NCBI GenBank assembly: GCA_000406005.1
Contig: ASZN01000015.1
Span: forward strand, 15,542 to 79,541
Length of the DNA: 64,000 bases
From: Candidatus Poribacteria bacterium WGA-3G
Lineage (GTDB): Bacteria; Poribacteria; WGA-4E; WGA-3G
Direction: 5' to 3'
Shown here: in pieces, positions 1-64,000 of the stretch
Position numbering within the stretch: the first letter of the stretch is position 1
How the letters are laid out: the number at the start of each line of letters is the position of its first letter
Notes under the pieces: model-generated
The model's database searches: none
What the model was told of the DNA's origin: nothing
Seen by the model: the letters and a program-made list of their open reading frames with translations, nothing else
Made by a program: the position numbers and the translations under genes

Positions 1-978
1 GAGCTCCAGGTGGTCGATAAAAAAACGCTCAGAACTGTTGATGATATCGGATTAGGGGATCGCACGAGGCTCAAGGAAATTATTTTAGCGGATGCCTCTA
101 CTAACACCATATCTATCACCTATATTAGGCGGGAGGTTAAGGATTATAAAGTTGTATATGACCCTGATAAAGAAATTAAGAGACATCTTAGAATGATAGA
201 TGGTAAACTTCGAGATGTGGCAGATCCGCTAAGTCCAATCCCACCGGATATGGCGTTCTTTCGGGCAGGCAGATTTTTTAGGATGGGAAGCGACAATTGG
301 GAAAAAGATGCCGAAACTGATGAGGAGCCACAGCACAACGTCCACCTTGATGCGTTCTATATGGACACATACGAAACGACAAACGTACAATACAAGGAAT
401 TTATTGATGCGAACCCACAGTGGCAGAAAAATCGTATCCCAAAAAAATACCACGACGGAGATTATCTGAAGCACTGGAATGGAAATGATTACCCACCCGA
501 CAAAGGCAACCACCCCGTCGTTTATGTCAGTTGGTACGCAGCAATGGCTTATGCAGAGTGGCGCGGGAAACGCCTGCCGACAGAAGCAGAATGGGAGAGT
601 GCCGCGCGGGGGGCTTGGCATGCCATTAATGCCGACACAGCAAACTATGGTGAAAATGTCGGCGATACGACACCCGTCGGAACGTATCCGCCGGACGCAA
701 ACGGCTTATACGATATGGCAGGCAACGTCTGGGAATGGTGCCTTGATGAATACGATGCAGATTTCTACTCTATTTCTCCACGTCAGAATCCACTTGCCGG
801 TGGAACGATGGAGAATCTCTTATCCGATTGGACAAACGTTAAAACCGTCCGTGTGTTACGCGGCGGTTCTTGGGTAAGTAACGCCAAGTTTGTGCGAGCC
901 TCTGATCGGACAAGGTTCACGCCAAAGATCACGAACAAGGCTCGTGGATTTCGTTGTGTGAAGACTGTAACACCTTAA
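1..978 (+). CDS. FGE-sulfatase (SUMF1/EgtB/PvdO family) domain protein, probably 5'-partial
   Basis: Frame is open from base 1. Motifs FYMDTYETTNxQY, HPVVYVSWYAAMAYAEW, RLPTEAEWE, GLYDMAGNVWEWC, RVLRGGSW and GFRC. Lacks the FGE catalytic cysteine core. Confidence 0.9.
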   Translation, partial: ELQVVDKKTLRTVDDIGLGDRTRLKEIILADASTNTISITYIRREVKDYKVVYDPDKEIKRHLRMIDGKLRDVADPLSPIPPDMAFFRAGRFFRMGSDNWEKDAETDEEPQHNVHLDAFYMDTYETTNVQYKEFIDANPQWQKNRIPKKYHDGDYLKHWNGNDYPPDKGNHPVVYVSWYAAMAYAEWRGKRLPTEAEWESAARGAWHAINADTANYGENVGDTTPVGTYPPDANGLYDMAGNVWEWCLDEYDADFYSISPRQNPLAGGTMENLLSDWTNVKTVRVLRGGSWVSNAKFVRASDRTRFTPKITNKARGFRCVKTVTP

Positions 979-1010
979 ACCTTTCGTCAAATCCAGTGAA
1001 CCTTTAGGTT

Positions 1011-1034
1011 GTAGCATAACCTGTTAGGTTGTGC
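1011..1034 (+). repeat. GTAG-led hairpin, REP-like
   Basis: GTAGCATAACCTGTTAGGTTGTGC; stem GCATAACCT/AGGTTGTGC with one G-T pair, intergenic. Confidence 0.5.
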
Positions 1035-1077
1035 AAACTTGAACCCTTTCAAAATGGTATAACGCGAAGGAGAAAAT

Positions 1078-3762
1078 ATGAGCAGCAACCTAAAAGCCTT
1101 CCGCACAATCATTTGCCTGTTGATGCTCTTTTGGAATCATCACATTGCCTACGCACAACAACCTATTTCACAACAAGCGTTCGTTATCTTTGAAGAACAC
1201 TGCCTCAGCTGCCATGGCGAGTTCGGTTCGTATACGGACGCGCTTCTCATTAAACGCGCGAATTTAATCGTAGACCGCGCTGTTGTTCGGAAGCAGCCGG
1301 ATGCCTCCGAACTCTACCTGCGTCTTCTCGGTGATACGGACACCGGTTCGCAGATGCCTTTGGGACAAGACCCTCTGGATGCTGAGGAAATCGCCACCAT
1401 TCGCCGCTGGATTGAAGCGGGCGCGCCAGATTGGGACGCAATCCCCAAACCCGAACGCCGTTTTATCACCACCGAGGCGATGCTCAAATCTATCCATACC
1501 CATGTAACCTCACTCGCTGCCTTTGACCGCTCCTTCGCACGCTATTTCACACTGACACATCTCTACAATGCCGGTGCAAGCGACGACAACCTCCGCGCCT
1601 ATCGGAATGCCTTGTCGAAATTGGTTAACAGTCTCTCTTGGGGTTCTAAGGTCGTCAAACCGACACCTATTGACCCGGAGGAGACGATTTTCTACATTGA
1701 TCTCAGGTCCTACGAATGGAACATCAAAAGCGATAAGTGGTATAAGATTGAACAGGCGTATCCCTATGGTGTGCGATTGAAGTCATCAAAGTATACAACC
1801 GTATGCCAAGAGACGGACTGTGAGTTGCCGTTTGTCCGTGCCGATTGGTTCATAGCGACGGCTTCTTTACCACCGCTCTACCACGAGATCCTTGACTTAC
1901 CAAAAACAGACAAAGAGTTGGAGACTCGCCTTGAGGTGGATGTTAGTGAAAACATAAAAAATGCCCCAGGTGTCCGTGTCTGGCGTGCAGGTTTTAACGA
2001 TTCTGGTGTATCCGTTAACAACCGCATTGTAGAACGTCATAAATCCCGGTATGGAGCGTATTGGAAATCCTACGACTTTGCGAGAAATGTGGGTACGCAA
2101 AACATCTTCACGCATCCACTCAATTTCACGCATGATGGCAGCGAGATCATCTTCAATCTCCCCAACGGGTTGCAGGTGTACTATCTCTCCGCGGCCACAG
2201 GTGAGCGGCTTGATGAAGCACCGATTAACATCGTATCAAACGCTGGTGCCAGAGACCCAGTTGTCCGTAATGGACTCTCCTGCATGGGGTGCCACACGGA
2301 GGGGATGAAAACATTTGAAGATCAGGTGCGCCCAGTCATTGAACAGAATCGGAACCCTTCTTATGACAAAGCGCAGGCGTTACGTCTCTATGCGGAGAAA
2401 TCAGAGATGGATAGCCTCGTCCGCCAAGATATTGCGCGTTATCGACAAGCGATCGAAGCCGCGGGTGGTGTGTTCGGTGGAAGTGAACCGATACAGCAGT
2501 TGGTCAAGCAGTTTAAGGGACCGCTTGATGCTGTGCACGCTGCAGCAGAAGTCGGATTAGAAACCGCTGATTTCCTTAAGGAGATTCGTGAGAATAGAAC
2601 ACTCCGTAAAGCCGGGTTGTTAGTACTAATGTTAGAACCGGTTATTAATCCCGATACCTGGGAACCACAATATAAACCAACAGTTAAGCGCGATGCTTGG
2701 GAATCAAAATTTAAGGAGATAGTTGCTGCCCTGCAAGGACGGGTTATATCTGAGGGACTCGGAATAACGAAACCGACTTACAAATTTAGGGTGGAACCAA
2801 AGTATCCAGACACTGCTAAAAAGGCGAAGAAGGAAGGCACAGTTATTCTACAACTAACCATTGATGAAAACGGTCTCCCTAAAGATATTGTCGCATTGAC
2901 AAGTCTCGGATTTGGACTCGAAGAAGCAGCAATTGAAGCAACAAAAAAAATGACCTTCCATCCGGCAACGAAAGGTGGGACACCGATCAGCCTTGAGAAT
3001 GTTCAAATTCCATACGAGTTTAAACTTGAGTTAACGCCATCAGACACTGCTAACATAGGCATGGCTCTGATTCCCGCAGGCGAGTTCCAGATGGGCAGCA
3101 ACGACAATGAAGCAAGCGATGACGAAAAACCGGTCCATACAGTTTATGTTGATGCGTTCTACATAGATAAATACGAAGTGACCGTTGGCGAGTACAAAGA
3201 ATTTATTCAGGCTACGGGGTACCCTGCTCCTGACTGGAGTGAGATCGCTGAGGATTCTCCCACTGATCGTCACCCTATCGTTCATATAAGTTGGCACGAT
3301 GCTATGGCTTATGCACAATGGGCAGGTAAAAGGCTTCCAACAGAAGCAGAATGGGAGAAAGCTGCGCGCGGCGGGTTAGTTGGACAAAAGTACACTTGGG
3401 GCAATGCCATCGATCCCAGCAAAGGAAACTATAACCGTAACGCCGGCGGAACAACTGTTGTTGGCAGTTATCCGCCGAATAGTTATGGCGTGTACGATAT
3501 GGCAGGTAACGCGTGGGAGTGGTGCCTTGATGCATACAATTCGGATTTCTATGCGAGTTCTCCGCTAAAAAATCCGATTTCTGGTGGAACTGTGAAAAGT
3601 ATTGTCTCAAATGTCGCAGTTGTCAAAACCGATCGTGTGTTGCGTGGTATTGCCTGGACGGATACTTCAGAACCTGTGTTAGTTGCGACTCGTGTTGGAA
3701 AAAATCCGGCAAAAACCAGCCGTCTCTACGGTTTCCGTTGCGTGAAACCTGTAACACCTTAG
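1078..3762 (+). CDS. Secreted di-heme (planctomycete-type cytochrome c) protein with TonB C-terminal domain and FGE-sulfatase domain
   Basis: Signal peptide (AYA-Q); CLSCH and CMGCH heme motifs; TonB_C-like PKYPDTAKKAKKEGTVILQLTIDENG...GLEEAAIEA...FHPA; C-terminal FGE motifs. RBS AAGGAG upstream. Confidence 0.85.
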   Translation: MSSNLKAFRTIICLLMLFWNHHIAYAQQPISQQAFVIFEEHCLSCHGEFGSYTDALLIKRANLIVDRAVVRKQPDASELYLRLLGDTDTGSQMPLGQDPLDAEEIATIRRWIEAGAPDWDAIPKPERRFITTEAMLKSIHTHVTSLAAFDRSFARYFTLTHLYNAGASDDNLRAYRNALSKLVNSLSWGSKVVKPTPIDPEETIFYIDLRSYEWNIKSDKWYKIEQAYPYGVRLKSSKYTTVCQETDCELPFVRADWFIATASLPPLYHEILDLPKTDKELETRLEVDVSENIKNAPGVRVWRAGFNDSGVSVNNRIVERHKSRYGAYWKSYDFARNVGTQNIFTHPLNFTHDGSEIIFNLPNGLQVYYLSAATGERLDEAPINIVSNAGARDPVVRNGLSCMGCHTEGMKTFEDQVRPVIEQNRNPSYDKAQALRLYAEKSEMDSLVRQDIARYRQAIEAAGGVFGGSEPIQQLVKQFKGPLDAVHAAAEVGLETADFLKEIRENRTLRKAGLLVLMLEPVINPDTWEPQYKPTVKRDAWESKFKEIVAALQGRVISEGLGITKPTYKFRVEPKYPDTAKKAKKEGTVILQLTIDENGLPKDIVALTSLGFGLEEAAIEATKKMTFHPATKGGTPISLENVQIPYEFKLELTPSDTANIGMALIPAGEFQMGSNDNEASDDEKPVHTVYVDAFYIDKYEVTVGEYKEFIQATGYPAPDWSEIAEDSPTDRHPIVHISWHDAMAYAQWAGKRLPTEAEWEKAARGGLVGQKYTWGNAIDPSKGNYNRNAGGTTVVGSYPPNSYGVYDMAGNAWEWCLDAYNSDFYASSPLKNPISGGTVKSIVSNVAVVKTDRVLRGIAWTDTSEPVLVATRVGKNPAKTSRLYGFRCVKPVTP

Positions 3763-3815
3763 TGCTAATAGACAGTAAGCGGAGCAACTGTTCCTTTAAC
3801 AAATACTCGTTCGTA

Positions 3816-3834
3816 GTAGGGCAATTCATTGCCC
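3816..3834 (+). repeat. GTAG-led hairpin, REP-like
   Basis: GTAGGGCAATTCATTGCCC; stem GGGCAAT/ATTGCCC, intergenic. Confidence 0.55.
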
Positions 3835-3867
3835 GTTCTGGCAATTAATAACTTCTTTGGAGAAGAT

Positions 3868-6174
3868 ATGAAAACTTTTTGCATAATAACTTGTTTGCTG
3901 ATTTTAGCCTTGAGCCAGCAGATTGTGTACGCACAACAAGCACTTGAGCAACAAGCGTTCGCTATCTTTGAGCAACACTGCCTCGACTGCCACGGCGAAT
4001 TCGGATCTTATAGCGATGTACTTACGATGAAGCATAAAGACTTAATCGAAGATCGCTCCCTCATACCGGGGCAACCCGATGCCTCCGAACTCTATCTGCG
4101 CCTGCTCGGTGATACGGACAGAGGATCACAAATGCCGTTGGGACAAGATCCTCTTGATGCTGAGGATATCTCCACAATCCGCCGTTGGATTGAAGCGGGC
4201 GCGCCAGATTGGGAGACAATTCCCAAACCCGAACGCCGTTTTATCACTACCGAGGCGATGCTCAAAACTATCCACACCCATGTGACATCGCTCACTGCCT
4301 TCGACCGCTCCTTTGCACGCTATTTTACACTGACGCACCTATACAACGCCGGTGCGAGCGACGACAACCTCCGCGCCTATCGGAATGCCTTATCGAAATT
4401 GGTGAACAGTCTCTCGTGGGGTGCCGAGGTTATCAAGCCGACACCCATCGACCAAGAAGAGACAATCTTCTACATCGATCTCAGGCACTACGAATGGGAC
4501 ATCAAAAGCGATAGGTGGTATAAGATTGAGCAGGCGTATCCGTACGGTGTACAGCTAAAATCATCAACGTGGACAACGTTATGTCAAGAAACGGACTGTG
4601 AGTTGCCATTCATCCGCGCCGACTGGTTCATCGCCACCGCCTCACTACCACCGCTCTACCACGAGATCCTTGACTTACCAAAAACAGACAAAGAGTTGGA
4701 GACTCGCCTTGAGGTGGATGTTAGTGAAAACATAAAAAATGCCCCAGGTGTCCGTGTCTGGCGTGCAGGTTTTAACGATTCTGGTGTATCAGTCAACAAT
4801 CGCATTGTAGAACGCCACAAATCTCGATACGGTGCCTATTGGAAATCCTACGACTTTGCAGGAAATGTCGGCACACAGAACATCTTCACACACCCCCTCA
4901 ATTTCACACATGACGGGGGCGAGATAATCTTCAACTTACCCAACGGATTACAGGCGTACTATCTCTCCACTGCCACAGGTGATCGGCTTGACGAAGCACC
5001 CATTAACATCGTCTCAAACGCCGGTGCAAGAGACCCAGTTGTCCGCAATGGACTCTCCTGCATGGGCTGCCACACGGAAGGAATGAAAACGTTTGAAGAT
5101 CAAGTACGTTCAGTGATTGAGCAGAATCGGAACCCCTCTTACGACAAAGCACAAGCGTTACGTCTCTATACTGAAAAGTCAAAGATGGATACTCTCGTCC
5201 GCGAAGACATTGCGCGTTATCGGCAAGCAATTGAAGCCGCTGGTGGTGTCTTCGGTGGGAGTGAACCGATCCAGCAGTTGGTCAAGCAGTTTGAGGGTCC
5301 GCTTGATGCAACGCACGCTGCGGCGGAGGTAGGATTAGAAACTGATGACTTTCTCGAAAAAATACGTGAGAATAGGACGCTGCAGAATGCCGGGTTGTTG
5401 GTACTTGGGGTTGAGAAAGGAACTGTTAAGCGAGATGCGTGGGAATCGCAATTTGGTAAAACGGTCTCTGTCCTGAAACTTGGAAAACATGTAAACCCTT
5501 ACGCCAACATGGTACTAATTCCAGCAGGCGAGTTTCAGATGAGGACTAACCCTGATGATTCTGACGAAGAACTTCTGTATACAACAATCTCCGTTGATGC
5601 ATTTTATATAGACAAATATGAAGTGACGAATGCACAATATAAAGAGTTCCTTAATGCTAATCCAGAGTGGCGGAAAGAGGAGCGAACTAATCCTAGAAAG
5701 TACCATTACCTTGCCTATAACTGTTATTTGTATGACTGGAATGAGGACACCTATCCGAGTGGTAAAGGCAATCAGCCCGTAGCCTTTGTTAGTTATGATG
5801 CTGCGGTGGCTTATGCACAGTGGATAGGCAAGCGTCTACCAACGGAGGCAGAATGGGAGAAAGCAGCACGCGGCAGGTTAGTAAAAAAGAAATATCCATG
5901 GGGCAATTTGATTGATTCCAACAAGGCAAATCCTCGGGAAAGTGTTATCACACCTGTTGGAAGTTATCCTCCAAACGGATATGGCCTGCATGATATAGCT
6001 GGTAACGTGGCGGAATGGTGCCTTAAGGAACCACTCCGCGCTGACTCCGATGTTGCTATTGAATTTAAGGATATTGTATTGCGCGGTGGCCTACGCGTTG
6101 ATCTGCGTGTTTCTTACGGTGGAGACATAAGTTACTTTAACGGATTTCGTTGTGTTAAGGATGTAAAACCTTAA
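3868..6174 (+). CDS. Secreted di-heme cytochrome c / FGE-sulfatase protein, paralog of 1078..3762 without the TonB_C domain
   Basis: ATG at 3868 follows GGAG and starts a signal peptide; CLDCH and CMGCH; about 530 N-terminal residues highly similar to the upstream gene; FGE domain with a shortened C-terminus. Confidence 0.85.
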   Translation: MKTFCIITCLLILALSQQIVYAQQALEQQAFAIFEQHCLDCHGEFGSYSDVLTMKHKDLIEDRSLIPGQPDASELYLRLLGDTDRGSQMPLGQDPLDAEDISTIRRWIEAGAPDWETIPKPERRFITTEAMLKTIHTHVTSLTAFDRSFARYFTLTHLYNAGASDDNLRAYRNALSKLVNSLSWGAEVIKPTPIDQEETIFYIDLRHYEWDIKSDRWYKIEQAYPYGVQLKSSTWTTLCQETDCELPFIRADWFIATASLPPLYHEILDLPKTDKELETRLEVDVSENIKNAPGVRVWRAGFNDSGVSVNNRIVERHKSRYGAYWKSYDFAGNVGTQNIFTHPLNFTHDGGEIIFNLPNGLQAYYLSTATGDRLDEAPINIVSNAGARDPVVRNGLSCMGCHTEGMKTFEDQVRSVIEQNRNPSYDKAQALRLYTEKSKMDTLVREDIARYRQAIEAAGGVFGGSEPIQQLVKQFEGPLDATHAAAEVGLETDDFLEKIRENRTLQNAGLLVLGVEKGTVKRDAWESQFGKTVSVLKLGKHVNPYANMVLIPAGEFQMRTNPDDSDEELLYTTISVDAFYIDKYEVTNAQYKEFLNANPEWRKEERTNPRKYHYLAYNCYLYDWNEDTYPSGKGNQPVAFVSYDAAVAYAQWIGKRLPTEAEWEKAARGRLVKKKYPWGNLIDSNKANPRESVITPVGSYPPNGYGLHDIAGNVAEWCLKEPLRADSDVAIEFKDIVLRGGLRVDLRVSYGGDISYFNGFRCVKDVKP

Positions 6175-6219
6175 TCTTACCTTTAACATAACTATAGCCA
6201 AACATCTCCACGACCTTTG

Positions 6220-6912
6220 TTACATAGACGTATCCGATGCATCAGGGACTATCCACGGTTGGTCGAAGATTCCCTGCCAATCATCAGTGAAATCTACCGA
6301 CAAATCTCCCCCTAATTTTTTTCCCTTAAACAGAAGATAGTATTTCTGTATAAGTTCCGCAAGGTAGTCTATACAATCATCTAAGGCCTTGAACGGGGGA
6401 GATCCCTTGAGTCCCTTCTTGATGATCTTTTCGTCAAGATGGGAAACCCGAGTGTCAGCGAATTCCTCCACTGTTCTGGATAGTGCTTTTAACTTACACA
6501 AGTCTTGGCAAACAATGATCGCATCAATATGATCTGCACATTCTCCTGCAAACTTTTCGTCAAAGAGGTCATTAGCGCGCTGTTCACCTCCCGGATGTAG
6601 ATACACGAAACGCTCCACAAATCGCTCTCGCGAAAGCACAGAAGGGGTTTGTATTATCTTCTCCAACAGTCCGACCAGTGAAATACTACTCCTATGATGC
6701 CTAACTTGCCGGCGAATTGCACTTACAGCATAATCAAAATAAGCCTGCCCTAAAAACACATTAAACCAGTTAGGCTTATAATTCTCAAGATTTGGGTTAT
6801 TCCTAATTATTGCTTGTACTTCCCAGAAGATGTGTCTATTAAAAAAAACTTCCGCAAAGTTTTTGTAGAGAACTTCAAGCCATTTTTCCCATTTTTCAAC
6901 CTGTTGATTCAT
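6220..6912 (-). CDS. HEPN (AbiU2-like) domain protein, putative
   Basis: All-helical 230-aa protein with SISLxxLL and a late FADTRVSHLD motif resembling the AbiU2-type (R)DKxIAHxD. The Arg position of the usual Rx4H motif holds Ala. Confidence 0.5.
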   Translation of the reverse strand: MNQQVEKWEKWLEVLYKNFAEVFFNRHIFWEVQAIIRNNPNLENYKPNWFNVFLGQAYFDYAVSAIRRQVRHHRSSISLVGLLEKIIQTPSVLSRERFVERFVYLHPGGEQRANDLFDEKFAGECADHIDAIIVCQDLCKLKALSRTVEEFADTRVSHLDEKIIKKGLKGSPPFKALDDCIDYLAELIQKYYLLFKGKKLGGDLSVDFTDDWQGIFDQPWIVPDASDTSM

Positions 6913-7010
6913 ATCAATTTTTTCCTTTGAATTTATTCTACTTTTGTATACTTGTGTTTAATTTTCAGCATCCGCTCAACTTAACCTACGTGCTTAAGTC
7001 GAAGTCACGT

Positions 7011-7038
7011 TTAAATAGTATTACTTAAATAGTATTAC
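7011..7038. repeat. Perfect tandem 14-bp duplication TTAAATAGTATTAC x2
   Basis: Read directly at 7011-7024 and 7025-7038, in the divergent promoter region between the HEPN-like and TPR-TRD genes. Confidence 0.9.
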
Positions 7039-7204
7039 ATTATCGCTGAATTGTCAAGAGAAACATTTTGAAAATCAGAACCGTTTAATTTTGAGACAAA
7101 GTTCTCGATCTGACGATCAAATCTAACAAAATTTGGTTGATATCCTTGCACGGAGTATGCTATTATTTTCACACCAAAGGAAAGCCGCATTTTGGAGAAA
7201 AGCA

Positions 7205-8992
7205 ATGATCACAATGCCAGATCCGCAGGATCACGTTTTCTATAACAATCGCGGTATTGATTACGGCGAAAAGGGTGAGTACGATCTTGCCATCAAAGAT
7301 TTTACCAAAGCTATTGAACTCAAACCGGACTACGCAATTGCCTACAACAATCGAGGGGCTGTCTATCGGAGCAAAGGTAAGCACGATTTAGCTATACAAG
7401 ACTGCAACAAAGCCATACAACTGAAATCAGATTATGCCGAACCTTATAGCAATCGTGGTGCTGCTTATCGCAACAAAGGCGATTATGACCGTGCCATTAG
7501 AGACTATGACAGGGCAATAAAACTAAAACCGAATTTTGTTCAGGCATATTACAATCGAGGTCTTGCTTACCATGAAAAAGGCGAATTAGATATTGCCATC
7601 AAGAACTACAACAAGGCAATAGCACTAAACCCAAAACTTGCCCATCCTTATAACAATCGTGGCAATGTTCATCTCCAAAAACGAGATTTTGATAGTGCTA
7701 TTGAAGACTATAGCAAGGCAATAGAATTGAATCCAGAACTTGGTCTTGCATATTACAATCGCAGTGAAGCCTGGTTACATCCAAAAGAATGGGATAAAGC
7801 CAAAACCGATCTGACCGTTGCCAAGAAATTAGGCATGGATATCATTGCTGCGTTTCATAACGCTTACAAGGACGTTGAGACGTTCGAGAAGCGAAAGGGT
7901 TTTAAGGTGCGGGACGACGTTGCACTCATGTTAACACAGCGACGGCGGAACCGGTACCCCAAGACGCTAAAAATATTGGATGCCGATGGTAAGCCTCTGG
8001 AATCACCGAATGTGGTGAATTTACGCGAGCAGCTTCGCAATACTGGCACGCCATTGGGCAAATACCTTAAGGCAAAATCTACTTTTGGCATCAACACAGC
8101 ACCCACAGAGGCATTCGTTGTGGACAAAGCCACACGGAGTAATCTCATTGCGGCACATCCATCATCCGCTGATATTTTGAAGCCGTTCTTGCACGGACGC
8201 GATTTAAGACGTTGGCATGCAGAGCCACAAGGAAAATGGTTGATATTTGCACACCGAGGCATCGCGATAAACGAGTATCCAGCAATCTTGAAATACTTGG
8301 AAAAGCACAAGGATGCCTTGAGCAAGCGGGCTGGTAAACAGGCATGGTATGAATTGCAGGCAGCCTGCAGCGATCCGGAGCGTTTTGCCCAACCGAAACT
8401 TGTTTGTCCAAACCTCTATGAACACCAAACTTTTGCGGTTGATACTGCCGGTTTTTATTGTGGGAATACAGCCTACCTGATACCCACTGAGGAAACGTGG
8501 TTATGCGGTCTCCTGAATTCCCGCGTTGTGGAGTGGTTTTATTCACAGGTGTCGAACCAATTAACCATTGATTACCTGCGGGCACGTAGTGGTTATATGC
8601 AACAAATCCCTGTTCCTGACATCACATCAACGCAGAAGGCACTTATCGGTCAATTTGTGGCGTACCTTATCTATCTCCAGCAGCAGCCGACAACAAATAG
8701 TAATGATTTGGCGCACGCTCGCGACGCTATAATGCTTAGATATTTTGAGCGGATAATTGATGGCATGATTTATGAGTCATATTTGCCAGATGAACTGCAT
8801 AAAGGCCGCAAACACTTCTTCCAACCGTTACGGGATGAACAGTTGCCGCAACTTGAAGATATCCAGGGAGATAAAATGTCTGCGTTCCGGGACATCTTTG
8901 AGCACTTGCATGAAAGAAAACACCCAGTGGCAGTCAATCTATTCTTTCTCGATAGTGTAAAACCTGTACGCATTATTCAGGGAAAACTATGA
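7205..8992 (+). CDS. TPR protein fused to a type IIG restriction-modification target-recognition region (TaqI_C-like)
   Basis: Six TPRs (YNNRG..Y..KG.YD.AI.D..KAI.L.P). Then LREQLRNTGTPL..Y, ILKPFLHGRDLRRW, WLIF, KLVCPNL..HQTFAVD, GNTAYLI, WLCGLLNSRVVEWF, YMQQIPVP. No methyltransferase or nuclease motifs. ATG 7205 follows GGAG. Confidence 0.8.
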   Translation: MITMPDPQDHVFYNNRGIDYGEKGEYDLAIKDFTKAIELKPDYAIAYNNRGAVYRSKGKHDLAIQDCNKAIQLKSDYAEPYSNRGAAYRNKGDYDRAIRDYDRAIKLKPNFVQAYYNRGLAYHEKGELDIAIKNYNKAIALNPKLAHPYNNRGNVHLQKRDFDSAIEDYSKAIELNPELGLAYYNRSEAWLHPKEWDKAKTDLTVAKKLGMDIIAAFHNAYKDVETFEKRKGFKVRDDVALMLTQRRRNRYPKTLKILDADGKPLESPNVVNLREQLRNTGTPLGKYLKAKSTFGINTAPTEAFVVDKATRSNLIAAHPSSADILKPFLHGRDLRRWHAEPQGKWLIFAHRGIAINEYPAILKYLEKHKDALSKRAGKQAWYELQAACSDPERFAQPKLVCPNLYEHQTFAVDTAGFYCGNTAYLIPTEETWLCGLLNSRVVEWFYSQVSNQLTIDYLRARSGYMQQIPVPDITSTQKALIGQFVAYLIYLQQQPTTNSNDLAHARDAIMLRYFERIIDGMIYESYLPDELHKGRKHFFQPLRDEQLPQLEDIQGDKMSAFRDIFEHLHERKHPVAVNLFFLDSVKPVRIIQGKL

Positions 8993-9269
8993 AAATTACG
9001 GAAATCGATATCAAAAACTTCAAAGCCTTCTGCGGTACCTACCATATTGACCTGCACAAGGCAGGAAAGAATCTGCTGGTTTATGGTGAAAACGGTAGTG
9101 GAAAAACTTCGTTATATCAGGCGTTGAAAAGATTTCTCGAATCCAGTGAAGATGCACACCAAGCCGTATCCTAAATCCCCTCAGCCATACGACGATTACA
9201 AATATACCAAAGAAAGAAATTGAGGATGCCATCGAAGCGGTAGCGCGTCTTAAAACTGTGCTGCAGTAG
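8989..9269 (+). pseudogene. Internally deleted RloC-like ABC-ATPase-HEPN gene
   Basis: 5' part MKITEIDIKNFKAF...LLVYGENGSGKTS (Walker A) stops at 9174. A second frame, 9165-9269, reads RILNPLSHTTITNIPKKEIEDAIEAVARLKTVLQ-stop (HEPN-type Rx6H plus terminal helix). Confidence 0.75.
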
Positions 9270-9340
9270 GACGAACGCTGTACCTTGCAATTAACGACGC
9301 AATACGGTATAATTCAATTCCATAAGGAGGATGCAACATA

Positions 9341-9910
9341 ATGGATGTTAAAGACGCGATTCTTACACGACGTACTATTTTCAAGTTCAAACCAGAACCC
9401 GTCCCGAACGATGTTATCGAACAGGTCTTCAGTTTCGGGATATGGGCACCCAATCACCATGTCACAGAACCGTGGCGTTTCACTGTGATTGGCAAGGAGA
9501 CAAAGTTAATCCTTGCAGACCGCTACCGCGAAATCAAGATGGAGGATACCCCCGACCACGTTGATGCCGAGAATCTCGCCAAAATCGGTGAGCTCGCTTA
9601 CGAGAAATTCATGTCGAAGCCGACGATTATTGCTGTTTCGTGCTTACAAGAAGGCGATGAACAACGCCAACGCGAAGATTATGCCGCCGCTTGTTGTGCG
9701 ATGCAGAACGTCCAACTCGCCGCATGGGATGCTGGCGTCGGGATGCAATGGAGCACCGGCAGAATCACAATGGAAGAACAGACCTACCAGTTGTTAGGCA
9801 TTGACTCAGCACAAGAGTATATCATCGGCTTCTTCTACACGGGTTACCCCGCCGACATCGCGCAACCGAAACGGCAACCAGCAGTTGAGTTTATTCGCTG
9901 GGTCGCATAA
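9341..9910 (+). CDS. Nitroreductase family protein
   Basis: AILTRRTIFKF, WAPNHHVTEPWRFTVI, AACCAMQNVQLAAW..GVGMQWST. RBS AAGGAGG. Confidence 0.9.
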   Translation: MDVKDAILTRRTIFKFKPEPVPNDVIEQVFSFGIWAPNHHVTEPWRFTVIGKETKLILADRYREIKMEDTPDHVDAENLAKIGELAYEKFMSKPTIIAVSCLQEGDEQRQREDYAAACCAMQNVQLAAWDAGVGMQWSTGRITMEEQTYQLLGIDSAQEYIIGFFYTGYPADIAQPKRQPAVEFIRWVA

Positions 9911-9998
9911 TGTGTTACCTCAGCGATTTTTCAATGAGACCCCCAGAGTAGGGTATTAAGAAATAGGTTTATATAAAACAAGACTTAGAGGCATCTCT

Positions 9999-10442
9999 AT
10001 GGAAGAGGAAAACAGAGACCAACGGTCATCGATATTTACAGTTCGGAATGCTGAGAACGCGATGATCACGTTCACAATCCTAGCACTGTTCTGTTTTTTA
10101 GTAGTACTCTTTCATGAGATGTTGATCAAAAGTCAAAGTTTTGTTGATGCACTTTACAGTGTTGCAAGGAATATCTCAAAAATCATGTCAGCAGCAACAA
10201 TGTTGACGATCTTTGAGGAGGCTATTGATATTATGTTTCAACGTATTAGAGATACTCTGAAAAAAGAAAGGGAGCTTAAAGCCCGGATTAGTGCCGAGGC
10301 CATGGAGGCAGGCAGAGCAGAAGGCAGAGCAGAGGTCTACCGAGAGGTCGCTGAATGGAATCAGCGTAGAATTGAGGCAGAGGCTCGTGGCGAGAAATTT
10401 ACGGAGCCGCCTCCCATCTCACCACAAGATTCCTCGGCATAG
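9999..10442 (+). CDS. Hypothetical small membrane protein with RAEG-repeat C-terminus
   Basis: Hydrophobic segment ITFTILALFCFLVVLF; C-terminus EAGRAEGRAEVYREVAEWNQRRIEAEARGEKFTEPPP. Confidence 0.65.
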   Translation: MEEENRDQRSSIFTVRNAENAMITFTILALFCFLVVLFHEMLIKSQSFVDALYSVARNISKIMSAATMLTIFEEAIDIMFQRIRDTLKKERELKARISAEAMEAGRAEGRAEVYREVAEWNQRRIEAEARGEKFTEPPPISPQDSSA

Positions 10443-10456
10443 TACTACAATCAGCG

Positions 10457-11293
10457 TTAAATGGATAATTTATACGCTGCCTTAGCATTCTGCCAGAAAT
10501 ACTTCGCCTTGACAGCATCGCCTTTCGCGCTGAAATAGTCGTCCACGATCTGTTGCACGACTTTATACGGTGCGAAACGTTCCGAAACGGGCCAGTTGCT
10601 CCCGTAGATAAGCCTATCCTCGCCAAACGCGTCCCATAAGACATCAATCGTTGGCGTGTAATAGGCGACATCCGTCGGTGCTGGCGTTTGTCCCGTATGT
10701 TCTGCCAATCCGGAAACCTTACAGTAGATGTTCGGATAGCGTGCCACTTCGTTAATAGCAGAAACCCACCCTGAATCTGGTGGAGCTTCTGATATACGTG
10801 CACCAGCAATATGGTTGATAACAATACGCATCTCTGGCGTATGTTCGACCAGTGTCGGTAAAAGTGATAAGGCATCAGGGTTAATCAGCAGGTCTAAGGT
10901 GAGTTCTTTCGCTGCCAGTTTTTCGATATTCGCCATGAAATTCGTGTCGCCGATGGCGCGTAGGTGTCCGCTTCCGAGGCGGATCCCGCGAAAAAGCGTA
11001 TTTGCTGCAAATCGGTTCAAGTGTTTTTCAAAATTCGCGTCGTCGGGTTCTAAATGTCCAACGAACCCGACAATAAACGGTTCATCTGCGGCGAGATCAA
11101 GAATCCACTGGTTATCTTCAAGCCATTTGCTCGCCTCAACGACAACAGTACCGGTCGCGCCTTCAGGGACTGCAAGTGTTTTATAGTCGTTCGGCATCAC
11201 CCGTCGGTAGAGCACCTCATCATTAGGGTTCGGCCACGGGACACCTTCAGGGCGCGTTGGATCGTAGAAATGCGTATGTGTATCTATAATCAT
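10457..11293 (-). CDS. Amidohydrolase family 2 protein (L-fuconolactonase-like)
   Basis: IIDTHTHFYD, VINHIAG, YCKVSGL, FGEDRLIYGSNWPVS. Confidence 0.9.
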   Translation of the reverse strand: MIIDTHTHFYDPTRPEGVPWPNPNDEVLYRRVMPNDYKTLAVPEGATGTVVVEASKWLEDNQWILDLAADEPFIVGFVGHLEPDDANFEKHLNRFAANTLFRGIRLGSGHLRAIGDTNFMANIEKLAAKELTLDLLINPDALSLLPTLVEHTPEMRIVINHIAGARISEAPPDSGWVSAINEVARYPNIYCKVSGLAEHTGQTPAPTDVAYYTPTIDVLWDAFGEDRLIYGSNWPVSERFAPYKVVQQIVDDYFSAKGDAVKAKYFWQNAKAAYKLSI

Positions 11294-11369
11294 TTTTTTA
11301 ACTATTGCCTCTTGCTATGCTCAGCACGTTGTGCTGAGCATCGGTTTCTGATTAAGTTGGGATGTATCC

Positions 11370-12215
11370 GTGAATAAGTACGTTCTCTTTCTTTTTAATC
11401 TCAAGCATTTTACCATAATGCTAACAGTGCTTTTAGTAAGCAGTCTGTTTGGATGTAAGTCTCCTGATCCGGTACAACAGCAGAAGCGCGAACTTCAACG
11501 TGACGCGTTAAAACTGCGGATGGGACAAGCACTCAACCCGACAGATGCAGAAGGGCATCTTCAACTCGGAAAAGTTTATCGTGAATTGGGCGAGTATGAA
11601 AAAGCGATAGAATCTTTCCAACATGCCCTCGCACTTGATGCAGAAAATGCACATGTCTATAACAATTTCGGTCTGGTTTACATGGATACCCGTTTGTTTG
11701 TGCTTGCGATTGAGATGTTCCAAGCTGCGTTGGAATTGTCGCCCGAAAATCCTGCATTCTTGAACAATCTCGGCTATGCATACAATATGACCGACCAGTT
11801 TGAAGAGGCACTCGCCGCTTATCGCAGTGCCATTGACTCGGACCCGACTTTTGTTGATGCCTATTACAACCTCGCCGATACCTACCTCAATCGCGAGATG
11901 TATCCGGAGGCTGTCCAGTATTACGAAGCAGCACTCGAAATCGAAGAAGGCGATGCCGACGCCGATATCTATTTTAACGCCGGACTCGCTTATGAGAAAA
12001 ACGGGCAATTCCTTCCTGCTATCCAAGCCTACGAAAAAGGATTATCGCTTGACGACAGCGATGCGGAGGCGTATTACCGTCTCGCACAGACATATAAGAA
12101 AAATGGCGATCTACTTATGATGCGTCGCTATCTCGAAACGTTTTTGGATCGGGCGCGCGGGCTGCCGCATCTTGAAGAACAGGTCCGCGAGGCAGAGCAG
12201 CTGTTTGACAAGTAG
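11370..12215 (+). CDS. TPR-repeat lipoprotein
   Basis: Lipobox-like SLFGC followed by about six TPR units. Confidence 0.85.
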   Translation: MNKYVLFLFNLKHFTIMLTVLLVSSLFGCKSPDPVQQQKRELQRDALKLRMGQALNPTDAEGHLQLGKVYRELGEYEKAIESFQHALALDAENAHVYNNFGLVYMDTRLFVLAIEMFQAALELSPENPAFLNNLGYAYNMTDQFEEALAAYRSAIDSDPTFVDAYYNLADTYLNREMYPEAVQYYEAALEIEEGDADADIYFNAGLAYEKNGQFLPAIQAYEKGLSLDDSDAEAYYRLAQTYKKNGDLLMMRRYLETFLDRARGLPHLEEQVREAEQLFDK

Positions 12216-13509
12216 CACGCTTTCTCAGGATTAGTAGAAATTCTGATTTCATCCCGTCTGGATTCTTATTCTTCCGCGCACCGAACAGTTTCCGCGTCTT
12301 AATCCGATCCTCATAGACCTTTTCAAACGTCCATCCGCGTTCCGTGAAATACTCCGCCAATATCCGCCACAATTCGACCATTATGCCGTCAATTCGAGGG
12401 TTACCGACGAAGATACACGCTGCGGCGTTCGGTTTCAATTGTACCATCGCGTTTTCGAGGGCATTGACCGTATGACAGAAATAGGAATCAAGCCGTTTGC
12501 AAAGGTCGTCCCGCGTGAGCATCTCCCTGACTTTATCCAACGTTTCGGTCTGGACTATCCGATCTGCCTTCCGATACGGGATTTCAAGCCGTGATAATTC
12601 TCGAACCTCTTCCTCGGTGTGTCCTAACCAGAACAGTTCCATCTTCGTGGAACGGATATACTCCTGCGCTTGGAGATATGGCGGCGATGTTATCAGCGCA
12701 TCGCATTCCCTCGGCACAGTAATATAGGACGAATCCACACCCCCTTGCCACTGTATTTCAGGTGTATTTTCGTTGTAATGTTGCTGTGTGTACATCACGA
12801 AATCCTTGAGACTTCTTAACGTCTTTAGCGAGAGACTGTGAACCATCTCATCTAACTGTTCTCTCCAATTCTCCTTAAGCAGCTCCGCTATAGCGTTCAA
12901 CTTACGTTTGGATCTCGCGAGTTTCGGTGTCCTGTCTTCTGTATTGGAGAAACGTTTGCTCGCCTTCAACAACGCAGCCTTAATAATGGAAGCAAAGACA
13001 TCGTCGTCCATGTTATTGACGAATCCCCAATAATATGATAAGACCTCTAAGATTTCGGGCGCGTACCAGTAATCGACGTTTGACCAATCGGGTATGAACC
13101 GGTGGTTGCTCTCTTGCATTGTCGCTAAACGTCTGAACAAATCCGCCTCGTTCAACGGTTTTTTCCCGCTATAAATTTTCAGCGGCATAATATGGTTCAG
13201 AAGTAGATTGAGATCGAAGAGAACAGCGTTGCGTTTGCACAAGTAAGCCTCAACACCTACTGTCCCAGACCCCGCGAACGGGTCAACAATCCAATCCGTT
13301 TCTTTTGTGTAGGTGTTAATCGCGTAACGGACGATTTGTGGAATAAATTTCGCAGGATAGGCAAAAACAGCGTGGGTCAAGTAGCCGGTATCGTCGATTT
13401 CAGGAACGAGGTCGCGAAAGGAGACCGATTCGACCCCTTCAGATGTCGTCTGCTCTGTTGGCGTTTCAAGCTCGGTATCTGTAGGAAAAAGCGTGAACTG
13501 TTCTTCCAT
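12115..13509 (-). CDS. Orphan DNA amino-methyltransferase, N4-cytosine type (motif I before motif IV)
   Basis: THAVFAYPAKF, DPFAGSGT (motif I), LITSPPY (motif IV, SPPY). Likely start ATG 13509. The frame runs 101 nt into the convergent TPR gene. Confidence 0.8.
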   Translation of the reverse strand: MEEQFTLFPTDTELETPTEQTTSEGVESVSFRDLVPEIDDTGYLTHAVFAYPAKFIPQIVRYAINTYTKETDWIVDPFAGSGTVGVEAYLCKRNAVLFDLNLLLNHIMPLKIYSGKKPLNEADLFRRLATMQESNHRFIPDWSNVDYWYAPEILEVLSYYWGFVNNMDDDVFASIIKAALLKASKRFSNTEDRTPKLARSKRKLNAIAELLKENWREQLDEMVHSLSLKTLRSLKDFVMYTQQHYNENTPEIQWQGGVDSSYITVPRECDALITSPPYLQAQEYIRSTKMELFWLGHTEEEVRELSRLEIPYRKADRIVQTETLDKVREMLTRDDLCKRLDSYFCHTVNALENAMVQLKPNAAACIFVGNPRIDGIMVELWRILAEYFTERGWTFEKVYEDRIKTRKLFGARKNKNPDGMKSEFLLILRKRATCQTAALPRGPVLQDAAARAPDPKTFRDSDAS

Positions 13510-13554
13510 AGGACTTACGCACCCTCCCTTGCAGGCATAGAACTTACGCACCCT
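13509..13554. repeat. Two direct copies of the TAG(G/A)ACTTACGCACCCTC repeat
   Basis: TAGGACTTACGCA at 13509-13521 and TAGAACTTACGCA at 13538-13550, period 29 bp. Same 13-mer as the TIR at 30547-30661 and the half-site at 52014-52026. Confidence 0.8.
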
Positions 13555-13560
13555 CAAAGG

Positions 13561-14787
13561 CTATTGTTGTCCTTCTCCCACTTCTACTGCGTTTTCTATC
13601 TCTTCTTCCGTGAGTTGGAAGTCGAACACCTCTTCTCCTTCTTCAACTGCTTCCGTGTCCGGTGTTGCGGCACCTTGAATCTGCTCTGAGGGTTGTGCAG
13701 TCTCTTGTACGGCTGCTTCTGTCGTTTCAAGTTTCTTTGCAGTACCACCGAGGATCGTCAAGACCACAATGCCGATGACGCAGACACTCGTGACCGTCAG
13801 CGCAATCGGACGTTTCCAGAGGACAGCACGTTCGCTTCTATCTAAGAACGGAAGGAATAAGAGTAGCAACATGCCGACAGTCGGGATCACAAACGTCCCG
13901 AGAATTTCAAAGGGGCCTTGGAAATATTTCAGCAGTTGGAACAGGAACAGGAAATACCATTCCGGGCGCGGATCGTAATCGGCATTCGTCGGGTCGGCGA
14001 CATCTTCGAGCGGAACAGGGACGAACAACGCAACCGCAGCGAGGGCAACGAACAGAATTAACATACCGACGACATCTTCAAATACCTGATCCGGATAGAA
14101 CGGTTTTCCGGTTTTCATCTCCTCCGGTGTGTTCTCCGGTTTCCCTGAAGACCCGTAGTATCGGACAAAAAAGAGGTGCACACCGACCAATCCGAAGGCT
14201 AACCACGGGAGCCAAATTGTGTGGAGCGCGTAAAACCTCGCCAACGTCACCGCACCTATTTCCGAACCACCGCGCATCACCTTAGCGACAAAATCGCCTA
14301 ATACGGGTGCAGTGCTGGAGATTTCCACACCGACAACTGTTGCCCAATACGCCTTTTCATCCCACGGAAGCAGGTAACCTGTGAACCCGAAACCGAGTAC
14401 GACCAATAGCAGGAGAACGCCGAATATCCATGTCAGTTCCCGCGGTGCTTTGTATGAACTGTAGAGGACAACACGAAGCAGGTGCAAGACAACGATGATG
14501 ACCATCGCACTTGCACCCCAGTGGTGTAAACCGCGCACAAACGCACCGAACGGGACCTCTGTGCTGATATAGGTTACAGCGTTGTGTGCGTGTTCTGGGG
14601 AAGGCGAATAGTAGAACGCAAGAAACGCGCCTGTCACTGCTTGCAAGATAAGCAGGAACATCGCTAAACTACCAAGTGAAAAAAGCAGATTGATGTGTTT
14701 CGGCAGCGGTTTGCGTAGATGTGTGTCCAGTGCCTCTAACGGAAGACGCTCACTCAGAAATTGTTTTATCCCAGTGTAGCTCATCAA
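13561..14787 (-). CDS. qcrB: Cytochrome b of a Rieske/cytochrome b complex (fused b6 plus subunit IV type)
   Basis: Heme ligands RGLHHWGA, VLHLLRV, FYALHT, GVHLFF; GYLLPWD; KPFYPD; PEWY motif; acidic C-terminal tail. Confidence 0.92.
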   Translation of the reverse strand: MMSYTGIKQFLSERLPLEALDTHLRKPLPKHINLLFSLGSLAMFLLILQAVTGAFLAFYYSPSPEHAHNAVTYISTEVPFGAFVRGLHHWGASAMVIIVVLHLLRVVLYSSYKAPRELTWIFGVLLLLVVLGFGFTGYLLPWDEKAYWATVVGVEISSTAPVLGDFVAKVMRGGSEIGAVTLARFYALHTIWLPWLAFGLVGVHLFFVRYYGSSGKPENTPEEMKTGKPFYPDQVFEDVVGMLILFVALAAVALFVPVPLEDVADPTNADYDPRPEWYFLFLFQLLKYFQGPFEILGTFVIPTVGMLLLLFLPFLDRSERAVLWKRPIALTVTSVCVIGIVVLTILGGTAKKLETTEAAVQETAQPSEQIQGAATPDTEAVEEGEEVFDFQLTEEEIENAVEVGEGQQ

Positions 14788-15251
14788 GACTCCTTCACGT
14801 ATAAGATACCCGCTTCTACTTTGACTTCGAGTTTCTGCAGCGGTTCCGGCGGTGGACCAGCAACAACGGAACCCGTCTTATCGAATATCGCACCGTGGCA
14901 CGGACAGAGGAACGATTCCTGTTTTTCGTCCCAACGGACGAGGCAACCGAGGTGTGAACAGGTCCGAGAAAAGACGCTCCACTCCCCGTTGCCAACGTCG
15001 GTTACGTAAACAGAACGTTTTTTTCTCGCCTGAACCCAGCCGTCTTTTGCCGTAAAGGTATAATCCACCTTTTTGAACCGACTGTTTCTAAGCCGGTCTG
15101 CAAGACCCAAATCGACCCATTTCGATTCCCCTTTTTTGAAAGCGGGTGAAATCGCGAAGCCGATGAGCGGAATACCAGCAGCGAGACTTATGATTCCACC
15201 GATAAACGCCGTAGCAATTTCTAAAAATGAGCGTCTACCCCTCTTTTCCAT
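14784..15251 (-). CDS. qcrA: Rieske 2Fe-2S protein
   Basis: Tat-like RRSFL plus TM helix; CSHLGC and CPCHG boxes; GPPPEPL; 4-bp overlap with cytochrome b. Confidence 0.92.
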   Translation of the reverse strand: MEKRGRRSFLEIATAFIGGIISLAAGIPLIGFAISPAFKKGESKWVDLGLADRLRNSRFKKVDYTFTAKDGWVQARKKRSVYVTDVGNGEWSVFSRTCSHLGCLVRWDEKQESFLCPCHGAIFDKTGSVVAGPPPEPLQKLEVKVEAGILYVKES

Positions 15252-15262
15252 CTATTTTCTCC

Positions 15263-15346
15263 TTTTGCAGTTATCAGAGGAAAAGTCGCCTGTTGCCACA
15301 TCATACACCACATACTGATCCTACTGATAACTGAAAACTGAAAACT
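15263..15346. repeat. Heptamer-armed palindromic element (short left arm)
   Basis: Left CAGTTATCAG; right CTGATAACTGAAAACTGAAAACT (7-bp period). Confidence 0.6.
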
Positions 15347-15351
15347 ATAAA

Positions 15352-16416
15352 TTACCGTTTCCGCGTTTGTCCTTCAAACGGTGCACGGAGGTCGTAACGT
15401 CCCGCTTCTAAGACCGGCAGCGTGCCGTCGTTGACCATGAGTTCGAGTGGTAATTCCTTGGTTTCCATCGGCATGGTGACGACGTTCTTGATGCGCAAAG
15501 ATTCATAGATAGCCAGCATGATTTCAAGGGTATAACGGGCTTGCACACCACTGCCGCGATGGTCAGAGATGTCCCCTTCAATCCACTCAACGAGTTCCTG
15601 ATATTGGTTCTTCGGCTCCGGTGGCGGTGTAATGGTTTGCCATCCCTGCGCGTCTCCGTTTTGGAGGAGAAGTGTTCCATCAGGACCGTTGCGAATTTGC
15701 CCTTCCGTGCCAGCGATTTTGGGCATTGAGACAGGCGGATCCGGCAAGTCGCCTTCATAGATACCGCGTGCACCGCCTTCAAAGCAGACTAACCCCATAC
15801 ACAGGTCTTCGCAGATCGTACGGCGTTCCCACCGGTCAGTCGTACGCGATGTCTGCCCGATTACCCACAAAGTTTCAGGATCGGACAAAGTAAATCGCCA
15901 ACCGTCGATTGCGTGCGTGCCTGTGTTGAGCAGCCCCGCGTGCTTTTTCGCGCTATGGTGGAGGGTTGTCGGTTCGCCAATTGCCCCCGCAGCGACGAGC
16001 CGGCGTGCCTCTATATTTGCTGCGGAATATCTGCCTTGGTGACCGATGATAAGTTTGACATCGTTCGCTTCGCAAGCGGCAAGCATAGCGTCGGCTTGTC
16101 CAAGTGAGGCAGCCATCGGCTTCTCACCGATAATCCCCTTCACGCCTGCCTTCGCCGCCGCGACGGTGGCTTCCGCCCGCGGTCCCTGCCATGTTGTGAT
16201 ACTGACGATGTCTAAATCCTCTTTTGCTAACATTTCATCAACGTCGGTATAAATGGCGGGAACATCGTATTCGTCCGAGACGCGTTGCGCTGCCTCTTCA
16301 AAGATGTCCATCGCTGCAACGACTTTCGCTCTGGGGTGGTTGCCCCATGATCTGGAATGGTTTCTGCCCATCCCACCACAACCGATGATTCCAACGCGAT
16401 ATGTCTGATCTGCCAT
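15352..16416 (-). CDS. Gfo/Idh/MocA family oxidoreductase
   Basis: RVGIIGCGGMG, IIGEKPMA, GTHAID. ATG 16416 follows AAGGAG. Confidence 0.9.
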   Translation of the reverse strand: MADQTYRVGIIGCGGMGRNHSRSWGNHPRAKVVAAMDIFEEAAQRVSDEYDVPAIYTDVDEMLAKEDLDIVSITTWQGPRAEATVAAAKAGVKGIIGEKPMAASLGQADAMLAACEANDVKLIIGHQGRYSAANIEARRLVAAGAIGEPTTLHHSAKKHAGLLNTGTHAIDGWRFTLSDPETLWVIGQTSRTTDRWERRTICEDLCMGLVCFEGGARGIYEGDLPDPPVSMPKIAGTEGQIRNGPDGTLLLQNGDAQGWQTITPPPEPKNQYQELVEWIEGDISDHRGSGVQARYTLEIMLAIYESLRIKNVVTMPMETKELPLELMVNDGTLPVLEAGRYDLRAPFEGQTRKR

Positions 16417-16615
16417 CTCTTTAGTCTCCTTATCTTGGCTTAACTTGCAAACCAACTGCCTAAAATCGTGTTGATTATTTTATCACTTCGGTCTATTTTT
16501 GTCAAATTTTCTGGAAATACGCTATATCGTTTTCCTTGACAAACCCTCGAAAACGTTGCAAACTATAGAGAGCGATATAGATTTGTAGATTACATCAAAA
16601 GAGAGGCATTTTAAT

Positions 16616-17713
16616 ATGGCTGGTTATGAAGATAAAGGTTCCGAGATTCGCGTGACAAACCTTGAGGCTTACCCGATGGGTGTGAAGGCGTACGTCAAAA
16701 TTGAGACCAACATGGACGTTACAGGGTGGGGTGAGATTAACAACATGGAGACCACTGTCACCTGTGCGTTGGCGCGTTCCCTATCCGAGATGATCATCGG
16801 CGAAAACCCGACACGGATTGAGCATCACTGGCAACGCCTGTTCCGTGCGCATCGCAATATCCGAGGCGGCGGATTGATGGTACATACCATCTCCGCAATT
16901 GATATGGCACTCTGGGATATTACCGGAAAACTCTGGGGTGTACCCGTGTATCGGCTCCTCGGAGGTCCCTGTCGCGACAAAATTTGGAAATATCCGAGTC
17001 CAAAAGCGATCAAAACGGGACCGGGAGGTTCTAAACCGTTTGCGGGCACCCCGGATGAGATTGCTGACATGGTTAAACGCGTGCATGATGCGCGGGAGAA
17101 GGTCGGTTCTGATGGCGCAGTGATGTTTGATGCACATAGTTGCCTACCGCCGCCTATCGTCAAACAATTCGCGAGTTACTTGAAGCCTGATGACCTACTT
17201 TTCCTTGAGGAAGCATGGGTGCCGGGCAATATTGAGGTGATGCGGAAAATCCGAGAATCCGTTCCCGTGCCGCTGGCAACTGGAGAGCGCGATCGCACAA
17301 TATGGGAGGTACGCGAGATCCTTGAGGCGCAAGTCATTGACATCCTTCAACCCGATTGTGGACACGGTGGCGGTATTACACAGGTCAAGAAAGTCGCAGC
17401 ACTCGCGGAAGCGCATCACGTGCCGATCGCACCGCACTGTACGATGTCCTACCTCGGCCTTACGGCGAGTTTTCACTTATCGGCGGCAGTACCGTTTTTC
17501 CTTATCCACGAAGGCTATGAGAACGTACTCCCAGACGGTGTTGCACACAAGACATGGGAGATGGACGAAGATGGCTACGTTTCGCTACCTGAGGGACCCG
17601 GTTTAGGTGTTGAGGTGGATGAGGCGAAAGTGATAGAAGTCGGACAGGATGCGAACAGACGCTTCACCTGGCCCAATAGCCGATTGGCAGATGGCTCCAT
17701 CGCCGATTATTAA
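16616..17713 (+). CDS. Mandelate racemase/muconate lactonizing enzyme family (galactonate dehydratase-like)
   Basis: ISAIDMALWDITGK..GVPVYRLLGG, MFDAH, FLEE, LATGER, ILQPD, IAPH, PGLGVEVDE. Confidence 0.9.
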   Translation: MAGYEDKGSEIRVTNLEAYPMGVKAYVKIETNMDVTGWGEINNMETTVTCALARSLSEMIIGENPTRIEHHWQRLFRAHRNIRGGGLMVHTISAIDMALWDITGKLWGVPVYRLLGGPCRDKIWKYPSPKAIKTGPGGSKPFAGTPDEIADMVKRVHDAREKVGSDGAVMFDAHSCLPPPIVKQFASYLKPDDLLFLEEAWVPGNIEVMRKIRESVPVPLATGERDRTIWEVREILEAQVIDILQPDCGHGGGITQVKKVAALAEAHHVPIAPHCTMSYLGLTASFHLSAAVPFFLIHEGYENVLPDGVAHKTWEMDEDGYVSLPEGPGLGVEVDEAKVIEVGQDANRRFTWPNSRLADGSIADY

Positions 17714-17728
17714 GATGGTGATCAAATT

Positions 17729-17752
17729 GTAGGCGCGCTCTGCAAGCGCGCC
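17729..17752 (+). repeat. GTAG-led hairpin, REP-like or terminator
   Basis: GTAGGCGCGCTCTGCAAGCGCGCC, just after the dehydratase stop codon. Confidence 0.55.
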
Positions 17753-17816
17753 ATCCGCTTTATATATACTTCCGTTTTTCCCAAAAAACAAAAATTTTGC
17801 ATAAAAATGCATTTTA

Positions 17817-17845
17817 TGCAACCTTTCACGCCTTAAAATACGACT
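17817..17845 (+). promoter_or_regulatory. ECF-type promoter, class 1 (TGCAACC-N17-CGACT)
   Basis: TGCAACCTTTCACGCCTTAAAATACGACT about 75 bp upstream of the ECF sigma start. Near-copies at 21674 and 29576. Confidence 0.65.
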
Positions 17846-17918
17846 TAACGCCATGAGGCAATTTCGACGAAGCTTGCAAACCGAAACATGCTATCAGATA
17901 ACTTTGGAGGGCGGTCTC

Positions 17919-19142
17919 ATGAAAAATGAAGATGTTAATCTGATTCAGCGTATCCTGTCCGGTGATGAGGACGCTTGCGCTGCACTCGTAGAAAGGCATC
18001 GGGAGTGGGTCCATTCGCTCGCATGGCGAGAAATCGGTGATTTCCACGCTGCACAGGAGATTACCCAAGATACTTTCATTCAGGCGTTTAAATCGCTGCC
18101 TACCTTGAGGGATTCCAGCCGTTTTTTGGGCTGGTTGTATATGATAGCGAAGCGTCAGGGCATTGAATGGTTACGGCGAAAGCCGATGACGATGCAGTCC
18201 TTAGATGCAATGCCGAAATCCGAATTAGAGCAATTGTACTATACGCAATATCTTGAGGAAGAACAGGCACAAGCGTCAACAGATACGTTACGTGAAGTCG
18301 TGGAACGGCTCCTCCAGAAGTTACCAGAAACTGAACGTTCTGTGATGGTCCTGCACTATTTCAACGGCTTGACATGTGAGGAAGTGGGTGAACGTTTAGA
18401 TGTATCTTTGAACACAGTGAAAAGTCGGCTATATCGGGCACGGAAGCGATTAGAGCAGGAGGCGCGCGCGATACATTCATCAGCAGATCAGCAGATTGAG
18501 CAGATTTGGGAAGAGGTTGACCGAGAAGAACGCCAGTTTTTAGCGAACAGTCCGCTTGAAGGTGAACCTCGAAAGTTTAATCTCGATGTTCCGCAGTCAA
18601 ACAGTTTCTCATCAAAGGGGCACCTCAGCAGACGGTATGGAATGGATATGAAATTGGGAACACAATCAGATCCGTTAGTACCACACGTTCAAAAGTATCA
18701 TGCCACCATGGGGGCGTTGTATATCCGTTCAGCGGAACAGATCGCTTTAGTCCGAAAACAGACTTTGGATAGCACCTCTCTCCGGCAATCCATAAGGCAT
18801 GAACGGCTCATGAAACTCAGTCCTGCAAGCCTCTATACGTTTACAGCCGCTGCTTGGGCAGGTACCGATCTGGAGTGCATGTTTGATTTTGTTCAAGCTG
18901 TTCAAGGTTACCAGCGTACCATCGTTGACTATTTCCACGATAAAGATGCGTTCGGCAGTCGGAAATGGTTCGCCTCTGACAGAGGTGCAGTAGACTGGTG
19001 GGATTTGCCCCAGTTCCATTTTGATCGGACAGATGTCTCAGAAAACGCAACACGAGCACTACCAGAATTGTTTTTACTCCTATTAATCAATCTGGTTCTG
19101 TTCACAGGGACCTTCCTGATTTTCACTAAAATTGAAGTTTAA
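17919..19142 (+). CDS. ECF sigma-70 factor fused in frame to the C-terminal half of an ABC-2 permease
   Basis: Sigma region 2 (AQEITQDTFIQAFKSL, FLGWLYMIAKR) and region 4 (SVMVLHYF.GLTCEEVGERL.VSLNTVKSRLYRARKRL). After ~18460: LSPASLY, AGTD, LPQF and a terminal TM helix ending FTKIEV, like the adjacent permease C-terminus. RBS GGAGG. Confidence 0.8.
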   Translation: MKNEDVNLIQRILSGDEDACAALVERHREWVHSLAWREIGDFHAAQEITQDTFIQAFKSLPTLRDSSRFLGWLYMIAKRQGIEWLRRKPMTMQSLDAMPKSELEQLYYTQYLEEEQAQASTDTLREVVERLLQKLPETERSVMVLHYFNGLTCEEVGERLDVSLNTVKSRLYRARKRLEQEARAIHSSADQQIEQIWEEVDREERQFLANSPLEGEPRKFNLDVPQSNSFSSKGHLSRRYGMDMKLGTQSDPLVPHVQKYHATMGALYIRSAEQIALVRKQTLDSTSLRQSIRHERLMKLSPASLYTFTAAAWAGTDLECMFDFVQAVQGYQRTIVDYFHDKDAFGSRKWFASDRGAVDWWDLPQFHFDRTDVSENATRALPELFLLLLINLVLFTGTFLIFTKIEV

Positions 19143-19154
19143 AGGAGAATCCCA

Positions 19155-20681
19155 ATGATCTGGCACATTATTAAACGAGAACTCTTTGACCACATCAATA
19201 GCCTGCGTTTTATTCTAACGGTTGTGATACTTTCCGCCTTAATGGTTACCAACGCTGTGGTGCATCTTCGGGCGCACCCCAAAAGGGTCCGTAACTATTC
19301 CGAGAAGATTACCAAATCCGCTAACGAGTTGAAATCCCGATCGGAGTTGTATGCTCTGGCACGAAAGGGTCCCGGTGACCTTTACAAACGTCCCTCTTCG
19401 CTTGCGTTCATTGCAGACGGCGGCGATGCCTATTTGCCCAAAAATATATCAAACGGGGAGTCTTGGTCTATAAGTGGTCAGGGGGGTGAGGTCAAAAGCA
19501 ACTGGTGGTTGAATTACGGCACCGTGAACCCCGACGCAACAGACCTTCGTCCCTATGCAACAAAAATAGATTGGGTATTTATTATCACTTACCTGCTCTC
19601 CTTCATTCCGCTCCTCTTCACGTTTGATGCACTCTCCGGCGAGCGAGAACAAGGGACGTTGCGATTGTGTCTCGCGAATCCGATTTCACGACCCGTCCTG
19701 TTAATCGGTAAATTCTTGGGGACCTTAATAACTGTCCTCATTCCTTTTGTTTTTGCGGTGCTGCTGAATTTAACAGTGATCTCCGTCGATAGTTGGACAC
19801 AATTGAGTGCAGCCGACTGGGGACGTTTAGCACTGATCCTGCTGATTGCTTCCTGCTACGCAGGTATCTTCGTCGGATTAGGTCTGATGGTTTCTGCTGG
19901 CACGCGAGAGCCGCGGGTGAGTCTCGTTGTGCTCTTATTGATTTGGGTAGCCGGTGTGATTTTTATGCCATCCACCCTCGGCACACTCTCCACCAAGTGG
20001 ATGCCACCCGTGCAAACAATGGATCAATTTCGTGATGCAAGAAAAGCAGCCCTTAAGCAGATTAATGACGACTATGGTGCCCGAATGCGTGCCGTTAAAG
20101 AAAAAAAGAGCCCGAATCTTCCAAGTCTCAGTGAACTTCAGAAACTTTATGAAACGTCACCTGAAGCTGCCATGGCCGCAGCAGAAAAGTTAAGAGGGAC
20201 CTGGGAGGCAGAAGGCGACGAAGAATTGGAACTCAAAGCAGAACTCATTAAGGGCGATGTAGAAATTCGAGAACGCCTTAATCGCGAGCGTTTGGATGCA
20301 CAAATCGCGCAGGTGCAGCGCGCAAGGGCAGTAACCCGGCTTTCACCGGCAGCGATTGTCCAATACGCCCTTGAATCAATGGCAGGCACCGGTTTTAATC
20401 GACACTTGCAATACTTGGAACATGTGCATCAGCACACAAAACAATTTCGACAATTCATCGTCGAAACCGATAGAGCAGACATCCAGAGTCCTCACTTCAT
20501 CGGTGTCCCCAAAGGCATGTCTCAAAAACCGGTTGCGAGTGAGGCGATCCCGAAATTTGAGGATAAGATCGCCTTTAGCGATACATTCAACACCGCAACT
20601 TTGGACCTGCTGTTACTCGTTTTACTACTCGGCGTATTTGTTTCAGGGGCATTCCTTGTCTTTATACGTTCAGAGGTGTGA
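19155..20681 (+). CDS. ABC-2 type transporter permease subunit
   Basis: MIWHIIKREL, FDALSGEREQGTLRLCLANPISR..LLIGK, multiple TM helices, LSPAAI, AGTG, C-terminus FIRSEV. Confidence 0.88.
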   Translation: MIWHIIKRELFDHINSLRFILTVVILSALMVTNAVVHLRAHPKRVRNYSEKITKSANELKSRSELYALARKGPGDLYKRPSSLAFIADGGDAYLPKNISNGESWSISGQGGEVKSNWWLNYGTVNPDATDLRPYATKIDWVFIITYLLSFIPLLFTFDALSGEREQGTLRLCLANPISRPVLLIGKFLGTLITVLIPFVFAVLLNLTVISVDSWTQLSAADWGRLALILLIASCYAGIFVGLGLMVSAGTREPRVSLVVLLLIWVAGVIFMPSTLGTLSTKWMPPVQTMDQFRDARKAALKQINDDYGARMRAVKEKKSPNLPSLSELQKLYETSPEAAMAAAEKLRGTWEAEGDEELELKAELIKGDVEIRERLNRERLDAQIAQVQRARAVTRLSPAAIVQYALESMAGTGFNRHLQYLEHVHQHTKQFRQFIVETDRADIQSPHFIGVPKGMSQKPVASEAIPKFEDKIAFSDTFNTATLDLLLLVLLLGVFVSGAFLVFIRSEV

Positions 20682-20743
20682 ACACCCACAATCACTGATG
20701 AGCATTAACGGCTCGTCACCAAACAAAAGGAGAAATAACCATA

Positions 20744-21634
20744 ATGTTGAAAAGATTTCGCACCTTTTTTACCCTTTTACTCGGCTTTGGGCTCAGCGCG
20801 GTACTAATAGGCGATGCAGCCGAAACTATCCAATACTTTCCAGAGACACTCGGAAGTTACTGGGTTTACGAAGACCCAGATGGAAACGAATTAACGCGGC
20901 GTGTCGTTGAGGGCAAAGAGATTGCCGGGGAGATGTATCACGCCTTCAGTTATGAACCCGTGTTGGAGGATTCGGCAAATTATGCCCATCACATCCATCC
21001 AAATTTCTACCGGATCGGTGCGGAGAAGGTCACGTTCTGGGTCGGGGATGAGGTAGAGAAATCCCTCAAAGCACGTCTTACTGAAGAGATGGAGGCTTTT
21101 CTGAAAATATTGGAGAAAATAGGGGCACCGTTTACCATGCTCTATAAGGTTGAGACAGAGGCACAAGACCCGTTTTATGTGCTGCCAATGCCTGTCACGT
21201 TCAACGAAAAGTGGAAGGCAACACAGATAAAAGCCAAAATCACGATGACCCCTTTTCCACCGCAAGATCCTCCAGAAGCCGCAATCGAATTCACTATTGT
21301 CGAAACAGGAACTGTCATAGGCACGGAAAACGTTGAGACACCCGCGGGCATTTTTGAAGACTGTTTGAAGATTGAATACCGAACAAAAACAGCGATGGAA
21401 GTATCCTCAGCGGAATTGGGATTCGGTTCAGAAACGCCCGGCGAATCCTTTACAACGCTGTGGGTGGCACCCAACATCGGGATTGTCAAGTTTCATCAAA
21501 AAGCTGAGGATATTTTTCTGAAAGTTTTCCCTATGCCTCCTGGCTTTGAGGCTCCACCTCCCGTCAGACCCTCTGAATTAAAACTTGAATTAAAGAAATA
21601 TGAAGTCAAATCCACTGATTCTGGTGGACAATAA
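20744..21634 (+). CDS. Secreted hypothetical protein
   Basis: Signal peptide; YFPETLGSYWVYED, ENVETPAGIFEDCLKIE, TLWVAPNIGIVK (beta-rich secreted family). RBS AGGAG. Confidence 0.7.
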   Translation: MLKRFRTFFTLLLGFGLSAVLIGDAAETIQYFPETLGSYWVYEDPDGNELTRRVVEGKEIAGEMYHAFSYEPVLEDSANYAHHIHPNFYRIGAEKVTFWVGDEVEKSLKARLTEEMEAFLKILEKIGAPFTMLYKVETEAQDPFYVLPMPVTFNEKWKATQIKAKITMTPFPPQDPPEAAIEFTIVETGTVIGTENVETPAGIFEDCLKIEYRTKTAMEVSSAELGFGSETPGESFTTLWVAPNIGIVKFHQKAEDIFLKVFPMPPGFEAPPPVRPSELKLELKKYEVKSTDSGGQ

Positions 21635-21673
21635 ACGCTACAGGTGGGAAAGACTGCCTAAAGATACATTCTA

Positions 21674-21701
21674 TGCAACCTTTCCCTCTTAAAACGCGAC
21701 A
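21674..21701 (+). promoter_or_regulatory. ECF-type promoter, class 1 (TGCAACC-N16-CGACA)
   Basis: TGCAACCTTTCCCTCTTAAAACGCGACA upstream of the gene at 21753. Confidence 0.65.
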
Positions 21702-21752
21702 TAATATTATGAGACAACCCACTTTTCAAGAGAAGTTAGGAGAAAACAAGAA

Positions 21753-23084
21753 ATGACAAGCGTTCGCGCGTCAAACACCGTTTTAGCACAACAACGGACA
21801 ACAACCCCAAAAGTAGAGCGAACTATTCCTGACTTGTCTGAGAAAGTTCCAACCGATCTGAAAGAGATAAAGGTTATTTTCAATGAAGAAATGACAGGTG
21901 TTGATATAGGATATTGTGGGGTTCCAGTCGGTGATGTCCGGTGGGAAAACAACACGACCCATGTTATTTTGTTTAATGAACACCTATCACCCTCAAAGAC
22001 CTATCGGCTTATATTCGGACGCAATGAGGGTTACCAGAATATGGCAGGCGTTGTATTGGAAGAGTATGTTCTGACATTTACAACAGAAGGTCCTGATCCA
22101 GCTACGCCTACTTTTGTGGACACAACACCTGTCCATGTAACAGATATTGAGAAACTTGACCTCTCAGATAAACTGCTCTGTCGCGTTTCCGAGAGTCCTA
22201 CAGAAGGGTTTAACTTCCCGTACTATCTGCTCATTCCACAAGGTATAAACCTGAACAAACCGATTTATCTACTGGTAGAACCGAACAACACAGGGGTCGG
22301 TAGCAATTTTGTGAGCCTTGATAGGAATACAAAGGACTCAATAGAGACCTGTTCTGCCAGTAGTGTCGCAAGAAAACTGAAAATTCCACTGCTCATGCCT
22401 GTTTTTCCGAGACCCGGCGGGACGCTCTATACACACGCTTTAGATAGAGAAACCCTCCTGATAAAAGACGGAGATCTCAAGAGAATTGACCTACAACTTA
22501 TCGTAATGATAGCACATGCACAAAAACTCATGTGCCACAATAATGTGAAGGTGAATGAGAAGGTTTTCATGAACGGATTTTCGGCTTCCGGGACGTTTAC
22601 AAACCGGTTTGCAATTTTGCACCCGACGGTTGTCCGTGCTGTTGCCACGGGCGGCATCAACTGCATCCCGACCTTTCCAACGGATCAGTGGAACGGGACC
22701 ACAATGCGTTACCCGGTCGGAATCGCTGATGTGAAGGAAATCGCTGGTATTGACTTTGACGAAGCAGCATATAAAAAAGTGTCCCAGTATATTTACATGG
22801 GTGCTTTGGATGACAACGACACCGTTCCGTATCGAGATGCTTATGATGAAGTTGACGCTGAATTAGTCAAAAGCCTCATTGGAGCTAAAATGATGCCGGA
22901 TCGGTGGGACACGAGTCAATCAATATACAGGGCACTTGGAATCCCTGTGCAATTTGTCACGTACGAGAATACTGGACATGAAACCAAGCGTGAAATGCAT
23001 GATGATATTGCTGCCTTTTTCGAGGCAAATATTGGAGATGAAATTGTTGAAATCGTCCCTCATCAATATCCATCTCAGGAATGA
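21753..23084 (+). CDS. Ig-like (Big_5-like) domain fused to an alpha/beta-hydrolase
   Basis: N-terminal IKVIFNEEM...LSPSKTYRL...EYVLTFTT; nucleophile elbow MNGFSASG; later D and H candidates (DDND, GH). RBS AGGAG. Confidence 0.65.
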   Translation: MTSVRASNTVLAQQRTTTPKVERTIPDLSEKVPTDLKEIKVIFNEEMTGVDIGYCGVPVGDVRWENNTTHVILFNEHLSPSKTYRLIFGRNEGYQNMAGVVLEEYVLTFTTEGPDPATPTFVDTTPVHVTDIEKLDLSDKLLCRVSESPTEGFNFPYYLLIPQGINLNKPIYLLVEPNNTGVGSNFVSLDRNTKDSIETCSASSVARKLKIPLLMPVFPRPGGTLYTHALDRETLLIKDGDLKRIDLQLIVMIAHAQKLMCHNNVKVNEKVFMNGFSASGTFTNRFAILHPTVVRAVATGGINCIPTFPTDQWNGTTMRYPVGIADVKEIAGIDFDEAAYKKVSQYIYMGALDDNDTVPYRDAYDEVDAELVKSLIGAKMMPDRWDTSQSIYRALGIPVQFVTYENTGHETKREMHDDIAAFFEANIGDEIVEIVPHQYPSQE

Positions 23085-23093
23085 GGTAAGCTT

Positions 23094-23402
23094 ATGCGTG
23101 CACTTTGGTTCATTACCCAACGAGAATTCGTCTCAAACGTGTTGACCTCCCGATTTATGATTGGGTTTATGGTGTGTCTGCTTTCAACGGCTGTCGCCGT
23201 CTTCGTCCAGGTGGATGATCACGAAAAACGGTTGGTAGGATATAACACGGCTGTCCGGGAATCTCAGGCGGAAGTCCAGAATTGGAAACTCTACACCGAT
23301 ATTAGCGCGAAGGTGCATAGAAAACCGAATCCGCTCGGCATTTTTAATCTGCTATTCTTTATTCTCGCGCAGGTCTCGTTTCTCATGAGCGAGGTAAAAT
23401 AG
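23094..23402 (+). pseudogene. ABC-2 permease with a large in-frame internal deletion
   Basis: N-terminus (LWFITQREF..TSRF...KPNPLGIFN) joins directly to a permease-type C-terminus (NLLFFILAQVSFLMSEVK). It is 102 aa versus 468-508 aa for its paralogs. Confidence 0.75.
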
Positions 23403-23418
23403 GTGCGGAAGCACCTAC
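23400..23418 (-). repeat. GTAG-led hairpin between convergent genes
   Basis: Minus strand GTAGGTGCTTCCGCACCTA. Confidence 0.5.
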
Positions 23419-23466
23419 ACCAACTATCGATCTCCAACGATACAGTCGGATTCAAGTTTCCCTGTA

Positions 23467-24081
23467 CTATGTAAGGAGTTCGTTTTGCAGGTAAGGTCCC
23501 AGCATATTTCGGAGTCTTTGACGGGCATGATGCAGGGACGTTTTAATAGTGCTCTCCGACTTGTCCAAGCGTGAGGCAATCTTTTTTATCGGGAGTTCGT
23601 GAAAGTAGCGTAAACGAAACGCGCGGCGTTGGCCAGACGGGAGTTGATGCACGGCTTTGCGGATAATATGCCCGAGTTCCTCCTTCTCAAGGATTTGACA
23701 AGGCGACGGCTGCTGCTGGAGCATTGGAAGAACATCGTCTCCGTTTTGCAGCAATTCCTCACACGCAAAAAGGATTTGCTTATCTCGTTTGCGCATAAAA
23801 TCAATACTGCAATTGACAGCAATTTGATAAAGCCATGTATAGAATGCCGATTGGTTTTTGAAATTCGGCAATGATTGCCATGCCTTTAGAAATACTTCTT
23901 GACAAAGGTCTTTCGCTGTTTCACGGTCCCCAACCCGTTGATAAATCAGATTGTAGATTTTTTGCTGATATTTCCGCACCAGAGGATTAAACGCCTCTGT
24001 ATTGCCATTCTGAACGAGCCTGACAAGTTCTTGCTCATCGAAATGGTTGAGTTCAGTGTGTATTGTCGAAGCACTGCTCAT
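23467..24081 (-). CDS. ECF RNA polymerase sigma-70 factor
   Basis: AFNPLVRKYQQKIY, DLCQEVFLKAW, FYTWLYQIAVN, RRAFRLRYFHELPIKKIA, TIKTSLHHARQRL. ATG 24081 follows AAGGAG. Confidence 0.92.
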   Translation of the reverse strand: MSSASTIHTELNHFDEQELVRLVQNGNTEAFNPLVRKYQQKIYNLIYQRVGDRETAKDLCQEVFLKAWQSLPNFKNQSAFYTWLYQIAVNCSIDFMRKRDKQILFACEELLQNGDDVLPMLQQQPSPCQILEKEELGHIIRKAVHQLPSGQRRAFRLRYFHELPIKKIASRLDKSESTIKTSLHHARQRLRNMLGPYLQNELLT

Positions 24082-24105
24082 ATTTTTTTCTCCTTGCATA
24101 ATATA

Positions 24106-25497
24106 TTATTCAATCCATTGCATTGTTTCTCGGAGTTTTTCCTTTGCTTGTGCGTAATCTCGGCGGGCTCGATAAAACACGCGTTGTGCCTCCGTGAATT
24201 GCGCCTGTGCTTGAAACGCATCATCGAAAGTTGAACCTCGATAGCCGGGGATTTCAACCGTGATTTCAGTCAAGACCCGTTCTATCGTTCGTAACCGTTG
24301 CCCAAAAATTCTGACGCGTTTTTCTTCGATCTCCACCCGTTCTTTCGCATTCGCTACAGCACGGTAGTCACGGCGTACCTCTACACGGATTGACTTTGTT
24401 TTTTCCACATATTCCAACTGAAGCCGTTCCAATTCTGCAAATTCTACAGAGCGGAGATTCTCAGTCTTTTTTCCATCGTATAGCGGAATGTTGAGGTTGA
24501 AACGCACCTCCCATCCGTCTTGGGCACGCGGGCTTGTCTCAAAGATACTCGATACATCTCGCTCCCGATCGAGTATTATCGGATCATAAAGTGCCTTTGC
24601 GTCCCAGGTTCTGTTCTGTTGGTGTTGTTCCAGCAACACGTGGAGATCCTTGTAGCGTGCTTCGGCAGACAGCTCAGGGAGTCGGTTCCAAATTGTCTCC
24701 GCAGCGAGGCGTTCTTGCCGGACGATATCACCCCGTAGATCGCGCAAGTCAAGGTTATTTGTGAGTGCAAGTTCAACGGCGGCTTCCAGTGTTACATCGT
24801 CATCAGGGAGCGGTTGTGAGAGAACAACTTGTGCCAACGGATCGAGTCCAGTGAGACTGATGAGCTCAGCGGTATCTACATCAAGCCGCCGCTGGAGCTC
24901 GTTGAGGGCGAGCTGCTGTTCCAACAATTCGAGTTCCGTATTCAGGCGGCTGAGGAACGGAATCCGCTTTTCGGCTTGCTTGAGTTTCGTGCCCTCCAAT
25001 TTTTTATTAAGTTCTACCTCAATTGCACGGCGTTCTTTAATCTCTTCTTGTGTGAGGATGATATTGTTCCAGAGATTCCGCACGTCGTAAACAATTTTCT
25101 TTCTTGCGTGTTCGTATTCAATTTCTGACTTACGGACCTCTTCTTGGGCGGCATCGAGTCCGTCGGGGATTTCGCCGAATTGCGCGAAGAGGACGCTCAT
25201 CTGGGCGCGCGTGAGATAGTCTCTTTCATCTATATCACCATCTTTTTGACGTTGATATTCGCTGGTAAGTCCTACCTGTGGTAGGTACACGGCTTTCGAC
25301 ACACGGAGGTTCGCCTGCGTCCGTTCTAATACTTTTTCCGCTTTTTTTACCGCCTCGTTGTTTTGTAAGGCGAGCTCTATTGTGCGTGCGGGTTGAAGCG
25401 AAATCAACCGTTGTGCTGAGACGACACCCGCGGTGAAAAAGAATACACAGACTGCAAGTACCGTTAACCTTTTGTTCATTTCAATTTTTTTAATCAT
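24106..25497 (-). CDS. TolC family outer membrane efflux protein
   Basis: Signal peptide; IELALQNN, two internal repeats (YLPQVGL / RLPELSA), IPLYDG, coiled-coil helices. Confidence 0.8.
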   Translation of the reverse strand: MIKKIEMNKRLTVLAVCVFFFTAGVVSAQRLISLQPARTIELALQNNEAVKKAEKVLERTQANLRVSKAVYLPQVGLTSEYQRQKDGDIDERDYLTRAQMSVLFAQFGEIPDGLDAAQEEVRKSEIEYEHARKKIVYDVRNLWNNIILTQEEIKERRAIEVELNKKLEGTKLKQAEKRIPFLSRLNTELELLEQQLALNELQRRLDVDTAELISLTGLDPLAQVVLSQPLPDDDVTLEAAVELALTNNLDLRDLRGDIVRQERLAAETIWNRLPELSAEARYKDLHVLLEQHQQNRTWDAKALYDPIILDRERDVSSIFETSPRAQDGWEVRFNLNIPLYDGKKTENLRSVEFAELERLQLEYVEKTKSIRVEVRRDYRAVANAKERVEIEEKRVRIFGQRLRTIERVLTEITVEIPGYRGSTFDDAFQAQAQFTEAQRVFYRARRDYAQAKEKLRETMQWIE

Positions 25498-25619
25498 GCC
25501 TAACTCGTATTATATTTTTTTAGTTGGAATCGCTTTGAAAATTTCGCTGAAGTCTCCTGAAACGAAAAGCGACAAATTGATTTTACAGCAAATCTACAAG
25601 TAGAGATACATCAAAGATT

Positions 25620-25642
25620 TGGCGGGGTTTGGAACCCCGCCA
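25620..25642. terminator. GC-rich hairpin (possible terminator or repeat family member)
   Basis: TGGCGGGGTT-TGG-AACCCCGCCA; related GGGTT..AACCCCG cores at 30597, 47496 and 50334. Confidence 0.5.
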
Positions 25643-25672
25643 GTGAAAGCGGACGTTGGCTCCAATAAAAAA

Positions 25673-27982
25673 TCAGCGTCGGCTAATGCGGATTGTAACG
25701 ATAACAATCCCAATCATGAGCAGTATCAGTGCACCGAAAAGGAGCGTCGTCACTGACATCTGGGTCTGTGATTCAACTTGTACCGTGATGGAACGGTCGC
25801 GTGCCTCGAATTTCCGGTTATCAACGGTAACCTCGGCATTCAACTTCGCCTGATATTCACCTACGCCGATGTCCCCTGGTGGACTCAACGTCAGTTGTAT
25901 CTCCTTCTCCTCATTCCGCGCGAGTGAACGGATGACTTCAGGGACAACAGTATATTTCCAATCGGTGTTAACATCAACTATCATGCGGATATCAACCAAA
26001 TCACGGGTACCGATGTTCTGCAGCGTCGCTGTCATGTTAACCTCTTCGCCAATTTTGATCGTCTGAAATGCGTTCTGCACGAACACTTCAATCTCCGGCA
26101 CACCTTTCGGAATGAGTTCAAACCGCTCGACACCGCCTTGTATGCCCGCAATCTGATCAGCAGGTAGGTCCAACCGATTATTAACGCCCCCGAGTTCGTT
26201 CGCTTCTGCTTCGTCAAGCACCGCGACATGGAACTCAAGTGTGCTATCAAGATAAGAGGCATCCAATTCCTCCGGTAGGTAGACAATCAAGGATAGATTC
26301 CGCTTCGACTCCTCCTGCGTAAACTTCACCTGAGACTGTCGAGTCCTTGTCTCTGGGTCTTGAAACTCAAAGGAGAGACGGTTCAATAGGTTAATAACGC
26401 GCAACTGGAATGTGTTCTCTGTTTCCGCCAACCGGTCCAACGTCAAATCATAGGTAACGCTGCTGCCGAGATTCCCTTCCTGCGAAAAGCGGAGTGAACT
26501 GACATTGACCACATCTAAGGCGGACTCTTTTTGCAAATAGATGAGCCGCGTCTCTGGCATCTCAAGTTCCGGGTAGTTCAACGATACCTTCAGACTCTCA
26601 ACATCTTTCTGGAGCTGGAAAGTCAATTCCACAGTTTCATTGTAACCAAGAACTGGGATCTTCTCCTCATACGGTTTGACGATGTTCGTGTCATCAGTAA
26701 CATCAAGTAAGGAGACATAAATCGAGCGAATCTCATTCGCCGCAGCGATCTCCTCTGGGCTCGCATTGATCGACATCGCTTCAGTTGTAGATGTGTTCTT
26801 TAACTGAAGCGTTACCATCATCTGGTTCTCGACCCGAAACTTCTTCGCACTCAGGATAGAGATATGGCGCGTGTCCTCCTCAAGGTGGATTTTATACGGA
26901 TTTTCCTCCTCAAGGTATGTGAGACTCACAATGAGGCTATCCACATTCCGTCGCAGCTCAAAATCAAGCGTTTTTTCCTCGCCATCTTTCAGCGTCGGAA
27001 TACGATGTTCATAAGGAAAACCGATGATAGCAGCCGTGTCGTCTTTGATGGAGACATAGACGTTGTTAATTTCTTGTGCCGTGGTGGCATCTATCGGCTC
27101 TGCTTCATCATTTAACGCCCCGTACCTGAGAACAACTTCCAGCCGGCGGCGGTCGCCTTCCTTATAACGCCTCGCCGACACAACAGAGATATACGGATCC
27201 TCCTGTTTAAGGTGGATGTTTTTATTTTCCTCACGCCCCGAATACTTTAACTCTACGACGACATCTCGTACATTCTCTTTGATGAGTTCAAATTCCAAAG
27301 TAACGGATTCATCCTCTTTGAGCGTCTTGATCCGTTGTTCATAAGGTTCGGTGATAATCGCACCGCTTGAACCATAACCTTCCTGCTCTTTAATTGTGAC
27401 GAAAATATCGTCAATCTGCGCGCTAAGGATAATATCTTGTCCAACGACTTCCGAACTCGCAACGAGTTTGACAGGAGATGAATTATTCCGTAGGGTAATT
27501 GAGAACAGCTCTCTGCCATCGGGAGATTCATACAAACTTGTCTCTTCAACGCTGATATGCCATTCATCTTGTAGCGATTCAAGCTCCACCTCTTGCAGTT
27601 TCAGTTTTGCCTGTTCATACTCAGAGACAGCCGTTTCGTAGTCTTCCTCCGCAGTATTCACTTCAGCAACGGTGACGATGTTGTCTTCCTCCATCGTCAT
27701 TGCCCTGAGTTGTTCGAGCTCAATCTGCTTTTTTTTCATCGACCTTCTTGCCGATTCCATCTTCTGACGCTCGATTTCTATCTTAATATGACGGTCCTGT
27801 TCGTCTCTGGTTTTCGTACGCTCGCCATTAGACGGCGCGGGTGCTTCCGACTCTTCTGCCAAGGCAACCTCAAACAGCGCGCTTGGCAGCAATATCCCTA
27901 TTGCGAGAATGAAAACCGATGTAAAAATATTAATTCGCATTTTTAATAGACTTTCGTGCCGATTTTTTGTATTGACCATCAA
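25673..27982 (-). CDS. Membrane-anchored protein with three internal repeats and a NEW3/NPCBM-associated-like domain
   Basis: Signal peptide, coiled coil, three ~120-aa repeats (I..VYVSI.....PYE..I..L...E...L.FEL...V.SL.V.L.Y), C-terminal TATLQNIGTRDL...PGDIGVGEY, C-terminal TM helix. Confidence 0.7.
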   Translation of the reverse strand: MMVNTKNRHESLLKMRINIFTSVFILAIGILLPSALFEVALAEESEAPAPSNGERTKTRDEQDRHIKIEIERQKMESARRSMKKKQIELEQLRAMTMEEDNIVTVAEVNTAEEDYETAVSEYEQAKLKLQEVELESLQDEWHISVEETSLYESPDGRELFSITLRNNSSPVKLVASSEVVGQDIILSAQIDDIFVTIKEQEGYGSSGAIITEPYEQRIKTLKEDESVTLEFELIKENVRDVVVELKYSGREENKNIHLKQEDPYISVVSARRYKEGDRRRLEVVLRYGALNDEAEPIDATTAQEINNVYVSIKDDTAAIIGFPYEHRIPTLKDGEEKTLDFELRRNVDSLIVSLTYLEEENPYKIHLEEDTRHISILSAKKFRVENQMMVTLQLKNTSTTEAMSINASPEEIAAANEIRSIYVSLLDVTDDTNIVKPYEEKIPVLGYNETVELTFQLQKDVESLKVSLNYPELEMPETRLIYLQKESALDVVNVSSLRFSQEGNLGSSVTYDLTLDRLAETENTFQLRVINLLNRLSFEFQDPETRTRQSQVKFTQEESKRNLSLIVYLPEELDASYLDSTLEFHVAVLDEAEANELGGVNNRLDLPADQIAGIQGGVERFELIPKGVPEIEVFVQNAFQTIKIGEEVNMTATLQNIGTRDLVDIRMIVDVNTDWKYTVVPEVIRSLARNEEKEIQLTLSPPGDIGVGEYQAKLNAEVTVDNRKFEARDRSITVQVESQTQMSVTTLLFGALILLMIGIVIVTIRISRR

Positions 27983-28093
27983 CGCGTCCCTTTCTCTATT
28001 ATGTTTGGACTCGAATTGTTGGTCAAAAAATCGGGTTTTCGATTAATCCAAACCGAAAGTTGGTTAATTGGGTGGTAGTGAATGGTGTAGACA

Positions 28094-28828
28094 CTACTCG
28101 GCTGCGTCTTCCTCAGGTTCGTACCCAGCAACGTAATGGAGATATAGGGCTTCGAGATCCTCTTCCAGAATCTCTTCACGCGTCAATTCTCGCTCAAGGT
28201 TACCTTCCACCAGGATGCCTATTCTGTCAGCGATCTCCTTGGCGCGGAAGATGTCGTGCGTGGACATGAAGATGGCTTTGCCTTCCTCTTTCAACTCACG
28301 GAGCAGATTCAGGAAATCGGCACCACCCTTCGGATCCAAACCGGAGGTCGGCTCGTCAAGTAGCACAGCCTGTGCGTTCTTCATAATCGCAATGGCGATG
28401 CCTAAGCGTTGGCGCATCCCTTTAGAGAAAGTCTTGACGCGTCGTGTAAACGCTTCTTCTGGGAGACCGACACGGCCAAGCGTTTCATCAAGTTCGGCGT
28501 TTGATACCTTCTTGCGTCCACCGAGTTTCGCAAAAAAGGAGAGGTTCTGTCGTGCCGTAAAGTTCCGATAGAGTTCAACGTTCTCAGAGACATAAGCGAG
28601 ATGCTTTTTCGCCTCCAGCGGGAACTTCGGAATCTCAATGTCGTCTACCAGTGCTGTTCCACTCGTCGGTTCGATGAAATTCAGGAGCATAGAGATCGTC
28701 GTGCTTTTACCTGCACCGTTCGCACCAAGGACGACATAGATTTCGCCATCCTCCACTTTCATGTTCAATTTGTTGACGGCTAAAACGCTTTCGTTATAGA
28801 CTTTCGTGAGTTCGCGGGTTTCTAACAT
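28094..28828 (-). CDS. ABC transporter ATP-binding protein
   Basis: GANGAGKST, FSKGMRQRL, LLDEPTSGLDP, STHD. Confidence 0.95.
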   Translation of the reverse strand: MLETRELTKVYNESVLAVNKLNMKVEDGEIYVVLGANGAGKSTTISMLLNFIEPTSGTALVDDIEIPKFPLEAKKHLAYVSENVELYRNFTARQNLSFFAKLGGRKKVSNAELDETLGRVGLPEEAFTRRVKTFSKGMRQRLGIAIAIMKNAQAVLLDEPTSGLDPKGGADFLNLLRELKEEGKAIFMSTHDIFRAKEIADRIGILVEGNLERELTREEILEEDLEALYLHYVAGYEPEEDAAE

Positions 28829-28887
28829 CGGGTTTCTCCTATGGTTGATACGTCTCTATATGTCTATAAGACCATAAATCTGAGACG

Positions 28888-29469
28888 TTAGTTTTTCGCG
28901 TGTTTGGCATGATCTTTCACCAACTTGTTGATATACGCGGATTTATAAGATTTCCAATCATCCATCGGTGGAATGTCAAAAATCTCCGAATGCCGTAGAT
29001 CCGGATTATCTTCGAGAAATGCCAAAGTATGCCGCTTTAACAGATGTACTGAATAGTTGTGGAAATTTTCTATAGTGATACCACGATCTAAAAGCAGTTG
29101 GAGCCATTCTGCTCGCGGATACCTCGCATCGATCTCGCGCATTGTAAGGTTACTGCTATGCGTTGTGACCTTTTTCTCACCAACTTTGCGAAATACGCTT
29201 ACTTCAGCTTTTAAGAATCCTGTGTTGTAATCACTATCTAACGCATCCATGATTTCTTGCGCATTTTGGCGACCGGTATACTTTTTATATCCGTGTGGTG
29301 CTGTTTGCCAGTTGAATTTAATTTCTTCACGGAACCGCATATCCGACGATCCATTTTCATGACTGAAGGTGTACGAGTAGGTACAGCCTCCTAATAAAAT
29401 GGCGATTCCCAAGACTGTGAAAAGCGGGAATATCAATAGAAGGTCCACATTCTGAAAAGTGAGATTCAT
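28888..29469 (-). CDS. Hypothetical lipoprotein, paralog of 29749..30528
   Basis: Lipobox LGGC; shares YTG.Q....M.A.D..YN and IDARY.R.EWLQ.LL.RGITIENF..Y...L.KRHTLAFLEDNPDL with its neighbour. Confidence 0.7.
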   Translation of the reverse strand: MNLTFQNVDLLLIFPLFTVLGIAILLGGCTYSYTFSHENGSSDMRFREEIKFNWQTAPHGYKKYTGRQNAQEIMDALDSDYNTGFLKAEVSVFRKVGEKKVTTHSSNLTMREIDARYPRAEWLQLLLDRGITIENFHNYSVHLLKRHTLAFLEDNPDLRHSEIFDIPPMDDWKSYKSAYINKLVKDHAKHAKN

Positions 29470-29575
29470 TTTTTTCTCTCTCCTTTGTTTTTTCTTTTCT
29501 AAAGTGAGGATATTGCATCCATTTAGCCATATTTTTCAGGTTTAACCTGTAAAAAAATATATGCCTATATCATAT

Positions 29576-29604
29576 AGACGCGTTTTAAGGGTAAAAAGGT
29601 TGCA
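29576..29604 (-). promoter_or_regulatory. ECF-type promoter, class 1 (TGCAACC-N17-CGTCT)
   Basis: Minus strand TGCAACCTTTTTACCCTTAAAACGCGTCT, upstream of the run of genes ending in TolC and the ECF sigma. Confidence 0.65.
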
Positions 29605-29748
29605 ATATTTTTTTTCAGTATCGAATTTTTGCCATGAACCTACTTTCGGAGGCACCTTATTGGGTTAACCCCTCCTTTCATGAAAAATTCAGAAAAAGGC
29701 GCGCGACAAACCGGATACTCAGGAATAGTACCGATGCTTACCGGTCTA

Positions 29749-30528
29749 CTATAGCGGTGGATAGGGGGATCTCTTCTTCAGGTCCTGAGACGGCGGTGTC
29801 GGTTTTTGACGACGTTCTAAAACCTCTTCGACCCGCTTAAGTCGCTTCCTTGTCTCCTCAAGTTGCTTCTTGGCATTCGCAAGTTTTGTCTGTGCCTGAT
29901 TAAGTTGCTTTAAATTCGACTGTCTCTTCGCGCGTTCAAGTTGTTTCTCACCCCGTTCAATCTGTGTCTTGAGGCGTTCAACCTGTTTTAAAGATTTCTG
30001 AACTTTGTCGTGAACCAACTTATTGATATAAACGACTTTATAGGCTTCCCGATCATCCATTAAAGGCATGTCCAGAAACCCGATTTCCTGTAAATCTGGG
30101 TTGTCCTCCAGAAATGCCAGAGTATGCCGCTTTGATAGATAGATCCTGTAATCGTCGAAGTTCTCTATAGTGATACCTCTCTGCAAAAGCATCTGGAGCC
30201 ACTCCACCCGTGAATATCTGGCATCTATCTCGCCGCTAACTGCAAGTTCGCTGCTATAAACGATACCATCCTCACAAAGTGCCATTACCCTCGCCTTTGA
30301 ATACTTTTGGTTGTACGCCGTATCAAAGGCGTTCATCAATGCCTTCACGGTTTGCGATCCGGTGTATGTGTCAGGAGTCGTGGATGGTTTTGGCGACTTG
30401 ACTTCTATCGCTTCTATGAAGGTATTAACTGTTTGCGAGTTTGCTCGGAACCCAAAAAGAGTCGTGAACCCGAGAACGATCAGAGTTGAGAACATTCGTG
30501 CAATGTTTCTGCATTTCATTTTCATCAT
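29749..30528 (-). CDS. Secreted hypothetical protein with coiled-coil C-terminus, paralog of 28888..29469
   Basis: Signal-like N-terminus, the shared conserved domain, coiled coil, ends KKRSPYPPL. RBS AGGAG. Confidence 0.7.
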   Translation of the reverse strand: MMKMKCRNIARMFSTLIVLGFTTLFGFRANSQTVNTFIEAIEVKSPKPSTTPDTYTGSQTVKALMNAFDTAYNQKYSKARVMALCEDGIVYSSELAVSGEIDARYSRVEWLQMLLQRGITIENFDDYRIYLSKRHTLAFLEDNPDLQEIGFLDMPLMDDREAYKVVYINKLVHDKVQKSLKQVERLKTQIERGEKQLERAKRQSNLKQLNQAQTKLANAKKQLEETRKRLKRVEEVLERRQKPTPPSQDLKKRSPYPPL

Positions 30529-30546
30529 GTCTCCTTTGTTACAATA

Positions 30547-30661
30547 TTAGGACTTACGCACACCCCATGCAGGGTTTTTGCTGGGGTGTTTCTTCAGGGT
30601 TTGTAACCCCGCCTGATGCCCGTATTATGTAGAATCTCATGAAAAAATGCGTAAGTCCTAA
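30547..30661. mobile_element. 115-bp MITE-like element with 14-bp perfect terminal inverted repeats
   Basis: TTAGGACTTACGCA (30547-30560) and TGCGTAAGTCCTAA (30648-30661); no coding capacity. Confidence 0.65.
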
Positions 30662-30748
30662 ATATATGCTGATTGAGATAGAGCCTTTAATTATAATGAT
30701 CCGATTTGTGAGCAGAAAGGGTGCATAATTTCGGAATTGGTGTGTACA

Positions 30749-32155
30749 TCAAATATCTAATCTGAAGAATTTCAGGAACGCTACGGTCGTCAACACCACT
30801 GCAAAGAAGCAGAGCAGCAGCACATCCACAACCGATTGACGAAGCGTTTCCCCTAAGGTGTCGGTTTCCAAAGATGGTGGTTGTGTGATTTTAACAATAT
30901 CGGTCGCTAAATTGTACATTCTTTTGGTGGCATAATCATCTATTTTGCTGAATAAATTTGCATGGAGCATATCATAGTAACGATCGCCTGTTTGAAGGTA
31001 ATTGCTTCTTTGTGCCTTTCCAGTTTGTGCCAAGCTTGTCGCGAGATAGATGAGGGAAGATGTCGGTGTGATTCGGGAAAGCGTCTCCCCAACCTGTTCT
31101 TGTCGTTTTGTTTCACGTTTGTAGTCTCGATCGAGTCTATTAACATGGTCCTGAAATTTTAATCGATGTTCCTCTGCAATGGGTTTCATGAGTTCATTCA
31201 GCTTGTCGCCTGTTACTATTATACGTCCTTGATCGTCCGGCGGGATTTCCATCATGCGTTTCATTTTTTCCTTTTCGAGTTCCGCCTTGAGATCGTCTCT
31301 CAAGGCTTTCTTCTCCATATAGACGCTCTGGGCGGTTCGTGCTGGAGAAATAACCTTCGCTGTAAGAAAACCGATGCGTGGCGTAATCAGCACAGCGAAC
31401 ACCCAGACAGTGAAAGCGATGATGAGTGCTGTCTTGCCGCTGTCCAAATAGGTAGAAATCACCGTCCCTATTGCAAAAAACACACCGATGTAGAGGAGAG
31501 AGAGCGCCGTCAGACCGAGGACGCGTGGAAAAATGTCTAACTCACCAAGAGGAAACCCTTGCCAGACAAGCAGAAGTAAGCCGAATAGAAACGACACCAG
31601 AAACGGAACAACGAACACAAGGTAGCCACCGATTAACTTACCCCACAAAAAGAGATCGCGCGGCACAGCGTTTGATAGGGTAATCCGAATTGTACCCACT
31701 TCTCGCTCCCCAGCAACAACATCAAACGTAAACAGCAACGCAAGCAGACTGAAAACCGTGCTAACCACAAACAGAAAATCGAGATGCCCTAAAAGTTGGG
31801 AGAGAGGGGCTGAAAACGTCGATGGTAACCCATGTGTAACCCCGTTGCGCGTCATACCAAGATAACTTGGTAGTGAGTCCTCTAAACCCTTTGCAAAGAC
31901 GCTCAAAGCGGTCGGTTTGAGGATAAGTTTGGAGACTTCAATCTCCGGTTCCATTGGCAGCTTCGGGTTCACTGTGGTTTCTTCAATGTTCGCGAGTTTA
32001 ACGGCTTCTTGGTAATCTACTAAGTCTTGGCGATAGCTTCGATAATTGATAGAAAGCGTGAGCGGAATCAGCAGGAGACACATCAAAAGGAGCGCGACAA
32101 AACGGACACTCAAAATATGGTGCATCATCTCTTTTTGAATCAGTGTAAGCAACAT
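30749..32155 (-). CDS. ABC-2 type transporter permease subunit
   Basis: MLLTLIQKEMMHH, FDVVAGEREVGTIRITLSN, SRITPTSS, ends FFRLDI. Confidence 0.88.
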   Translation of the reverse strand: MLLTLIQKEMMHHILSVRFVALLLMCLLLIPLTLSINYRSYRQDLVDYQEAVKLANIEETTVNPKLPMEPEIEVSKLILKPTALSVFAKGLEDSLPSYLGMTRNGVTHGLPSTFSAPLSQLLGHLDFLFVVSTVFSLLALLFTFDVVAGEREVGTIRITLSNAVPRDLFLWGKLIGGYLVFVVPFLVSFLFGLLLLVWQGFPLGELDIFPRVLGLTALSLLYIGVFFAIGTVISTYLDSGKTALIIAFTVWVFAVLITPRIGFLTAKVISPARTAQSVYMEKKALRDDLKAELEKEKMKRMMEIPPDDQGRIIVTGDKLNELMKPIAEEHRLKFQDHVNRLDRDYKRETKRQEQVGETLSRITPTSSLIYLATSLAQTGKAQRSNYLQTGDRYYDMLHANLFSKIDDYATKRMYNLATDIVKITQPPSLETDTLGETLRQSVVDVLLLCFFAVVLTTVAFLKFFRLDI

Positions 32156-32169
32156 GCCTTAATATCCTC

Positions 32170-33741
32170 CTACTTTTCGGATTCGATCGCCTGCTTAACC
32201 TTTTGCGAAAGCACTTCTGGATCAGACTCTATAAACATATCTTTGACAACCAAATCCCGATTTAAAAGAAGCGTTATAAGTTCCGTTTGCGGTTCGGACG
32301 CATCTCTATTGAGGAGTGTCTGCATCTGGTCGTTTTTATCAACCCAGATGGGCATCGAAAGTTGGTGTTTCTCTTTGAACGTCTCAATCGCTTTCGCGGA
32401 ATCATCAGTGCTAATGCCAACCGCTTGCAATTGGGTAGCGTCGTAGTTTGCAAGCAGTCTCTCCAGCTGTTTTAACTTCGGTCCACAGACGGTAGCATCT
32501 ATTGAAAAAAGGTTTACAAGGACAAACTTACCGCGGAGTGCTTCTAACTTAACAGGTTTTCCCGAAAGGTCTGTCAACACCATATCTGGCATCGGTTTGC
32601 CCAATAGAGATGCCAATTCTTCGCTGGATACCTTTGTTATTTGTTGGAGCAGTGCTTTTCCCTCTGACGATTCAAGAAACGCCTCGCCGAATTGTTCCTT
32701 AAGCTTCGCTTGTGGGTCGTCCGAGGGCTTAATTTGCAAGACGGTTCTATTGACTTGATTATTACCGCCTTTAAGAGGTTGATCTTCTATCTGCTTTCTA
32801 ACTTCTTCGGGCAGCTCTGACGAGGAATTCGTTTGGATGGAAATGGCATTCACTGTGGTGTTATTATAAATTCTTCTTTGCGGTCCGTTACGGTAAATTT
32901 TTCCACTGACGCTTAGATTGAGCAGATGATGTTGGCAACGCACTATAGGCAGCATATCGCCTTCTATTTTTAACAGAAATTCCTGTCCTGTCTTCTGCTC
33001 AGGGCGAAATTGATAGAGATAACTACACGGCAGTGTCGGATCCGATGTGCCTTCGGTTAACACGCCGGGGACACCTACTGTTGTGTCTGCAGGACAAAGC
33101 AGCTCTTTTTCCGCCAGATATTGTGGAGAAAGTTCGGAGAGCCAGCGCGGTTCCGCATCTGCTTCAGCGCGGTGGTTTTCGAGGGCGAGTTGTATCCGCC
33201 TTAAATTCTCTCTACATCTCTCAATCTCTGTTAAATCGTCAGGCTTCTGTTTTTTTATCGGCGAGGGTAACTCATAAGGGTAGGCATCTGTCAAAAGGAA
33301 GCGGTTCAAACGGATTAAGGCTTCACGGTTTTGCGGATTTTGCGCAAGAATTTCCTGCGTCGGTTCGCTGAGTTTAATATCAGTAAAACTCTCGGCATCG
33401 TAAAGCGGACCTGCTTGGAGAAGCTGGTTCAGATCCGAAATCAGTGCTTTCTGAAGTTCTGGAGACACATTGCTTATACCATCATATTCGTCTAATAGCT
33501 GTTGTGTCTCAGCAGAGAGTTGCGCTGCTATGTATTGCGATATGACAGCGCGTGTGTCTTGAAGTTTCACCGCTAAACTACCGGGGTCTTTAAGATCTTT
33601 GAGGTGAAACAGAAATTGATTTCCATCTGCAAGGGTAACTGATGTCAAGATCAGTAAAGTAATAATCGGGAGGGTTATGATTGTGTAGCGTAAGAGCGAT
33701 CTAGAATCAAGCATCTTCAATTGTAAAATCGTTTTTGGCAT
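32170..33741 (-). CDS. Secreted multidomain protein with a pilin-like segment and a C-terminal redoxin (TlpA/AhpC-TSA-like) domain
   Basis: N-terminal TM or signal; CRENLRRIQLAL..H...LCPAD; LGKPMPDMVLTDLSGKPVKLEALRGKFVLVNLF, DATVCGPK, AVGISTD. Confidence 0.7.
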   Translation of the reverse strand: MPKTILQLKMLDSRSLLRYTIITLPIITLLILTSVTLADGNQFLFHLKDLKDPGSLAVKLQDTRAVISQYIAAQLSAETQQLLDEYDGISNVSPELQKALISDLNQLLQAGPLYDAESFTDIKLSEPTQEILAQNPQNREALIRLNRFLLTDAYPYELPSPIKKQKPDDLTEIERCRENLRRIQLALENHRAEADAEPRWLSELSPQYLAEKELLCPADTTVGVPGVLTEGTSDPTLPCSYLYQFRPEQKTGQEFLLKIEGDMLPIVRCQHHLLNLSVSGKIYRNGPQRRIYNNTTVNAISIQTNSSSELPEEVRKQIEDQPLKGGNNQVNRTVLQIKPSDDPQAKLKEQFGEAFLESSEGKALLQQITKVSSEELASLLGKPMPDMVLTDLSGKPVKLEALRGKFVLVNLFSIDATVCGPKLKQLERLLANYDATQLQAVGISTDDSAKAIETFKEKHQLSMPIWVDKNDQMQTLLNRDASEPQTELITLLLNRDLVVKDMFIESDPEVLSQKVKQAIESEK

Positions 33742-33814
33742 ATTAAAATCTCCGTGAATAGCGACTGTTTTCTACTGAATTTTCGCATCACTTTTCGGAA
33801 TTGTGTTGCTGCAT

Positions 33815-33842
33815 TACACACTGTACGTCCAGAAAAGTTGCA
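33815..33842 (-). promoter_or_regulatory. ECF-type promoter, class 2 (AACT-N13-AGTGTGTA)
   Basis: Minus strand TGCAACTTTTCTGGACGTACAGTGTGTA upstream of the redoxin-domain gene; same spacing as the copy at 35504-35530. Confidence 0.55.
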
Positions 33843-33912
33843 AACGGCGGAGATTTTGTTGAAAACTTGTTGTTTTTCTTCTGATCAGTGGTAGTGGGGC
33901 CAGTTTACTAAA

Positions 33913-35325
33913 TCAAATATCCAAACTGAAGAATTTCAGAAACGCCACGGTCGTCAATACCACTGCTAAGAAACAGAGCAGCAGTAAATCCACCATAGAG
34001 TGACGGACGGTTTCTGATAAAGAGGTTCCTGCCAGGTCTGGCGGTGGGGCGAGTTTCTTTGGTTCTGGAGGTTTACTTGATGTGAATCGCGCCATCGTCG
34101 CAAATTGATCGTCTGCAATTTCACTGAAATATGCCGCCTCAAGTTGATTATAATAACGAGCACCCGTTTCAAAATAAGTATTTCTTTTGATTTTTCCTGT
34201 TTCGGCTAAATTCATGACGAGATAAATGAGCGAAGATGTCGGTGTGATTCGGGAAAGTGTTTCTCCGACCGATTCTTGACGCTTTTTTTCTCGCTGGTAT
34301 TCTCGGTCAACTTTGCCGACTTGCTCCTGAAATTTCTGTCGATACTCGGCATCAATCGGCTCTCTCAATTTTCTGATTTTTTCCATATCCTCGTTGAAAT
34401 TAATCGAGGTTCCCAAGGTTTCGATTATCTTTCCAACAACCACCTGCTCCTTTTCTGTATTGAGATTATTGCGGATCGCCGTTTTTTCCATATAGACGCT
34501 CTGAATCGCGCGTGTCGGGGCAATAAGTTTGGCAGTAAGAAACCCAACGCGTGGCGCAATCAGCACAGCAAGCACCCAAACAGTAAAGGCGACAATGAGT
34601 GCTGTTTTGGAATTGTCTAAATATGTGGAAATAACTGTCCCTATCGCAAAAAATACACCAATGTAGAGCAGCGACAGTAACGTCAAACTTAACACGCGTA
34701 GGGAGATGCCAGATTCACCCAACGGAAACCCTTGCGAGACAAGCAGGAGTAAACCTAAGAGAAACGATACAAGGAACGGAACGACAAAGATAATATAGCC
34801 GCCAATCAACTTACTCCATAAGAACGTATCTCGTGGGAGGGAATTTGCCAAAGTTATCCGAAGTGTTCCAGCTTCTCTTTCGCCCGCGATGGCATCAAAC
34901 GTGAATAACAGCGCAAGCAGACTGAAGACTGTGCTGACAATAAACAGAAAATCAAGATTCCCTAAAGCAGAGGAGAGCGGTGCTTCCCCAAGAGACATTG
35001 AACCTTGTTTTACGCCGTTACGGGTCATCCCCAGATAACTCGGAAGTGATTCTTCTAAACCCTTTGCAAACACGCTCAAAGGTGTCGGTTCAAGAAAAAG
35101 TTTAGAGACTTCCGTATCTGGATCTGGCGCATCAGGTGGCTTTTCTTCAAATTCTGCGGTCGAGAGTTTAAGGGATTCCTGATAATTGATTTGGTTTTGG
35201 AGATAATTGCGGTAATTGATGTGCAAGGTCAGCGGAACAAGCAGGAGACACATCACAAGGAGCGCAACAAAACGGACGCTAAGAATATGATGCATCATCT
35301 CTTTTTGAATAAGTGTCGTTAACAT
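33913..35325 (-). CDS. ABC-2 type transporter permease subunit, close paralog of 30749..32155
   Basis: MLTTLIQKEMMHH, FDAIAGEREAGTLRITLAN, ends FFSLDI. Confidence 0.88.
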   Translation of the reverse strand: MLTTLIQKEMMHHILSVRFVALLVMCLLLVPLTLHINYRNYLQNQINYQESLKLSTAEFEEKPPDAPDPDTEVSKLFLEPTPLSVFAKGLEESLPSYLGMTRNGVKQGSMSLGEAPLSSALGNLDFLFIVSTVFSLLALLFTFDAIAGEREAGTLRITLANSLPRDTFLWSKLIGGYIIFVVPFLVSFLLGLLLLVSQGFPLGESGISLRVLSLTLLSLLYIGVFFAIGTVISTYLDNSKTALIVAFTVWVLAVLIAPRVGFLTAKLIAPTRAIQSVYMEKTAIRNNLNTEKEQVVVGKIIETLGTSINFNEDMEKIRKLREPIDAEYRQKFQEQVGKVDREYQREKKRQESVGETLSRITPTSSLIYLVMNLAETGKIKRNTYFETGARYYNQLEAAYFSEIADDQFATMARFTSSKPPEPKKLAPPPDLAGTSLSETVRHSMVDLLLLCFLAVVLTTVAFLKFFSLDI

Positions 35326-35366
35326 TTAGTGTACCCCTTAGGCAGTGGGTAAAACCTATCTTTCTT

Positions 35367-35501
35367 TTACAAAGGTGGATAAGTTGACTTCTTTTTCTCG
35401 CTTCGGTTGAGCTCTTTAGTTGACGGTTTGGTCGTTTTGTTATGTTCCAAAACCTTTTTGATGTGTTCTAAAACCTCTTTGACCTGTCCCGCTGCGTCCC
35501 A
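35367..35501 (-). pseudogene. 3' remnant of a gene resembling 29749..30528
   Basis: Minus frame WDAAGQVKEVLEHIKKVLEHNKTTKPSTKELNRSEKKKSTYPPL-stop, with no RBS or start, directly behind a promoter motif. Compare KRLKRVEEVLERRQKPTPPSQDLKKRSPYPPL. Confidence 0.55.
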
Positions 35502-35503
35502 AC

Positions 35504-35530
35504 TACACACTCTCCGCATCGGAAAGTTCC
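35504..35530 (-). promoter_or_regulatory. ECF-type promoter, class 2 (AACT-N13-AGTGTGTA)
   Basis: Minus strand GGAACTTTCCGATGCGGAGAGTGTGTA. Confidence 0.55.
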
Positions 35531-35558
35531 CAGAAAAGTTTGTATAAAAACCGCGGTG

Positions 35559-36029
35559 CTACGCGCCTAACAGTTCAGTCTTGTATTCCTCAACAATTCC
35601 CTCTAAAACAGATTCGGGAATATCCTCCAACTGAGATGCTAACGCCTCTTCGACGTTAATCATCAAACTGTGATCAAACGTTTCGCGTTCGGCACAAGGA
35701 TCAAGATATTCACCGTGTGCTTCCAACAAGATTGCTAATCGTGCGGGTGTCAGACCTTCGGAGATACCGTGCAAACCCCACGCTGTGCCGCGGTAGCCTC
35801 TTTCATAATCGGCACCGAGGTGTTTCTGTAGGATATCTTCTCTTTCGGCACCTTGGGCACCGCTGTTTTCGAGTTCTTCCGCAGCGGTAATCGCGTGCGG
35901 ATCCAGTTCGACTTGGAACGCAGTGGATGCATCCGCCGCTGCGACAGGGTAGATTTTATAGTTTTCCATGATGTCCTTGATTAATTGCAGATTTTTGTAT
36001 AGCGGTTGCTCTGTGATAGGCAGGGTCAT
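35559..36029 (-). CDS. Hypothetical protein
   Basis: 156-aa acidic ORF, the only long frame in the interval; no recognised motif. Confidence 0.6.
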   Translation of the reverse strand: MTLPITEQPLYKNLQLIKDIMENYKIYPVAAADASTAFQVELDPHAITAAEELENSGAQGAEREDILQKHLGADYERGYRGTAWGLHGISEGLTPARLAILLEAHGEYLDPCAERETFDHSLMINVEEALASQLEDIPESVLEGIVEEYKTELLGA

Positions 36030-36073
36030 TTAGTTTTATATATTTACTTTATCTATGTAAATACGCCTCCCCT

Positions 36074-36096
36074 GTAGGAGCGAGCTGTGCTCGCGA
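36074..36096 (+). repeat. GTAG-led REP-like hairpin
   Basis: GTAGGAGCGAGCTGTGCTCGCGA; very close to the GT(A/G)GGAGCGAGCTTGCTCGCGA REP type I recall from pseudomonads. Confidence 0.6.
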
Positions 36097-36252
36097 TCTT
36101 CCGTAAGAAAACGTCAACATCTATAAACGAAAATCAAAATTAAAACCGAGAACTAAATAACTCTGCTGTGATAGGTACGTATGTTTTACATGCTACAATC
36201 GCTCTTTGCTGAATGCTGAAGGTTTCCGATGGTCTCCGACAGCCATGAGAAT

Positions 36253-37035
36253 CTATACGACTGCGGAGAGTCCACCATCAATATTGATTGCCGTTCCCGT
36301 GATGAACGAGGCACGGTCCGACACAAGGAATGCCACGAGATGTCCCACTTCACTCGGTTCGCCTAAACGTCCGAGCGGATGCTCCGCGCCACGTGCATCC
36401 CAATATTCGTCAAGCGTACCCGGAGAACCCGCTGCCTTCCAGGCGCGTTCGCCTTGCGCGCTTTTAATAGAAGTGAGACAGACAGTATTAACTAAGATTT
36501 TGTAAGGTAAAAGTTCTTTGGAGAGTGCTTTCGTCAAGGCAATACCTGCAGCACGACTCACCGAGGTCGGGCACGAACCCGCACCGGGCTGTTTGCCGCC
36601 GGGATGCGTGATATTGATAATCCTGCCGCCGCCGCTTTTTTTAATATGTGGGATTACCAACCGCGCACAACGGACTGCGCCCATCAATTTGAGGTCTAAG
36701 TCGTCATACCACGCCTCGTCGCTTGTGCTTTCAAAAGCACCACCTGCGGATCTGCCAGCGTTATTGACCAAAATGTCTATTTTGCCGAAATGGTCTGCGG
36801 TTTGTCCGATAAAATTTTCCAGTGTCTCCGGTTTCGTTACGTCTGCTGGGATAGCGAGTACGTCGCCACCGGTATGTGTCCGGATCTCTTCAGCGGCATC
36901 TGATAGGACGGTTTCCCGGCGTCCACAGATCGCGACTTTCGCACCCTCTTCACATAGACGGTGGGCAATGCCTTTACCAATTCCCTCGCTTCCACCGGTG
37001 ATAATCGCAACTTTTCCAGTCAATCCGAGTTCCAT
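36253..37035 (-). CDS. Short-chain dehydrogenase/reductase
   Basis: ITGGSEGIG, DILVNNAG, RLGEPSEV, ITGTAINIDGG. The YxxxK position reads PTSVSR (atypical). Confidence 0.9.
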   Translation of the reverse strand: MELGLTGKVAIITGGSEGIGKGIAHRLCEEGAKVAICGRRETVLSDAAEEIRTHTGGDVLAIPADVTKPETLENFIGQTADHFGKIDILVNNAGRSAGGAFESTSDEAWYDDLDLKLMGAVRCARLVIPHIKKSGGGRIINITHPGGKQPGAGSCPTSVSRAAGIALTKALSKELLPYKILVNTVCLTSIKSAQGERAWKAAGSPGTLDEYWDARGAEHPLGRLGEPSEVGHLVAFLVSDRASFITGTAINIDGGLSAVV

Positions 37036-37077
37036 GATACCTCCGTATTCTTTTTAAATGTAAGCGATGCTGCATTG

Positions 37078-38649
37078 CTATTGAATCAGCGAAGAGATCG
37101 CTTCCGGCACCGCCTTGAGTACATCGCTTGCAATAAGTCCGTGCATACCTAATCTCTCTGAGACGATGTCTCCTGCGAAACCGTGTATATAGACAGCAAG
37201 CACCGCTGCCCTTTCGCCTGATAAGCCTTGTGCCATCAATCCGGCGATGACACCTGTCAGGACATCTCCCATGCCCCCTGTTCCCATGCCCGGGTTACCG
37301 GTGGAATTGATCCACGCGTTTCCATTTGCGTCAGAAATAACCGTGGGCGCGCCTTTAAAAACGAGCGTTACACCGTGTTCACTCGCATACGTTTGTGCCG
37401 TACGGATTCTGTCTGCTTCTAATGTAGACACCGGCGTATCCGTTAACCGCGCCATCTCGCCGGGGTGTGGTGTTAGCACTGTCTCTCTATCTAAGAACGA
37501 CATGATTTCGGGAGTTCGCGCGATAGCGTTCAATCCATCAGCGTCAATAACCAACCTTAAGTTGAGTCTTTGTGCTCTGTTCTCACGTACCAATTGGCGT
37601 ACAAGTGCCACTGTATCCGGGTGTTGGGATATCCCGGGACCTATTGCAAGCACGGATTTCGCCGTTTCTGCGAATTCAAGGATGGCTGATATTGCCGATG
37701 CCGATAGGCTGCCTGCATCCGTTTCTGGCAACGGAAGCGTCATTACCTCTGGCAACAGAGCTTCTAAGATCGGATTCAAATGTGTTGGGACCGCGAGCGT
37801 TACCAGTCCTGCACCAGCGCGCAAAGCTGCTTCACTTGTGAGTGCTGCCGCACCTGTCATACCGGTAGAACCCGCGACGACAAGCACACGACCATAACTC
37901 CCTTTGTGTGAAGTGGACGGACGTTGCGGTATCCATTCTGATGCTTGTACTGCCGTTGTCCACTGGACCTTAATACCTTGGGTGTCCACAACCTGTTCAG
38001 GGAAGCCGATGTCAACGACTTCCAGTTCACCAGCAAGCTCGGCACCCGGATGCACTAACAATCCTCTTTTAGGCAAACCTATGGTTACCGTTCGGTCTGC
38101 TTGCACACAGATGCCCAACGGATTTCCTGTATCCGCATCAAGACCGGAGGGTAGATCAACGGAGAGGATAGGTGTGGAGAGGCTATTGATAGCATCAATG
38201 AGGCTGGCAATTGAATCGCGGACTGCTCCGCGCAGCCCTGTACCGAAAATGGCATCGATCAAGAGTTCACAATTCGCTAAGGTAGTAGACACAGTCCCTG
38301 TGCCGTAAAACCCTGTGTCCGTCAGGATTTCCTCAATTTGTAACCCTAAACGTTTCACAATCTGAAGATTAATATCTGCCTCGCCTGTGAAACTGTCTGC
38401 TGGCGAGACGAGGAAGATATGCACATCGTGCCCGGTGTGTGCAAGTTGGCGTGCGATGACCAAACCGTCGCCACCGTTATTGCCTTTGCCGACAAGGATA
38501 CCAATCCGTTGTGCTGTTGGATAGTGCTGTTCAATCGCGCCGACAATGGCACTCCCAGCAGTCTCCATGAGAACGATGCCGGGAATGCCGATGCCTTCAA
38601 TAGTATCCTGATCGATTTGACGCATTTCCGCCGCAGTCACGACTTTCAT
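37078..38649 (-). CDS. nnr: Bifunctional NAD(P)H-hydrate epimerase/dehydratase (YjeF)
   Basis: LMETAG, GKGNNGGDG, DAIFGTG, SVDLPSG, HKGSYG, VIDADGL, LTPHPGE, TGGMGDVLTG. Confidence 0.93.
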   Translation of the reverse strand: MKVVTAAEMRQIDQDTIEGIGIPGIVLMETAGSAIVGAIEQHYPTAQRIGILVGKGNNGGDGLVIARQLAHTGHDVHIFLVSPADSFTGEADINLQIVKRLGLQIEEILTDTGFYGTGTVSTTLANCELLIDAIFGTGLRGAVRDSIASLIDAINSLSTPILSVDLPSGLDADTGNPLGICVQADRTVTIGLPKRGLLVHPGAELAGELEVVDIGFPEQVVDTQGIKVQWTTAVQASEWIPQRPSTSHKGSYGRVLVVAGSTGMTGAAALTSEAALRAGAGLVTLAVPTHLNPILEALLPEVMTLPLPETDAGSLSASAISAILEFAETAKSVLAIGPGISQHPDTVALVRQLVRENRAQRLNLRLVIDADGLNAIARTPEIMSFLDRETVLTPHPGEMARLTDTPVSTLEADRIRTAQTYASEHGVTLVFKGAPTVISDANGNAWINSTGNPGMGTGGMGDVLTGVIAGLMAQGLSGERAAVLAVYIHGFAGDIVSERLGMHGLIASDVLKAVPEAISSLIQ

Positions 38650-39053
38650 GCAGCACTGTCCTGAAGTTTTTCAGCAAGCACTAACAAGTGTGCTTCCATC
38701 TGGTGGGCTGCCTGTTTTAAACTTTCCTGTTCTATCTGTACCTCCTGAACTCGCTCGTCTTGATGTGTCTGAAGGCAGAAGTTCAGATTTGTGCGAAGAT
38801 CAAACAGGCTCTGTTGGATATGATCTTGGAACGAGCCTTCTGGATACATCCACCGCCTACCGCGGGTCTGTCGCAAATTAAAGTGACAATGTCCATTATC
38901 ACCACCAAAGCAGTCGAAACGCATAATTTCGTCGTCGTAGACGTACAGTGATGCTGCCGGACCGCGTCCGCCGGCATCATCACGCCAATATGCCTGGAGT
39001 CGGACGTTATCCTGTATCGGATATTCCACGAGGTCATGTTTTCGATTTGCCAT
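38646..39053 (-). CDS. Hypothetical protein with RFDCF...HCH motif
   Basis: ATG 39053 follows AAGGAGG; 4-bp overlap with the nnr start. Confidence 0.7.
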   Translation of the reverse strand: MANRKHDLVEYPIQDNVRLQAYWRDDAGGRGPAASLYVYDDEIMRFDCFGGDNGHCHFNLRQTRGRRWMYPEGSFQDHIQQSLFDLRTNLNFCLQTHQDERVQEVQIEQESLKQAAHQMEAHLLVLAEKLQDSAA

Positions 39054-39217
39054 CTGTAGTCCCTCCTTGGGTATTTCTACGGGGTTAAAAGAACCACGCC
39101 TACAGTAACAGAAAAAAGTAACTTGAATTTCAACCAGAGTTGCGCTAAAGTATAGCAGCGTCAAACGCAAGAGTCAACATCTAAATTACACAAAATCGTA
39201 CCGAAAGGAAATTTACT

Positions 39218-40219
39218 ATGGCAGCTTTTAAGGCAGGGATCATCGGTTGTGGTGGACGTGGACGCTCCCATGCCCGCGGGTATCACGCATCTCCAGATGT
39301 TCAGATCGTCGCGTGTTCCGATCCGTTTGCAGACGCACGGGACGCTTTCGCAGAGCAGTTTGAGGTCCCCAACACCTACGAAAATTATGAAGAGATGTTG
39401 GAAAAAGAAGCGCTCGATTTCGTCAGCGTTTGCACCTGGATCGCACTCCATAGGGATATGGTCATCGCTGCTGCGAACAGCGGCATTAAAGCCATCCATT
39501 CCGAGAAACCCATGGCACCGACATGGGGCGATGCAAAAGCACTCTATCAGGCGTGTGTTGATAACGAGGTCGTCATAACATTCTGTCATCAACGCCGTTT
39601 CGGTGCACAGTTCATAAAAGCGAAGCAGTTGGCAAACGAAGGCGCGATTGGTGAACTCCGACGACTTGAAGGGTCATGCCCAAATTTGCTTGACTGGGGA
39701 ACACACTGGTTCGATATGTTCCTTTTTTATAATAATGACGAACCTGTTGACTGGGTAATTGGTCAAATAGATGTAGCAGAAGAGAAACGCGTCTTCGGAA
39801 CGCAAGTTGAGACGAGTGGTTTATCATGGATCCGATGGAAAAATGGTGTCGAAGGCTTGTTGACCACCGGTGGTGTCTCTTTAAACGGGTTCTCGAATCG
39901 TCTCATCGGGACGGACGGGATTATTGATGTCGGCGGCGGCGCACCCGTCCGACTGCTCCGCGCAGGTTCGGACGGCTGGGAAACCCCTGATTTAAGCGAT
40001 ATTCCCAAAGGCGACGATACCGTCCTCTCTGTGCTTGATCTGGTTGACAGCGTTAAAACAGGACGCGAACCAGAACTCAGCGGACGCAAGGCAATTCAGG
40101 GCGCGGAACTCATTTTCGCAACCTATGAATCGAGTAGACGGCGGGCGAAAATCATTTTACCACTCACGGTTGACGATTCCGCATTATTGACGATGGTCGC
40201 CAATGGCGAAATCGGTTAA
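39218..40219 (+). CDS. Gfo/Idh/MocA family oxidoreductase
   Basis: AGIIGCGGRG, IHSEKPMA, WGTHWFD; paralog of 15352..16416. Confidence 0.9.
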   Translation: MAAFKAGIIGCGGRGRSHARGYHASPDVQIVACSDPFADARDAFAEQFEVPNTYENYEEMLEKEALDFVSVCTWIALHRDMVIAAANSGIKAIHSEKPMAPTWGDAKALYQACVDNEVVITFCHQRRFGAQFIKAKQLANEGAIGELRRLEGSCPNLLDWGTHWFDMFLFYNNDEPVDWVIGQIDVAEEKRVFGTQVETSGLSWIRWKNGVEGLLTTGGVSLNGFSNRLIGTDGIIDVGGGAPVRLLRAGSDGWETPDLSDIPKGDDTVLSVLDLVDSVKTGREPELSGRKAIQGAELIFATYESSRRRAKIILPLTVDDSALLTMVANGEIG

Positions 40220-40238
40220 CCGCTGTTCTATAACCTGC

Positions 40239-40272
40239 AGGCGCGGTTTAATGAAGATTCACAACCGCGCCT
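40239..40272 (+). terminator. Hairpin after oxidoreductase
   Basis: AGGCGCGGTT-N14-AACCGCGCCT, 20 bp after the stop codon. Confidence 0.5.
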
Positions 40273-40634
40273 TGTCCTCGTATTACATTCCTTGCAGTTT
40301 TCTGTAATTTTAATCAACCTAATTGGGTTTTTTGCGTCTAATCATCATAAAGGGGTTGCTGTGCATTTATCCCAAAGAGCATCATATTAAAGGATTCAGA
40401 AGCAGTCAATAGATACAAAAAAGTTCTCGACACACTCCCTTTGATGTCAGAGGCGTGCGCAATAGAGTGTCCTATGTGCAAAAAACACATATTTTAAATG
40501 CCGCTTGCTGTATCAAAACGTGGAGGTGCCGATACCGGCGTAGGACAACCGAACCTGCCCGGAAAATTTGTGAATCAACGCGAAGCACCGAACCTTGGCA
40601 ATTTTTCGGACTCGCGAAAAGCAGGGAGAAACGA

Positions 40635-43600
40635 GTGTCAAAAACTAAAAATATGTCCGGTGTTACTTACGAGCCGGAACACAAAAGTCGAAACCAACTG
40701 AAGTTTGCTATCATAAGTCAGATTTTCGTCTGTCTCACAATGTTAATCGGGGCCGCCAATGTTTGGGCAGTCCCTACTCTGACGGTGACCGCCGAGCTTA
40801 CCGAATTTTCTCCCAACCAGGATGGTGTCCTTGATACTGTCACTGTCTATTATAGTATAAGCGAAGCTGTTGACCAAAGTGAATTGCAATTTTTACTGAA
40901 AACGGGTGATACCGAAACGCCATTTGGACAACCTGTTCCCCTTGCGAAAAGCGAAGGCGGACATACCTTCCGATGGGATGGAGGAGACCAGAATTTCAAA
41001 GTCTTTCCAGATGGGCAGTACGTACTAAAATTTCAAGTCGAGGCAGCCGGTAGTACCTACTCGGCTGAAACAAATCCTATTACCATTGATACACAAGTGC
41101 CTATAATATCCAGTGTTGTTACGAATGACAATCTAATGCTCGTTGATGGCGTTTTTATCAATTCCCCCATCCACTCAATTCAGGGGACAGCGGATGCCGC
41201 AGGCGGTGCTCCCATTGATCTTACCGCCTCGGAAACCAGTATTACTGTGAAAACACAACGAGGGGCTACTATAAAAGGAAATCTCAGTTACAACCAAACA
41301 TCATTAACGTTTGCCTTTGGCAATCGTTTGGACACAGCATCCGAAAATGGGAAATATACCGCCGCAATCGCTGTCACTGATAGAGCCGGAAACGTTGCTC
41401 AAAGAACATTAGATTTCACTTTTGATAACGTCGCACCTAATTTGACAGAGGTTGCTATCTCAAACGGCAAGTTAATACCTGGAGATGGGGTTAGCGGCAC
41501 CCTAGATTTTGTTGAGGCAACGCTCAGTGATAACCTTCAGAACGGTCAAGACCTCTCTGACTCCACGATTCGTCTTACTGGACCCAATGGCACTGTCTTA
41601 GGACGACAGACACAACCTGTCGCTAATAAAATCCGTTGGATATTCTTGTCGCCGCTCTTGGCGCGGGACGGCCTCATGGACGGTCTGTACACAATTGAGA
41701 TTAACGCCGTCGATAAGGCGGGAAACCAAACAGGTGCTTTACAAATACCTTTTATTTTTGATAACCTGCCACCCGTTGTTACCTTAGGTGCTACAGAAGA
41801 ATCTCCGTTCACACTAAATCAGGACACGATTTACCACGCACAACCGCTTTCACGGATTGTCGCAACCTTTGATGATGCCGGTATCGGTGTCAACTTGCGA
41901 GGCGACACTCGGATCGTTTTCGGAACCAGGAATGCTGATGGCGGACTCAATACACTTCCCGGACGCGTCGTGCTCGCACAGGAGAGTGGTCAATTAACTT
42001 ACATCTTGGAAAGACCGCTGACGAGTCGAGACGGAAGCCAAGATGGACACTATGTCCTCAACGTTCAGGCAACGGACACCCTCGGCAATACGAAGACTTA
42101 CAACTACGATTTTGTCTACGATACACAGATTCCCGCACTCGTTTCTACGCTCCCAGCTGCGAATCAGACGGTCTCAGAGCTCTCGGAAGTTCGCGTTGTA
42201 CTTGATGAGACAACCAGCGGTATCGATTTCATTCAGAGCACCTTCCGATTAACTCACGATGTCAATGGAGAGGTGCCTGTAAATCTAACGAGTAACGGCA
42301 CAGATGCAGCGACTTTGACACTCGCACAACCCATTGCTTTAGACGGCTCCGATGAAGGCACCTACACAATCGAAATCTCACCGACCGACTTAGCCGGGAA
42401 CGTCGGTGTTACCGTTCAACGTGAATTCTACTTCGTGAGTCAAATCCGACCTGAGATTCGATTAACCATGCCGGAGACTAAAACGGTCAACAACCTGACG
42501 ACGGTTACTGCGGAACTCACCGGCTATATCGGTGCCGGGATTGATTTCGATGCGTCAACACTGACCGTCAGCAACGCGCAAGGCACCCTGATCACACAGA
42601 CCGAACCTGAACACGATAGCGTCAATAACTTGTTGATTTGGAACATTGACGGCACGATTCCACGCGATGGCAGTGCCGATGGTGAATATACCGTAACTGC
42701 GACATTCGTCGATTTTACCGGACAACGTTTAACACAACAATTTCAACTCTCTTTCGATACACGAATCCCAGCAGTCACTTCAGTCTTGATTGGCGGTAAA
42801 CTCGGCGTTATCGTTTACGTCAACGGTGACGCTTCGGACATCGTCGCTAATTTCGCTGATTTGAGTGGTGCCGGGTTAGACTTGGATGAGGGCGGGTCAA
42901 CGATCTCGGTAACGAGTGCTGAGGGGCTCCCTATTCCCGGTATTACAACCGCTAACGGCACAGATCAGTTGACGTGGATACCCATAGTACTTCCCACCAA
43001 CGGCAGTGCTGATGGAAGTTATACCGTCATCGTTACACCGAAAGACAAAGCCGGTAGGCAAGGCGATGTTACGTATCGTCAATTCGTCTACGATACACAG
43101 GAACCACGCATTACAGATGCTACACCGATTTCATTGACGCAACCCGTTACTTATATCGGCGGCATTCTCTCGCAATTTCAGTTTACCGTTGAAGATGTCG
43201 GACCTGCCGGTTTAGAACTCTCGGAACAGACGATAGAACTCCTTGATCCCCAAGGGGATTCCGTTAGTGCCACGCTGACGTTTGATGAGATAAGCAGTCA
43301 GTTGTATCTCACGCTTGACTCTCCCCTCGCACAAGATGGCAGTGCCGATGGCGAATATAAGGTAAAATTACCGCTTGTTGATAGATCCGGAAATGTTTCG
43401 GATTCGGAGCATGTCTTCGTTTACGATTCTCAAGTGCCTCGTATCTCCTCCGTCTCGATAAACACCGAATCATCTTTAGAACTGCTCCCACAAGAGATTG
43501 CCGAAGTTTCGGAATCTATCAGCAGTATCACGCTCCAATTTGAGGAAGCGACCCGTGTTGATTTCGCGAATACCGTCGTCAGTTTGATCGGTCCCGACGG

Positions 43601-46600
43601 GCAACCCATTCCAATCAATATTTCCCCTGATGGTCTTACGCAACTTACCGCACGCTTCGTCGCACTTACCCAAGCAGGATTGTATACACTCTCTGTCACA
43701 CCGCAAGACATAGCAGGTAATGTTGCACAAGGTGCCCTACAATACGCATTTCGACTCGATTTCGTCTTGCCGAGTGTGAGTGTTGTCGAATTGGGGGCGC
43801 AGATTGGCGATGTTGTTTTCCTCAACGATAGTAATACTACGATCGTCGCTACTTTGATTGATGGTACAGGTTCCGGACTCGCTTTAGGCGATGGGGGTTC
43901 AAGCGTTGTTGTGACGGGACCTTCAGAAGCAGTTGTCCCCGGTCAGACGCGCACAATCGGAACGAACCAGTTGGTATGGCAACCGATATCTCTGCCGACT
44001 GATGGGAGTGCTGATGGTCGATATACCGTCACGATTACACCCATTGATCAAGCCGGAAGACAGGGCGATGTCGTTCATCGTGAGTTTATCTATGATACCG
44101 AGGTGCCTCGGATAACCGCATCTTCTCCCCTCACTTTGAGTCAACCCGTCTCCTATATCAGTGGCGGCTTAGATCAGTTTTCGTTTACTGTTGAAGATGT
44201 GGGACCAGCGGATCTGCTTCTGGAATCGCAAACAATTGAGTTGATAGACAGTGCAGATGGTGTCGTTCCAGCAACCTTGACGTTTGACGAACTAACAAAC
44301 CAACTCTATTTGACGTTGGCGACCCCGTTTGCTCGAGATGGTAGTGTTGACGGCGCATATACCATGCGGTTATCTCTCGTTGACAGAGCAGGCAACGTTC
44401 TAAATGTCGGGCACACTTTGATCTATGATTCTCAAGCACCCCAGCTCGCTTTGGTGATGGCGGATACGGAGACACCCATCGAACTTATCCCACAAAGCAC
44501 CACCGAGATTTTAGAACCTGTCAGCAGTATTACCCTCCACTTTGACGAAGCAACGAGAGTTGATTTCGCGAATACCGTTGTTACGCTGGTAAGTTCTGGT
44601 GCCTCTACAACAACTGGTGGTACTGAAGTTGTAGAGATTCCGATCACATTGCAAGATAACGGCACGTCTCAAATGACCGTCCGTTTCGTGGAATTGAACC
44701 AACTTGATACATACCTACTCTCTGTTACACCCCAGGATATAGCAGGGAACGTCTCACCGGCACCAACGAATTACACGTTTGTTCTTGATATACCGTTGCC
44801 GGTTGTCAGTTCTGTCGTTATAGGCGATATCGAGACGGCAGCTGGCGGCGATGTTGTTTACATCAATGCAAGTAACACGATTATCGGTGCAGTACTTGAA
44901 GACCCATCAGAGACAGGATTAGATTTCAGTAACGATGGTTCGAAGATTACCGTCGCAGACACGGATAACTTAATCGTTCGCGGAGTAACAGGGGCTAACG
45001 GCGTGGACCTCCTTATATGGGAACCGGCAACCTTCACAACCGACGGTACAACAGATGGGAGATACGGCGTATATGTTACCCCTGTTGACAAAGCGGGGCG
45101 TGAGGGAAATATTGTTTATCGTGAGTTTATCTATGATACGCAGGAACCGGAGATTAGTGACGCTGAACCAATTGACCTGAGCCAACCCGTTTCCTATATC
45201 AGTGAGAGTCTAAGGCAGTTCCGATTCACTGTAGCGGATGTTGGGCCCGCGGACCTCGTGTTAGCAGATCAAATTGTTAGCCTACGCGATGCCAGTGGGA
45301 ACTTGGTTCCAGCGCGCCTCACAAACGATACCGGAAACCAGGTTTTCCTTACGCTTGACCAACCCTTACCGCGGGACGGTAGTATGGATGGTGAATATAC
45401 CGTCGTTATTGCCTTCGCAGATAGAGCAGGGAACGCACTCAATATTGAACATACGCTTATCTATGACACGCAAGCGCCGACCGTCGTTAGCACAGTCCCT
45501 GCTAATGGTGCATTCCTGACTGAGGATATTACACAGATACAGGTAACACTCAATGATGAAGGTGGGAGTGAGATCGACTGGTCAATGACAACAATCACAC
45601 TCGTGAACCCGAGTGGACAGCAGATAGCGGGCGAACTCGTCAATAATGGCACAACAACGTTGACGCTTAGCACCAATCAACTCGTTGAGGATGGACAATA
45701 TATCGTCCGCGTTCAGGCTATTGACCGAGCAGGGAACGGCGGTGTAACATCGCTTGATCGGAGTTTTGTGCTGTCGAGAAGTTTACCTGTCATCACTTCT
45801 ACAGAACCCAGAACCGCACCAGCGGACGAAGCGTTTACCAATGAAGAAATTGAACAGATAGAGGTGAATCTCGAAACCGATGATGCCAACCATCTCTCAA
45901 CGCTTCGGCTCTTAAATCCTGCGAACCAAGTCGTCGCAGGGAAGCAGGAGCGCGCGAGCGGTAGGTTAATCTATAATCTCGTACGTCCACTCGCAACTGA
46001 CGGCTCCGAAGACGGTATCTATACCATTGAGTTTACACCTATCAGTGCTTCTGGTCGAAGCGGCGAAGTTCAGCGATTGACCTTCACCTACGACACACAG
46101 GCACCAGAAATTGAGAGCGATGATGCAATCCAATTCGTCGTCGCTGAATCTGCAGGTAATAATTCATTGACCGAGATTCGCGTCACTCCAACTGACGACA
46201 CGTCCGGGATTGATTGGGAAAATCTTGACGATGCGTGGGTAACTTTTCAGCAGATGTCCCCGAACCGCGCAAAAGTGTCAGGACGCGTTTCTGAGGATAG
46301 ACAAGGCACACTGATTTTCCTTCTAACAGTTCCACTCGCAGACAACGGTTCTGCTGATGGCGAGTATCAGATTACTGTTAACCCCGTAGACCGGGCAGGG
46401 AACGATGATGAACCCTATGAAAGGGTCTTCGTCTACGATACCAGGCCGCCAATGATTGATGTGAGCACACTGCTTATAAATGAGGTACCCCTGCTGGTTG
46501 ACATTGATGCCGAGAACTATCCGAGCGCGATTTCTACAACCGGTGGCGTCGTTATACAAGTAAGTATCTTTGATACAGGTTTAGGTGTCAACCTCACACA

Positions 46601-47495
46601 ATCACAGATTACTGTCCGAGGACCAGACGGATCGGAAGTTTCTGGTAACACACAGCAAAACGGTGTAGACACAATCGTGTTTAAATCCGGTGGATTGACG
46701 CTACAAGGACACTATCAGGTTACGGTTACCAGTGTCGGCAACGATTCCGAACAACTCGGATTCGCACCGAGCGATTCCATCACAACGCAATTCCTTTATG
46801 AAACGGATGAACCAACCGCCGCTGTAACCAGTGATGGTGGCGAAACCGAACTCACCGATGAGCCGATCCTTTTTGAAGGCACAGCCTCGGACCCCGAAGG
46901 GACACAGCGAATCGGTGAAGGAGAGATTACTGTTCCGCCATCGCGGGTCTGGCTCGTCGAAATTGTCGGCATCGGCCCAGATGACCAACCGATTGATCCG
47001 GTCCCCGCAGTTGACGATAGCGGCGCACAAGAGGAACCCTGGACCCGTTGGTCCATCGATTTCCTGCCGTCGCGTTCCGGTGAATACGAATTAGATGTCC
47101 GTGTTACCGATAACGCCGGAAATTACGCCGTTTATGATGTCGGCACCTACACGATGTCTGTATCTCTCACCTTCCGCGGTTCGACATTTGGATGGCCAAA
47201 TCCGCTCCGACTCTCAAATCGGGATGTCGCATTCTTCTCATTTGATGTCAATGTACCCCTCGGAGAGACGATTGACATCACTTTGAGCATCTACGACTGG
47301 AGTGGAGACATGGTGCGAACAGAAACATATTCCAATGTTGTATCCGGGCAGCGTAACGATCAATTGGTTAAATGGAATTTGGAGAATCAAGCTGGCACAC
47401 CTGTTGCGAGAGGTCTCTACATCTTCCGTTTAGAAGCCGTCAATGCAGCAGGAAATAGCGCGAACGCTGTCGGTAAAGTGCTTGTCGTTGACTAA
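40635..47495 (+). CDS. Giant secreted Ig-like repeat protein (~2290 aa) with N- and C-terminal FlgD-Ig / T9SS-type sorting-like domains
   Basis: Signal helix ending VWA; FSPNQDG...F.WDG..Q....DGQY; many ~110-aa repeats ending DG.Y.....D.AGN...F.YDT.P; C-terminus WPNP...IYDWSGDMVR...KWNLENQAGTPVARGLYIFRL...GKVLVVD. Start GTG 40635 follows GGAG (alternative ATG 40653). Confidence 0.85.
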   Translation: MSKTKNMSGVTYEPEHKSRNQLKFAIISQIFVCLTMLIGAANVWAVPTLTVTAELTEFSPNQDGVLDTVTVYYSISEAVDQSELQFLLKTGDTETPFGQPVPLAKSEGGHTFRWDGGDQNFKVFPDGQYVLKFQVEAAGSTYSAETNPITIDTQVPIISSVVTNDNLMLVDGVFINSPIHSIQGTADAAGGAPIDLTASETSITVKTQRGATIKGNLSYNQTSLTFAFGNRLDTASENGKYTAAIAVTDRAGNVAQRTLDFTFDNVAPNLTEVAISNGKLIPGDGVSGTLDFVEATLSDNLQNGQDLSDSTIRLTGPNGTVLGRQTQPVANKIRWIFLSPLLARDGLMDGLYTIEINAVDKAGNQTGALQIPFIFDNLPPVVTLGATEESPFTLNQDTIYHAQPLSRIVATFDDAGIGVNLRGDTRIVFGTRNADGGLNTLPGRVVLAQESGQLTYILERPLTSRDGSQDGHYVLNVQATDTLGNTKTYNYDFVYDTQIPALVSTLPAANQTVSELSEVRVVLDETTSGIDFIQSTFRLTHDVNGEVPVNLTSNGTDAATLTLAQPIALDGSDEGTYTIEISPTDLAGNVGVTVQREFYFVSQIRPEIRLTMPETKTVNNLTTVTAELTGYIGAGIDFDASTLTVSNAQGTLITQTEPEHDSVNNLLIWNIDGTIPRDGSADGEYTVTATFVDFTGQRLTQQFQLSFDTRIPAVTSVLIGGKLGVIVYVNGDASDIVANFADLSGAGLDLDEGGSTISVTSAEGLPIPGITTANGTDQLTWIPIVLPTNGSADGSYTVIVTPKDKAGRQGDVTYRQFVYDTQEPRITDATPISLTQPVTYIGGILSQFQFTVEDVGPAGLELSEQTIELLDPQGDSVSATLTFDEISSQLYLTLDSPLAQDGSADGEYKVKLPLVDRSGNVSDSEHVFVYDSQVPRISSVSINTESSLELLPQEIAEVSESISSITLQFEEATRVDFANTVVSLIGPDGQPIPINISPDGLTQLTARFVALTQAGLYTLSVTPQDIAGNVAQGALQYAFRLDFVLPSVSVVELGAQIGDVVFLNDSNTTIVATLIDGTGSGLALGDGGSSVVVTGPSEAVVPGQTRTIGTNQLVWQPISLPTDGSADGRYTVTITPIDQAGRQGDVVHREFIYDTEVPRITASSPLTLSQPVSYISGGLDQFSFTVEDVGPADLLLESQTIELIDSADGVVPATLTFDELTNQLYLTLATPFARDGSVDGAYTMRLSLVDRAGNVLNVGHTLIYDSQAPQLALVMADTETPIELIPQSTTEILEPVSSITLHFDEATRVDFANTVVTLVSSGASTTTGGTEVVEIPITLQDNGTSQMTVRFVELNQLDTYLLSVTPQDIAGNVSPAPTNYTFVLDIPLPVVSSVVIGDIETAAGGDVVYINASNTIIGAVLEDPSETGLDFSNDGSKITVADTDNLIVRGVTGANGVDLLIWEPATFTTDGTTDGRYGVYVTPVDKAGREGNIVYREFIYDTQEPEISDAEPIDLSQPVSYISESLRQFRFTVADVGPADLVLADQIVSLRDASGNLVPARLTNDTGNQVFLTLDQPLPRDGSMDGEYTVVIAFADRAGNALNIEHTLIYDTQAPTVVSTVPANGAFLTEDITQIQVTLNDEGGSEIDWSMTTITLVNPSGQQIAGELVNNGTTTLTLSTNQLVEDGQYIVRVQAIDRAGNGGVTSLDRSFVLSRSLPVITSTEPRTAPADEAFTNEEIEQIEVNLETDDANHLSTLRLLNPANQVVAGKQERASGRLIYNLVRPLATDGSEDGIYTIEFTPISASGRSGEVQRLTFTYDTQAPEIESDDAIQFVVAESAGNNSLTEIRVTPTDDTSGIDWENLDDAWVTFQQMSPNRAKVSGRVSEDRQGTLIFLLTVPLADNGSADGEYQITVNPVDRAGNDDEPYERVFVYDTRPPMIDVSTLLINEVPLLVDIDAENYPSAISTTGGVVIQVSIFDTGLGVNLTQSQITVRGPDGSEVSGNTQQNGVDTIVFKSGGLTLQGHYQVTVTSVGNDSEQLGFAPSDSITTQFLYETDEPTAAVTSDGGETELTDEPILFEGTASDPEGTQRIGEGEITVPPSRVWLVEIVGIGPDDQPIDPVPAVDDSGAQEEPWTRWSIDFLPSRSGEYELDVRVTDNAGNYAVYDVGTYTMSVSLTFRGSTFGWPNPLRLSNRDVAFFSFDVNVPLGETIDITLSIYDWSGDMVRTETYSNVVSGQRNDQLVKWNLENQAGTPVARGLYIFRLEAVNAAGNSANAVGKVLVVD

Positions 47496-47591
47496 GTTTG
47501 TAACCCCGCTCGCAGTGCCTATTATTTCGGAAAAAACACAAAAAATACGTACGTCCAAGCAGATACCAAAAAGTTAGGATAAGGAGAACTC

Positions 47592-48572
47592 ATGATACTG
47601 AAAAGGGGAGCCGTTCTAATCGCAATGGCACTTCTCATAATAACCGCACCGGCTCAAAGCGCCCACGCAGTTGATATTCACGATGGCGCAGGAACAACGG
47701 GTGCCGCATTCCTCAAAATTGAAGGCGGCACCCGGCCCGCTGGATTGGGTGGCGCATTCACTGGACTTGCCAACGACATCAATACCATCTTTTGGAATCC
47801 AGCAGGGTTGACCGCTGTCCACGACCGAGAATTGACAGCGATGCAACACTTCTCGTTTGCCGAAATTAACAACCAAACCATCGGATACGCACAGCGCTTA
47901 GAACGGATCGTCTGGGGCGCCAGTTTCCTCGGAAGTTTCACAGAGATTGAACGACGACAGGGACCGACTGAAGACCCAGATAGCACCGTAACGGTCGGTG
48001 GGTTTGCTACAGGCTTATCTCTCGCTTATCCACTCAGTACGGCACTATCCATCGGTGGGACAGCAAAAATAATCTCAGAGCAATTAGATATTCAGAATGC
48101 CTACGGCGTTGCAGCGGATGTCGGAATCATCTTGCAACTGCTTGATAATCATCTCGGTATCGGCGTGGCTGTTCAGAATGCAGGGATTTTAGGGGGCGGC
48201 GAAAACTTACCGATGGCAGTCCGCGCAGGACTCGCTTACAGAATGTGGAAAGAAGGGGCTGCAGAGGCTGAAGAACCGATGCCTGTGCACGAGGTCTGGG
48301 CATTGGTCGCAGACGCACATCTTCCGCTCATTGACGCAAATCCGAGCTTTCATGTCGGTATAGAGCGGTGGTTTTACGAGAGCATCGCTGCACGTATCGG
48401 TTACCGAATCGGTATGAACGAGAACCCAAGCGACGGTTTGTCTCTCGGTATCGGCGTACGCCGCAGCGGTGAGGACGTATTGGCGAATATTGACTTCCAA
48501 TTTGATTACGCTTTTGTACCCGATGCCTATCTCGGAAACGCGCATCGCGTCTCTTTCATCACGCGCTTCTAA
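47592..48572 (+). CDS. PorV/PorQ-family outer membrane beta-barrel
   Basis: Signal peptide; GAAFLKIEGGTRPAGLGGAFTGLANDINTIFWNPAGL; C-terminal FQFDYAF...NAHRVSFITRF. RBS AAGGAG. Confidence 0.8.
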   Translation: MILKRGAVLIAMALLIITAPAQSAHAVDIHDGAGTTGAAFLKIEGGTRPAGLGGAFTGLANDINTIFWNPAGLTAVHDRELTAMQHFSFAEINNQTIGYAQRLERIVWGASFLGSFTEIERRQGPTEDPDSTVTVGGFATGLSLAYPLSTALSIGGTAKIISEQLDIQNAYGVAADVGIILQLLDNHLGIGVAVQNAGILGGGENLPMAVRAGLAYRMWKEGAAEAEEPMPVHEVWALVADAHLPLIDANPSFHVGIERWFYESIAARIGYRIGMNENPSDGLSLGIGVRRSGEDVLANIDFQFDYAFVPDAYLGNAHRVSFITRF

Positions 48573-48573
48573 G

Positions 48574-48691
48574 GGTTGTCAGTACTCAGTTGTCAGTACT
48601 CAGTTAAAGAGGTATCTTGTGGCAGTAGCAGGAAAAAGAACCACTGCAAATAATCTCTTAACTGACAACTGGTAACTGACAACTGGTAACT
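48574..48691. repeat. Heptamer-armed palindromic element filling the gap between convergent genes
   Basis: Left GGTTGTC-AGTACTC-AGTTGTC-AGTACTC-AGTTAAAGAG; right CTCTTAACT-GACAACT-GGTAACT-GACAACT-GGTAACT. Confidence 0.8.
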
Positions 48692-48692
48692 A

Positions 48693-49811
48693 TTACACAC
48701 TCGCTTCAAGCATCCGTTCGATCGGTGTTCGTGCTTTGTCGATAGTTTCAGGACTGAGCGTAATCTCGAATTCGCTGAGATCGTCCTTCTGATCGATCGC
48801 TTCGAGAATATTGGCGATCTTATTCAGGTTCACGCGTGCCATGTGTGAGCATCGAACTGAGCAGGCTGTCCAGAATTGGACTTCTGGGAACTCTTGAGCG
48901 AGGTTAGAGGTTAATTCGCACTCCGAAGCAACAAAAGCACGTTCGAGACCGTTTGACGCGACACGTGCCGCAATATCTTTCATAATCTGGCTGGTGCTAC
49001 CGTAAAAATCTGCCTCTTTCAAGACATCCGGACGGCACTCCCAGTGCGCATAGAGTTTACGGTGTGCATGCCTTTTCGGAATTTCAAAGGATTCACGGAT
49101 CGCGAGTAGATCGTCGAGGGTAAATTTTTCGTGGACTTCACAGACCGCACCGCGGGCAGTATTGTCTTTGCCGGGATAGACGATGTTTTTCTCATCTCTC
49201 AACTCTTCTTCCAAATTCTGCGCGAAAAAAATATCGGGGACAAAGATGAGGGTATCCCCAGGCATAGTTTTCGCGATGTGGGCTGCATTGGCTGACGTAC
49301 AGCAGATATCCGACTCCGCCTTCGCATCGGCGTAACTATTGATGTAGATCATTACCGGCGCGCCAGGGTAGAGCGATTTTAGGTGCCTAACATCCTCGGC
49401 ACCGAAATTATCGGCGAGTGAGCAACCCGCTGACTTGTCGGCAACTAACACCGTTTTACTCGGATTCAGAATCTTTGCTGTTTCCGCCATAAAAGGGACA
49501 CCGTTAAAGATGAGATACGGGGACTCTGTGTTTGCGGCGTACATGCTCAAACCCAGTGAATCGCCTTGCTCCTCTTTTTCTGACAATCCGAAGACAAGCG
49601 GCTCCATATAGTTGTGACCAAGCATCACAACGTTATGTTTCTGTTTAAGGGTACGTATTTTGTGGATGGTCCTTGCGTGCGCCTCTATGTCAAGAAACGT
49701 TAAACTGGGGTGATGACGATTGTACAGCTCCTGCTTAACGTCCTCAATACTGAGGTCCGTCGTACAGTTGGGTACATCTGTCGCGTGCGGAGTATCTCCG
49801 TTAGAATGCAT
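48693..49811 (-). CDS. nadA: Quinolinate synthase
   Basis: LGHNYM, GDSL, VPFMAETAKILNP, AGCSLA, YINS.A..KA.SDICCTS.NA, CEVH, AHWEC, GSTS, C.HM. Start uncertain (49811 or 49832). Confidence 0.92.
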   Translation of the reverse strand: MHSNGDTPHATDVPNCTTDLSIEDVKQELYNRHHPSLTFLDIEAHARTIHKIRTLKQKHNVVMLGHNYMEPLVFGLSEKEEQGDSLGLSMYAANTESPYLIFNGVPFMAETAKILNPSKTVLVADKSAGCSLADNFGAEDVRHLKSLYPGAPVMIYINSYADAKAESDICCTSANAAHIAKTMPGDTLIFVPDIFFAQNLEEELRDEKNIVYPGKDNTARGAVCEVHEKFTLDDLLAIRESFEIPKRHAHRKLYAHWECRPDVLKEADFYGSTSQIMKDIAARVASNGLERAFVASECELTSNLAQEFPEVQFWTACSVRCSHMARVNLNKIANILEAIDQKDDLSEFEITLSPETIDKARTPIERMLEASV

Positions 49812-49968
49812 GCTGATCACGCTCCAAGTCAATCGCTAATAGATAGGGTTTATCTTAAAAAATCCATAAACTGCAGACACCATTAGCGATTCTTTTGTTA
49901 TCAGTTCTATTAGGATACACTTAAAACAATTTCTTTGTCAAGCCCTAATATACCAAAATATCATACCA

Positions 49969-50682
49969 ATGCGAAATTTTTGTCAAATTTTCTCTAAAAA
50001 AATAAAAAAAATATCTGCTTTCGCGCTTGTACTCTGCCTCGTATACGGGTTAACACCCGCTGCGGAGGGTATTTCGGCAAAATTAAGAGGGAAAATTGCG
50101 TTGGGAGTCATTCTGTCCGGCGTTGCATACACAACACACGCACTTATTAAGCGCGATAGACAGGCAGCAGAGAAACTACGACGTCATCTCGGTGTACCTG
50201 AACGTGTCGTCGAATTTGAACGTGGATTTGATTTCTGGCGTATTGAGCATTATGCGGATCGGCACTATATTTTTCGCAATAACCGCTTGCTGACTATAGT
50301 AAAACGTGCAACTAACGATACACCTATAGGAAACGGGGTTACAAACCCTGAAGAAACACCCCACCAAAAACCCTGCTGTGCTTATAATGTGCCGCTGGAT
50401 TCAGGCGTGCGGTTTGGTTGGCAAGCTGGAAGTTTGGAAGAGATTGGTTGGAAGAGTGGAAGAATGGAAGAGTGGGGACCCATCCTTCCGATCTTCCGAT
50501 CTTCCAGTCCAGTCCCTTCCAATTTTTTACCTTTTCTTACTGATATGCCCGTTTCAGGGAACCCCAGGTGGTCGCGACTTTACCTTTTGGACTCACTGCG
50601 AGTCCCTCAACTTGTATTTTCCGATCCTGGTCGGTTGGCAATCGAACGTTCGCTTGATCCGCTATTGTGGCTTTCACATTAG
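49969..50682 (+). CDS. Hypothetical secreted or membrane protein whose 3' half runs through repeat elements
   Basis: The first ~115 aa have signal- and TM-like segments. The ORF then crosses repeats at 50334-50376 and 50426-50525 and overlaps the convergent gene. Confidence 0.5.
   Translation: MRNFCQIFSKKIKKISAFALVLCLVYGLTPAAEGISAKLRGKIALGVILSGVAYTTHALIKRDRQAAEKLRRHLGVPERVVEFERGFDFWRIEHYADRHYIFRNNRLLTIVKRATNDTPIGNGVTNPEETPHQKPCCAYNVPLDSGVRFGWQAGSLEEIGWKSGRMEEWGPILPIFRSSSPVPSNFLPFLTDMPVSGNPRWSRLYLLDSLRVPQLVFSDPGRLAIERSLDPLLWLSH
50334..50376 (-). repeat. Inverted copy of the interior of the 30547-30661 element
   Basis: 42 of 43 nt match the reverse complement of 30569-30611. Confidence 0.85.
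50426..50525. repeat. Palindromic element with GGAAG-rich and CTTCC-rich tandem arms
   Basis: GGAAGAGT/GGAAGAAT units on the left; ATCTTCCG/ATCTTCCA units on the right. Confidence 0.7.
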
Positions 50683-51211
50683 TCGTCACGAAAATTGCGT
50701 CTATCATGGTTGCATCTTCGCGCGTGGCGATACGTAAGGTCGTTTCACCGGCTTGCTTGAACTTCCATTCCCTTTCAAACGTTCCACCGTCTAACCAATG
50801 ATTGATGCGGTCCCAGTGCCAGACGGCACCTCCTGCGACACCCCAGCGAAACTCTGTGTTACCGGTTTGCTGCGCATTTTCATCCGGGTCCGCAGGCATC
50901 CAATTTACCCAGAAAGAGTCGCTATTGCCATCCCACGCGATGACGTGTCCCCACAACGCATAATCACCCGGTTCCGGAATATTGATGATAAAATTCGCGT
51001 GTCCTCTATCGCCACCGCCAGTGAGAGGTTCCCCCTCCATCCAGATAAATTTTCCGTCAGAGGCGTTATCATCGTCAGCAATAATCATCGGATCCACAAT
51101 TTCATTCGCCAGTTCTGCCTCGAGCGCAATTTCGACCTCTGCATTGAGTCCAACAATTCCGAATAAAAAAACAGTTAATATGCTCAGTGTCAATATTGTT
51201 ATGTATTTCAC
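50537..51211 (-). CDS. Secreted protein with putative carbohydrate-binding (CBM6/35-like) domain and C-terminal ATTWG motif
   Basis: Signal peptide; LEAE, ASDGKFIW, PGDYALWG, DGNSDSF, REDATMIDAI; ends AVSPKGKVATTWGSLKRAYQ. GTG start after AGGAGG. Confidence 0.7.
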   Translation of the reverse strand: MKYITILTLSILTVFLFGIVGLNAEVEIALEAELANEIVDPMIIADDDNASDGKFIWMEGEPLTGGGDRGHANFIINIPEPGDYALWGHVIAWDGNSDSFWVNWMPADPDENAQQTGNTEFRWGVAGGAVWHWDRINHWLDGGTFEREWKFKQAGETTLRIATREDATMIDAIFVTTNVKATIADQANVRLPTDQDRKIQVEGLAVSPKGKVATTWGSLKRAYQ

Positions 51212-51286
51212 TGAAAACCTCCTTTCTACTGTCTGAAATACGCGGGCAGCTCTGTCAAACCGCCCGCGGTAGATTAAGTCAATAGC

Positions 51287-51940
51287 CTATCGTCCGGCTT
51301 TAAGCTCTCCCCACGTTGTAGCGAGTTTGCCTTGCGGTTCGACAGGTGTAAGAGAATCTTCCGGAAGTGGATCGCGAGGACCGACTTCGGCTTCGTCCTC
51401 AGAGAGATTGTCGGTGATGTAGATGACATCTAACATCGTCGCATCTTCTCGGACTGCGATACGCAAGATGGTGTCTCCTGCTGCATCGATCTCCCATTCG
51501 CGTTCAAATGTACCGCCGTCGAGCCAGTGGTTAATTCGATCCCAGTGCCACTCGCTACCTCCTGCGACCCCCCAACGAAACTCTGTATTGCCAGTTTCTT
51601 GGGAATTTTCGTCTGAGTCCATAGGCATCCAATTGACCCAGAAGGAGTCGCTATTGCCATCCCAGGCGAGGACTTTACCCCAGAGCGCGTATATACCAGG
51701 TTCCGGAATATGGATATTAAACGTCACCGAACCCGCATCACCACCACCCGTGAGCGGTTCACCCTCCGCCCAGACGAATTGTCCGCCGGAGGCGTTTGGA
51801 TCGTCGGCAATGATCATCGGTTCTTCGATCATATCTGCCATTTCTGCCTCGATCGCCCTATCATAGCCGTAACCGATACCGCTTGTTAGCAGTAAACCAA
51901 AGATAAAAAGTGTACCTAAGACCAATGTCTTGAAACGCAT
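51287..51940 (-). CDS. Tandem paralog of 50537..51211 with C-terminal ATTWG motif
   Basis: Same domain; ends PVEPQGKLATTWGELKAGR. Confidence 0.7.
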   Translation of the reverse strand: MRFKTLVLGTLFIFGLLLTSGIGYGYDRAIEAEMADMIEEPMIIADDPNASGGQFVWAEGEPLTGGGDAGSVTFNIHIPEPGIYALWGKVLAWDGNSDSFWVNWMPMDSDENSQETGNTEFRWGVAGGSEWHWDRINHWLDGGTFEREWEIDAAGDTILRIAVREDATMLDVIYITDNLSEDEAEVGPRDPLPEDSLTPVEPQGKLATTWGELKAGR

Positions 51941-51957
51941 ACGAAGTCTCCTTTTCT

Positions 51958-52026
51958 GAGTTGTCAGTTATTGATTAAAGAGGCATCTGATTTGTGTCAG
52001 AAATTCCACTTTTTGCGTAAGTCCTA
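51958..52026. repeat. Composite repeat: heptamer left arm plus TGCGTAAGTCCTA half-site
   Basis: GAGTTGTCAGTTATTGATTAAAGAGG at 51958-51983 and TGCGTAAGTCCTA at 52014-52026. Confidence 0.65.
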
Positions 52027-52028
52027 AT

Positions 52029-52997
52029 TTATTCAACTTGTGAGGTTCGGATTCTGCCCCATAGTTGGATTTGTAATTGAGATGGCTCTATAGGAAGCGC
52101 GTCTAAACTGTTGCGCCATTTCGGTTGTGCTGCCCATGCACCGTTATCAATCAATTCGCGGCGTTCACTGCCATCAGCATGCATGAGGTGGACAACCCAT
52201 CTGCCGTCCTTCTCAAATTGGAAAGCGATGAACTCACCATCAGGTGACCATCCCGGAACCGCCTCATCTGTCGGTGTATCCGTGAGCGCGGTTTTGTTTC
52301 CGCCGTCTTCCGCATCCATAATATACAGGTCGAAGTCGGCAAGATCTACTTCTCGGTGCATCGCGGCATAGACAATCCGGGTGCCATCAGGCGACCAAGC
52401 CGCATAAGTATCCATCAACGGTTGGTCTGTTAATCGCCGTTCAACTCGGCTATGGATGTCAACAACGTATATATCCCAGTTGAATTCCCGTTTTGAGTGG
52501 AAAACAAGGGCATTTCCGTCAGGCGACCACGCCGGTGCCTCATCTTGAAACGGGTTTTCGGTGAGATGTTCCACCTCACCGTTCGTGAAATGAAACAGAT
52601 AGATGTCGAAATGTCCACCTCGGTTTGATCCGAAGGCGAGGCGAGTACCGTCAGGCGACCACGCCGGTGCTTTATCCGTCGCAGGGTGATGCGTCAACCG
52701 TTGCTGATGCGTCCCATCCGACTGCATCACGTAAATCTCGTGGTTCCCGTCGCGACGAGAAAAAAAAGCGATTTGGGTGCTATCGGGTGACCAGGTCGGA
52801 TAGTAATCCGCTGCTGGATTGTGCGTTAGATTGATGGGCTGCTTTCCGGTTGTGTCTGTCAGGTAGATTTCCCAATCACCGCTCACGTCCGAGGAGAACG
52901 CAATCGGCACCGGTGAAGGCAGTTGACAGAAAGCACTACCAATTAATACGAAAAACATCATCAAAAAACTACCATAACATACTAACAAAATTCGCAT
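52029..52997 (-). CDS. Secreted PD40/TolB-like beta-propeller protein with a degenerate C-terminal WG motif
   Basis: Repeats of PAWSPDG..(I/L)AF.S.R.G..(E/D)IY; ends PIEPSQLQIQLWGRIRTSQVE. Confidence 0.88.
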   Translation of the reverse strand: MRILLVCYGSFLMMFFVLIGSAFCQLPSPVPIAFSSDVSGDWEIYLTDTTGKQPINLTHNPAADYYPTWSPDSTQIAFFSRRDGNHEIYVMQSDGTHQQRLTHHPATDKAPAWSPDGTRLAFGSNRGGHFDIYLFHFTNGEVEHLTENPFQDEAPAWSPDGNALVFHSKREFNWDIYVVDIHSRVERRLTDQPLMDTYAAWSPDGTRIVYAAMHREVDLADFDLYIMDAEDGGNKTALTDTPTDEAVPGWSPDGEFIAFQFEKDGRWVVHLMHADGSERRELIDNGAWAAQPKWRNSLDALPIEPSQLQIQLWGRIRTSQVE

Positions 52998-53142
52998 TTT
53001 TTGTCTATATTTTTTAAATTATACCATTTCTGTTAATAAATCTCTCTTTACGTAGAACAAACTGTTAGTTTGTTGCGCAGTGTTACACATTTTACGAAAA
53101 CCGATAATGTGATAACATCGTTTAGAAATGGTATAACAACTA

Positions 53143-54201
53143 TTAAAACTTTCCGTCACGCACTTCAAAATGCGTCGGTTTATGGAGCGTTGGACCACCG
53201 ATCCGAACCCATTCCGCCATCCATTCAATCATCTGTCCTAAAGAGACGCGCGGGTATCCAAAAAGTCGGTGGCATCGAGCGGCGTTGCTTAACAGGGCCG
53301 TTTGTGATTCCTCACCGTCAAAACGTGGCGATTTATTGAAAATTTCGCCGAAACGCACCGCAAGATACCGGATAGAGACAGTCTCCGGCCCCGTTACATT
53401 GAGAACCAACGGTGGACTCTGTGCGTGCGCAAGGACTCGTAACGCCACTCCGTTCGCATCGCCTTGCCATATCACGTTCACATTGCCCATTTCCAGTGAA
53501 ATGGGGTCTTCCGTATAAACTTTTTCCGCGATGTCTAACAGAATCCCGTAGCGGAGGTCTATCGCATAATTGAGGCGCAGGATTGCCATCGGTGTGCCGA
53601 ATTGCGACGAAAAATGCGTACATATCCGTTCACGACTCAGACACGATTGCGCGTATTCACCAATCGGTGCAACCGGTGAACTCTCAGTAGCACCGCTGTG
53701 AGAGACCGGTGTCAGCGGGTAGACATTCCCCGTCGAAAAGATGACCAACCGAGCGTTACGAAACTTTTCCGCGATCCGTCCCGGCATATAGCCGTTCATT
53801 GCCCACGTCAGACTTTCATTACCCGTTGAACCGAACTTCCGACCCGCCATCAGAATGACATTTTCGGTCTCAGGTAAGTTTTGTAGGTCGTTTTCGGAAA
53901 GTAGATCCGCTGTAATCGTTTCGATACCAGCTGTTTGCAAATCTTCTCGCACATTCGGTGTCGAAAATCTGGAGACACCTATCACCTTTTTAGCAACCCT
54001 CGCACGCTCGATGGCGAATTTTGCCTGTTTAGCGAGTGTTGGACCCATCTTCCCACCAACACCGAGGATAAGGATATCGCCTTCCAGTGCAGCAACCGCT
54101 TCTATCACTTCACTTGTCGGGTCGGACAGGTATGATTCTAACTGGCGTTCTGTCTGTATCAATGTGCCATGCAAATTTAGCGATGATTGCGGACGTTCCA
54201 T
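53143..54201 (-). CDS. NAD-dependent epimerase/dehydratase family protein
   Basis: ILILGVGGKMG, MAGRKFG, STGNVY, GEYAQSC, LRLNYA. Confidence 0.85.
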   Translation of the reverse strand: MERPQSSLNLHGTLIQTERQLESYLSDPTSEVIEAVAALEGDILILGVGGKMGPTLAKQAKFAIERARVAKKVIGVSRFSTPNVREDLQTAGIETITADLLSENDLQNLPETENVILMAGRKFGSTGNESLTWAMNGYMPGRIAEKFRNARLVIFSTGNVYPLTPVSHSGATESSPVAPIGEYAQSCLSRERICTHFSSQFGTPMAILRLNYAIDLRYGILLDIAEKVYTEDPISLEMGNVNVIWQGDANGVALRVLAHAQSPPLVLNVTGPETVSIRYLAVRFGEIFNKSPRFDGEESQTALLSNAARCHRLFGYPRVSLGQMIEWMAEWVRIGGPTLHKPTHFEVRDGKF

Positions 54202-54315
54202 CGTTCTTTCCAAATTGCGTCTGTTGTCGGATAAGGTATGAAACCACATCGTAGCAAATTTTCGTTTTTATTTCAACACCAAAGCGTTAATTTCGATTCG
54301 GATACCTGTTGCGTC

Positions 54316-55284
54316 TTACGGCGATACACTTTTCGCACAACGGAATCCGAGCGCACCGATACCCGCATACTTCGGACTTGTTCCGTGTCGATTTGAGGCA
54401 CGCAACCATTCAGGTTCGCTATTCCAGCCACCACCACGGATGACGCGGAAATCTATGATGTTCTCGAAATCGTTAACAATCTCGTCAACGTTGTCCGCAC
54501 CTGCGGTCGGGTTTCGGCGGGGCGAGTTCGCATAGAAATCGGCTTCGTAGCCGTCAAGGCACCACTCCCACACGTTTCCAGCGATGTCGTGTACACCGTA
54601 GTCGTTCGCAGGATACTCGCCGACAGCTGTGGTTATACCGATATTCTTGCCGTAGTTTGCCCGGTTGAAATTGATGCCGTTACCCCACGGATACTGTTTT
54701 TTCTTTAACCCGCCGCGCGCTGATTTTTCCCATTCCGCTTCTGTCGGTAAACGTTTGTCCATCCAGACCGCATAAGCCATCGCAGCATACCAACTCACAT
54801 AACGGACAGGTTGTTCGCGTTCACCAAGCGGGAAGTTATTTCCGTTCCAATCCTGCAGATAATTACCATCGTGGAACTTTTCATCAATCTGTTCTTTCTG
54901 CCATGCTGGATTTGCAAGAACGAAATCCTTGAATTCGCCGTTAGTTATCTCGTTTGCATCTATGTAAAACGCGTCGAGGTGGACGGTATGCACCGGTTGT
55001 TCATCGGGATCAGCGTTTCCATTATTGCTGCCCATCTCAAACTCGCCTTCCGGAATGAGAACCATTCCATCCGGGATTATCGGTTCCGGTGCAGGCTCTG
55101 CTGCAGGTTCCGGGACAGGTTCGGGAGTTGATGTAATCTCAGTGCTTGGATCCGCACCCACTAATTCCGTCGGGCTAACCTCATCTGCTTCTTCACCTTG
55201 CCCACAACTCAGAATATAAAGAACAAAAAAACATATAAGTGCTAAACCTATCCGTCTAAATAACATTTCCATGACTCCCAACAT
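54316..55284 (-). CDS. FGE-sulfatase domain lipoprotein
   Basis: Lipobox ILSC, Pro/Glu linker (PEPVPEPAAEPAPEP), full FGE motif set. The ATG overlaps the TGA of the upstream gene. Confidence 0.9.
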   Translation of the reverse strand: MLGVMEMLFRRIGLALICFFVLYILSCGQGEEADEVSPTELVGADPSTEITSTPEPVPEPAAEPAPEPIIPDGMVLIPEGEFEMGSNNGNADPDEQPVHTVHLDAFYIDANEITNGEFKDFVLANPAWQKEQIDEKFHDGNYLQDWNGNNFPLGEREQPVRYVSWYAAMAYAVWMDKRLPTEAEWEKSARGGLKKKQYPWGNGINFNRANYGKNIGITTAVGEYPANDYGVHDIAGNVWEWCLDGYEADFYANSPRRNPTAGADNVDEIVNDFENIIDFRVIRGGGWNSEPEWLRASNRHGTSPKYAGIGALGFRCAKSVSP

Positions 55285-56618
55285 CAATAAACCTCCAAAT
55301 AATTGTCAGTTTCCCACTGGCTGACACGCAAGTGGTAGTCGCGCCACTCCTTGCGTTTCACCTGAATATAATAATCGGCGTACGTTGTTCCAAGTGCATT
55401 CTTGATCACTTCGTCTTGTTCGAGCGCGGCTGCAGCTGCGTCGAGCGTCGCGGGGAGAGAATTAATTCCGCGGCGTTGTAATTCAGATTCCGACACTTCA
55501 TAAAGATTGTCCTCATTTTGCACGCCAGGATCGATTTGGTTTTCGATGCCATCGAGTCCTGCTGCAAGGAGGACTGTCGCCGCAAGATAAGGGTTCGCCG
55601 CACCGTCGCCCAAGCGGTTTTCGATGCGCCCGGGTGCAGGAATCCGAATCATCTGCGTCCGATTGTTTGCACCGTAGGTAACATAAACGGGTGCCCACGA
55701 TGAACCCGAACGCGGTGGTCTACGAACCAAGCGTTTGTAACTATTCACCAGTGGGTTTGTGACTGCCGTGACCGCATCGGCGTGTTTAAGAACCCCCCCG
55801 GTGAACCAATAAGCGAGTTGAGAAAGTCCGTTCCGATTTGTCTCATCGAGAAACAGATTCGTCTGATTCTCCGTATCCCAGAGGCTCATGTGGAAGTGCG
55901 CGCCGTTACCCGTTAAATTCGTGAACGGTTTTGGCATAAAAGTTGCCAGCAGTCCACGGTCTTCGGCAAGCGTCTTGACCATCCACTTGAAAAAGGTATG
56001 TCGATCGGCTGTCGCCAGCGCGTCCGAATACGTCCAGTTCGCCTCAAACTGACACGTACCATCTTCGTGGTCATTTGCGTATGGCTCCCACCCCAATTCT
56101 TGCATGTATTTGATCAAAGTCGTCATCATATCAAGATTGCGATGCAACGCTCTTAGATCGTAGCACGGCTTGTCAAGCCTATCGAGCTTGTCCCACGGCG
56201 CGTAGGCACCAGATTCGTCCTGCTTTAATAGCATGAATTCTGCCTCTATACCGACATTAAAAATGTAGCCTTTCGCCTTGGCAGCCGCTAATTGCCGCCG
56301 CAGAATTGTTCTCGGGCAATAATGCCACGGCTTACCTTCAACATACATGTCCCCTGCTACCCATGCGATGTTTTCCCGCCACGGCACGGTTGTCAGCGAG
56401 CTAAAGTCAGGGATACTCGCCATCTCCGGATCGTGCGGATATTGACCGATCTCGCCCGCAGCAAAGCCACCGAAACCGGCACCCGCTTCCGCCATGTCTT
56501 CAAGGTGTGTAGACGGGATAACCTTTGCTTTTGGCGCACCACTCATCTCTACGAAAGAACAGAGAAAAAATTCAATGCCGTTTTCTTCTACTAAGCGTTT
56601 GACCTGTTCGATGGTCAT
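55284..56618 (-). CDS. glnT: Type III glutamate-ammonia ligase (GlnT; gamma-glutamylmethylamide synthetase-like)
   Basis: SFVEMSGAPKAKVIP, GAGFGGFAA, NDHED...QFEAN, FMPKPF..LTGNG.H.H.SLW, SYKRL, NNRTQMIR.P..GR.E.R..DGAANPYL. Confidence 0.8.
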   Translation of the reverse strand: MTIEQVKRLVEENGIEFFLCSFVEMSGAPKAKVIPSTHLEDMAEAGAGFGGFAAGEIGQYPHDPEMASIPDFSSLTTVPWRENIAWVAGDMYVEGKPWHYCPRTILRRQLAAAKAKGYIFNVGIEAEFMLLKQDESGAYAPWDKLDRLDKPCYDLRALHRNLDMMTTLIKYMQELGWEPYANDHEDGTCQFEANWTYSDALATADRHTFFKWMVKTLAEDRGLLATFMPKPFTNLTGNGAHFHMSLWDTENQTNLFLDETNRNGLSQLAYWFTGGVLKHADAVTAVTNPLVNSYKRLVRRPPRSGSSWAPVYVTYGANNRTQMIRIPAPGRIENRLGDGAANPYLAATVLLAAGLDGIENQIDPGVQNEDNLYEVSESELQRRGINSLPATLDAAAAALEQDEVIKNALGTTYADYYIQVKRKEWRDYHLRVSQWETDNYLEVY

Positions 56619-56739
56619 GAAACGTTCTCCTATATCCTAAAATGTAAAAATACTATCTATAAATGCCGAAACATGCTAACATTATAACCGAACCCCTTAA
56701 AATTTCAAGGTTGAATCTTTCTGATAAAAGGAACAGACG

Positions 56740-58272
56740 ATGGCGTTCTTCTCTCGTTTCAATACAAAAGGGTCGCTGTTAATCGGTGTATTAATCGTCG
56801 CGTATCTATTGCCGATATGGTTGTTTCCCTATTTTCCGACACAAGACGGTGTGAGCCACGTCTATAACTCACAGATCTTGACGGAATACAACAACCCCGA
56901 ATATCAGTTTCGTGACTATTACGAGATCAACTGGTACCCGTTTCCGAACTGGATTTCTCACGCTTCGTTGGCGGTGTTGATGTTCGTCTTTCCGCCACTT
57001 ATCGCTGAGAAAATTTTTCTAAGCCTCTATGTAACACTGTTCCCACTCGCAATCTATTATTTCCTCAACGCTGTCCAACGCGAGCGACACGCACTCGTTA
57101 TACTCAGTTTCACCTTTATCTATAATTACCTCTTACTGATGGGGTTCTACAACTTTGCTGTCAGTGTGCCACTCTTTTTCCTCGCACTCGGCTACTGGTG
57201 GAAATATAAAGATGAGATGAACCTGAAACATCTCGTTCTCCTCAACCTACTCATCATCATCACCTATTTCGCACATCTCATCTCTTACGCATTTATCTTG
57301 TTCTCCATTGCGTTGTTGGCACTCCTCCATTTCAAGCGAGACTTCAAGCGAATTCTGATGACCGGATGCTACCTCTTACCCGCAGCTATGTTGCTTCTCG
57401 TCTACCTTCCGACATCCGACTTACTGGCAGGGGGACCACCTGAATTTGGATTTGGACGGGTCGGAGAATTGTTCGCCAACCTGATCGGTATGCATGTACT
57501 CATCTCCTACACCGAACCGCCAAGTTGGATTTCTGTTGCCATCGCTGCTTTTTTGATCTTTCTCGTTGTTACAACCCTCTGGCAGAATAGGAGAGGTGCT
57601 ACAGCAGAACACCCCGGACAGAAGGCGTTTCTCTACCTCGCTATAGTGCTGCTTGGACTCTATTTTATCCTGCCAAATTCGGTCGGTCCAGGCGGATGGG
57701 TCAATGATAGGCTCGCCATTTTAGCGACACTTGCCATTTTTGCATGGTTTCGCGGGTTTGACAATCTCCAATGGAAACGTGTTTTTACAGCAGTCGTCAC
57801 GTTGCTCGCGCTTGTTAACCTCGTTTATATCGGCATCCTTTTCAAGAGACTCAATACCGAAATCAGTGAGTTTAACGCTTTCGTCGAGCAGGTAGAGAAG
57901 AACAGTGTTATCCTTCCGCTTCACTTTGATCCGAGGGGCAGTTCCGAACGTGTCGGTATCTTCGTCAACGCTGCCAATTACTACTGTCTTGACAACGGCT
58001 GTATCAACCTTGGGAACTATGAGATACAGTTCGACTACTTTCCTGTCCGTTTCAACGCCGATTTTGAGACACCCTTAGATGAGAAAGAGTGGGTGCAAAC
58101 CGTTCATTGGCAACCCGAACGGATAGACCTCTGCGATTACGCTGATAATGTGGATTACCTATTGTTGTGGGACACGCCTGACGAACCCATCGTCGCTGAG
58201 GCGATTGAGGCGTGCTATACGCTGATCGCATCGGACGGGAAGTTAAAACTTTACAAAGGGCAGCGAGAATAA
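56740..58272 (+). CDS. Polytopic membrane protein (GT-C glycosyltransferase-like, uncertain)
   Basis: About 11-13 TM helices, early loop PTQDGVSH, soluble C-terminal domain. Confidence 0.6.
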   Translation: MAFFSRFNTKGSLLIGVLIVAYLLPIWLFPYFPTQDGVSHVYNSQILTEYNNPEYQFRDYYEINWYPFPNWISHASLAVLMFVFPPLIAEKIFLSLYVTLFPLAIYYFLNAVQRERHALVILSFTFIYNYLLLMGFYNFAVSVPLFFLALGYWWKYKDEMNLKHLVLLNLLIIITYFAHLISYAFILFSIALLALLHFKRDFKRILMTGCYLLPAAMLLLVYLPTSDLLAGGPPEFGFGRVGELFANLIGMHVLISYTEPPSWISVAIAAFLIFLVVTTLWQNRRGATAEHPGQKAFLYLAIVLLGLYFILPNSVGPGGWVNDRLAILATLAIFAWFRGFDNLQWKRVFTAVVTLLALVNLVYIGILFKRLNTEISEFNAFVEQVEKNSVILPLHFDPRGSSERVGIFVNAANYYCLDNGCINLGNYEIQFDYFPVRFNADFETPLDEKEWVQTVHWQPERIDLCDYADNVDYLLLWDTPDEPIVAEAIEACYTLIASDGKLKLYKGQRE

Positions 58273-58301
58273 AACGCTGAAAACGGAATTTGAGAGCGAC
58301 T

Positions 58302-59528
58302 TTAATACGTTCCCCGGAACGTGACGGTCGCTATCGTGTGTGTGTAGTTGAGGAAATCGAGGAACGGATCCATTTCGTTCGTGCGATTTTGGGTCATCTG
58401 ATAGTCGGCGTTGAGGGTTAGGTGTGTGTTAAACTGCCAGTTCAGCTGCAAGTTGGCACCTATCTGTCTATCGCTACGATCTGGAGCATCTTCCGTAATA
58501 ATTCCCATCTCGTTCAGAATCTGTCTGCCTTGAAAGTCTATCCACACTCTCGACAGCCGAAGTCTCAGCCACCGGCCCGTCTCAATTCTGTAAAAGGTAC
58601 TCGCCGCCACCTCCGTACTAACAAAGGTAAAGAAATCGACATTTGAACGGTTCATAAACAGGTTAACCTCTTCCTGAAACATGAGTTGTTCAGTCGCAAC
58701 TTGAATCAGTTTCGCAGAACCGATATGTCGCAAATCGTTTCGGCGTTCGTTATCCTCAAGTCCCGCCACACCTAAGATGAGGTTGTTTAAATTCGTCTCG
58801 TAGCTGCTCTGTTCTAACCCGTATTCCAGTTTACCGAGTATCTGTTTAAGGATACCGAACTGCAAGCGTGCTGTCGTGTTATGCGTGTTAGAACCGACGA
58901 GTAGGAAATCCTCTCTGCGAGATTCTGCATCGTCGAAACGGTGCAGACGAAAATTATATTCCAACACACGTCCGAACCGGAAACCGAATTGCTGCTCCAT
59001 GTTGTTATAGACATTTGAGGTTCGGAGGAGACGTTGCACCTGATAGGAGGCAACGATAGGCGGTAGACTCGCAACCGGTTGGAATCGAAGTTCAGTGGAT
59101 AGCGCGTTATTGAACGCGTTGAACTCGCTGAGTTTTCCTTCAGCACCGGTGTAGTTTTCAATTTGTGGCGTATATTGTAGTTTGAATCGGAGCTTATCGA
59201 CAACCGGTAAATCGCCGCTCAGGTTGACACCGAAGCGGTTAATCAAACCTGAAAGTTGCGGATCGTCTTGGCCAGCAAGACTACTGGTGTACGGATCGAC
59301 GCTCAAACCGAGTTCAATATGATTGTTGAACGTATTAGAGATGTGTGCATTGACGCTCAATTCTGCAGGTTCAGTTTCGGGCGTTTCAGGTTCCCTTTCG
59401 AGGAGGCTCTGTCCGAATTCGGTCTGAAGTTGCGCGTTGACGTTTTGGACATCAGCTAAAAATATACTGCCGAATAGTTGCGTTACAACGATCAAATATA
59501 TCCAAAAAAAATGAGTTCTTTTTTTCAC
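58302..59528 (-). CDS. Hypothetical outer membrane beta-barrel protein
   Basis: Signal peptide, amphipathic beta-strands, terminal ATVTFRGTY. Confidence 0.6.
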   Translation of the reverse strand: MKKRTHFFWIYLIVVTQLFGSIFLADVQNVNAQLQTEFGQSLLEREPETPETEPAELSVNAHISNTFNNHIELGLSVDPYTSSLAGQDDPQLSGLINRFGVNLSGDLPVVDKLRFKLQYTPQIENYTGAEGKLSEFNAFNNALSTELRFQPVASLPPIVASYQVQRLLRTSNVYNNMEQQFGFRFGRVLEYNFRLHRFDDAESRREDFLLVGSNTHNTTARLQFGILKQILGKLEYGLEQSSYETNLNNLILGVAGLEDNERRNDLRHIGSAKLIQVATEQLMFQEEVNLFMNRSNVDFFTFVSTEVAASTFYRIETGRWLRLRLSRVWIDFQGRQILNEMGIITEDAPDRSDRQIGANLQLNWQFNTHLTLNADYQMTQNRTNEMDPFLDFLNYTHTIATVTFRGTY

Positions 59529-59575
59529 ACACCAACTCCAATTTTGTAACAGGATAGTGCAGATACGATCTCTCT

Positions 59576-60052
59576 CTATGAGACTCGTTTCTGTTTTATC
59601 TCATCGGTTTGTTCGATTAATTTGGGATTTTTGTACCGATCAACAGCATAAACCCCGGTTCCCGGTTCACAAACTCTCAAGAAGTGTGGCATTCCACCGA
59701 GTCCAAGCGTTTCTATAAGCAAGTCAAGCCCGATTCTATAAAGGTCTTCGTCGGAAATCTCTTGGAGACGCTTTATTTCTGGTTTTCCATTGCCGCAAAT
59801 ATCCGTTTTCAGCTTGGTTATACGCTTATTCTCTATTTCTACTTTCTTATTAACCTGCCGAATTTGCTCAACAAGAGTGTCAATATCTGGTAAAGTGTCT
59901 AACCATTTATGTCTTTCGAGCGTGTAATTACCTGTTCGCGGCTCAATTTGATTAAGGAACCGGGACGTGCCAGCGGCACCAAAATTGTTAATAAGGGCAT
60001 CAATACCGAGGTGATAAACCTCACTGTCTGTTCTTTTTTTAAGGATTTTCAT
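59576..60052 (-). CDS. Putative antitoxin with an internally duplicated domain
   Basis: DSEVYHLGIDALINNFGAAGTSRFLNQIEPRTGNYTLER repeated as DEDLYRIGLDLLIETLGLGGMPHFLRVCEPGTGVYAVDR; overlaps the PIN gene. Confidence 0.65.
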   Translation of the reverse strand: MKILKKRTDSEVYHLGIDALINNFGAAGTSRFLNQIEPRTGNYTLERHKWLDTLPDIDTLVEQIRQVNKKVEIENKRITKLKTDICGNGKPEIKRLQEISDEDLYRIGLDLLIETLGLGGMPHFLRVCEPGTGVYAVDRYKNPKLIEQTDEIKQKRVS

Positions 60053-60494
60053 CTCTGATCACCTCCTGTAACCATTCATAAGGATTGGCAACTCGGACTT
60101 GTAGTTGTGAACCGAAACGCTTCGCTCTTTTGAGGATTCCGTCGTCTGTTGTGAGGAAGATATCTACATCACTGCTTTCAGCACAAGCGAGATGTAAAGC
60201 ATCTCCTTGCTTGAACCCTAAAGATTCAAAATATTTTGCTTTTGAGGTTGCTGCTAAATCAATGATGACATTTTGATATACATAACTCAGATGAGATTGA
60301 ATTTGATCGCGTTTACGTTGATTTTGGGTGTTATTAACCTCAAATGCTAAAACTGCACTTCCAAACCAGAGCCATTGTCTGGTGGAACAATAGTTGAGAA
60401 TTGTTTCAACGGCTTCCGCTTCGCGCTGAATCCGGACGCTTGTTGCAATATCATCAAGGCGACTTAAGCAACACGTATCAAGATAAATTTTCAA
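60039..60494 (-). CDS. PIN-domain (VapC-like) toxin
   Basis: KIYLDTCCL, AFEV, DALHLACAE, FLTTDD. Confidence 0.85.
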   Translation of the reverse strand: MKIYLDTCCLSRLDDIATSVRIQREAEAVETILNYCSTRQWLWFGSAVLAFEVNNTQNQRKRDQIQSHLSYVYQNVIIDLAATSKAKYFESLGFKQGDALHLACAESSDVDIFLTTDDGILKRAKRFGSQLQVRVANPYEWLQEVIRDENP

Positions 60495-60554
60495 GTTGTA
60501 AGTGTTCCTTACTCAGTTACGCGGATCTTTTGTTGACAAAAGCGGCTCTCGTTT

Positions 60555-61325
60555 TTAGTCAATCATCCCCGTTTGGGGACTTGAAGCCGTCGCATAGAGT
60601 TTCCGAGGAATCCGCCCTGCTAAAAACGCCGCTCTACCCGCTTCGACGGCTTTTCTCATCGCCTCCGCCATCAGCACAGGACGATGCGCCTTCGCAACGG
60701 CTGTATTGAGTAAAACACCATCACACCCTAACTCCATCGCTATCGCTGCGTCTGAGGCTGTACCCACCCCAGCATCCACAATGAGCGGCACCTCCACAAG
60801 ATCGCGGATAATCTGAATGTTATATGGATTACGAATCCCCATCCCCGAACCGATCGGTGCACCCAACGGCATCACCGCTGCGCAACCGATGTCTTCTAAT
60901 TTCTTACAGGTAATCGGATCATCGTTACAATACGGTAGCACTGTGAAACCGTCTTTCACAAGTGTTTCTGCCGCGCTGAGCAGCTGCTCCACATCTGGAA
61001 ACAAAGTCTGATCGTCACCGATGACTTCGAGTTTGATGAGCACTGTCCCAAGGGCTTCGCGTGCAAGGTTCGCAGTCAGAATCGCGTCCTTTGCTGTGAA
61101 ACAGCCTGCTGTATTCGGCAGGATCGTCATGTCGCGTTCGCGGAGGAGCGAGAATAGGTTTTCGCCGGAGGCATCCGTAAATTTCACACGACGCATTGAC
61201 ACCGTCGCAATTTCGGCACCACTCGCGGCGATGGACTCCGTCATGATATGGAAATTCGGATACCCCGCCGTTCCGATTAGCAATCTGGATGTATAAGTTT
61301 GGTCTGCTATTTTGAATTCTTGCAT
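60555..61325 (-). CDS. thiG: Thiazole synthase
   Basis: [65 protein letters not shown]. Confidence 0.95.
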
Positions 61326-61340
61326 TTTTTGTTTTTTTAA

Positions 61341-61421
61341 CGGCTGTCGGTTATCAGCCATCGGCTTTCAGTTAACAAAAGACTTCTTATCTGACGGCTG
61401 ATTGCTGACCCCTGACGGCTA
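61341..61421. repeat. Heptamer-armed palindromic element
   Basis: Left GGCTGTC-GGTTATC-AGCCATC-GGCTTTC-AGTTAA; the right arm reverse-complements to AGCCGTC-AGGGGTC-AGCAATC-AGCCGTC-AGA. Confidence 0.7.
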
Positions 61422-61424
61422 TTC

Positions 61425-61730
61425 TTATTTTTTGTAGAATTCTACGCCGACACGTTTAATCTCGGCAACCATCTCAGGGTTACGGATATTATCGAAAATG
61501 GATAGATCAATAGTGTAAGGCAGAAGTTGGTCGTCGAGATCGTTCGCGATTCGAGAAAGGATTATATGTGTCAACGCATCCCCACCGCGAAGCGTCAGAT
61601 CGATGTCGGACCCGTTTTTATAATCGCCTCTGGCGCGAGACCCGTATAATACGGCTTCTTCTACCTGTGGGTACCGCACGAGAATATCGCGGATTTTTTG
61701 GAGCGTCTGAGCAGACAAACCGTATTGCAT
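61425..61730 (-). CDS. Minimal nucleotidyltransferase (MNT) antitoxin-like protein
   Basis: LYGSRARGDYKNGSDIDL, LPYTIDL. Confidence 0.88.
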   Translation of the reverse strand: MQYGLSAQTLQKIRDILVRYPQVEEAVLYGSRARGDYKNGSDIDLTLRGGDALTHIILSRIANDLDDQLLPYTIDLSIFDNIRNPEMVAEIKRVGVEFYKK

Positions 61731-61732
61731 CC

Positions 61733-62158
61733 TTAAGCGGTTCCCTCCACTTTTAGTTGCTCCAGTCGAACGAGCAACTTCTCAAATTCAGCGAAATAAG
61801 CATTCCGGACAGTCGTAACAACTTGCGCTGCGGTCTCTTCATCGTAAGTATGTGAGGTTAGGTTGCGTTTCTCAACCATATCCATCCAGATTTCGCCGTT
61901 TTCAATCAGGCCATTTCTGAAAGCAGTCCGGGTCGTATCTCGCGAACCGTAAAGGTTCACTGTGCCTTGTGCTTCGAGGAAATTTTTCAAGGTCTTCCAA
62001 GCGAGTTCATGCGTGTATTCAAACCCTTGTATCAATCCTTGTGCTTCTAAGTCTGAAAGCTCCCGTTGTTCCGCAAGTTTGATGGCTGCCCTTAAGCGAT
62101 CCAAAGCCCTTTCAAAACTATTTGCACGTTGAATCCAGCGAACCTCTTGGCTTTGCAT
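61733..62158 (-). CDS. HEPN protein (HI0074 nucleotidyltransferase substrate-binding family)
   Basis: GLIQGFEYTHELAWKTLK, RNLTSHTY (Rx4H). Confidence 0.88.
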   Translation of the reverse strand: MQSQEVRWIQRANSFERALDRLRAAIKLAEQRELSDLEAQGLIQGFEYTHELAWKTLKNFLEAQGTVNLYGSRDTTRTAFRNGLIENGEIWMDMVEKRNLTSHTYDEETAAQVVTTVRNAYFAEFEKLLVRLEQLKVEGTA

Positions 62159-62263
62159 AGTATGGTGCCTACAAATCTGTCCTTGAACTTTTTCAATTAG
62201 TATAGCAGGTAACAAACCAGTCTATCAAGTGCTTTCCGAAGTCTCAATTCACCTTACAACCCG

Positions 62264-62470
62264 CTAACCGCCTTGGACAGCACGTATAATCTCTACATCG
62301 CTATTTTCACAGAGTTTCGTCTCTTGCCACGCCGTTTTCGGAATAACCACCTGATCCACAGCAACAGCGATACCTGCCTGCACCGGCTCTAATTCTAAAG
62401 CGATGAGCAGATCGTAAACATTTATGTTGAGGCGAACCTCTTTTTTTTCTCCATTCACGTGTATTTTCAT
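62264..62470 (-). CDS. thiS: Sulfur carrier protein ThiS
   Basis: MKIHVNGE...IAVAVDQ.VIP...EIIRAVQGG (terminal GG). Confidence 0.92.
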   Translation of the reverse strand: MKIHVNGEKKEVRLNINVYDLLIALELEPVQAGIAVAVDQVVIPKTAWQETKLCENSDVEIIRAVQGG

Positions 62471-62487
62471 CTTTTTCTGTGTGCCTA

Positions 62488-63624
62488 CTATTTTAAAAAC
62501 CTATCCAATTGAAATGGAAGGATGACCTCTGAAGTTTCACCGGTCAGAACCAGTTTGGCGACCTCGTAAGCCGTAATCGGTGTAAGTAAAATACCGTTGC
62601 GATAGTGACCTGTGGCATATATCAGGTTCTCAACAGGCGTTTTACCGAGTATAGGCGCGTTGTCTCTGCTCCCCGGACGTAAACCTGCCCATGTTTCGAG
62701 GATCGGCAATTCATAGACACCCGGCACCGCTTCCCACGCACCCCGGAGCAGTTCAAACACACCACCAACCGTTAAACGTGTGTCGAACCCCATCTCCTCG
62801 ATCGTCGCACCGACAATCAGCCTGCCGTCAGTTCTCGGAACCAGATACACCGATGTCGGATACCTTGCTCGGACAGTACGGATAACCGAATTGATGGCGA
62901 TGCCTTCTTCCATCTGCAGTGCCAGCATCTGTCCTTTCACAGGACGCACGGGTGGAACGATGGCATCTGGAATGCCTGCTATCTGCGCCGACCAACATCC
63001 CGCTGAAAGAATAACAGTATCAGCGTTTTGGAAACCGTCCTGTGTCTGAATACCCATTGCGATTCCGTTTTCAATGACGACCCTTTCAACCGTACTGTTT
63101 CCGTGTAATGCGCCACCGTGCTGCTGATAGGCGCGCTGCAGGGCGGTTACCATAAGCCGATTATCAACTTGGTAATCGCTTGCACAGTGAATCGCTGCCG
63201 TCACACGAGGTGAGAGCGCCGATTCAATATCACGCGCCTCCCGACCCGTCAACCAGTTCACGTCGAGTCGTAAATTCCGTTGCGCCTCGTAAAGATGGCG
63301 GAGTTGATGCGTGTCGTCAGGCGCTAACCCCACAATGAGCGTGCCTTCATCCCGATAGCTGACAGACATCTGCGCCTCTGCCTCTAATTCGGCGACCCAT
63401 TGCGAATAACGTTCTAAACTTTGGCAGCCGAGTTTGAGGAGCTCCGGCTCTTCGCTATGTGCCTCAGCGAGTGGTGCAAGCATACCCGCAGCTGCCCAAG
63501 AGGCGGCGCGGCCGACTTCTGAGCGATCGTAAATAGTGACAGCGGCACCCGCCTTCGCAAGCTGCCACCCAATACCGAGTCCTATCACGCCGCCACCGAT
63601 AATAATTATCTTCTTGTATGTCAT
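62488..63624 (-). CDS. thiO: Glycine oxidase ThiO
   Basis: IIGGGVIGL, ASWAAAGMLAP, PVKGQM, YLVPR.DG, WAGLRPG, GHYRNGILL. Confidence 0.92.
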   Translation of the reverse strand: MTYKKIIIIGGGVIGLGIGWQLAKAGAAVTIYDRSEVGRAASWAAAGMLAPLAEAHSEEPELLKLGCQSLERYSQWVAELEAEAQMSVSYRDEGTLIVGLAPDDTHQLRHLYEAQRNLRLDVNWLTGREARDIESALSPRVTAAIHCASDYQVDNRLMVTALQRAYQQHGGALHGNSTVERVVIENGIAMGIQTQDGFQNADTVILSAGCWSAQIAGIPDAIVPPVRPVKGQMLALQMEEGIAINSVIRTVRARYPTSVYLVPRTDGRLIVGATIEEMGFDTRLTVGGVFELLRGAWEAVPGVYELPILETWAGLRPGSRDNAPILGKTPVENLIYATGHYRNGILLTPITAYEVAKLVLTGETSEVILPFQLDRFLK

Positions 63625-63642
63625 TAATTCTATGCGAAACGG

Positions 63643-64000
63643 TTATTCTTCCAGGATGTTGACGAAACAATCTTTGGCATCAACTGTTTTGGAGATTAAC
63701 CCTTTTTCGTATGCGAATTTCGCAAAAGCATCCCATTTTTCAACGGATTGCACCTGTGTCGTCGCGAATACATCAAGTGTATCCCGAAACGCCAATTCTT
63801 CTAATGCTTTGCTGGCATTCGGGTTTGCCTGAAAAAAGAGTTGAAGGGCATCATCGGGTTTTTCCTTCGTAAATTTAATCGCTTCCTGAACCGCCTGCAT
63901 TAGTTTTTTCGCAATTTCTGGATGGTTTTCCAAATAAGCATCATTCGTAATAATTACCAATTCATAATAGTCTGGGATACCGTGTTTCTCAAGTGCAAAA
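63643..64000 (-). CDS. ABC substrate-binding protein, NMT1/ThiY-like (3' part only)
   Basis: PDYYELVIITND..LE.HPE..KK...AVQEAI; directly upstream of thiO; runs off the window end. Confidence 0.65.
   Translation of the reverse strand, partial: FALEKHGIPDYYELVIITNDAYLENHPEIAKKLMQAVQEAIKFTKEKPDDALQLFFQANPNASKALEELAFRDTLDVFATTQVQSVEKWDAFAKFAYEKGLISKTVDAKDCFVNILEE

What the first reader, a model, noticed from the sequence alone, without database searches (positions are those of the whole stretch)
7205..8992. TPR array fused to a restriction-modification DNA-recognition domain with no catalytic domains
Seen: six TPRs and a helical cap are joined near 7940 to the complete C-terminal region typical of Eco57I/TaqI-like type IIG enzymes. 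There is no FxGxG, NPPY or PD-(D/E)xK motif. The usual GIKTGxNEAF reads GINTAPTEAF. Known: this region gives sequence specificity in type IIG systems, and TPRs serve as sensors in many defence systems. Inference: either a catalytically empty DNA-sensing adaptor that recruits or activates the neighbouring HEPN effectors, or a chance deletion fusion of a TPR gene with a type IIG gene.
Basis: partly seen in the sequence, partly recalled or inferred. Interest (0 to 1): 0.66.

Follow-up and report, generated by a model that had tools for sequence, protein, structure and literature searches.

The report
Orphaned sensor subunit of defence pair
This gene fuses protein-binding repeats to the DNA-reading part of a restriction enzyme and belongs to a conserved, undescribed two-gene family of sponge-symbiont bacteria that looks like an anti-phage system, but the copy here has lost its partner gene and carries no killing domain of its own.

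Summary
ORF 7205-8992 (595 aa) has five canonical TPRs plus a capping repeat. They are joined at about nt 7943 to the complete C-terminal DNA-recognition module of Eco57I-family type IIG enzymes. There is no methyltransferase or nuclease domain.

The fusion is neither unique nor a chance deletion. Eighty loci in species-representative genomes carry it, mostly Poribacteria, plus Latescibacterota, Gemmatimonadota and Curvivirga. dN/dS is 0.10-0.17 on both halves.

In the family, protein A is [TIR | FRG | nothing]-TPRn-recognition module. Its stop overlaps the start of partner B, a ~475-aa ABC/SMC-type ATPase with a C-terminal HEPN-like (DUF4145-like) domain. A complete type IIG gene lies upstream in 29 of 80 loci.

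A's recognition module stays conserved while the linked enzymes' own modules diverge, so it probably binds something constant.

The window copy is the most eroded form. It has no TIR or FRG, and B is reduced by a ~1.2-kb deletion to a 61-aa stub (8989-9174) and an out-of-frame tail (9162-9266). The AbiU2-like gene at 6220-6912 occurs in no related locus.

The family looks like a new TIR/FRG/HEPN abortive-infection-type system that is often restriction-linked. The mechanism is inferred, not shown.

The parts
7205..8992 (+). Intact 595-aa gene for the A subunit, TPR6 plus type IIG C-terminal module, with no catalytic domain.
   Evidence: ORF and translation. Pfam TPR and TaqI_C. It is 95% identical to P0001 and orthologous to the 595-aa genes in L083, L085 and L004. 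dN/dS is 0.10-0.17.
7232..7843 (+). TPR array: five canonical 34-aa repeats (aa 10-179) plus a degenerate capping repeat (aa 180-213).
   Evidence: Pfam TPR_1, TPR_11 and TPR_2 each give five stretches. The repeat register was read from the translation.
7835..7942 (+). Family-specific helical linker (MDIIAAFHN...TQRRR, aa 211-246). It is absent from type IIG enzymes.
   Evidence: It is conserved in all family members. Type IIG enzymes align only from query residue ~37 onward. The model shows three short helices followed by a low-confidence loop at residues 36-47.
7943..8989 (+). Module homologous to the complete C-terminal region of Eco57I-family type IIG enzymes: pre-TRD linker, the TaqI_C recognition domain at nt 8180-8614, and a C-terminal helical bundle.
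   Evidence: PADLOC type IIG models. Representative search and Pfam on its hits. It is 42-48% identical to type IIG C-termini. PDB sequence hit to M.BseCI. Foldseek hits to CamA, M.BseCI, MmeI, PglX and M.TaqI.
8989..9174 (+). 61-aa stub of the partner B gene. It is the ABC/SMC-type ATPase N-terminus with Walker A (GENGSGKTS), and its ATG overlaps the stop of the A gene.
   Evidence: ORF list. tblastn shows 74% identity to ATPase aa 1-59. The DNA alignment to L001, L003 and L083 ends at ~9128-9160.
9162..9266 (+). Out-of-frame remnant of the HEPN-like C-terminal tail of B (the ...RILNPLSH... segment). Together with the stub it marks a ~1.16-1.2 kb internal deletion.
   Evidence: tblastn shows 82% identity. 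Window 9161 onward aligns to L003 12477 onward. Junction alignment. A metatranscriptome contig of a relative carries 1208 nt between window positions 9105 and 9164.
6220..6912 (-). Divergently transcribed 230-aa ORF, weakly AbiU2/HEPN-like (contains RRQVRH). It is strain-specific cargo, not part of the conserved pair.
   Evidence: Pfam HEPN_AbiU2 E 0.062 over nearly the full profile, below cutoff. No PADLOC or NCBIfam hit. No tblastn hit in 85 related loci. Zero coverage in related metagenome contigs.
7137..7166 (+). Sigma-70-like promoter match (TTGATA-18-TATTAT with an upstream TG) about 40 nt before the ATG, inside a 292-bp AT-rich divergent intergenic region.
   Evidence: Consensus scan; the number of matches in the region is not above chance. 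GC is 0.30-0.35 here.

Best explanation
The gene is an intact but orphaned copy of subunit A of a conserved two-gene module of sponge-symbiont bacteria.

In the full module, A is [TIR or FRG NAD-targeting domain, or nothing]-TPR array (2 to more than 30 repeats)-recognition module. The recognition module is copied from the C-terminus of an Eco57I-family type IIG restriction-modification enzyme and lacks the methyltransferase and nuclease parts.

B is a ~475-aa ABC/SMC-type ATPase with a C-terminal HEPN-like (DUF4145-like) domain. It is translated from a start codon that overlaps A's stop.

The pair often sits directly downstream of a complete type IIG enzyme.

Shown: the architecture, its conservation, the coupling of A and B, the swapping of N-terminal effector domains, purifying selection, and the lack of diversification in A's recognition module.

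Inferred: the pair is an abortive-infection-type anti-phage module. A is the sensor or scaffold. Its constant recognition module binds DNA, a DNA mimic or B, and its variable TPR array binds a trigger protein. A activates NAD-consuming TIR/FRG and/or the HEPN-like RNase of B. This resembles the way the restriction-linked ABC-ATPase/HEPN anticodon nucleases PrrC and RloC work.

In this window A has no TIR or FRG, and B has been destroyed by a ~1.2-kb deletion. This copy therefore most likely no longer defends, and at best still binds its ligand.
For: - Family and architecture: there are 297 close homologues of the C-half, with variable TPR number and some with TIR, and 80 genome loci.
- N-terminal domain in one open frame with the core, over the 80 loci: TIR type a 43, TIR_2 type b 4, FRG 9, none 22. 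P0090 and P0129 are single TIR-TPR-TaqI_C proteins.
- FRG is described as an ART-superfamily candidate NADase effector of prokaryotic immunity (PMC9503650).
- Partner B is intact in 54 of 80 loci, and another 15 carry interrupted or remnant copies. Its start overlaps A's stop. Pfam gives AAA_15, AAA_23 and SMC_N. The C-terminal domain hits DUF4145 at E 2.5e-4 over the full profile and HEPN at E 0.055. R37/E41 and N100/H104 are invariant.
- A and B are the only gene clusters conserved across the loci.
- A type IIG gene lies upstream on the same strand in 29 of 80 loci.
- The linked type IIG enzymes are 64% identical (median) over their N-terminal 800 aa, but only 37% identical over ~224 alignable residues of their recognition region. 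A's module stays ~62% identical over 345 aa. It is no closer to its own neighbour's recognition domain than to those of other loci.
- dN/dS is 0.10-0.17 on both halves.
- Fold: the model matches the recognition domains of CamA, M.BseCI, MmeI, PglX and M.TaqI.
- The deletion of B in the window is shown.
- A sponge metatranscriptome contig spans A-B-nitroreductase in a relative.
Against: - No experiment bears on any member. Defence is inferred from domain content (TIR, FRG, HEPN-like, ABC ATPase), domain swapping, restriction linkage and frequent decay.
- The HEPN assignment is below Pfam cutoffs. A canonical Rx4-6H arginine is not conserved, and no solved structure matches by sequence.
- PADLOC hits for B are weak and mostly confined to the P-loop region.
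- Only 36% of loci show a type IIG gene within 10 kb.
- 22 of 80 A proteins have no effector domain. B is broken or missing in 22 of 76 assessable loci, which could also mean that A has a B-independent role.
- The window's own deletion junction is not seen in any public run, so an assembly artefact cannot be excluded.
- The intact reading frame and low dN/dS of the window gene could indicate a retained function.
Confidence: 0.6

Rival explanations
1. Integrated-decoy guard of restriction. A's recognition module is a bait that imitates the DNA-binding cleft of type IIG or BREX-type enzymes. Phage anti-restriction proteins such as Ocr-like DNA mimics bind the bait and so trigger TIR/FRG and the ATPase-HEPN partner. 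This would parallel PARIS sensing Ocr and the integrated decoys of plant NLRs.
For: The module was copied from a restriction enzyme, lost catalysis, and is kept constant while real recognition domains diverge. It is frequently linked to a complete type IIG gene (29 of 80). Its fold matches PglX, which has been solved in complex with Ocr (8q56 and 8zek). The partner is an ABC ATPase with weak similarity to AriA, PtuA and LmuB.
Against: The reading is entirely inferential. No anti-restriction protein is known for these hosts. 64% of loci have no type IIG gene within 10 kb. The recognition domain alone, without the methyltransferase half, forms only part of the DNA-binding cleft. Similarity to AriA is limited to the P-loop region.
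Confidence: 0.15
2. One reading: a working, catalytically empty DNA-sensing adaptor that recruits the adjacent AbiU2-like HEPN protein, or another effector elsewhere in the genome.
For: The A gene is intact with low dN/dS. A plausible promoter and Shine-Dalgarno sequence precede it. The AbiU2-like ORF is divergently placed 292 bp away. Near-identical TPR-region fragments occur in a metatranscriptome (X25).
Against: The AbiU2-like ORF is found next to none of the 87 related loci, so there is no conserved pairing. Its Pfam hit is sub-threshold. The conserved partner B is deleted here. Pairwise dN/dS cannot detect a recent loss of constraint.
Confidence: 0.1
3. A trans-acting specificity or regulatory subunit for the neighbouring type IIG restriction-modification enzyme, for example one that redirects or masks its target sites.
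For: It is homologous to the recognition module and often linked to a type IIG gene on the same strand.
Against: The linked type IIG enzymes have their own complete recognition domains. A's module does not co-vary with them. Most loci lack a type IIG gene within reach. The invariable partner is the ATPase, not the type IIG enzyme. This window has no type IIG gene.
Confidence: 0.06
4. A eukaryote-like TPR (or TIR) protein that sponge symbionts use to interact with the host. Here the restriction-derived domain would be incidental.
For: TPRs are the most frequent eukaryote-like repeat in Poribacteria and are postulated to mediate host interaction (PMC3909097). The family is confined to sponge-associated lineages.
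Against: No signal peptide or membrane segment is visible at the N-terminus. The gene is translationally coupled to an ATPase-HEPN-like gene, the TIR and FRG domains are swapped, and the pair is linked to restriction genes and sits in variable islands.
Confidence: 0.05
5. One reading: a recent chance deletion that fused a TPR gene to the 3' end of a type IIG gene, producing a pseudogene-like chimera.
For: The module clearly derives from a type IIG enzyme. TPR arrays in these loci recombine readily.
Against: The same junction, including a family-specific 36-aa linker, is conserved in 80 genomes from several phyla. dN/dS is 0.10-0.17. The fusion was an ancient event that has been kept by selection.
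Confidence: 0.02

Closest known systems
Eco57I-family type IIG restriction-modification enzymes (Pfam Eco57I + TaqI_C; PADLOC REase_MTase_IIG), with the related gamma-class MTases CamA, M.BseCI and M.TaqI, and MmeI and BREX PglX
   Same: The last ~345 residues are homologous end to end with the C-terminal region of these enzymes: 42-48% identity to the closest ones, with the same TaqI_C recognition domain and C-terminal helices down to the final ...VRIIEGK motif. The fold match to solved recognition domains is confident.
   Different: There is no nuclease and no methyltransferase domain, and the FxGxG and NPPY motifs are absent. The conserved G-I-x-T-G-x-N-E-A-F reads GINTAPTEAF. The module does not diversify as true recognition domains do. 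It is fused to TPRs, and in relatives to TIR or FRG as well.
PrrC and RloC anticodon nucleases: restriction-linked ABC-ATPase plus HEPN-type RNase, held latent by or coupled to a restriction system (from established knowledge, not tested here)
   Same: Partner B has the same two-part layout of an ABC/SMC-type ATPase followed by a small HEPN-like helical domain. The pair is often encoded next to a restriction-modification enzyme.
   Different: B is not detectably homologous to PrrC or RloC beyond the ATPase fold. The linked enzyme is type IIG rather than type I or III. An extra subunit A, carrying a copy of the restriction enzyme's recognition module, is obligatory. The HEPN assignment is sub-threshold.
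TIR-domain abortive-infection systems (Thoeris ThsB; TIR-TPR pairs such as BcTir/Tpr, bioRxiv 10.1101/2023.05.26.542521)
   Same: Most family members start with a TIR domain that hits ThsB_TIR and TIR_2. TPRs are combined with TIR as in other bacterial TIR systems.
   Different: No ThsA-like SIR2/SLOG effector is present. TIR, TPR and a restriction-derived module are in one polypeptide. TIR is replaceable by FRG or absent, and the window copy has none.
PARIS (AriA ABC ATPase + AriB Toprim nuclease), Septu PtuA, Lamassu LmuB, MADS mad3
   Same: B gives weak PADLOC hits to these ABC/SMC-type defence ATPases: mad3 over aa 2-325 at E 1e-11, LmuB at 9e-13, AriA at 4e-10.
   Different: The scores are low, and for most models they are confined to the first 50-130 residues. 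None of the partner genes of those systems (AriB, PtuB, LmuA, the other mad genes) is present.

Membership tests
Type IIG restriction-modification enzyme (Eco57I/MmeI type) | Gamma-class N6-adenine methyltransferase domain with motif I (FxGxG) and motif IV (NPPY) | tested here: not met
   No Eco57I, N6_Mtase or MmeI_Mtase Pfam hit. No motif found by regex. PADLOC type IIG models align only through their last ~250-300 positions.
Type IIG restriction-modification enzyme (Eco57I/MmeI type) | N-terminal PD-(D/E)xK endonuclease domain | tested here: not met
   The N-terminus is a TPR array. No PD...(D/E)xK pattern is present.
Type IIG restriction-modification enzyme (Eco57I/MmeI type) | C-terminal target recognition domain (TaqI_C) with the trailing helical region | tested here: met
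   TaqI_C E 7e-16, above cutoff. Profile hits to type IIG C-termini at E 1e-111. Foldseek matches to CamA, M.BseCI, MmeI, PglX and M.TaqI.
Type IIG restriction-modification enzyme (Eco57I/MmeI type) | The recognition domain varies between homologues as specificity changes | tested here: not met
   The linked type IIG enzymes show this pattern, but the A-family module stays ~62% identical over its full length.
TPR repeat proteins | Tandem 34-residue helix-turn-helix repeats matching TPR profiles | tested here: met
   TPR_1 E 8e-54 with five stretches, plus a capping repeat.
The A+B pair described here: [TIR/FRG/none]-TPRn-type IIG C-module plus ABC-ATPase-HEPN-like partner | A-type core with the family-specific linker (MDIIAAFHN...) followed by the type IIG C-terminal module | tested here: met
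   58-97% identity to 120 listed homologues and 80 genome loci, with conserved columns throughout.
The A+B pair described here: [TIR/FRG/none]-TPRn-type IIG C-module plus ABC-ATPase-HEPN-like partner | An intact, translationally coupled B gene immediately downstream | tested here: not met
   Only a 61-aa stub and an out-of-frame tail remain, and ~1.2 kb is missing.
The A+B pair described here: [TIR/FRG/none]-TPRn-type IIG C-module plus ABC-ATPase-HEPN-like partner | N-terminal NAD-targeting effector (TIR or FRG) on A | tested here: not met
   The frame opens at 7127 and contains only TPRs. There is no TIR or FRG hit anywhere in the window. The domain is optional in the family, since 22 of 80 loci lack it.
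PrrC/RloC-type restriction-linked anticodon nucleases (applies to partner B) | ABC-type ATPase N-domain plus a C-terminal HEPN-type nuclease with a catalytic Arg/His | tested here: inconclusive
   The ATPase is clear (AAA_15, AAA_23, SMC_N). The C-domain hits DUF4145 at E 2.5e-4 and HEPN at 0.055, both below cutoffs. N and H are invariant but the canonical R is not. No PDB sequence match.
PrrC/RloC-type restriction-linked anticodon nucleases (applies to partner B) | tRNA anticodon-loop cleavage, held latent by a restriction enzyme | not testable with these tools
   This needs biochemistry. Only the linkage to type IIG genes in 29 of 80 loci is known.
Thoeris | ThsB-type TIR together with a ThsA (SIR2 or TM with SLOG) effector | tested here: not met
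   A TIR is present in relatives only. No ThsA-like gene appears among the conserved neighbours.
PARIS | AriA ABC ATPase with an AriB Toprim/DUF4435 nuclease | tested here: not met
   AriA similarity is confined to the first 60-86 residues. There is no Toprim gene in the loci.
HEPN_AbiU2 (applies to ORF 6220-6912) | A match to PF18734 above the gathering score, with the Rx4-6H motif | tested here: inconclusive
   E 0.062, 13.2 bits against a cutoff of 26.8, covering profile positions 16-175 of 193. The motif RRQVRH is present.

The most novel reading that the evidence does not exclude
The family may be a bacterial 'integrated decoy' immune receptor. A catalytically dead copy of a restriction enzyme's DNA-recognition module would be built into a TIR/FRG-TPR protein as bait for phage anti-restriction proteins (DNA mimics), or as a sensor of foreign DNA. 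Binding would trigger NAD+ depletion and a PrrC-like ATPase-HEPN RNase. This would be a second line of defence that fires when restriction is being disarmed.
Probability: 0.15. Interest if true: 0.85.

Novelty: new variant of a known kind. Interest (0 to 1): 0.55.

Why it matters
Restriction-enzyme recognition domains are known as parts of enzymes or as specificity subunits. I found no description of one as the constant C-terminal module of TIR/FRG-TPR proteins paired with an ATPase-HEPN-like partner, either in PADLOC v2 or in the papers searched.

If the pair is a defence system, it adds a new way of coupling restriction-type recognition to abortive-infection effectors. It would also give a testable case of guard or decoy logic in bacteria.

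It also changes how part of the 'eukaryote-like' TPR and TIR gene load of sponge symbionts should be read. Some of those genes may be phage defence rather than host interaction.

For this window specifically, the result is more modest: the gene is a decaying copy in a variable island.

Tried and rejected
- **AlphaFold with a shallow alignment.** The 14-sequence alignment A1 gave pLDDT 50 and was unusable. A 61-sequence alignment that included type IIG C-termini solved it.
- **A separate 88-aa third gene.** I first took the 88-aa ORF after the ATPase in L001 for a third gene. ORF maps of complete genomes show it is the C-terminal HEPN-like domain of one ~475-aa protein, and L001 has a frameshift.
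- **A regex TPR counter** returned zero everywhere and was dropped.
- **PDB profile search with the HEPN-like domain** found nothing significant.
- **Literature searches** for TaqI_C with TIR or TPR, for MADS/MANTIS, for the systematic TIR-system survey and for Poribacteria defence found no description of this pair.
- **Public DNA and RNA runs** hold only related strains (at most 40% of sampled words). They confirm an intact B in relatives but cannot confirm or refute the window's own deletion junction.
- **Other defence genes in the window.** The rest of the window was checked and none were found. It holds transporters, ECF sigma factors, glutamine synthetase and a giant Ig-repeat protein.
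- **A relationship between the AbiU2-like ORF and the unknown upstream ORFs of relatives** (314, 316 and 336 aa) was tested, and none was found.
Full report
**1. What is in the window**

ORF 7205-8992 (+) encodes 595 aa. It starts at an ATG preceded by GGAG, and a longer TTG frame opens at 7133.

- Pfam finds a strong TPR array (TPR_1 E 8e-54) over aa ~10-213. Read from the translation, this is five canonical 34-residue repeats plus a degenerate capping repeat.
- Pfam also finds TaqI_C (PF12950) at aa 326-470, E 7e-16, above its cutoff.
- PADLOC type IIG REase-MTase models align to aa 253-526 through their last 250-300 positions only (E 8e-27).
- No methyltransferase or nuclease domain is found. 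No FxGxG, NPPY or PD-(D/E)xK motif is present. GINTAPTEAF is at aa 295.

A profile of the C-terminal half was scored against 1.8 billion representative proteins. About a dozen 50%-identity clusters matched over the whole 385-residue query. The next tier, with E values from 1e-111 down, consisted of 1000-1400-aa proteins matching from query residue ~37-44 to their very C-terminus. Those I scanned carry Eco57I plus TaqI_C domains.

With a 61-sequence alignment, AlphaFold gives pLDDT 87.7. Foldseek places the model on the DNA-recognition domains of CamA and M.BseCI (E ~1e-13, TM 0.57), then MmeI, BREX PglX and M.TaqI. M.BseCI is also the only PDB hit by sequence.

**2. The fusion is a conserved family, not an accident**

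A search with the C-half returned 297 homologues, of which the 120 listed are 58-95% identical. They carry anything from zero to seven or more TPRs, and some also carry a TIR domain (P0090).

Many 'short' 385-aa forms start exactly at a conserved Met inside the cap (MDIIAAFHN...).

A scan of one genome per species found 80 loci:
- mostly Candidatus Poribacteria;
- six Latescibacterota;
- one Gemmatimonadota;
- one Curvivirga (Alphaproteobacteria).

Six genomes have two or three loci each.

Among the collinear 595-aa orthologues (window, L083, L085, L004), Nei-Gojobori dN/dS is 0.12-0.22 on the TPR half and 0.10-0.14 on the C-half. For comparisons that involve the window it is 0.10-0.17.

**3. 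The conserved unit is a gene pair**

Contexts of P0010 and P0042 and a tblastn map of all loci show that the core gene is followed by an ATPase gene whose ATG overlaps its stop.

In complete genomes this partner (B) is a single ORF of 463-500 aa. The '390 + 88 aa' arrangement in L001 is a frameshifted copy.

B's N-terminal 335 residues are an ABC/SMC-type ATPase (AAA_15, AAA_23, SMC_N). PADLOC hits to mad3, LmuB, AriA and PtuA are weak.

B's last ~130 residues form a helical domain:
- It hits DUF4145 (HEPN clan) at E 2.5e-4 over the full profile, and HEPN at E 0.055. Both are below the Pfam cutoffs.
- It has invariant YLRTAFE and LN..(S/C/N)H motifs.
- No solved structure matches it by sequence.

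I therefore call it HEPN-like, not HEPN.

Clustering of all ORFs in the loci shows that A and B are the only widely conserved genes. B is present in 70 loci, and every other neighbour cluster occurs in at most 17.

**4. Variable N-termini of A**

Counts over the 80 loci of what lies upstream of the core in the same open frame:

| N-terminal domain | Loci |
|---|---|
| TIR of one type (hits TIR_2 and ThsB_TIR) | 43 |
| A second TIR_2 type | 4 |
| FRG domain (PF08867, E 3e-14) | 9 |
| Nothing but TPRs | 22 |
| Core interrupted | 2 |

FRG is described by Iyer, Aravind and colleagues as an ART-superfamily candidate NADase effector of prokaryotic immunity (PMC9503650). TIR and FRG are thus alternative NAD-targeting heads.

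The stretch between head and core is 33 to 1380 aa of TPRs.

State of B in the 80 loci:

| State of B | Loci |
|---|---|
| Intact | 54 |
| Interrupted | 12 |
| Reduced to a remnant | 3 |
| Absent | 7 |
| Cut by a contig end | 4 |

A complete Eco57I-type enzyme of ~1200 aa lies upstream on the same strand in 29 loci.

**5. The recognition module does not behave like a specificity determinant**

Among 21 linked type IIG enzymes, the N-terminal 800 residues are 64% identical (median). Their last 340 residues are only 37% identical over about 224 alignable residues, and often only 35-70 residues can be aligned. This is the usual signature of recognition-domain swapping.

A's module in the same loci stays ~62% identical over all 345 residues.

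It is no more similar to its own neighbour's recognition domain than to those of other loci (18.6 against 18.3 identities per 100 core residues).

The module therefore probably binds something constant: a DNA feature, a DNA mimic, or B.

**6. The state of the window copy**

DNA alignments to L001, L003, L004 and L083 run from upstream of the ATG through the stop and about 140-160 nt into B. They then jump about 1.16-1.2 kb and resume in the last 100 nt of B and the nitroreductase gene.

What remains of B:
- a 61-aa ORF at 8989-9174, which still has Walker A (GENGSGKTS);
- an out-of-frame tail at 9162-9266 that still spells ...RILNPLSH... at the DNA level.

A sponge metatranscriptome contig of a relative carries 1208 nt between window positions 9105 and 9164. 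Metagenome contigs of relatives also break away at exactly these points.

No public contig spans the window's own junction, so I cannot rule out an assembly artefact.

Upstream, the frame opens at 7127 and there is no TIR or FRG. In their place, on the other strand, is a 230-aa ORF (6220-6912). It has a sub-threshold but near-full-length AbiU2 hit (E 0.062) and an RRQVRH motif. It has no PADLOC or NCBIfam hit.

This ORF occurs in none of the related loci and has no coverage in related metagenomes.

The same syntenic site, between FGE-sulfatase genes and the run nitroreductase / amidohydrolase / N6_N4 MTase / cytochrome b, holds different things in relatives:

| Locus | Content upstream of the core |
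|---|---|
| L003 | FRG-TPR-core in one ORF |
| L088 | FRG-TPR, then a NERD/UvrD-like helicase, then TPR-core |
| L083 | A 316-aa gene plus a NERD-helicase |
| L086 | An insertion sequence plus a 336-aa gene |
| L001/L004 | TIR-TPR11, an in-frame stop, then TPR6-core |

All of these relatives carry a full-length or nearly full-length B (in L001/L004 it is frameshifted). The window is the most eroded version. The site is a variable island whose GC drops to 0.30-0.43.

**7. How it most likely works**

*Shown:* the domain architecture, the A-B coupling, effector swapping, restriction linkage, purifying selection, frequent decay of B, and transcription in relatives.

*Inferred:* the pair is an abortive-infection-type defence module.
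- A is the sensor or scaffold, with a variable TPR array and a constant restriction-derived module.
- The outputs are NAD+ consumption by TIR or FRG and RNA cleavage by the HEPN-like domain of B, gated by its ATPase.

The closest functional analogy is PrrC/RloC. These are restriction-linked ABC-ATPase/HEPN anticodon nucleases that fire when the associated restriction system is attacked. That description is established knowledge and was not tested here.

In the window, with no head domain and no B, the protein can at most bind its ligand. I consider it an orphan on the way to loss. This state also occurs in L012, L022 and L058 (remnants of B) and in seven loci with no B at all.

**8. Rivals**

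- **Integrated decoy.** A is bait for anti-restriction DNA mimics. This is attractive because PglX, which shares the fold, is solved in complex with Ocr, and because the module is constant. It remains untested.
- **Working pair with the AbiU2-like gene.** This is unlikely, because the pairing is never conserved.
- **Trans-acting specificity subunit for the type IIG enzyme.** The lack of co-variation and the incomplete linkage argue against it.
- **Host-interaction 'eukaryote-like' TPR protein** (PMC3909097). The operon context and the absence of an export signal argue against it.
- **Recent chance fusion.** This is refuted.

**9. Novelty**

PADLOC v2 has no system model for either protein beyond generic hits. 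Full-text searches found no paper combining TaqI_C with TIR or TPR, and nothing in a recent systematic TIR-system survey.

I rate the family a new variant of known kinds (TIR/HEPN abortive infection; restriction-linked ATPase-HEPN). The window instance is a degraded member.

Noticed in passing
L001 8143-10631 versus L004 4721-10001: Two assemblies that encode the identical 595-aa protein (P0010) differ by about 2.8 kb in the distance between the TIR fragment and the core: 2.0 kb against 4.8 kb. Either the TPR array really expands and contracts between strains, or repeats were collapsed during assembly.
   Followed up: partly
L041 6596-7237, L049 6047-6709, L051 4872-5468, L070 5074-5670, L077 6727-7362: Several loci carry an additional FRG-domain gene between the type IIG enzyme and the TIR-TPR-core gene. 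Some islands therefore hold both NAD-targeting heads.
   Followed up: no
L083 3989-5872, L088 5261-7168: A NERD plus UvrD-like helicase gene (627-635 aa) sits immediately upstream of the TPR-core gene in some relatives. In L088 it lies between an FRG-TPR gene and the TPR-core gene, as if it had been inserted into a former single ORF.
   Followed up: partly
window 12115-13557 (-) and 11370-12215 (+): A 480-aa protein with only the C-terminal part of an N6_N4 DNA methylase domain (PADLOC MTase_II E 4e-28) overlaps by ~100 nt, tail to tail, a 281-aa TPR protein gene. Both are conserved in synteny in relatives. This is possibly an orphan methyltransferase.
   Followed up: no
window 10-978, 1078-3762, 3829-6174 (+): Three tandem FGE-sulfatase (formylglycine-generating enzyme-like) paralogues are present. 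Two of them have weak N-terminal cytochrome-c/PSCyt1-like matches (E 0.001-0.006, below the Pfam cutoffs), and one also has a TonB_C domain. The third paralogue's C-terminal part is where synteny with relatives breaks.
   Followed up: no
window 40455-47495 (+): A 2346-aa protein made of many bacterial Ig-like, CopC and FlgD-Ig repeats. It is probably a surface or adhesion protein typical of sponge symbionts.
   Followed up: no
window 9999-10442 (+): A 147-aa ORF in a low-GC patch (0.37), with one hydrophobic segment and a charged coiled-coil tail. It has no family hit, and relatives have different small ORFs at this spot.
   Followed up: no
L054 11155-14801, L074 11155-13302: In two loci the B gene is split by ~0.7-1 kb insertions between ATPase segments. 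This is another route by which the partner gene is inactivated.
   Followed up: no
window 8164-9698, as covered by run X26 contig 13: A 2685-nt sponge metatranscriptome contig covers the 3' part of A, an intact B and the start of the nitroreductase gene in a related strain. This suggests co-transcription, although DNA carry-over in the library cannot be excluded.
   Followed up: partly
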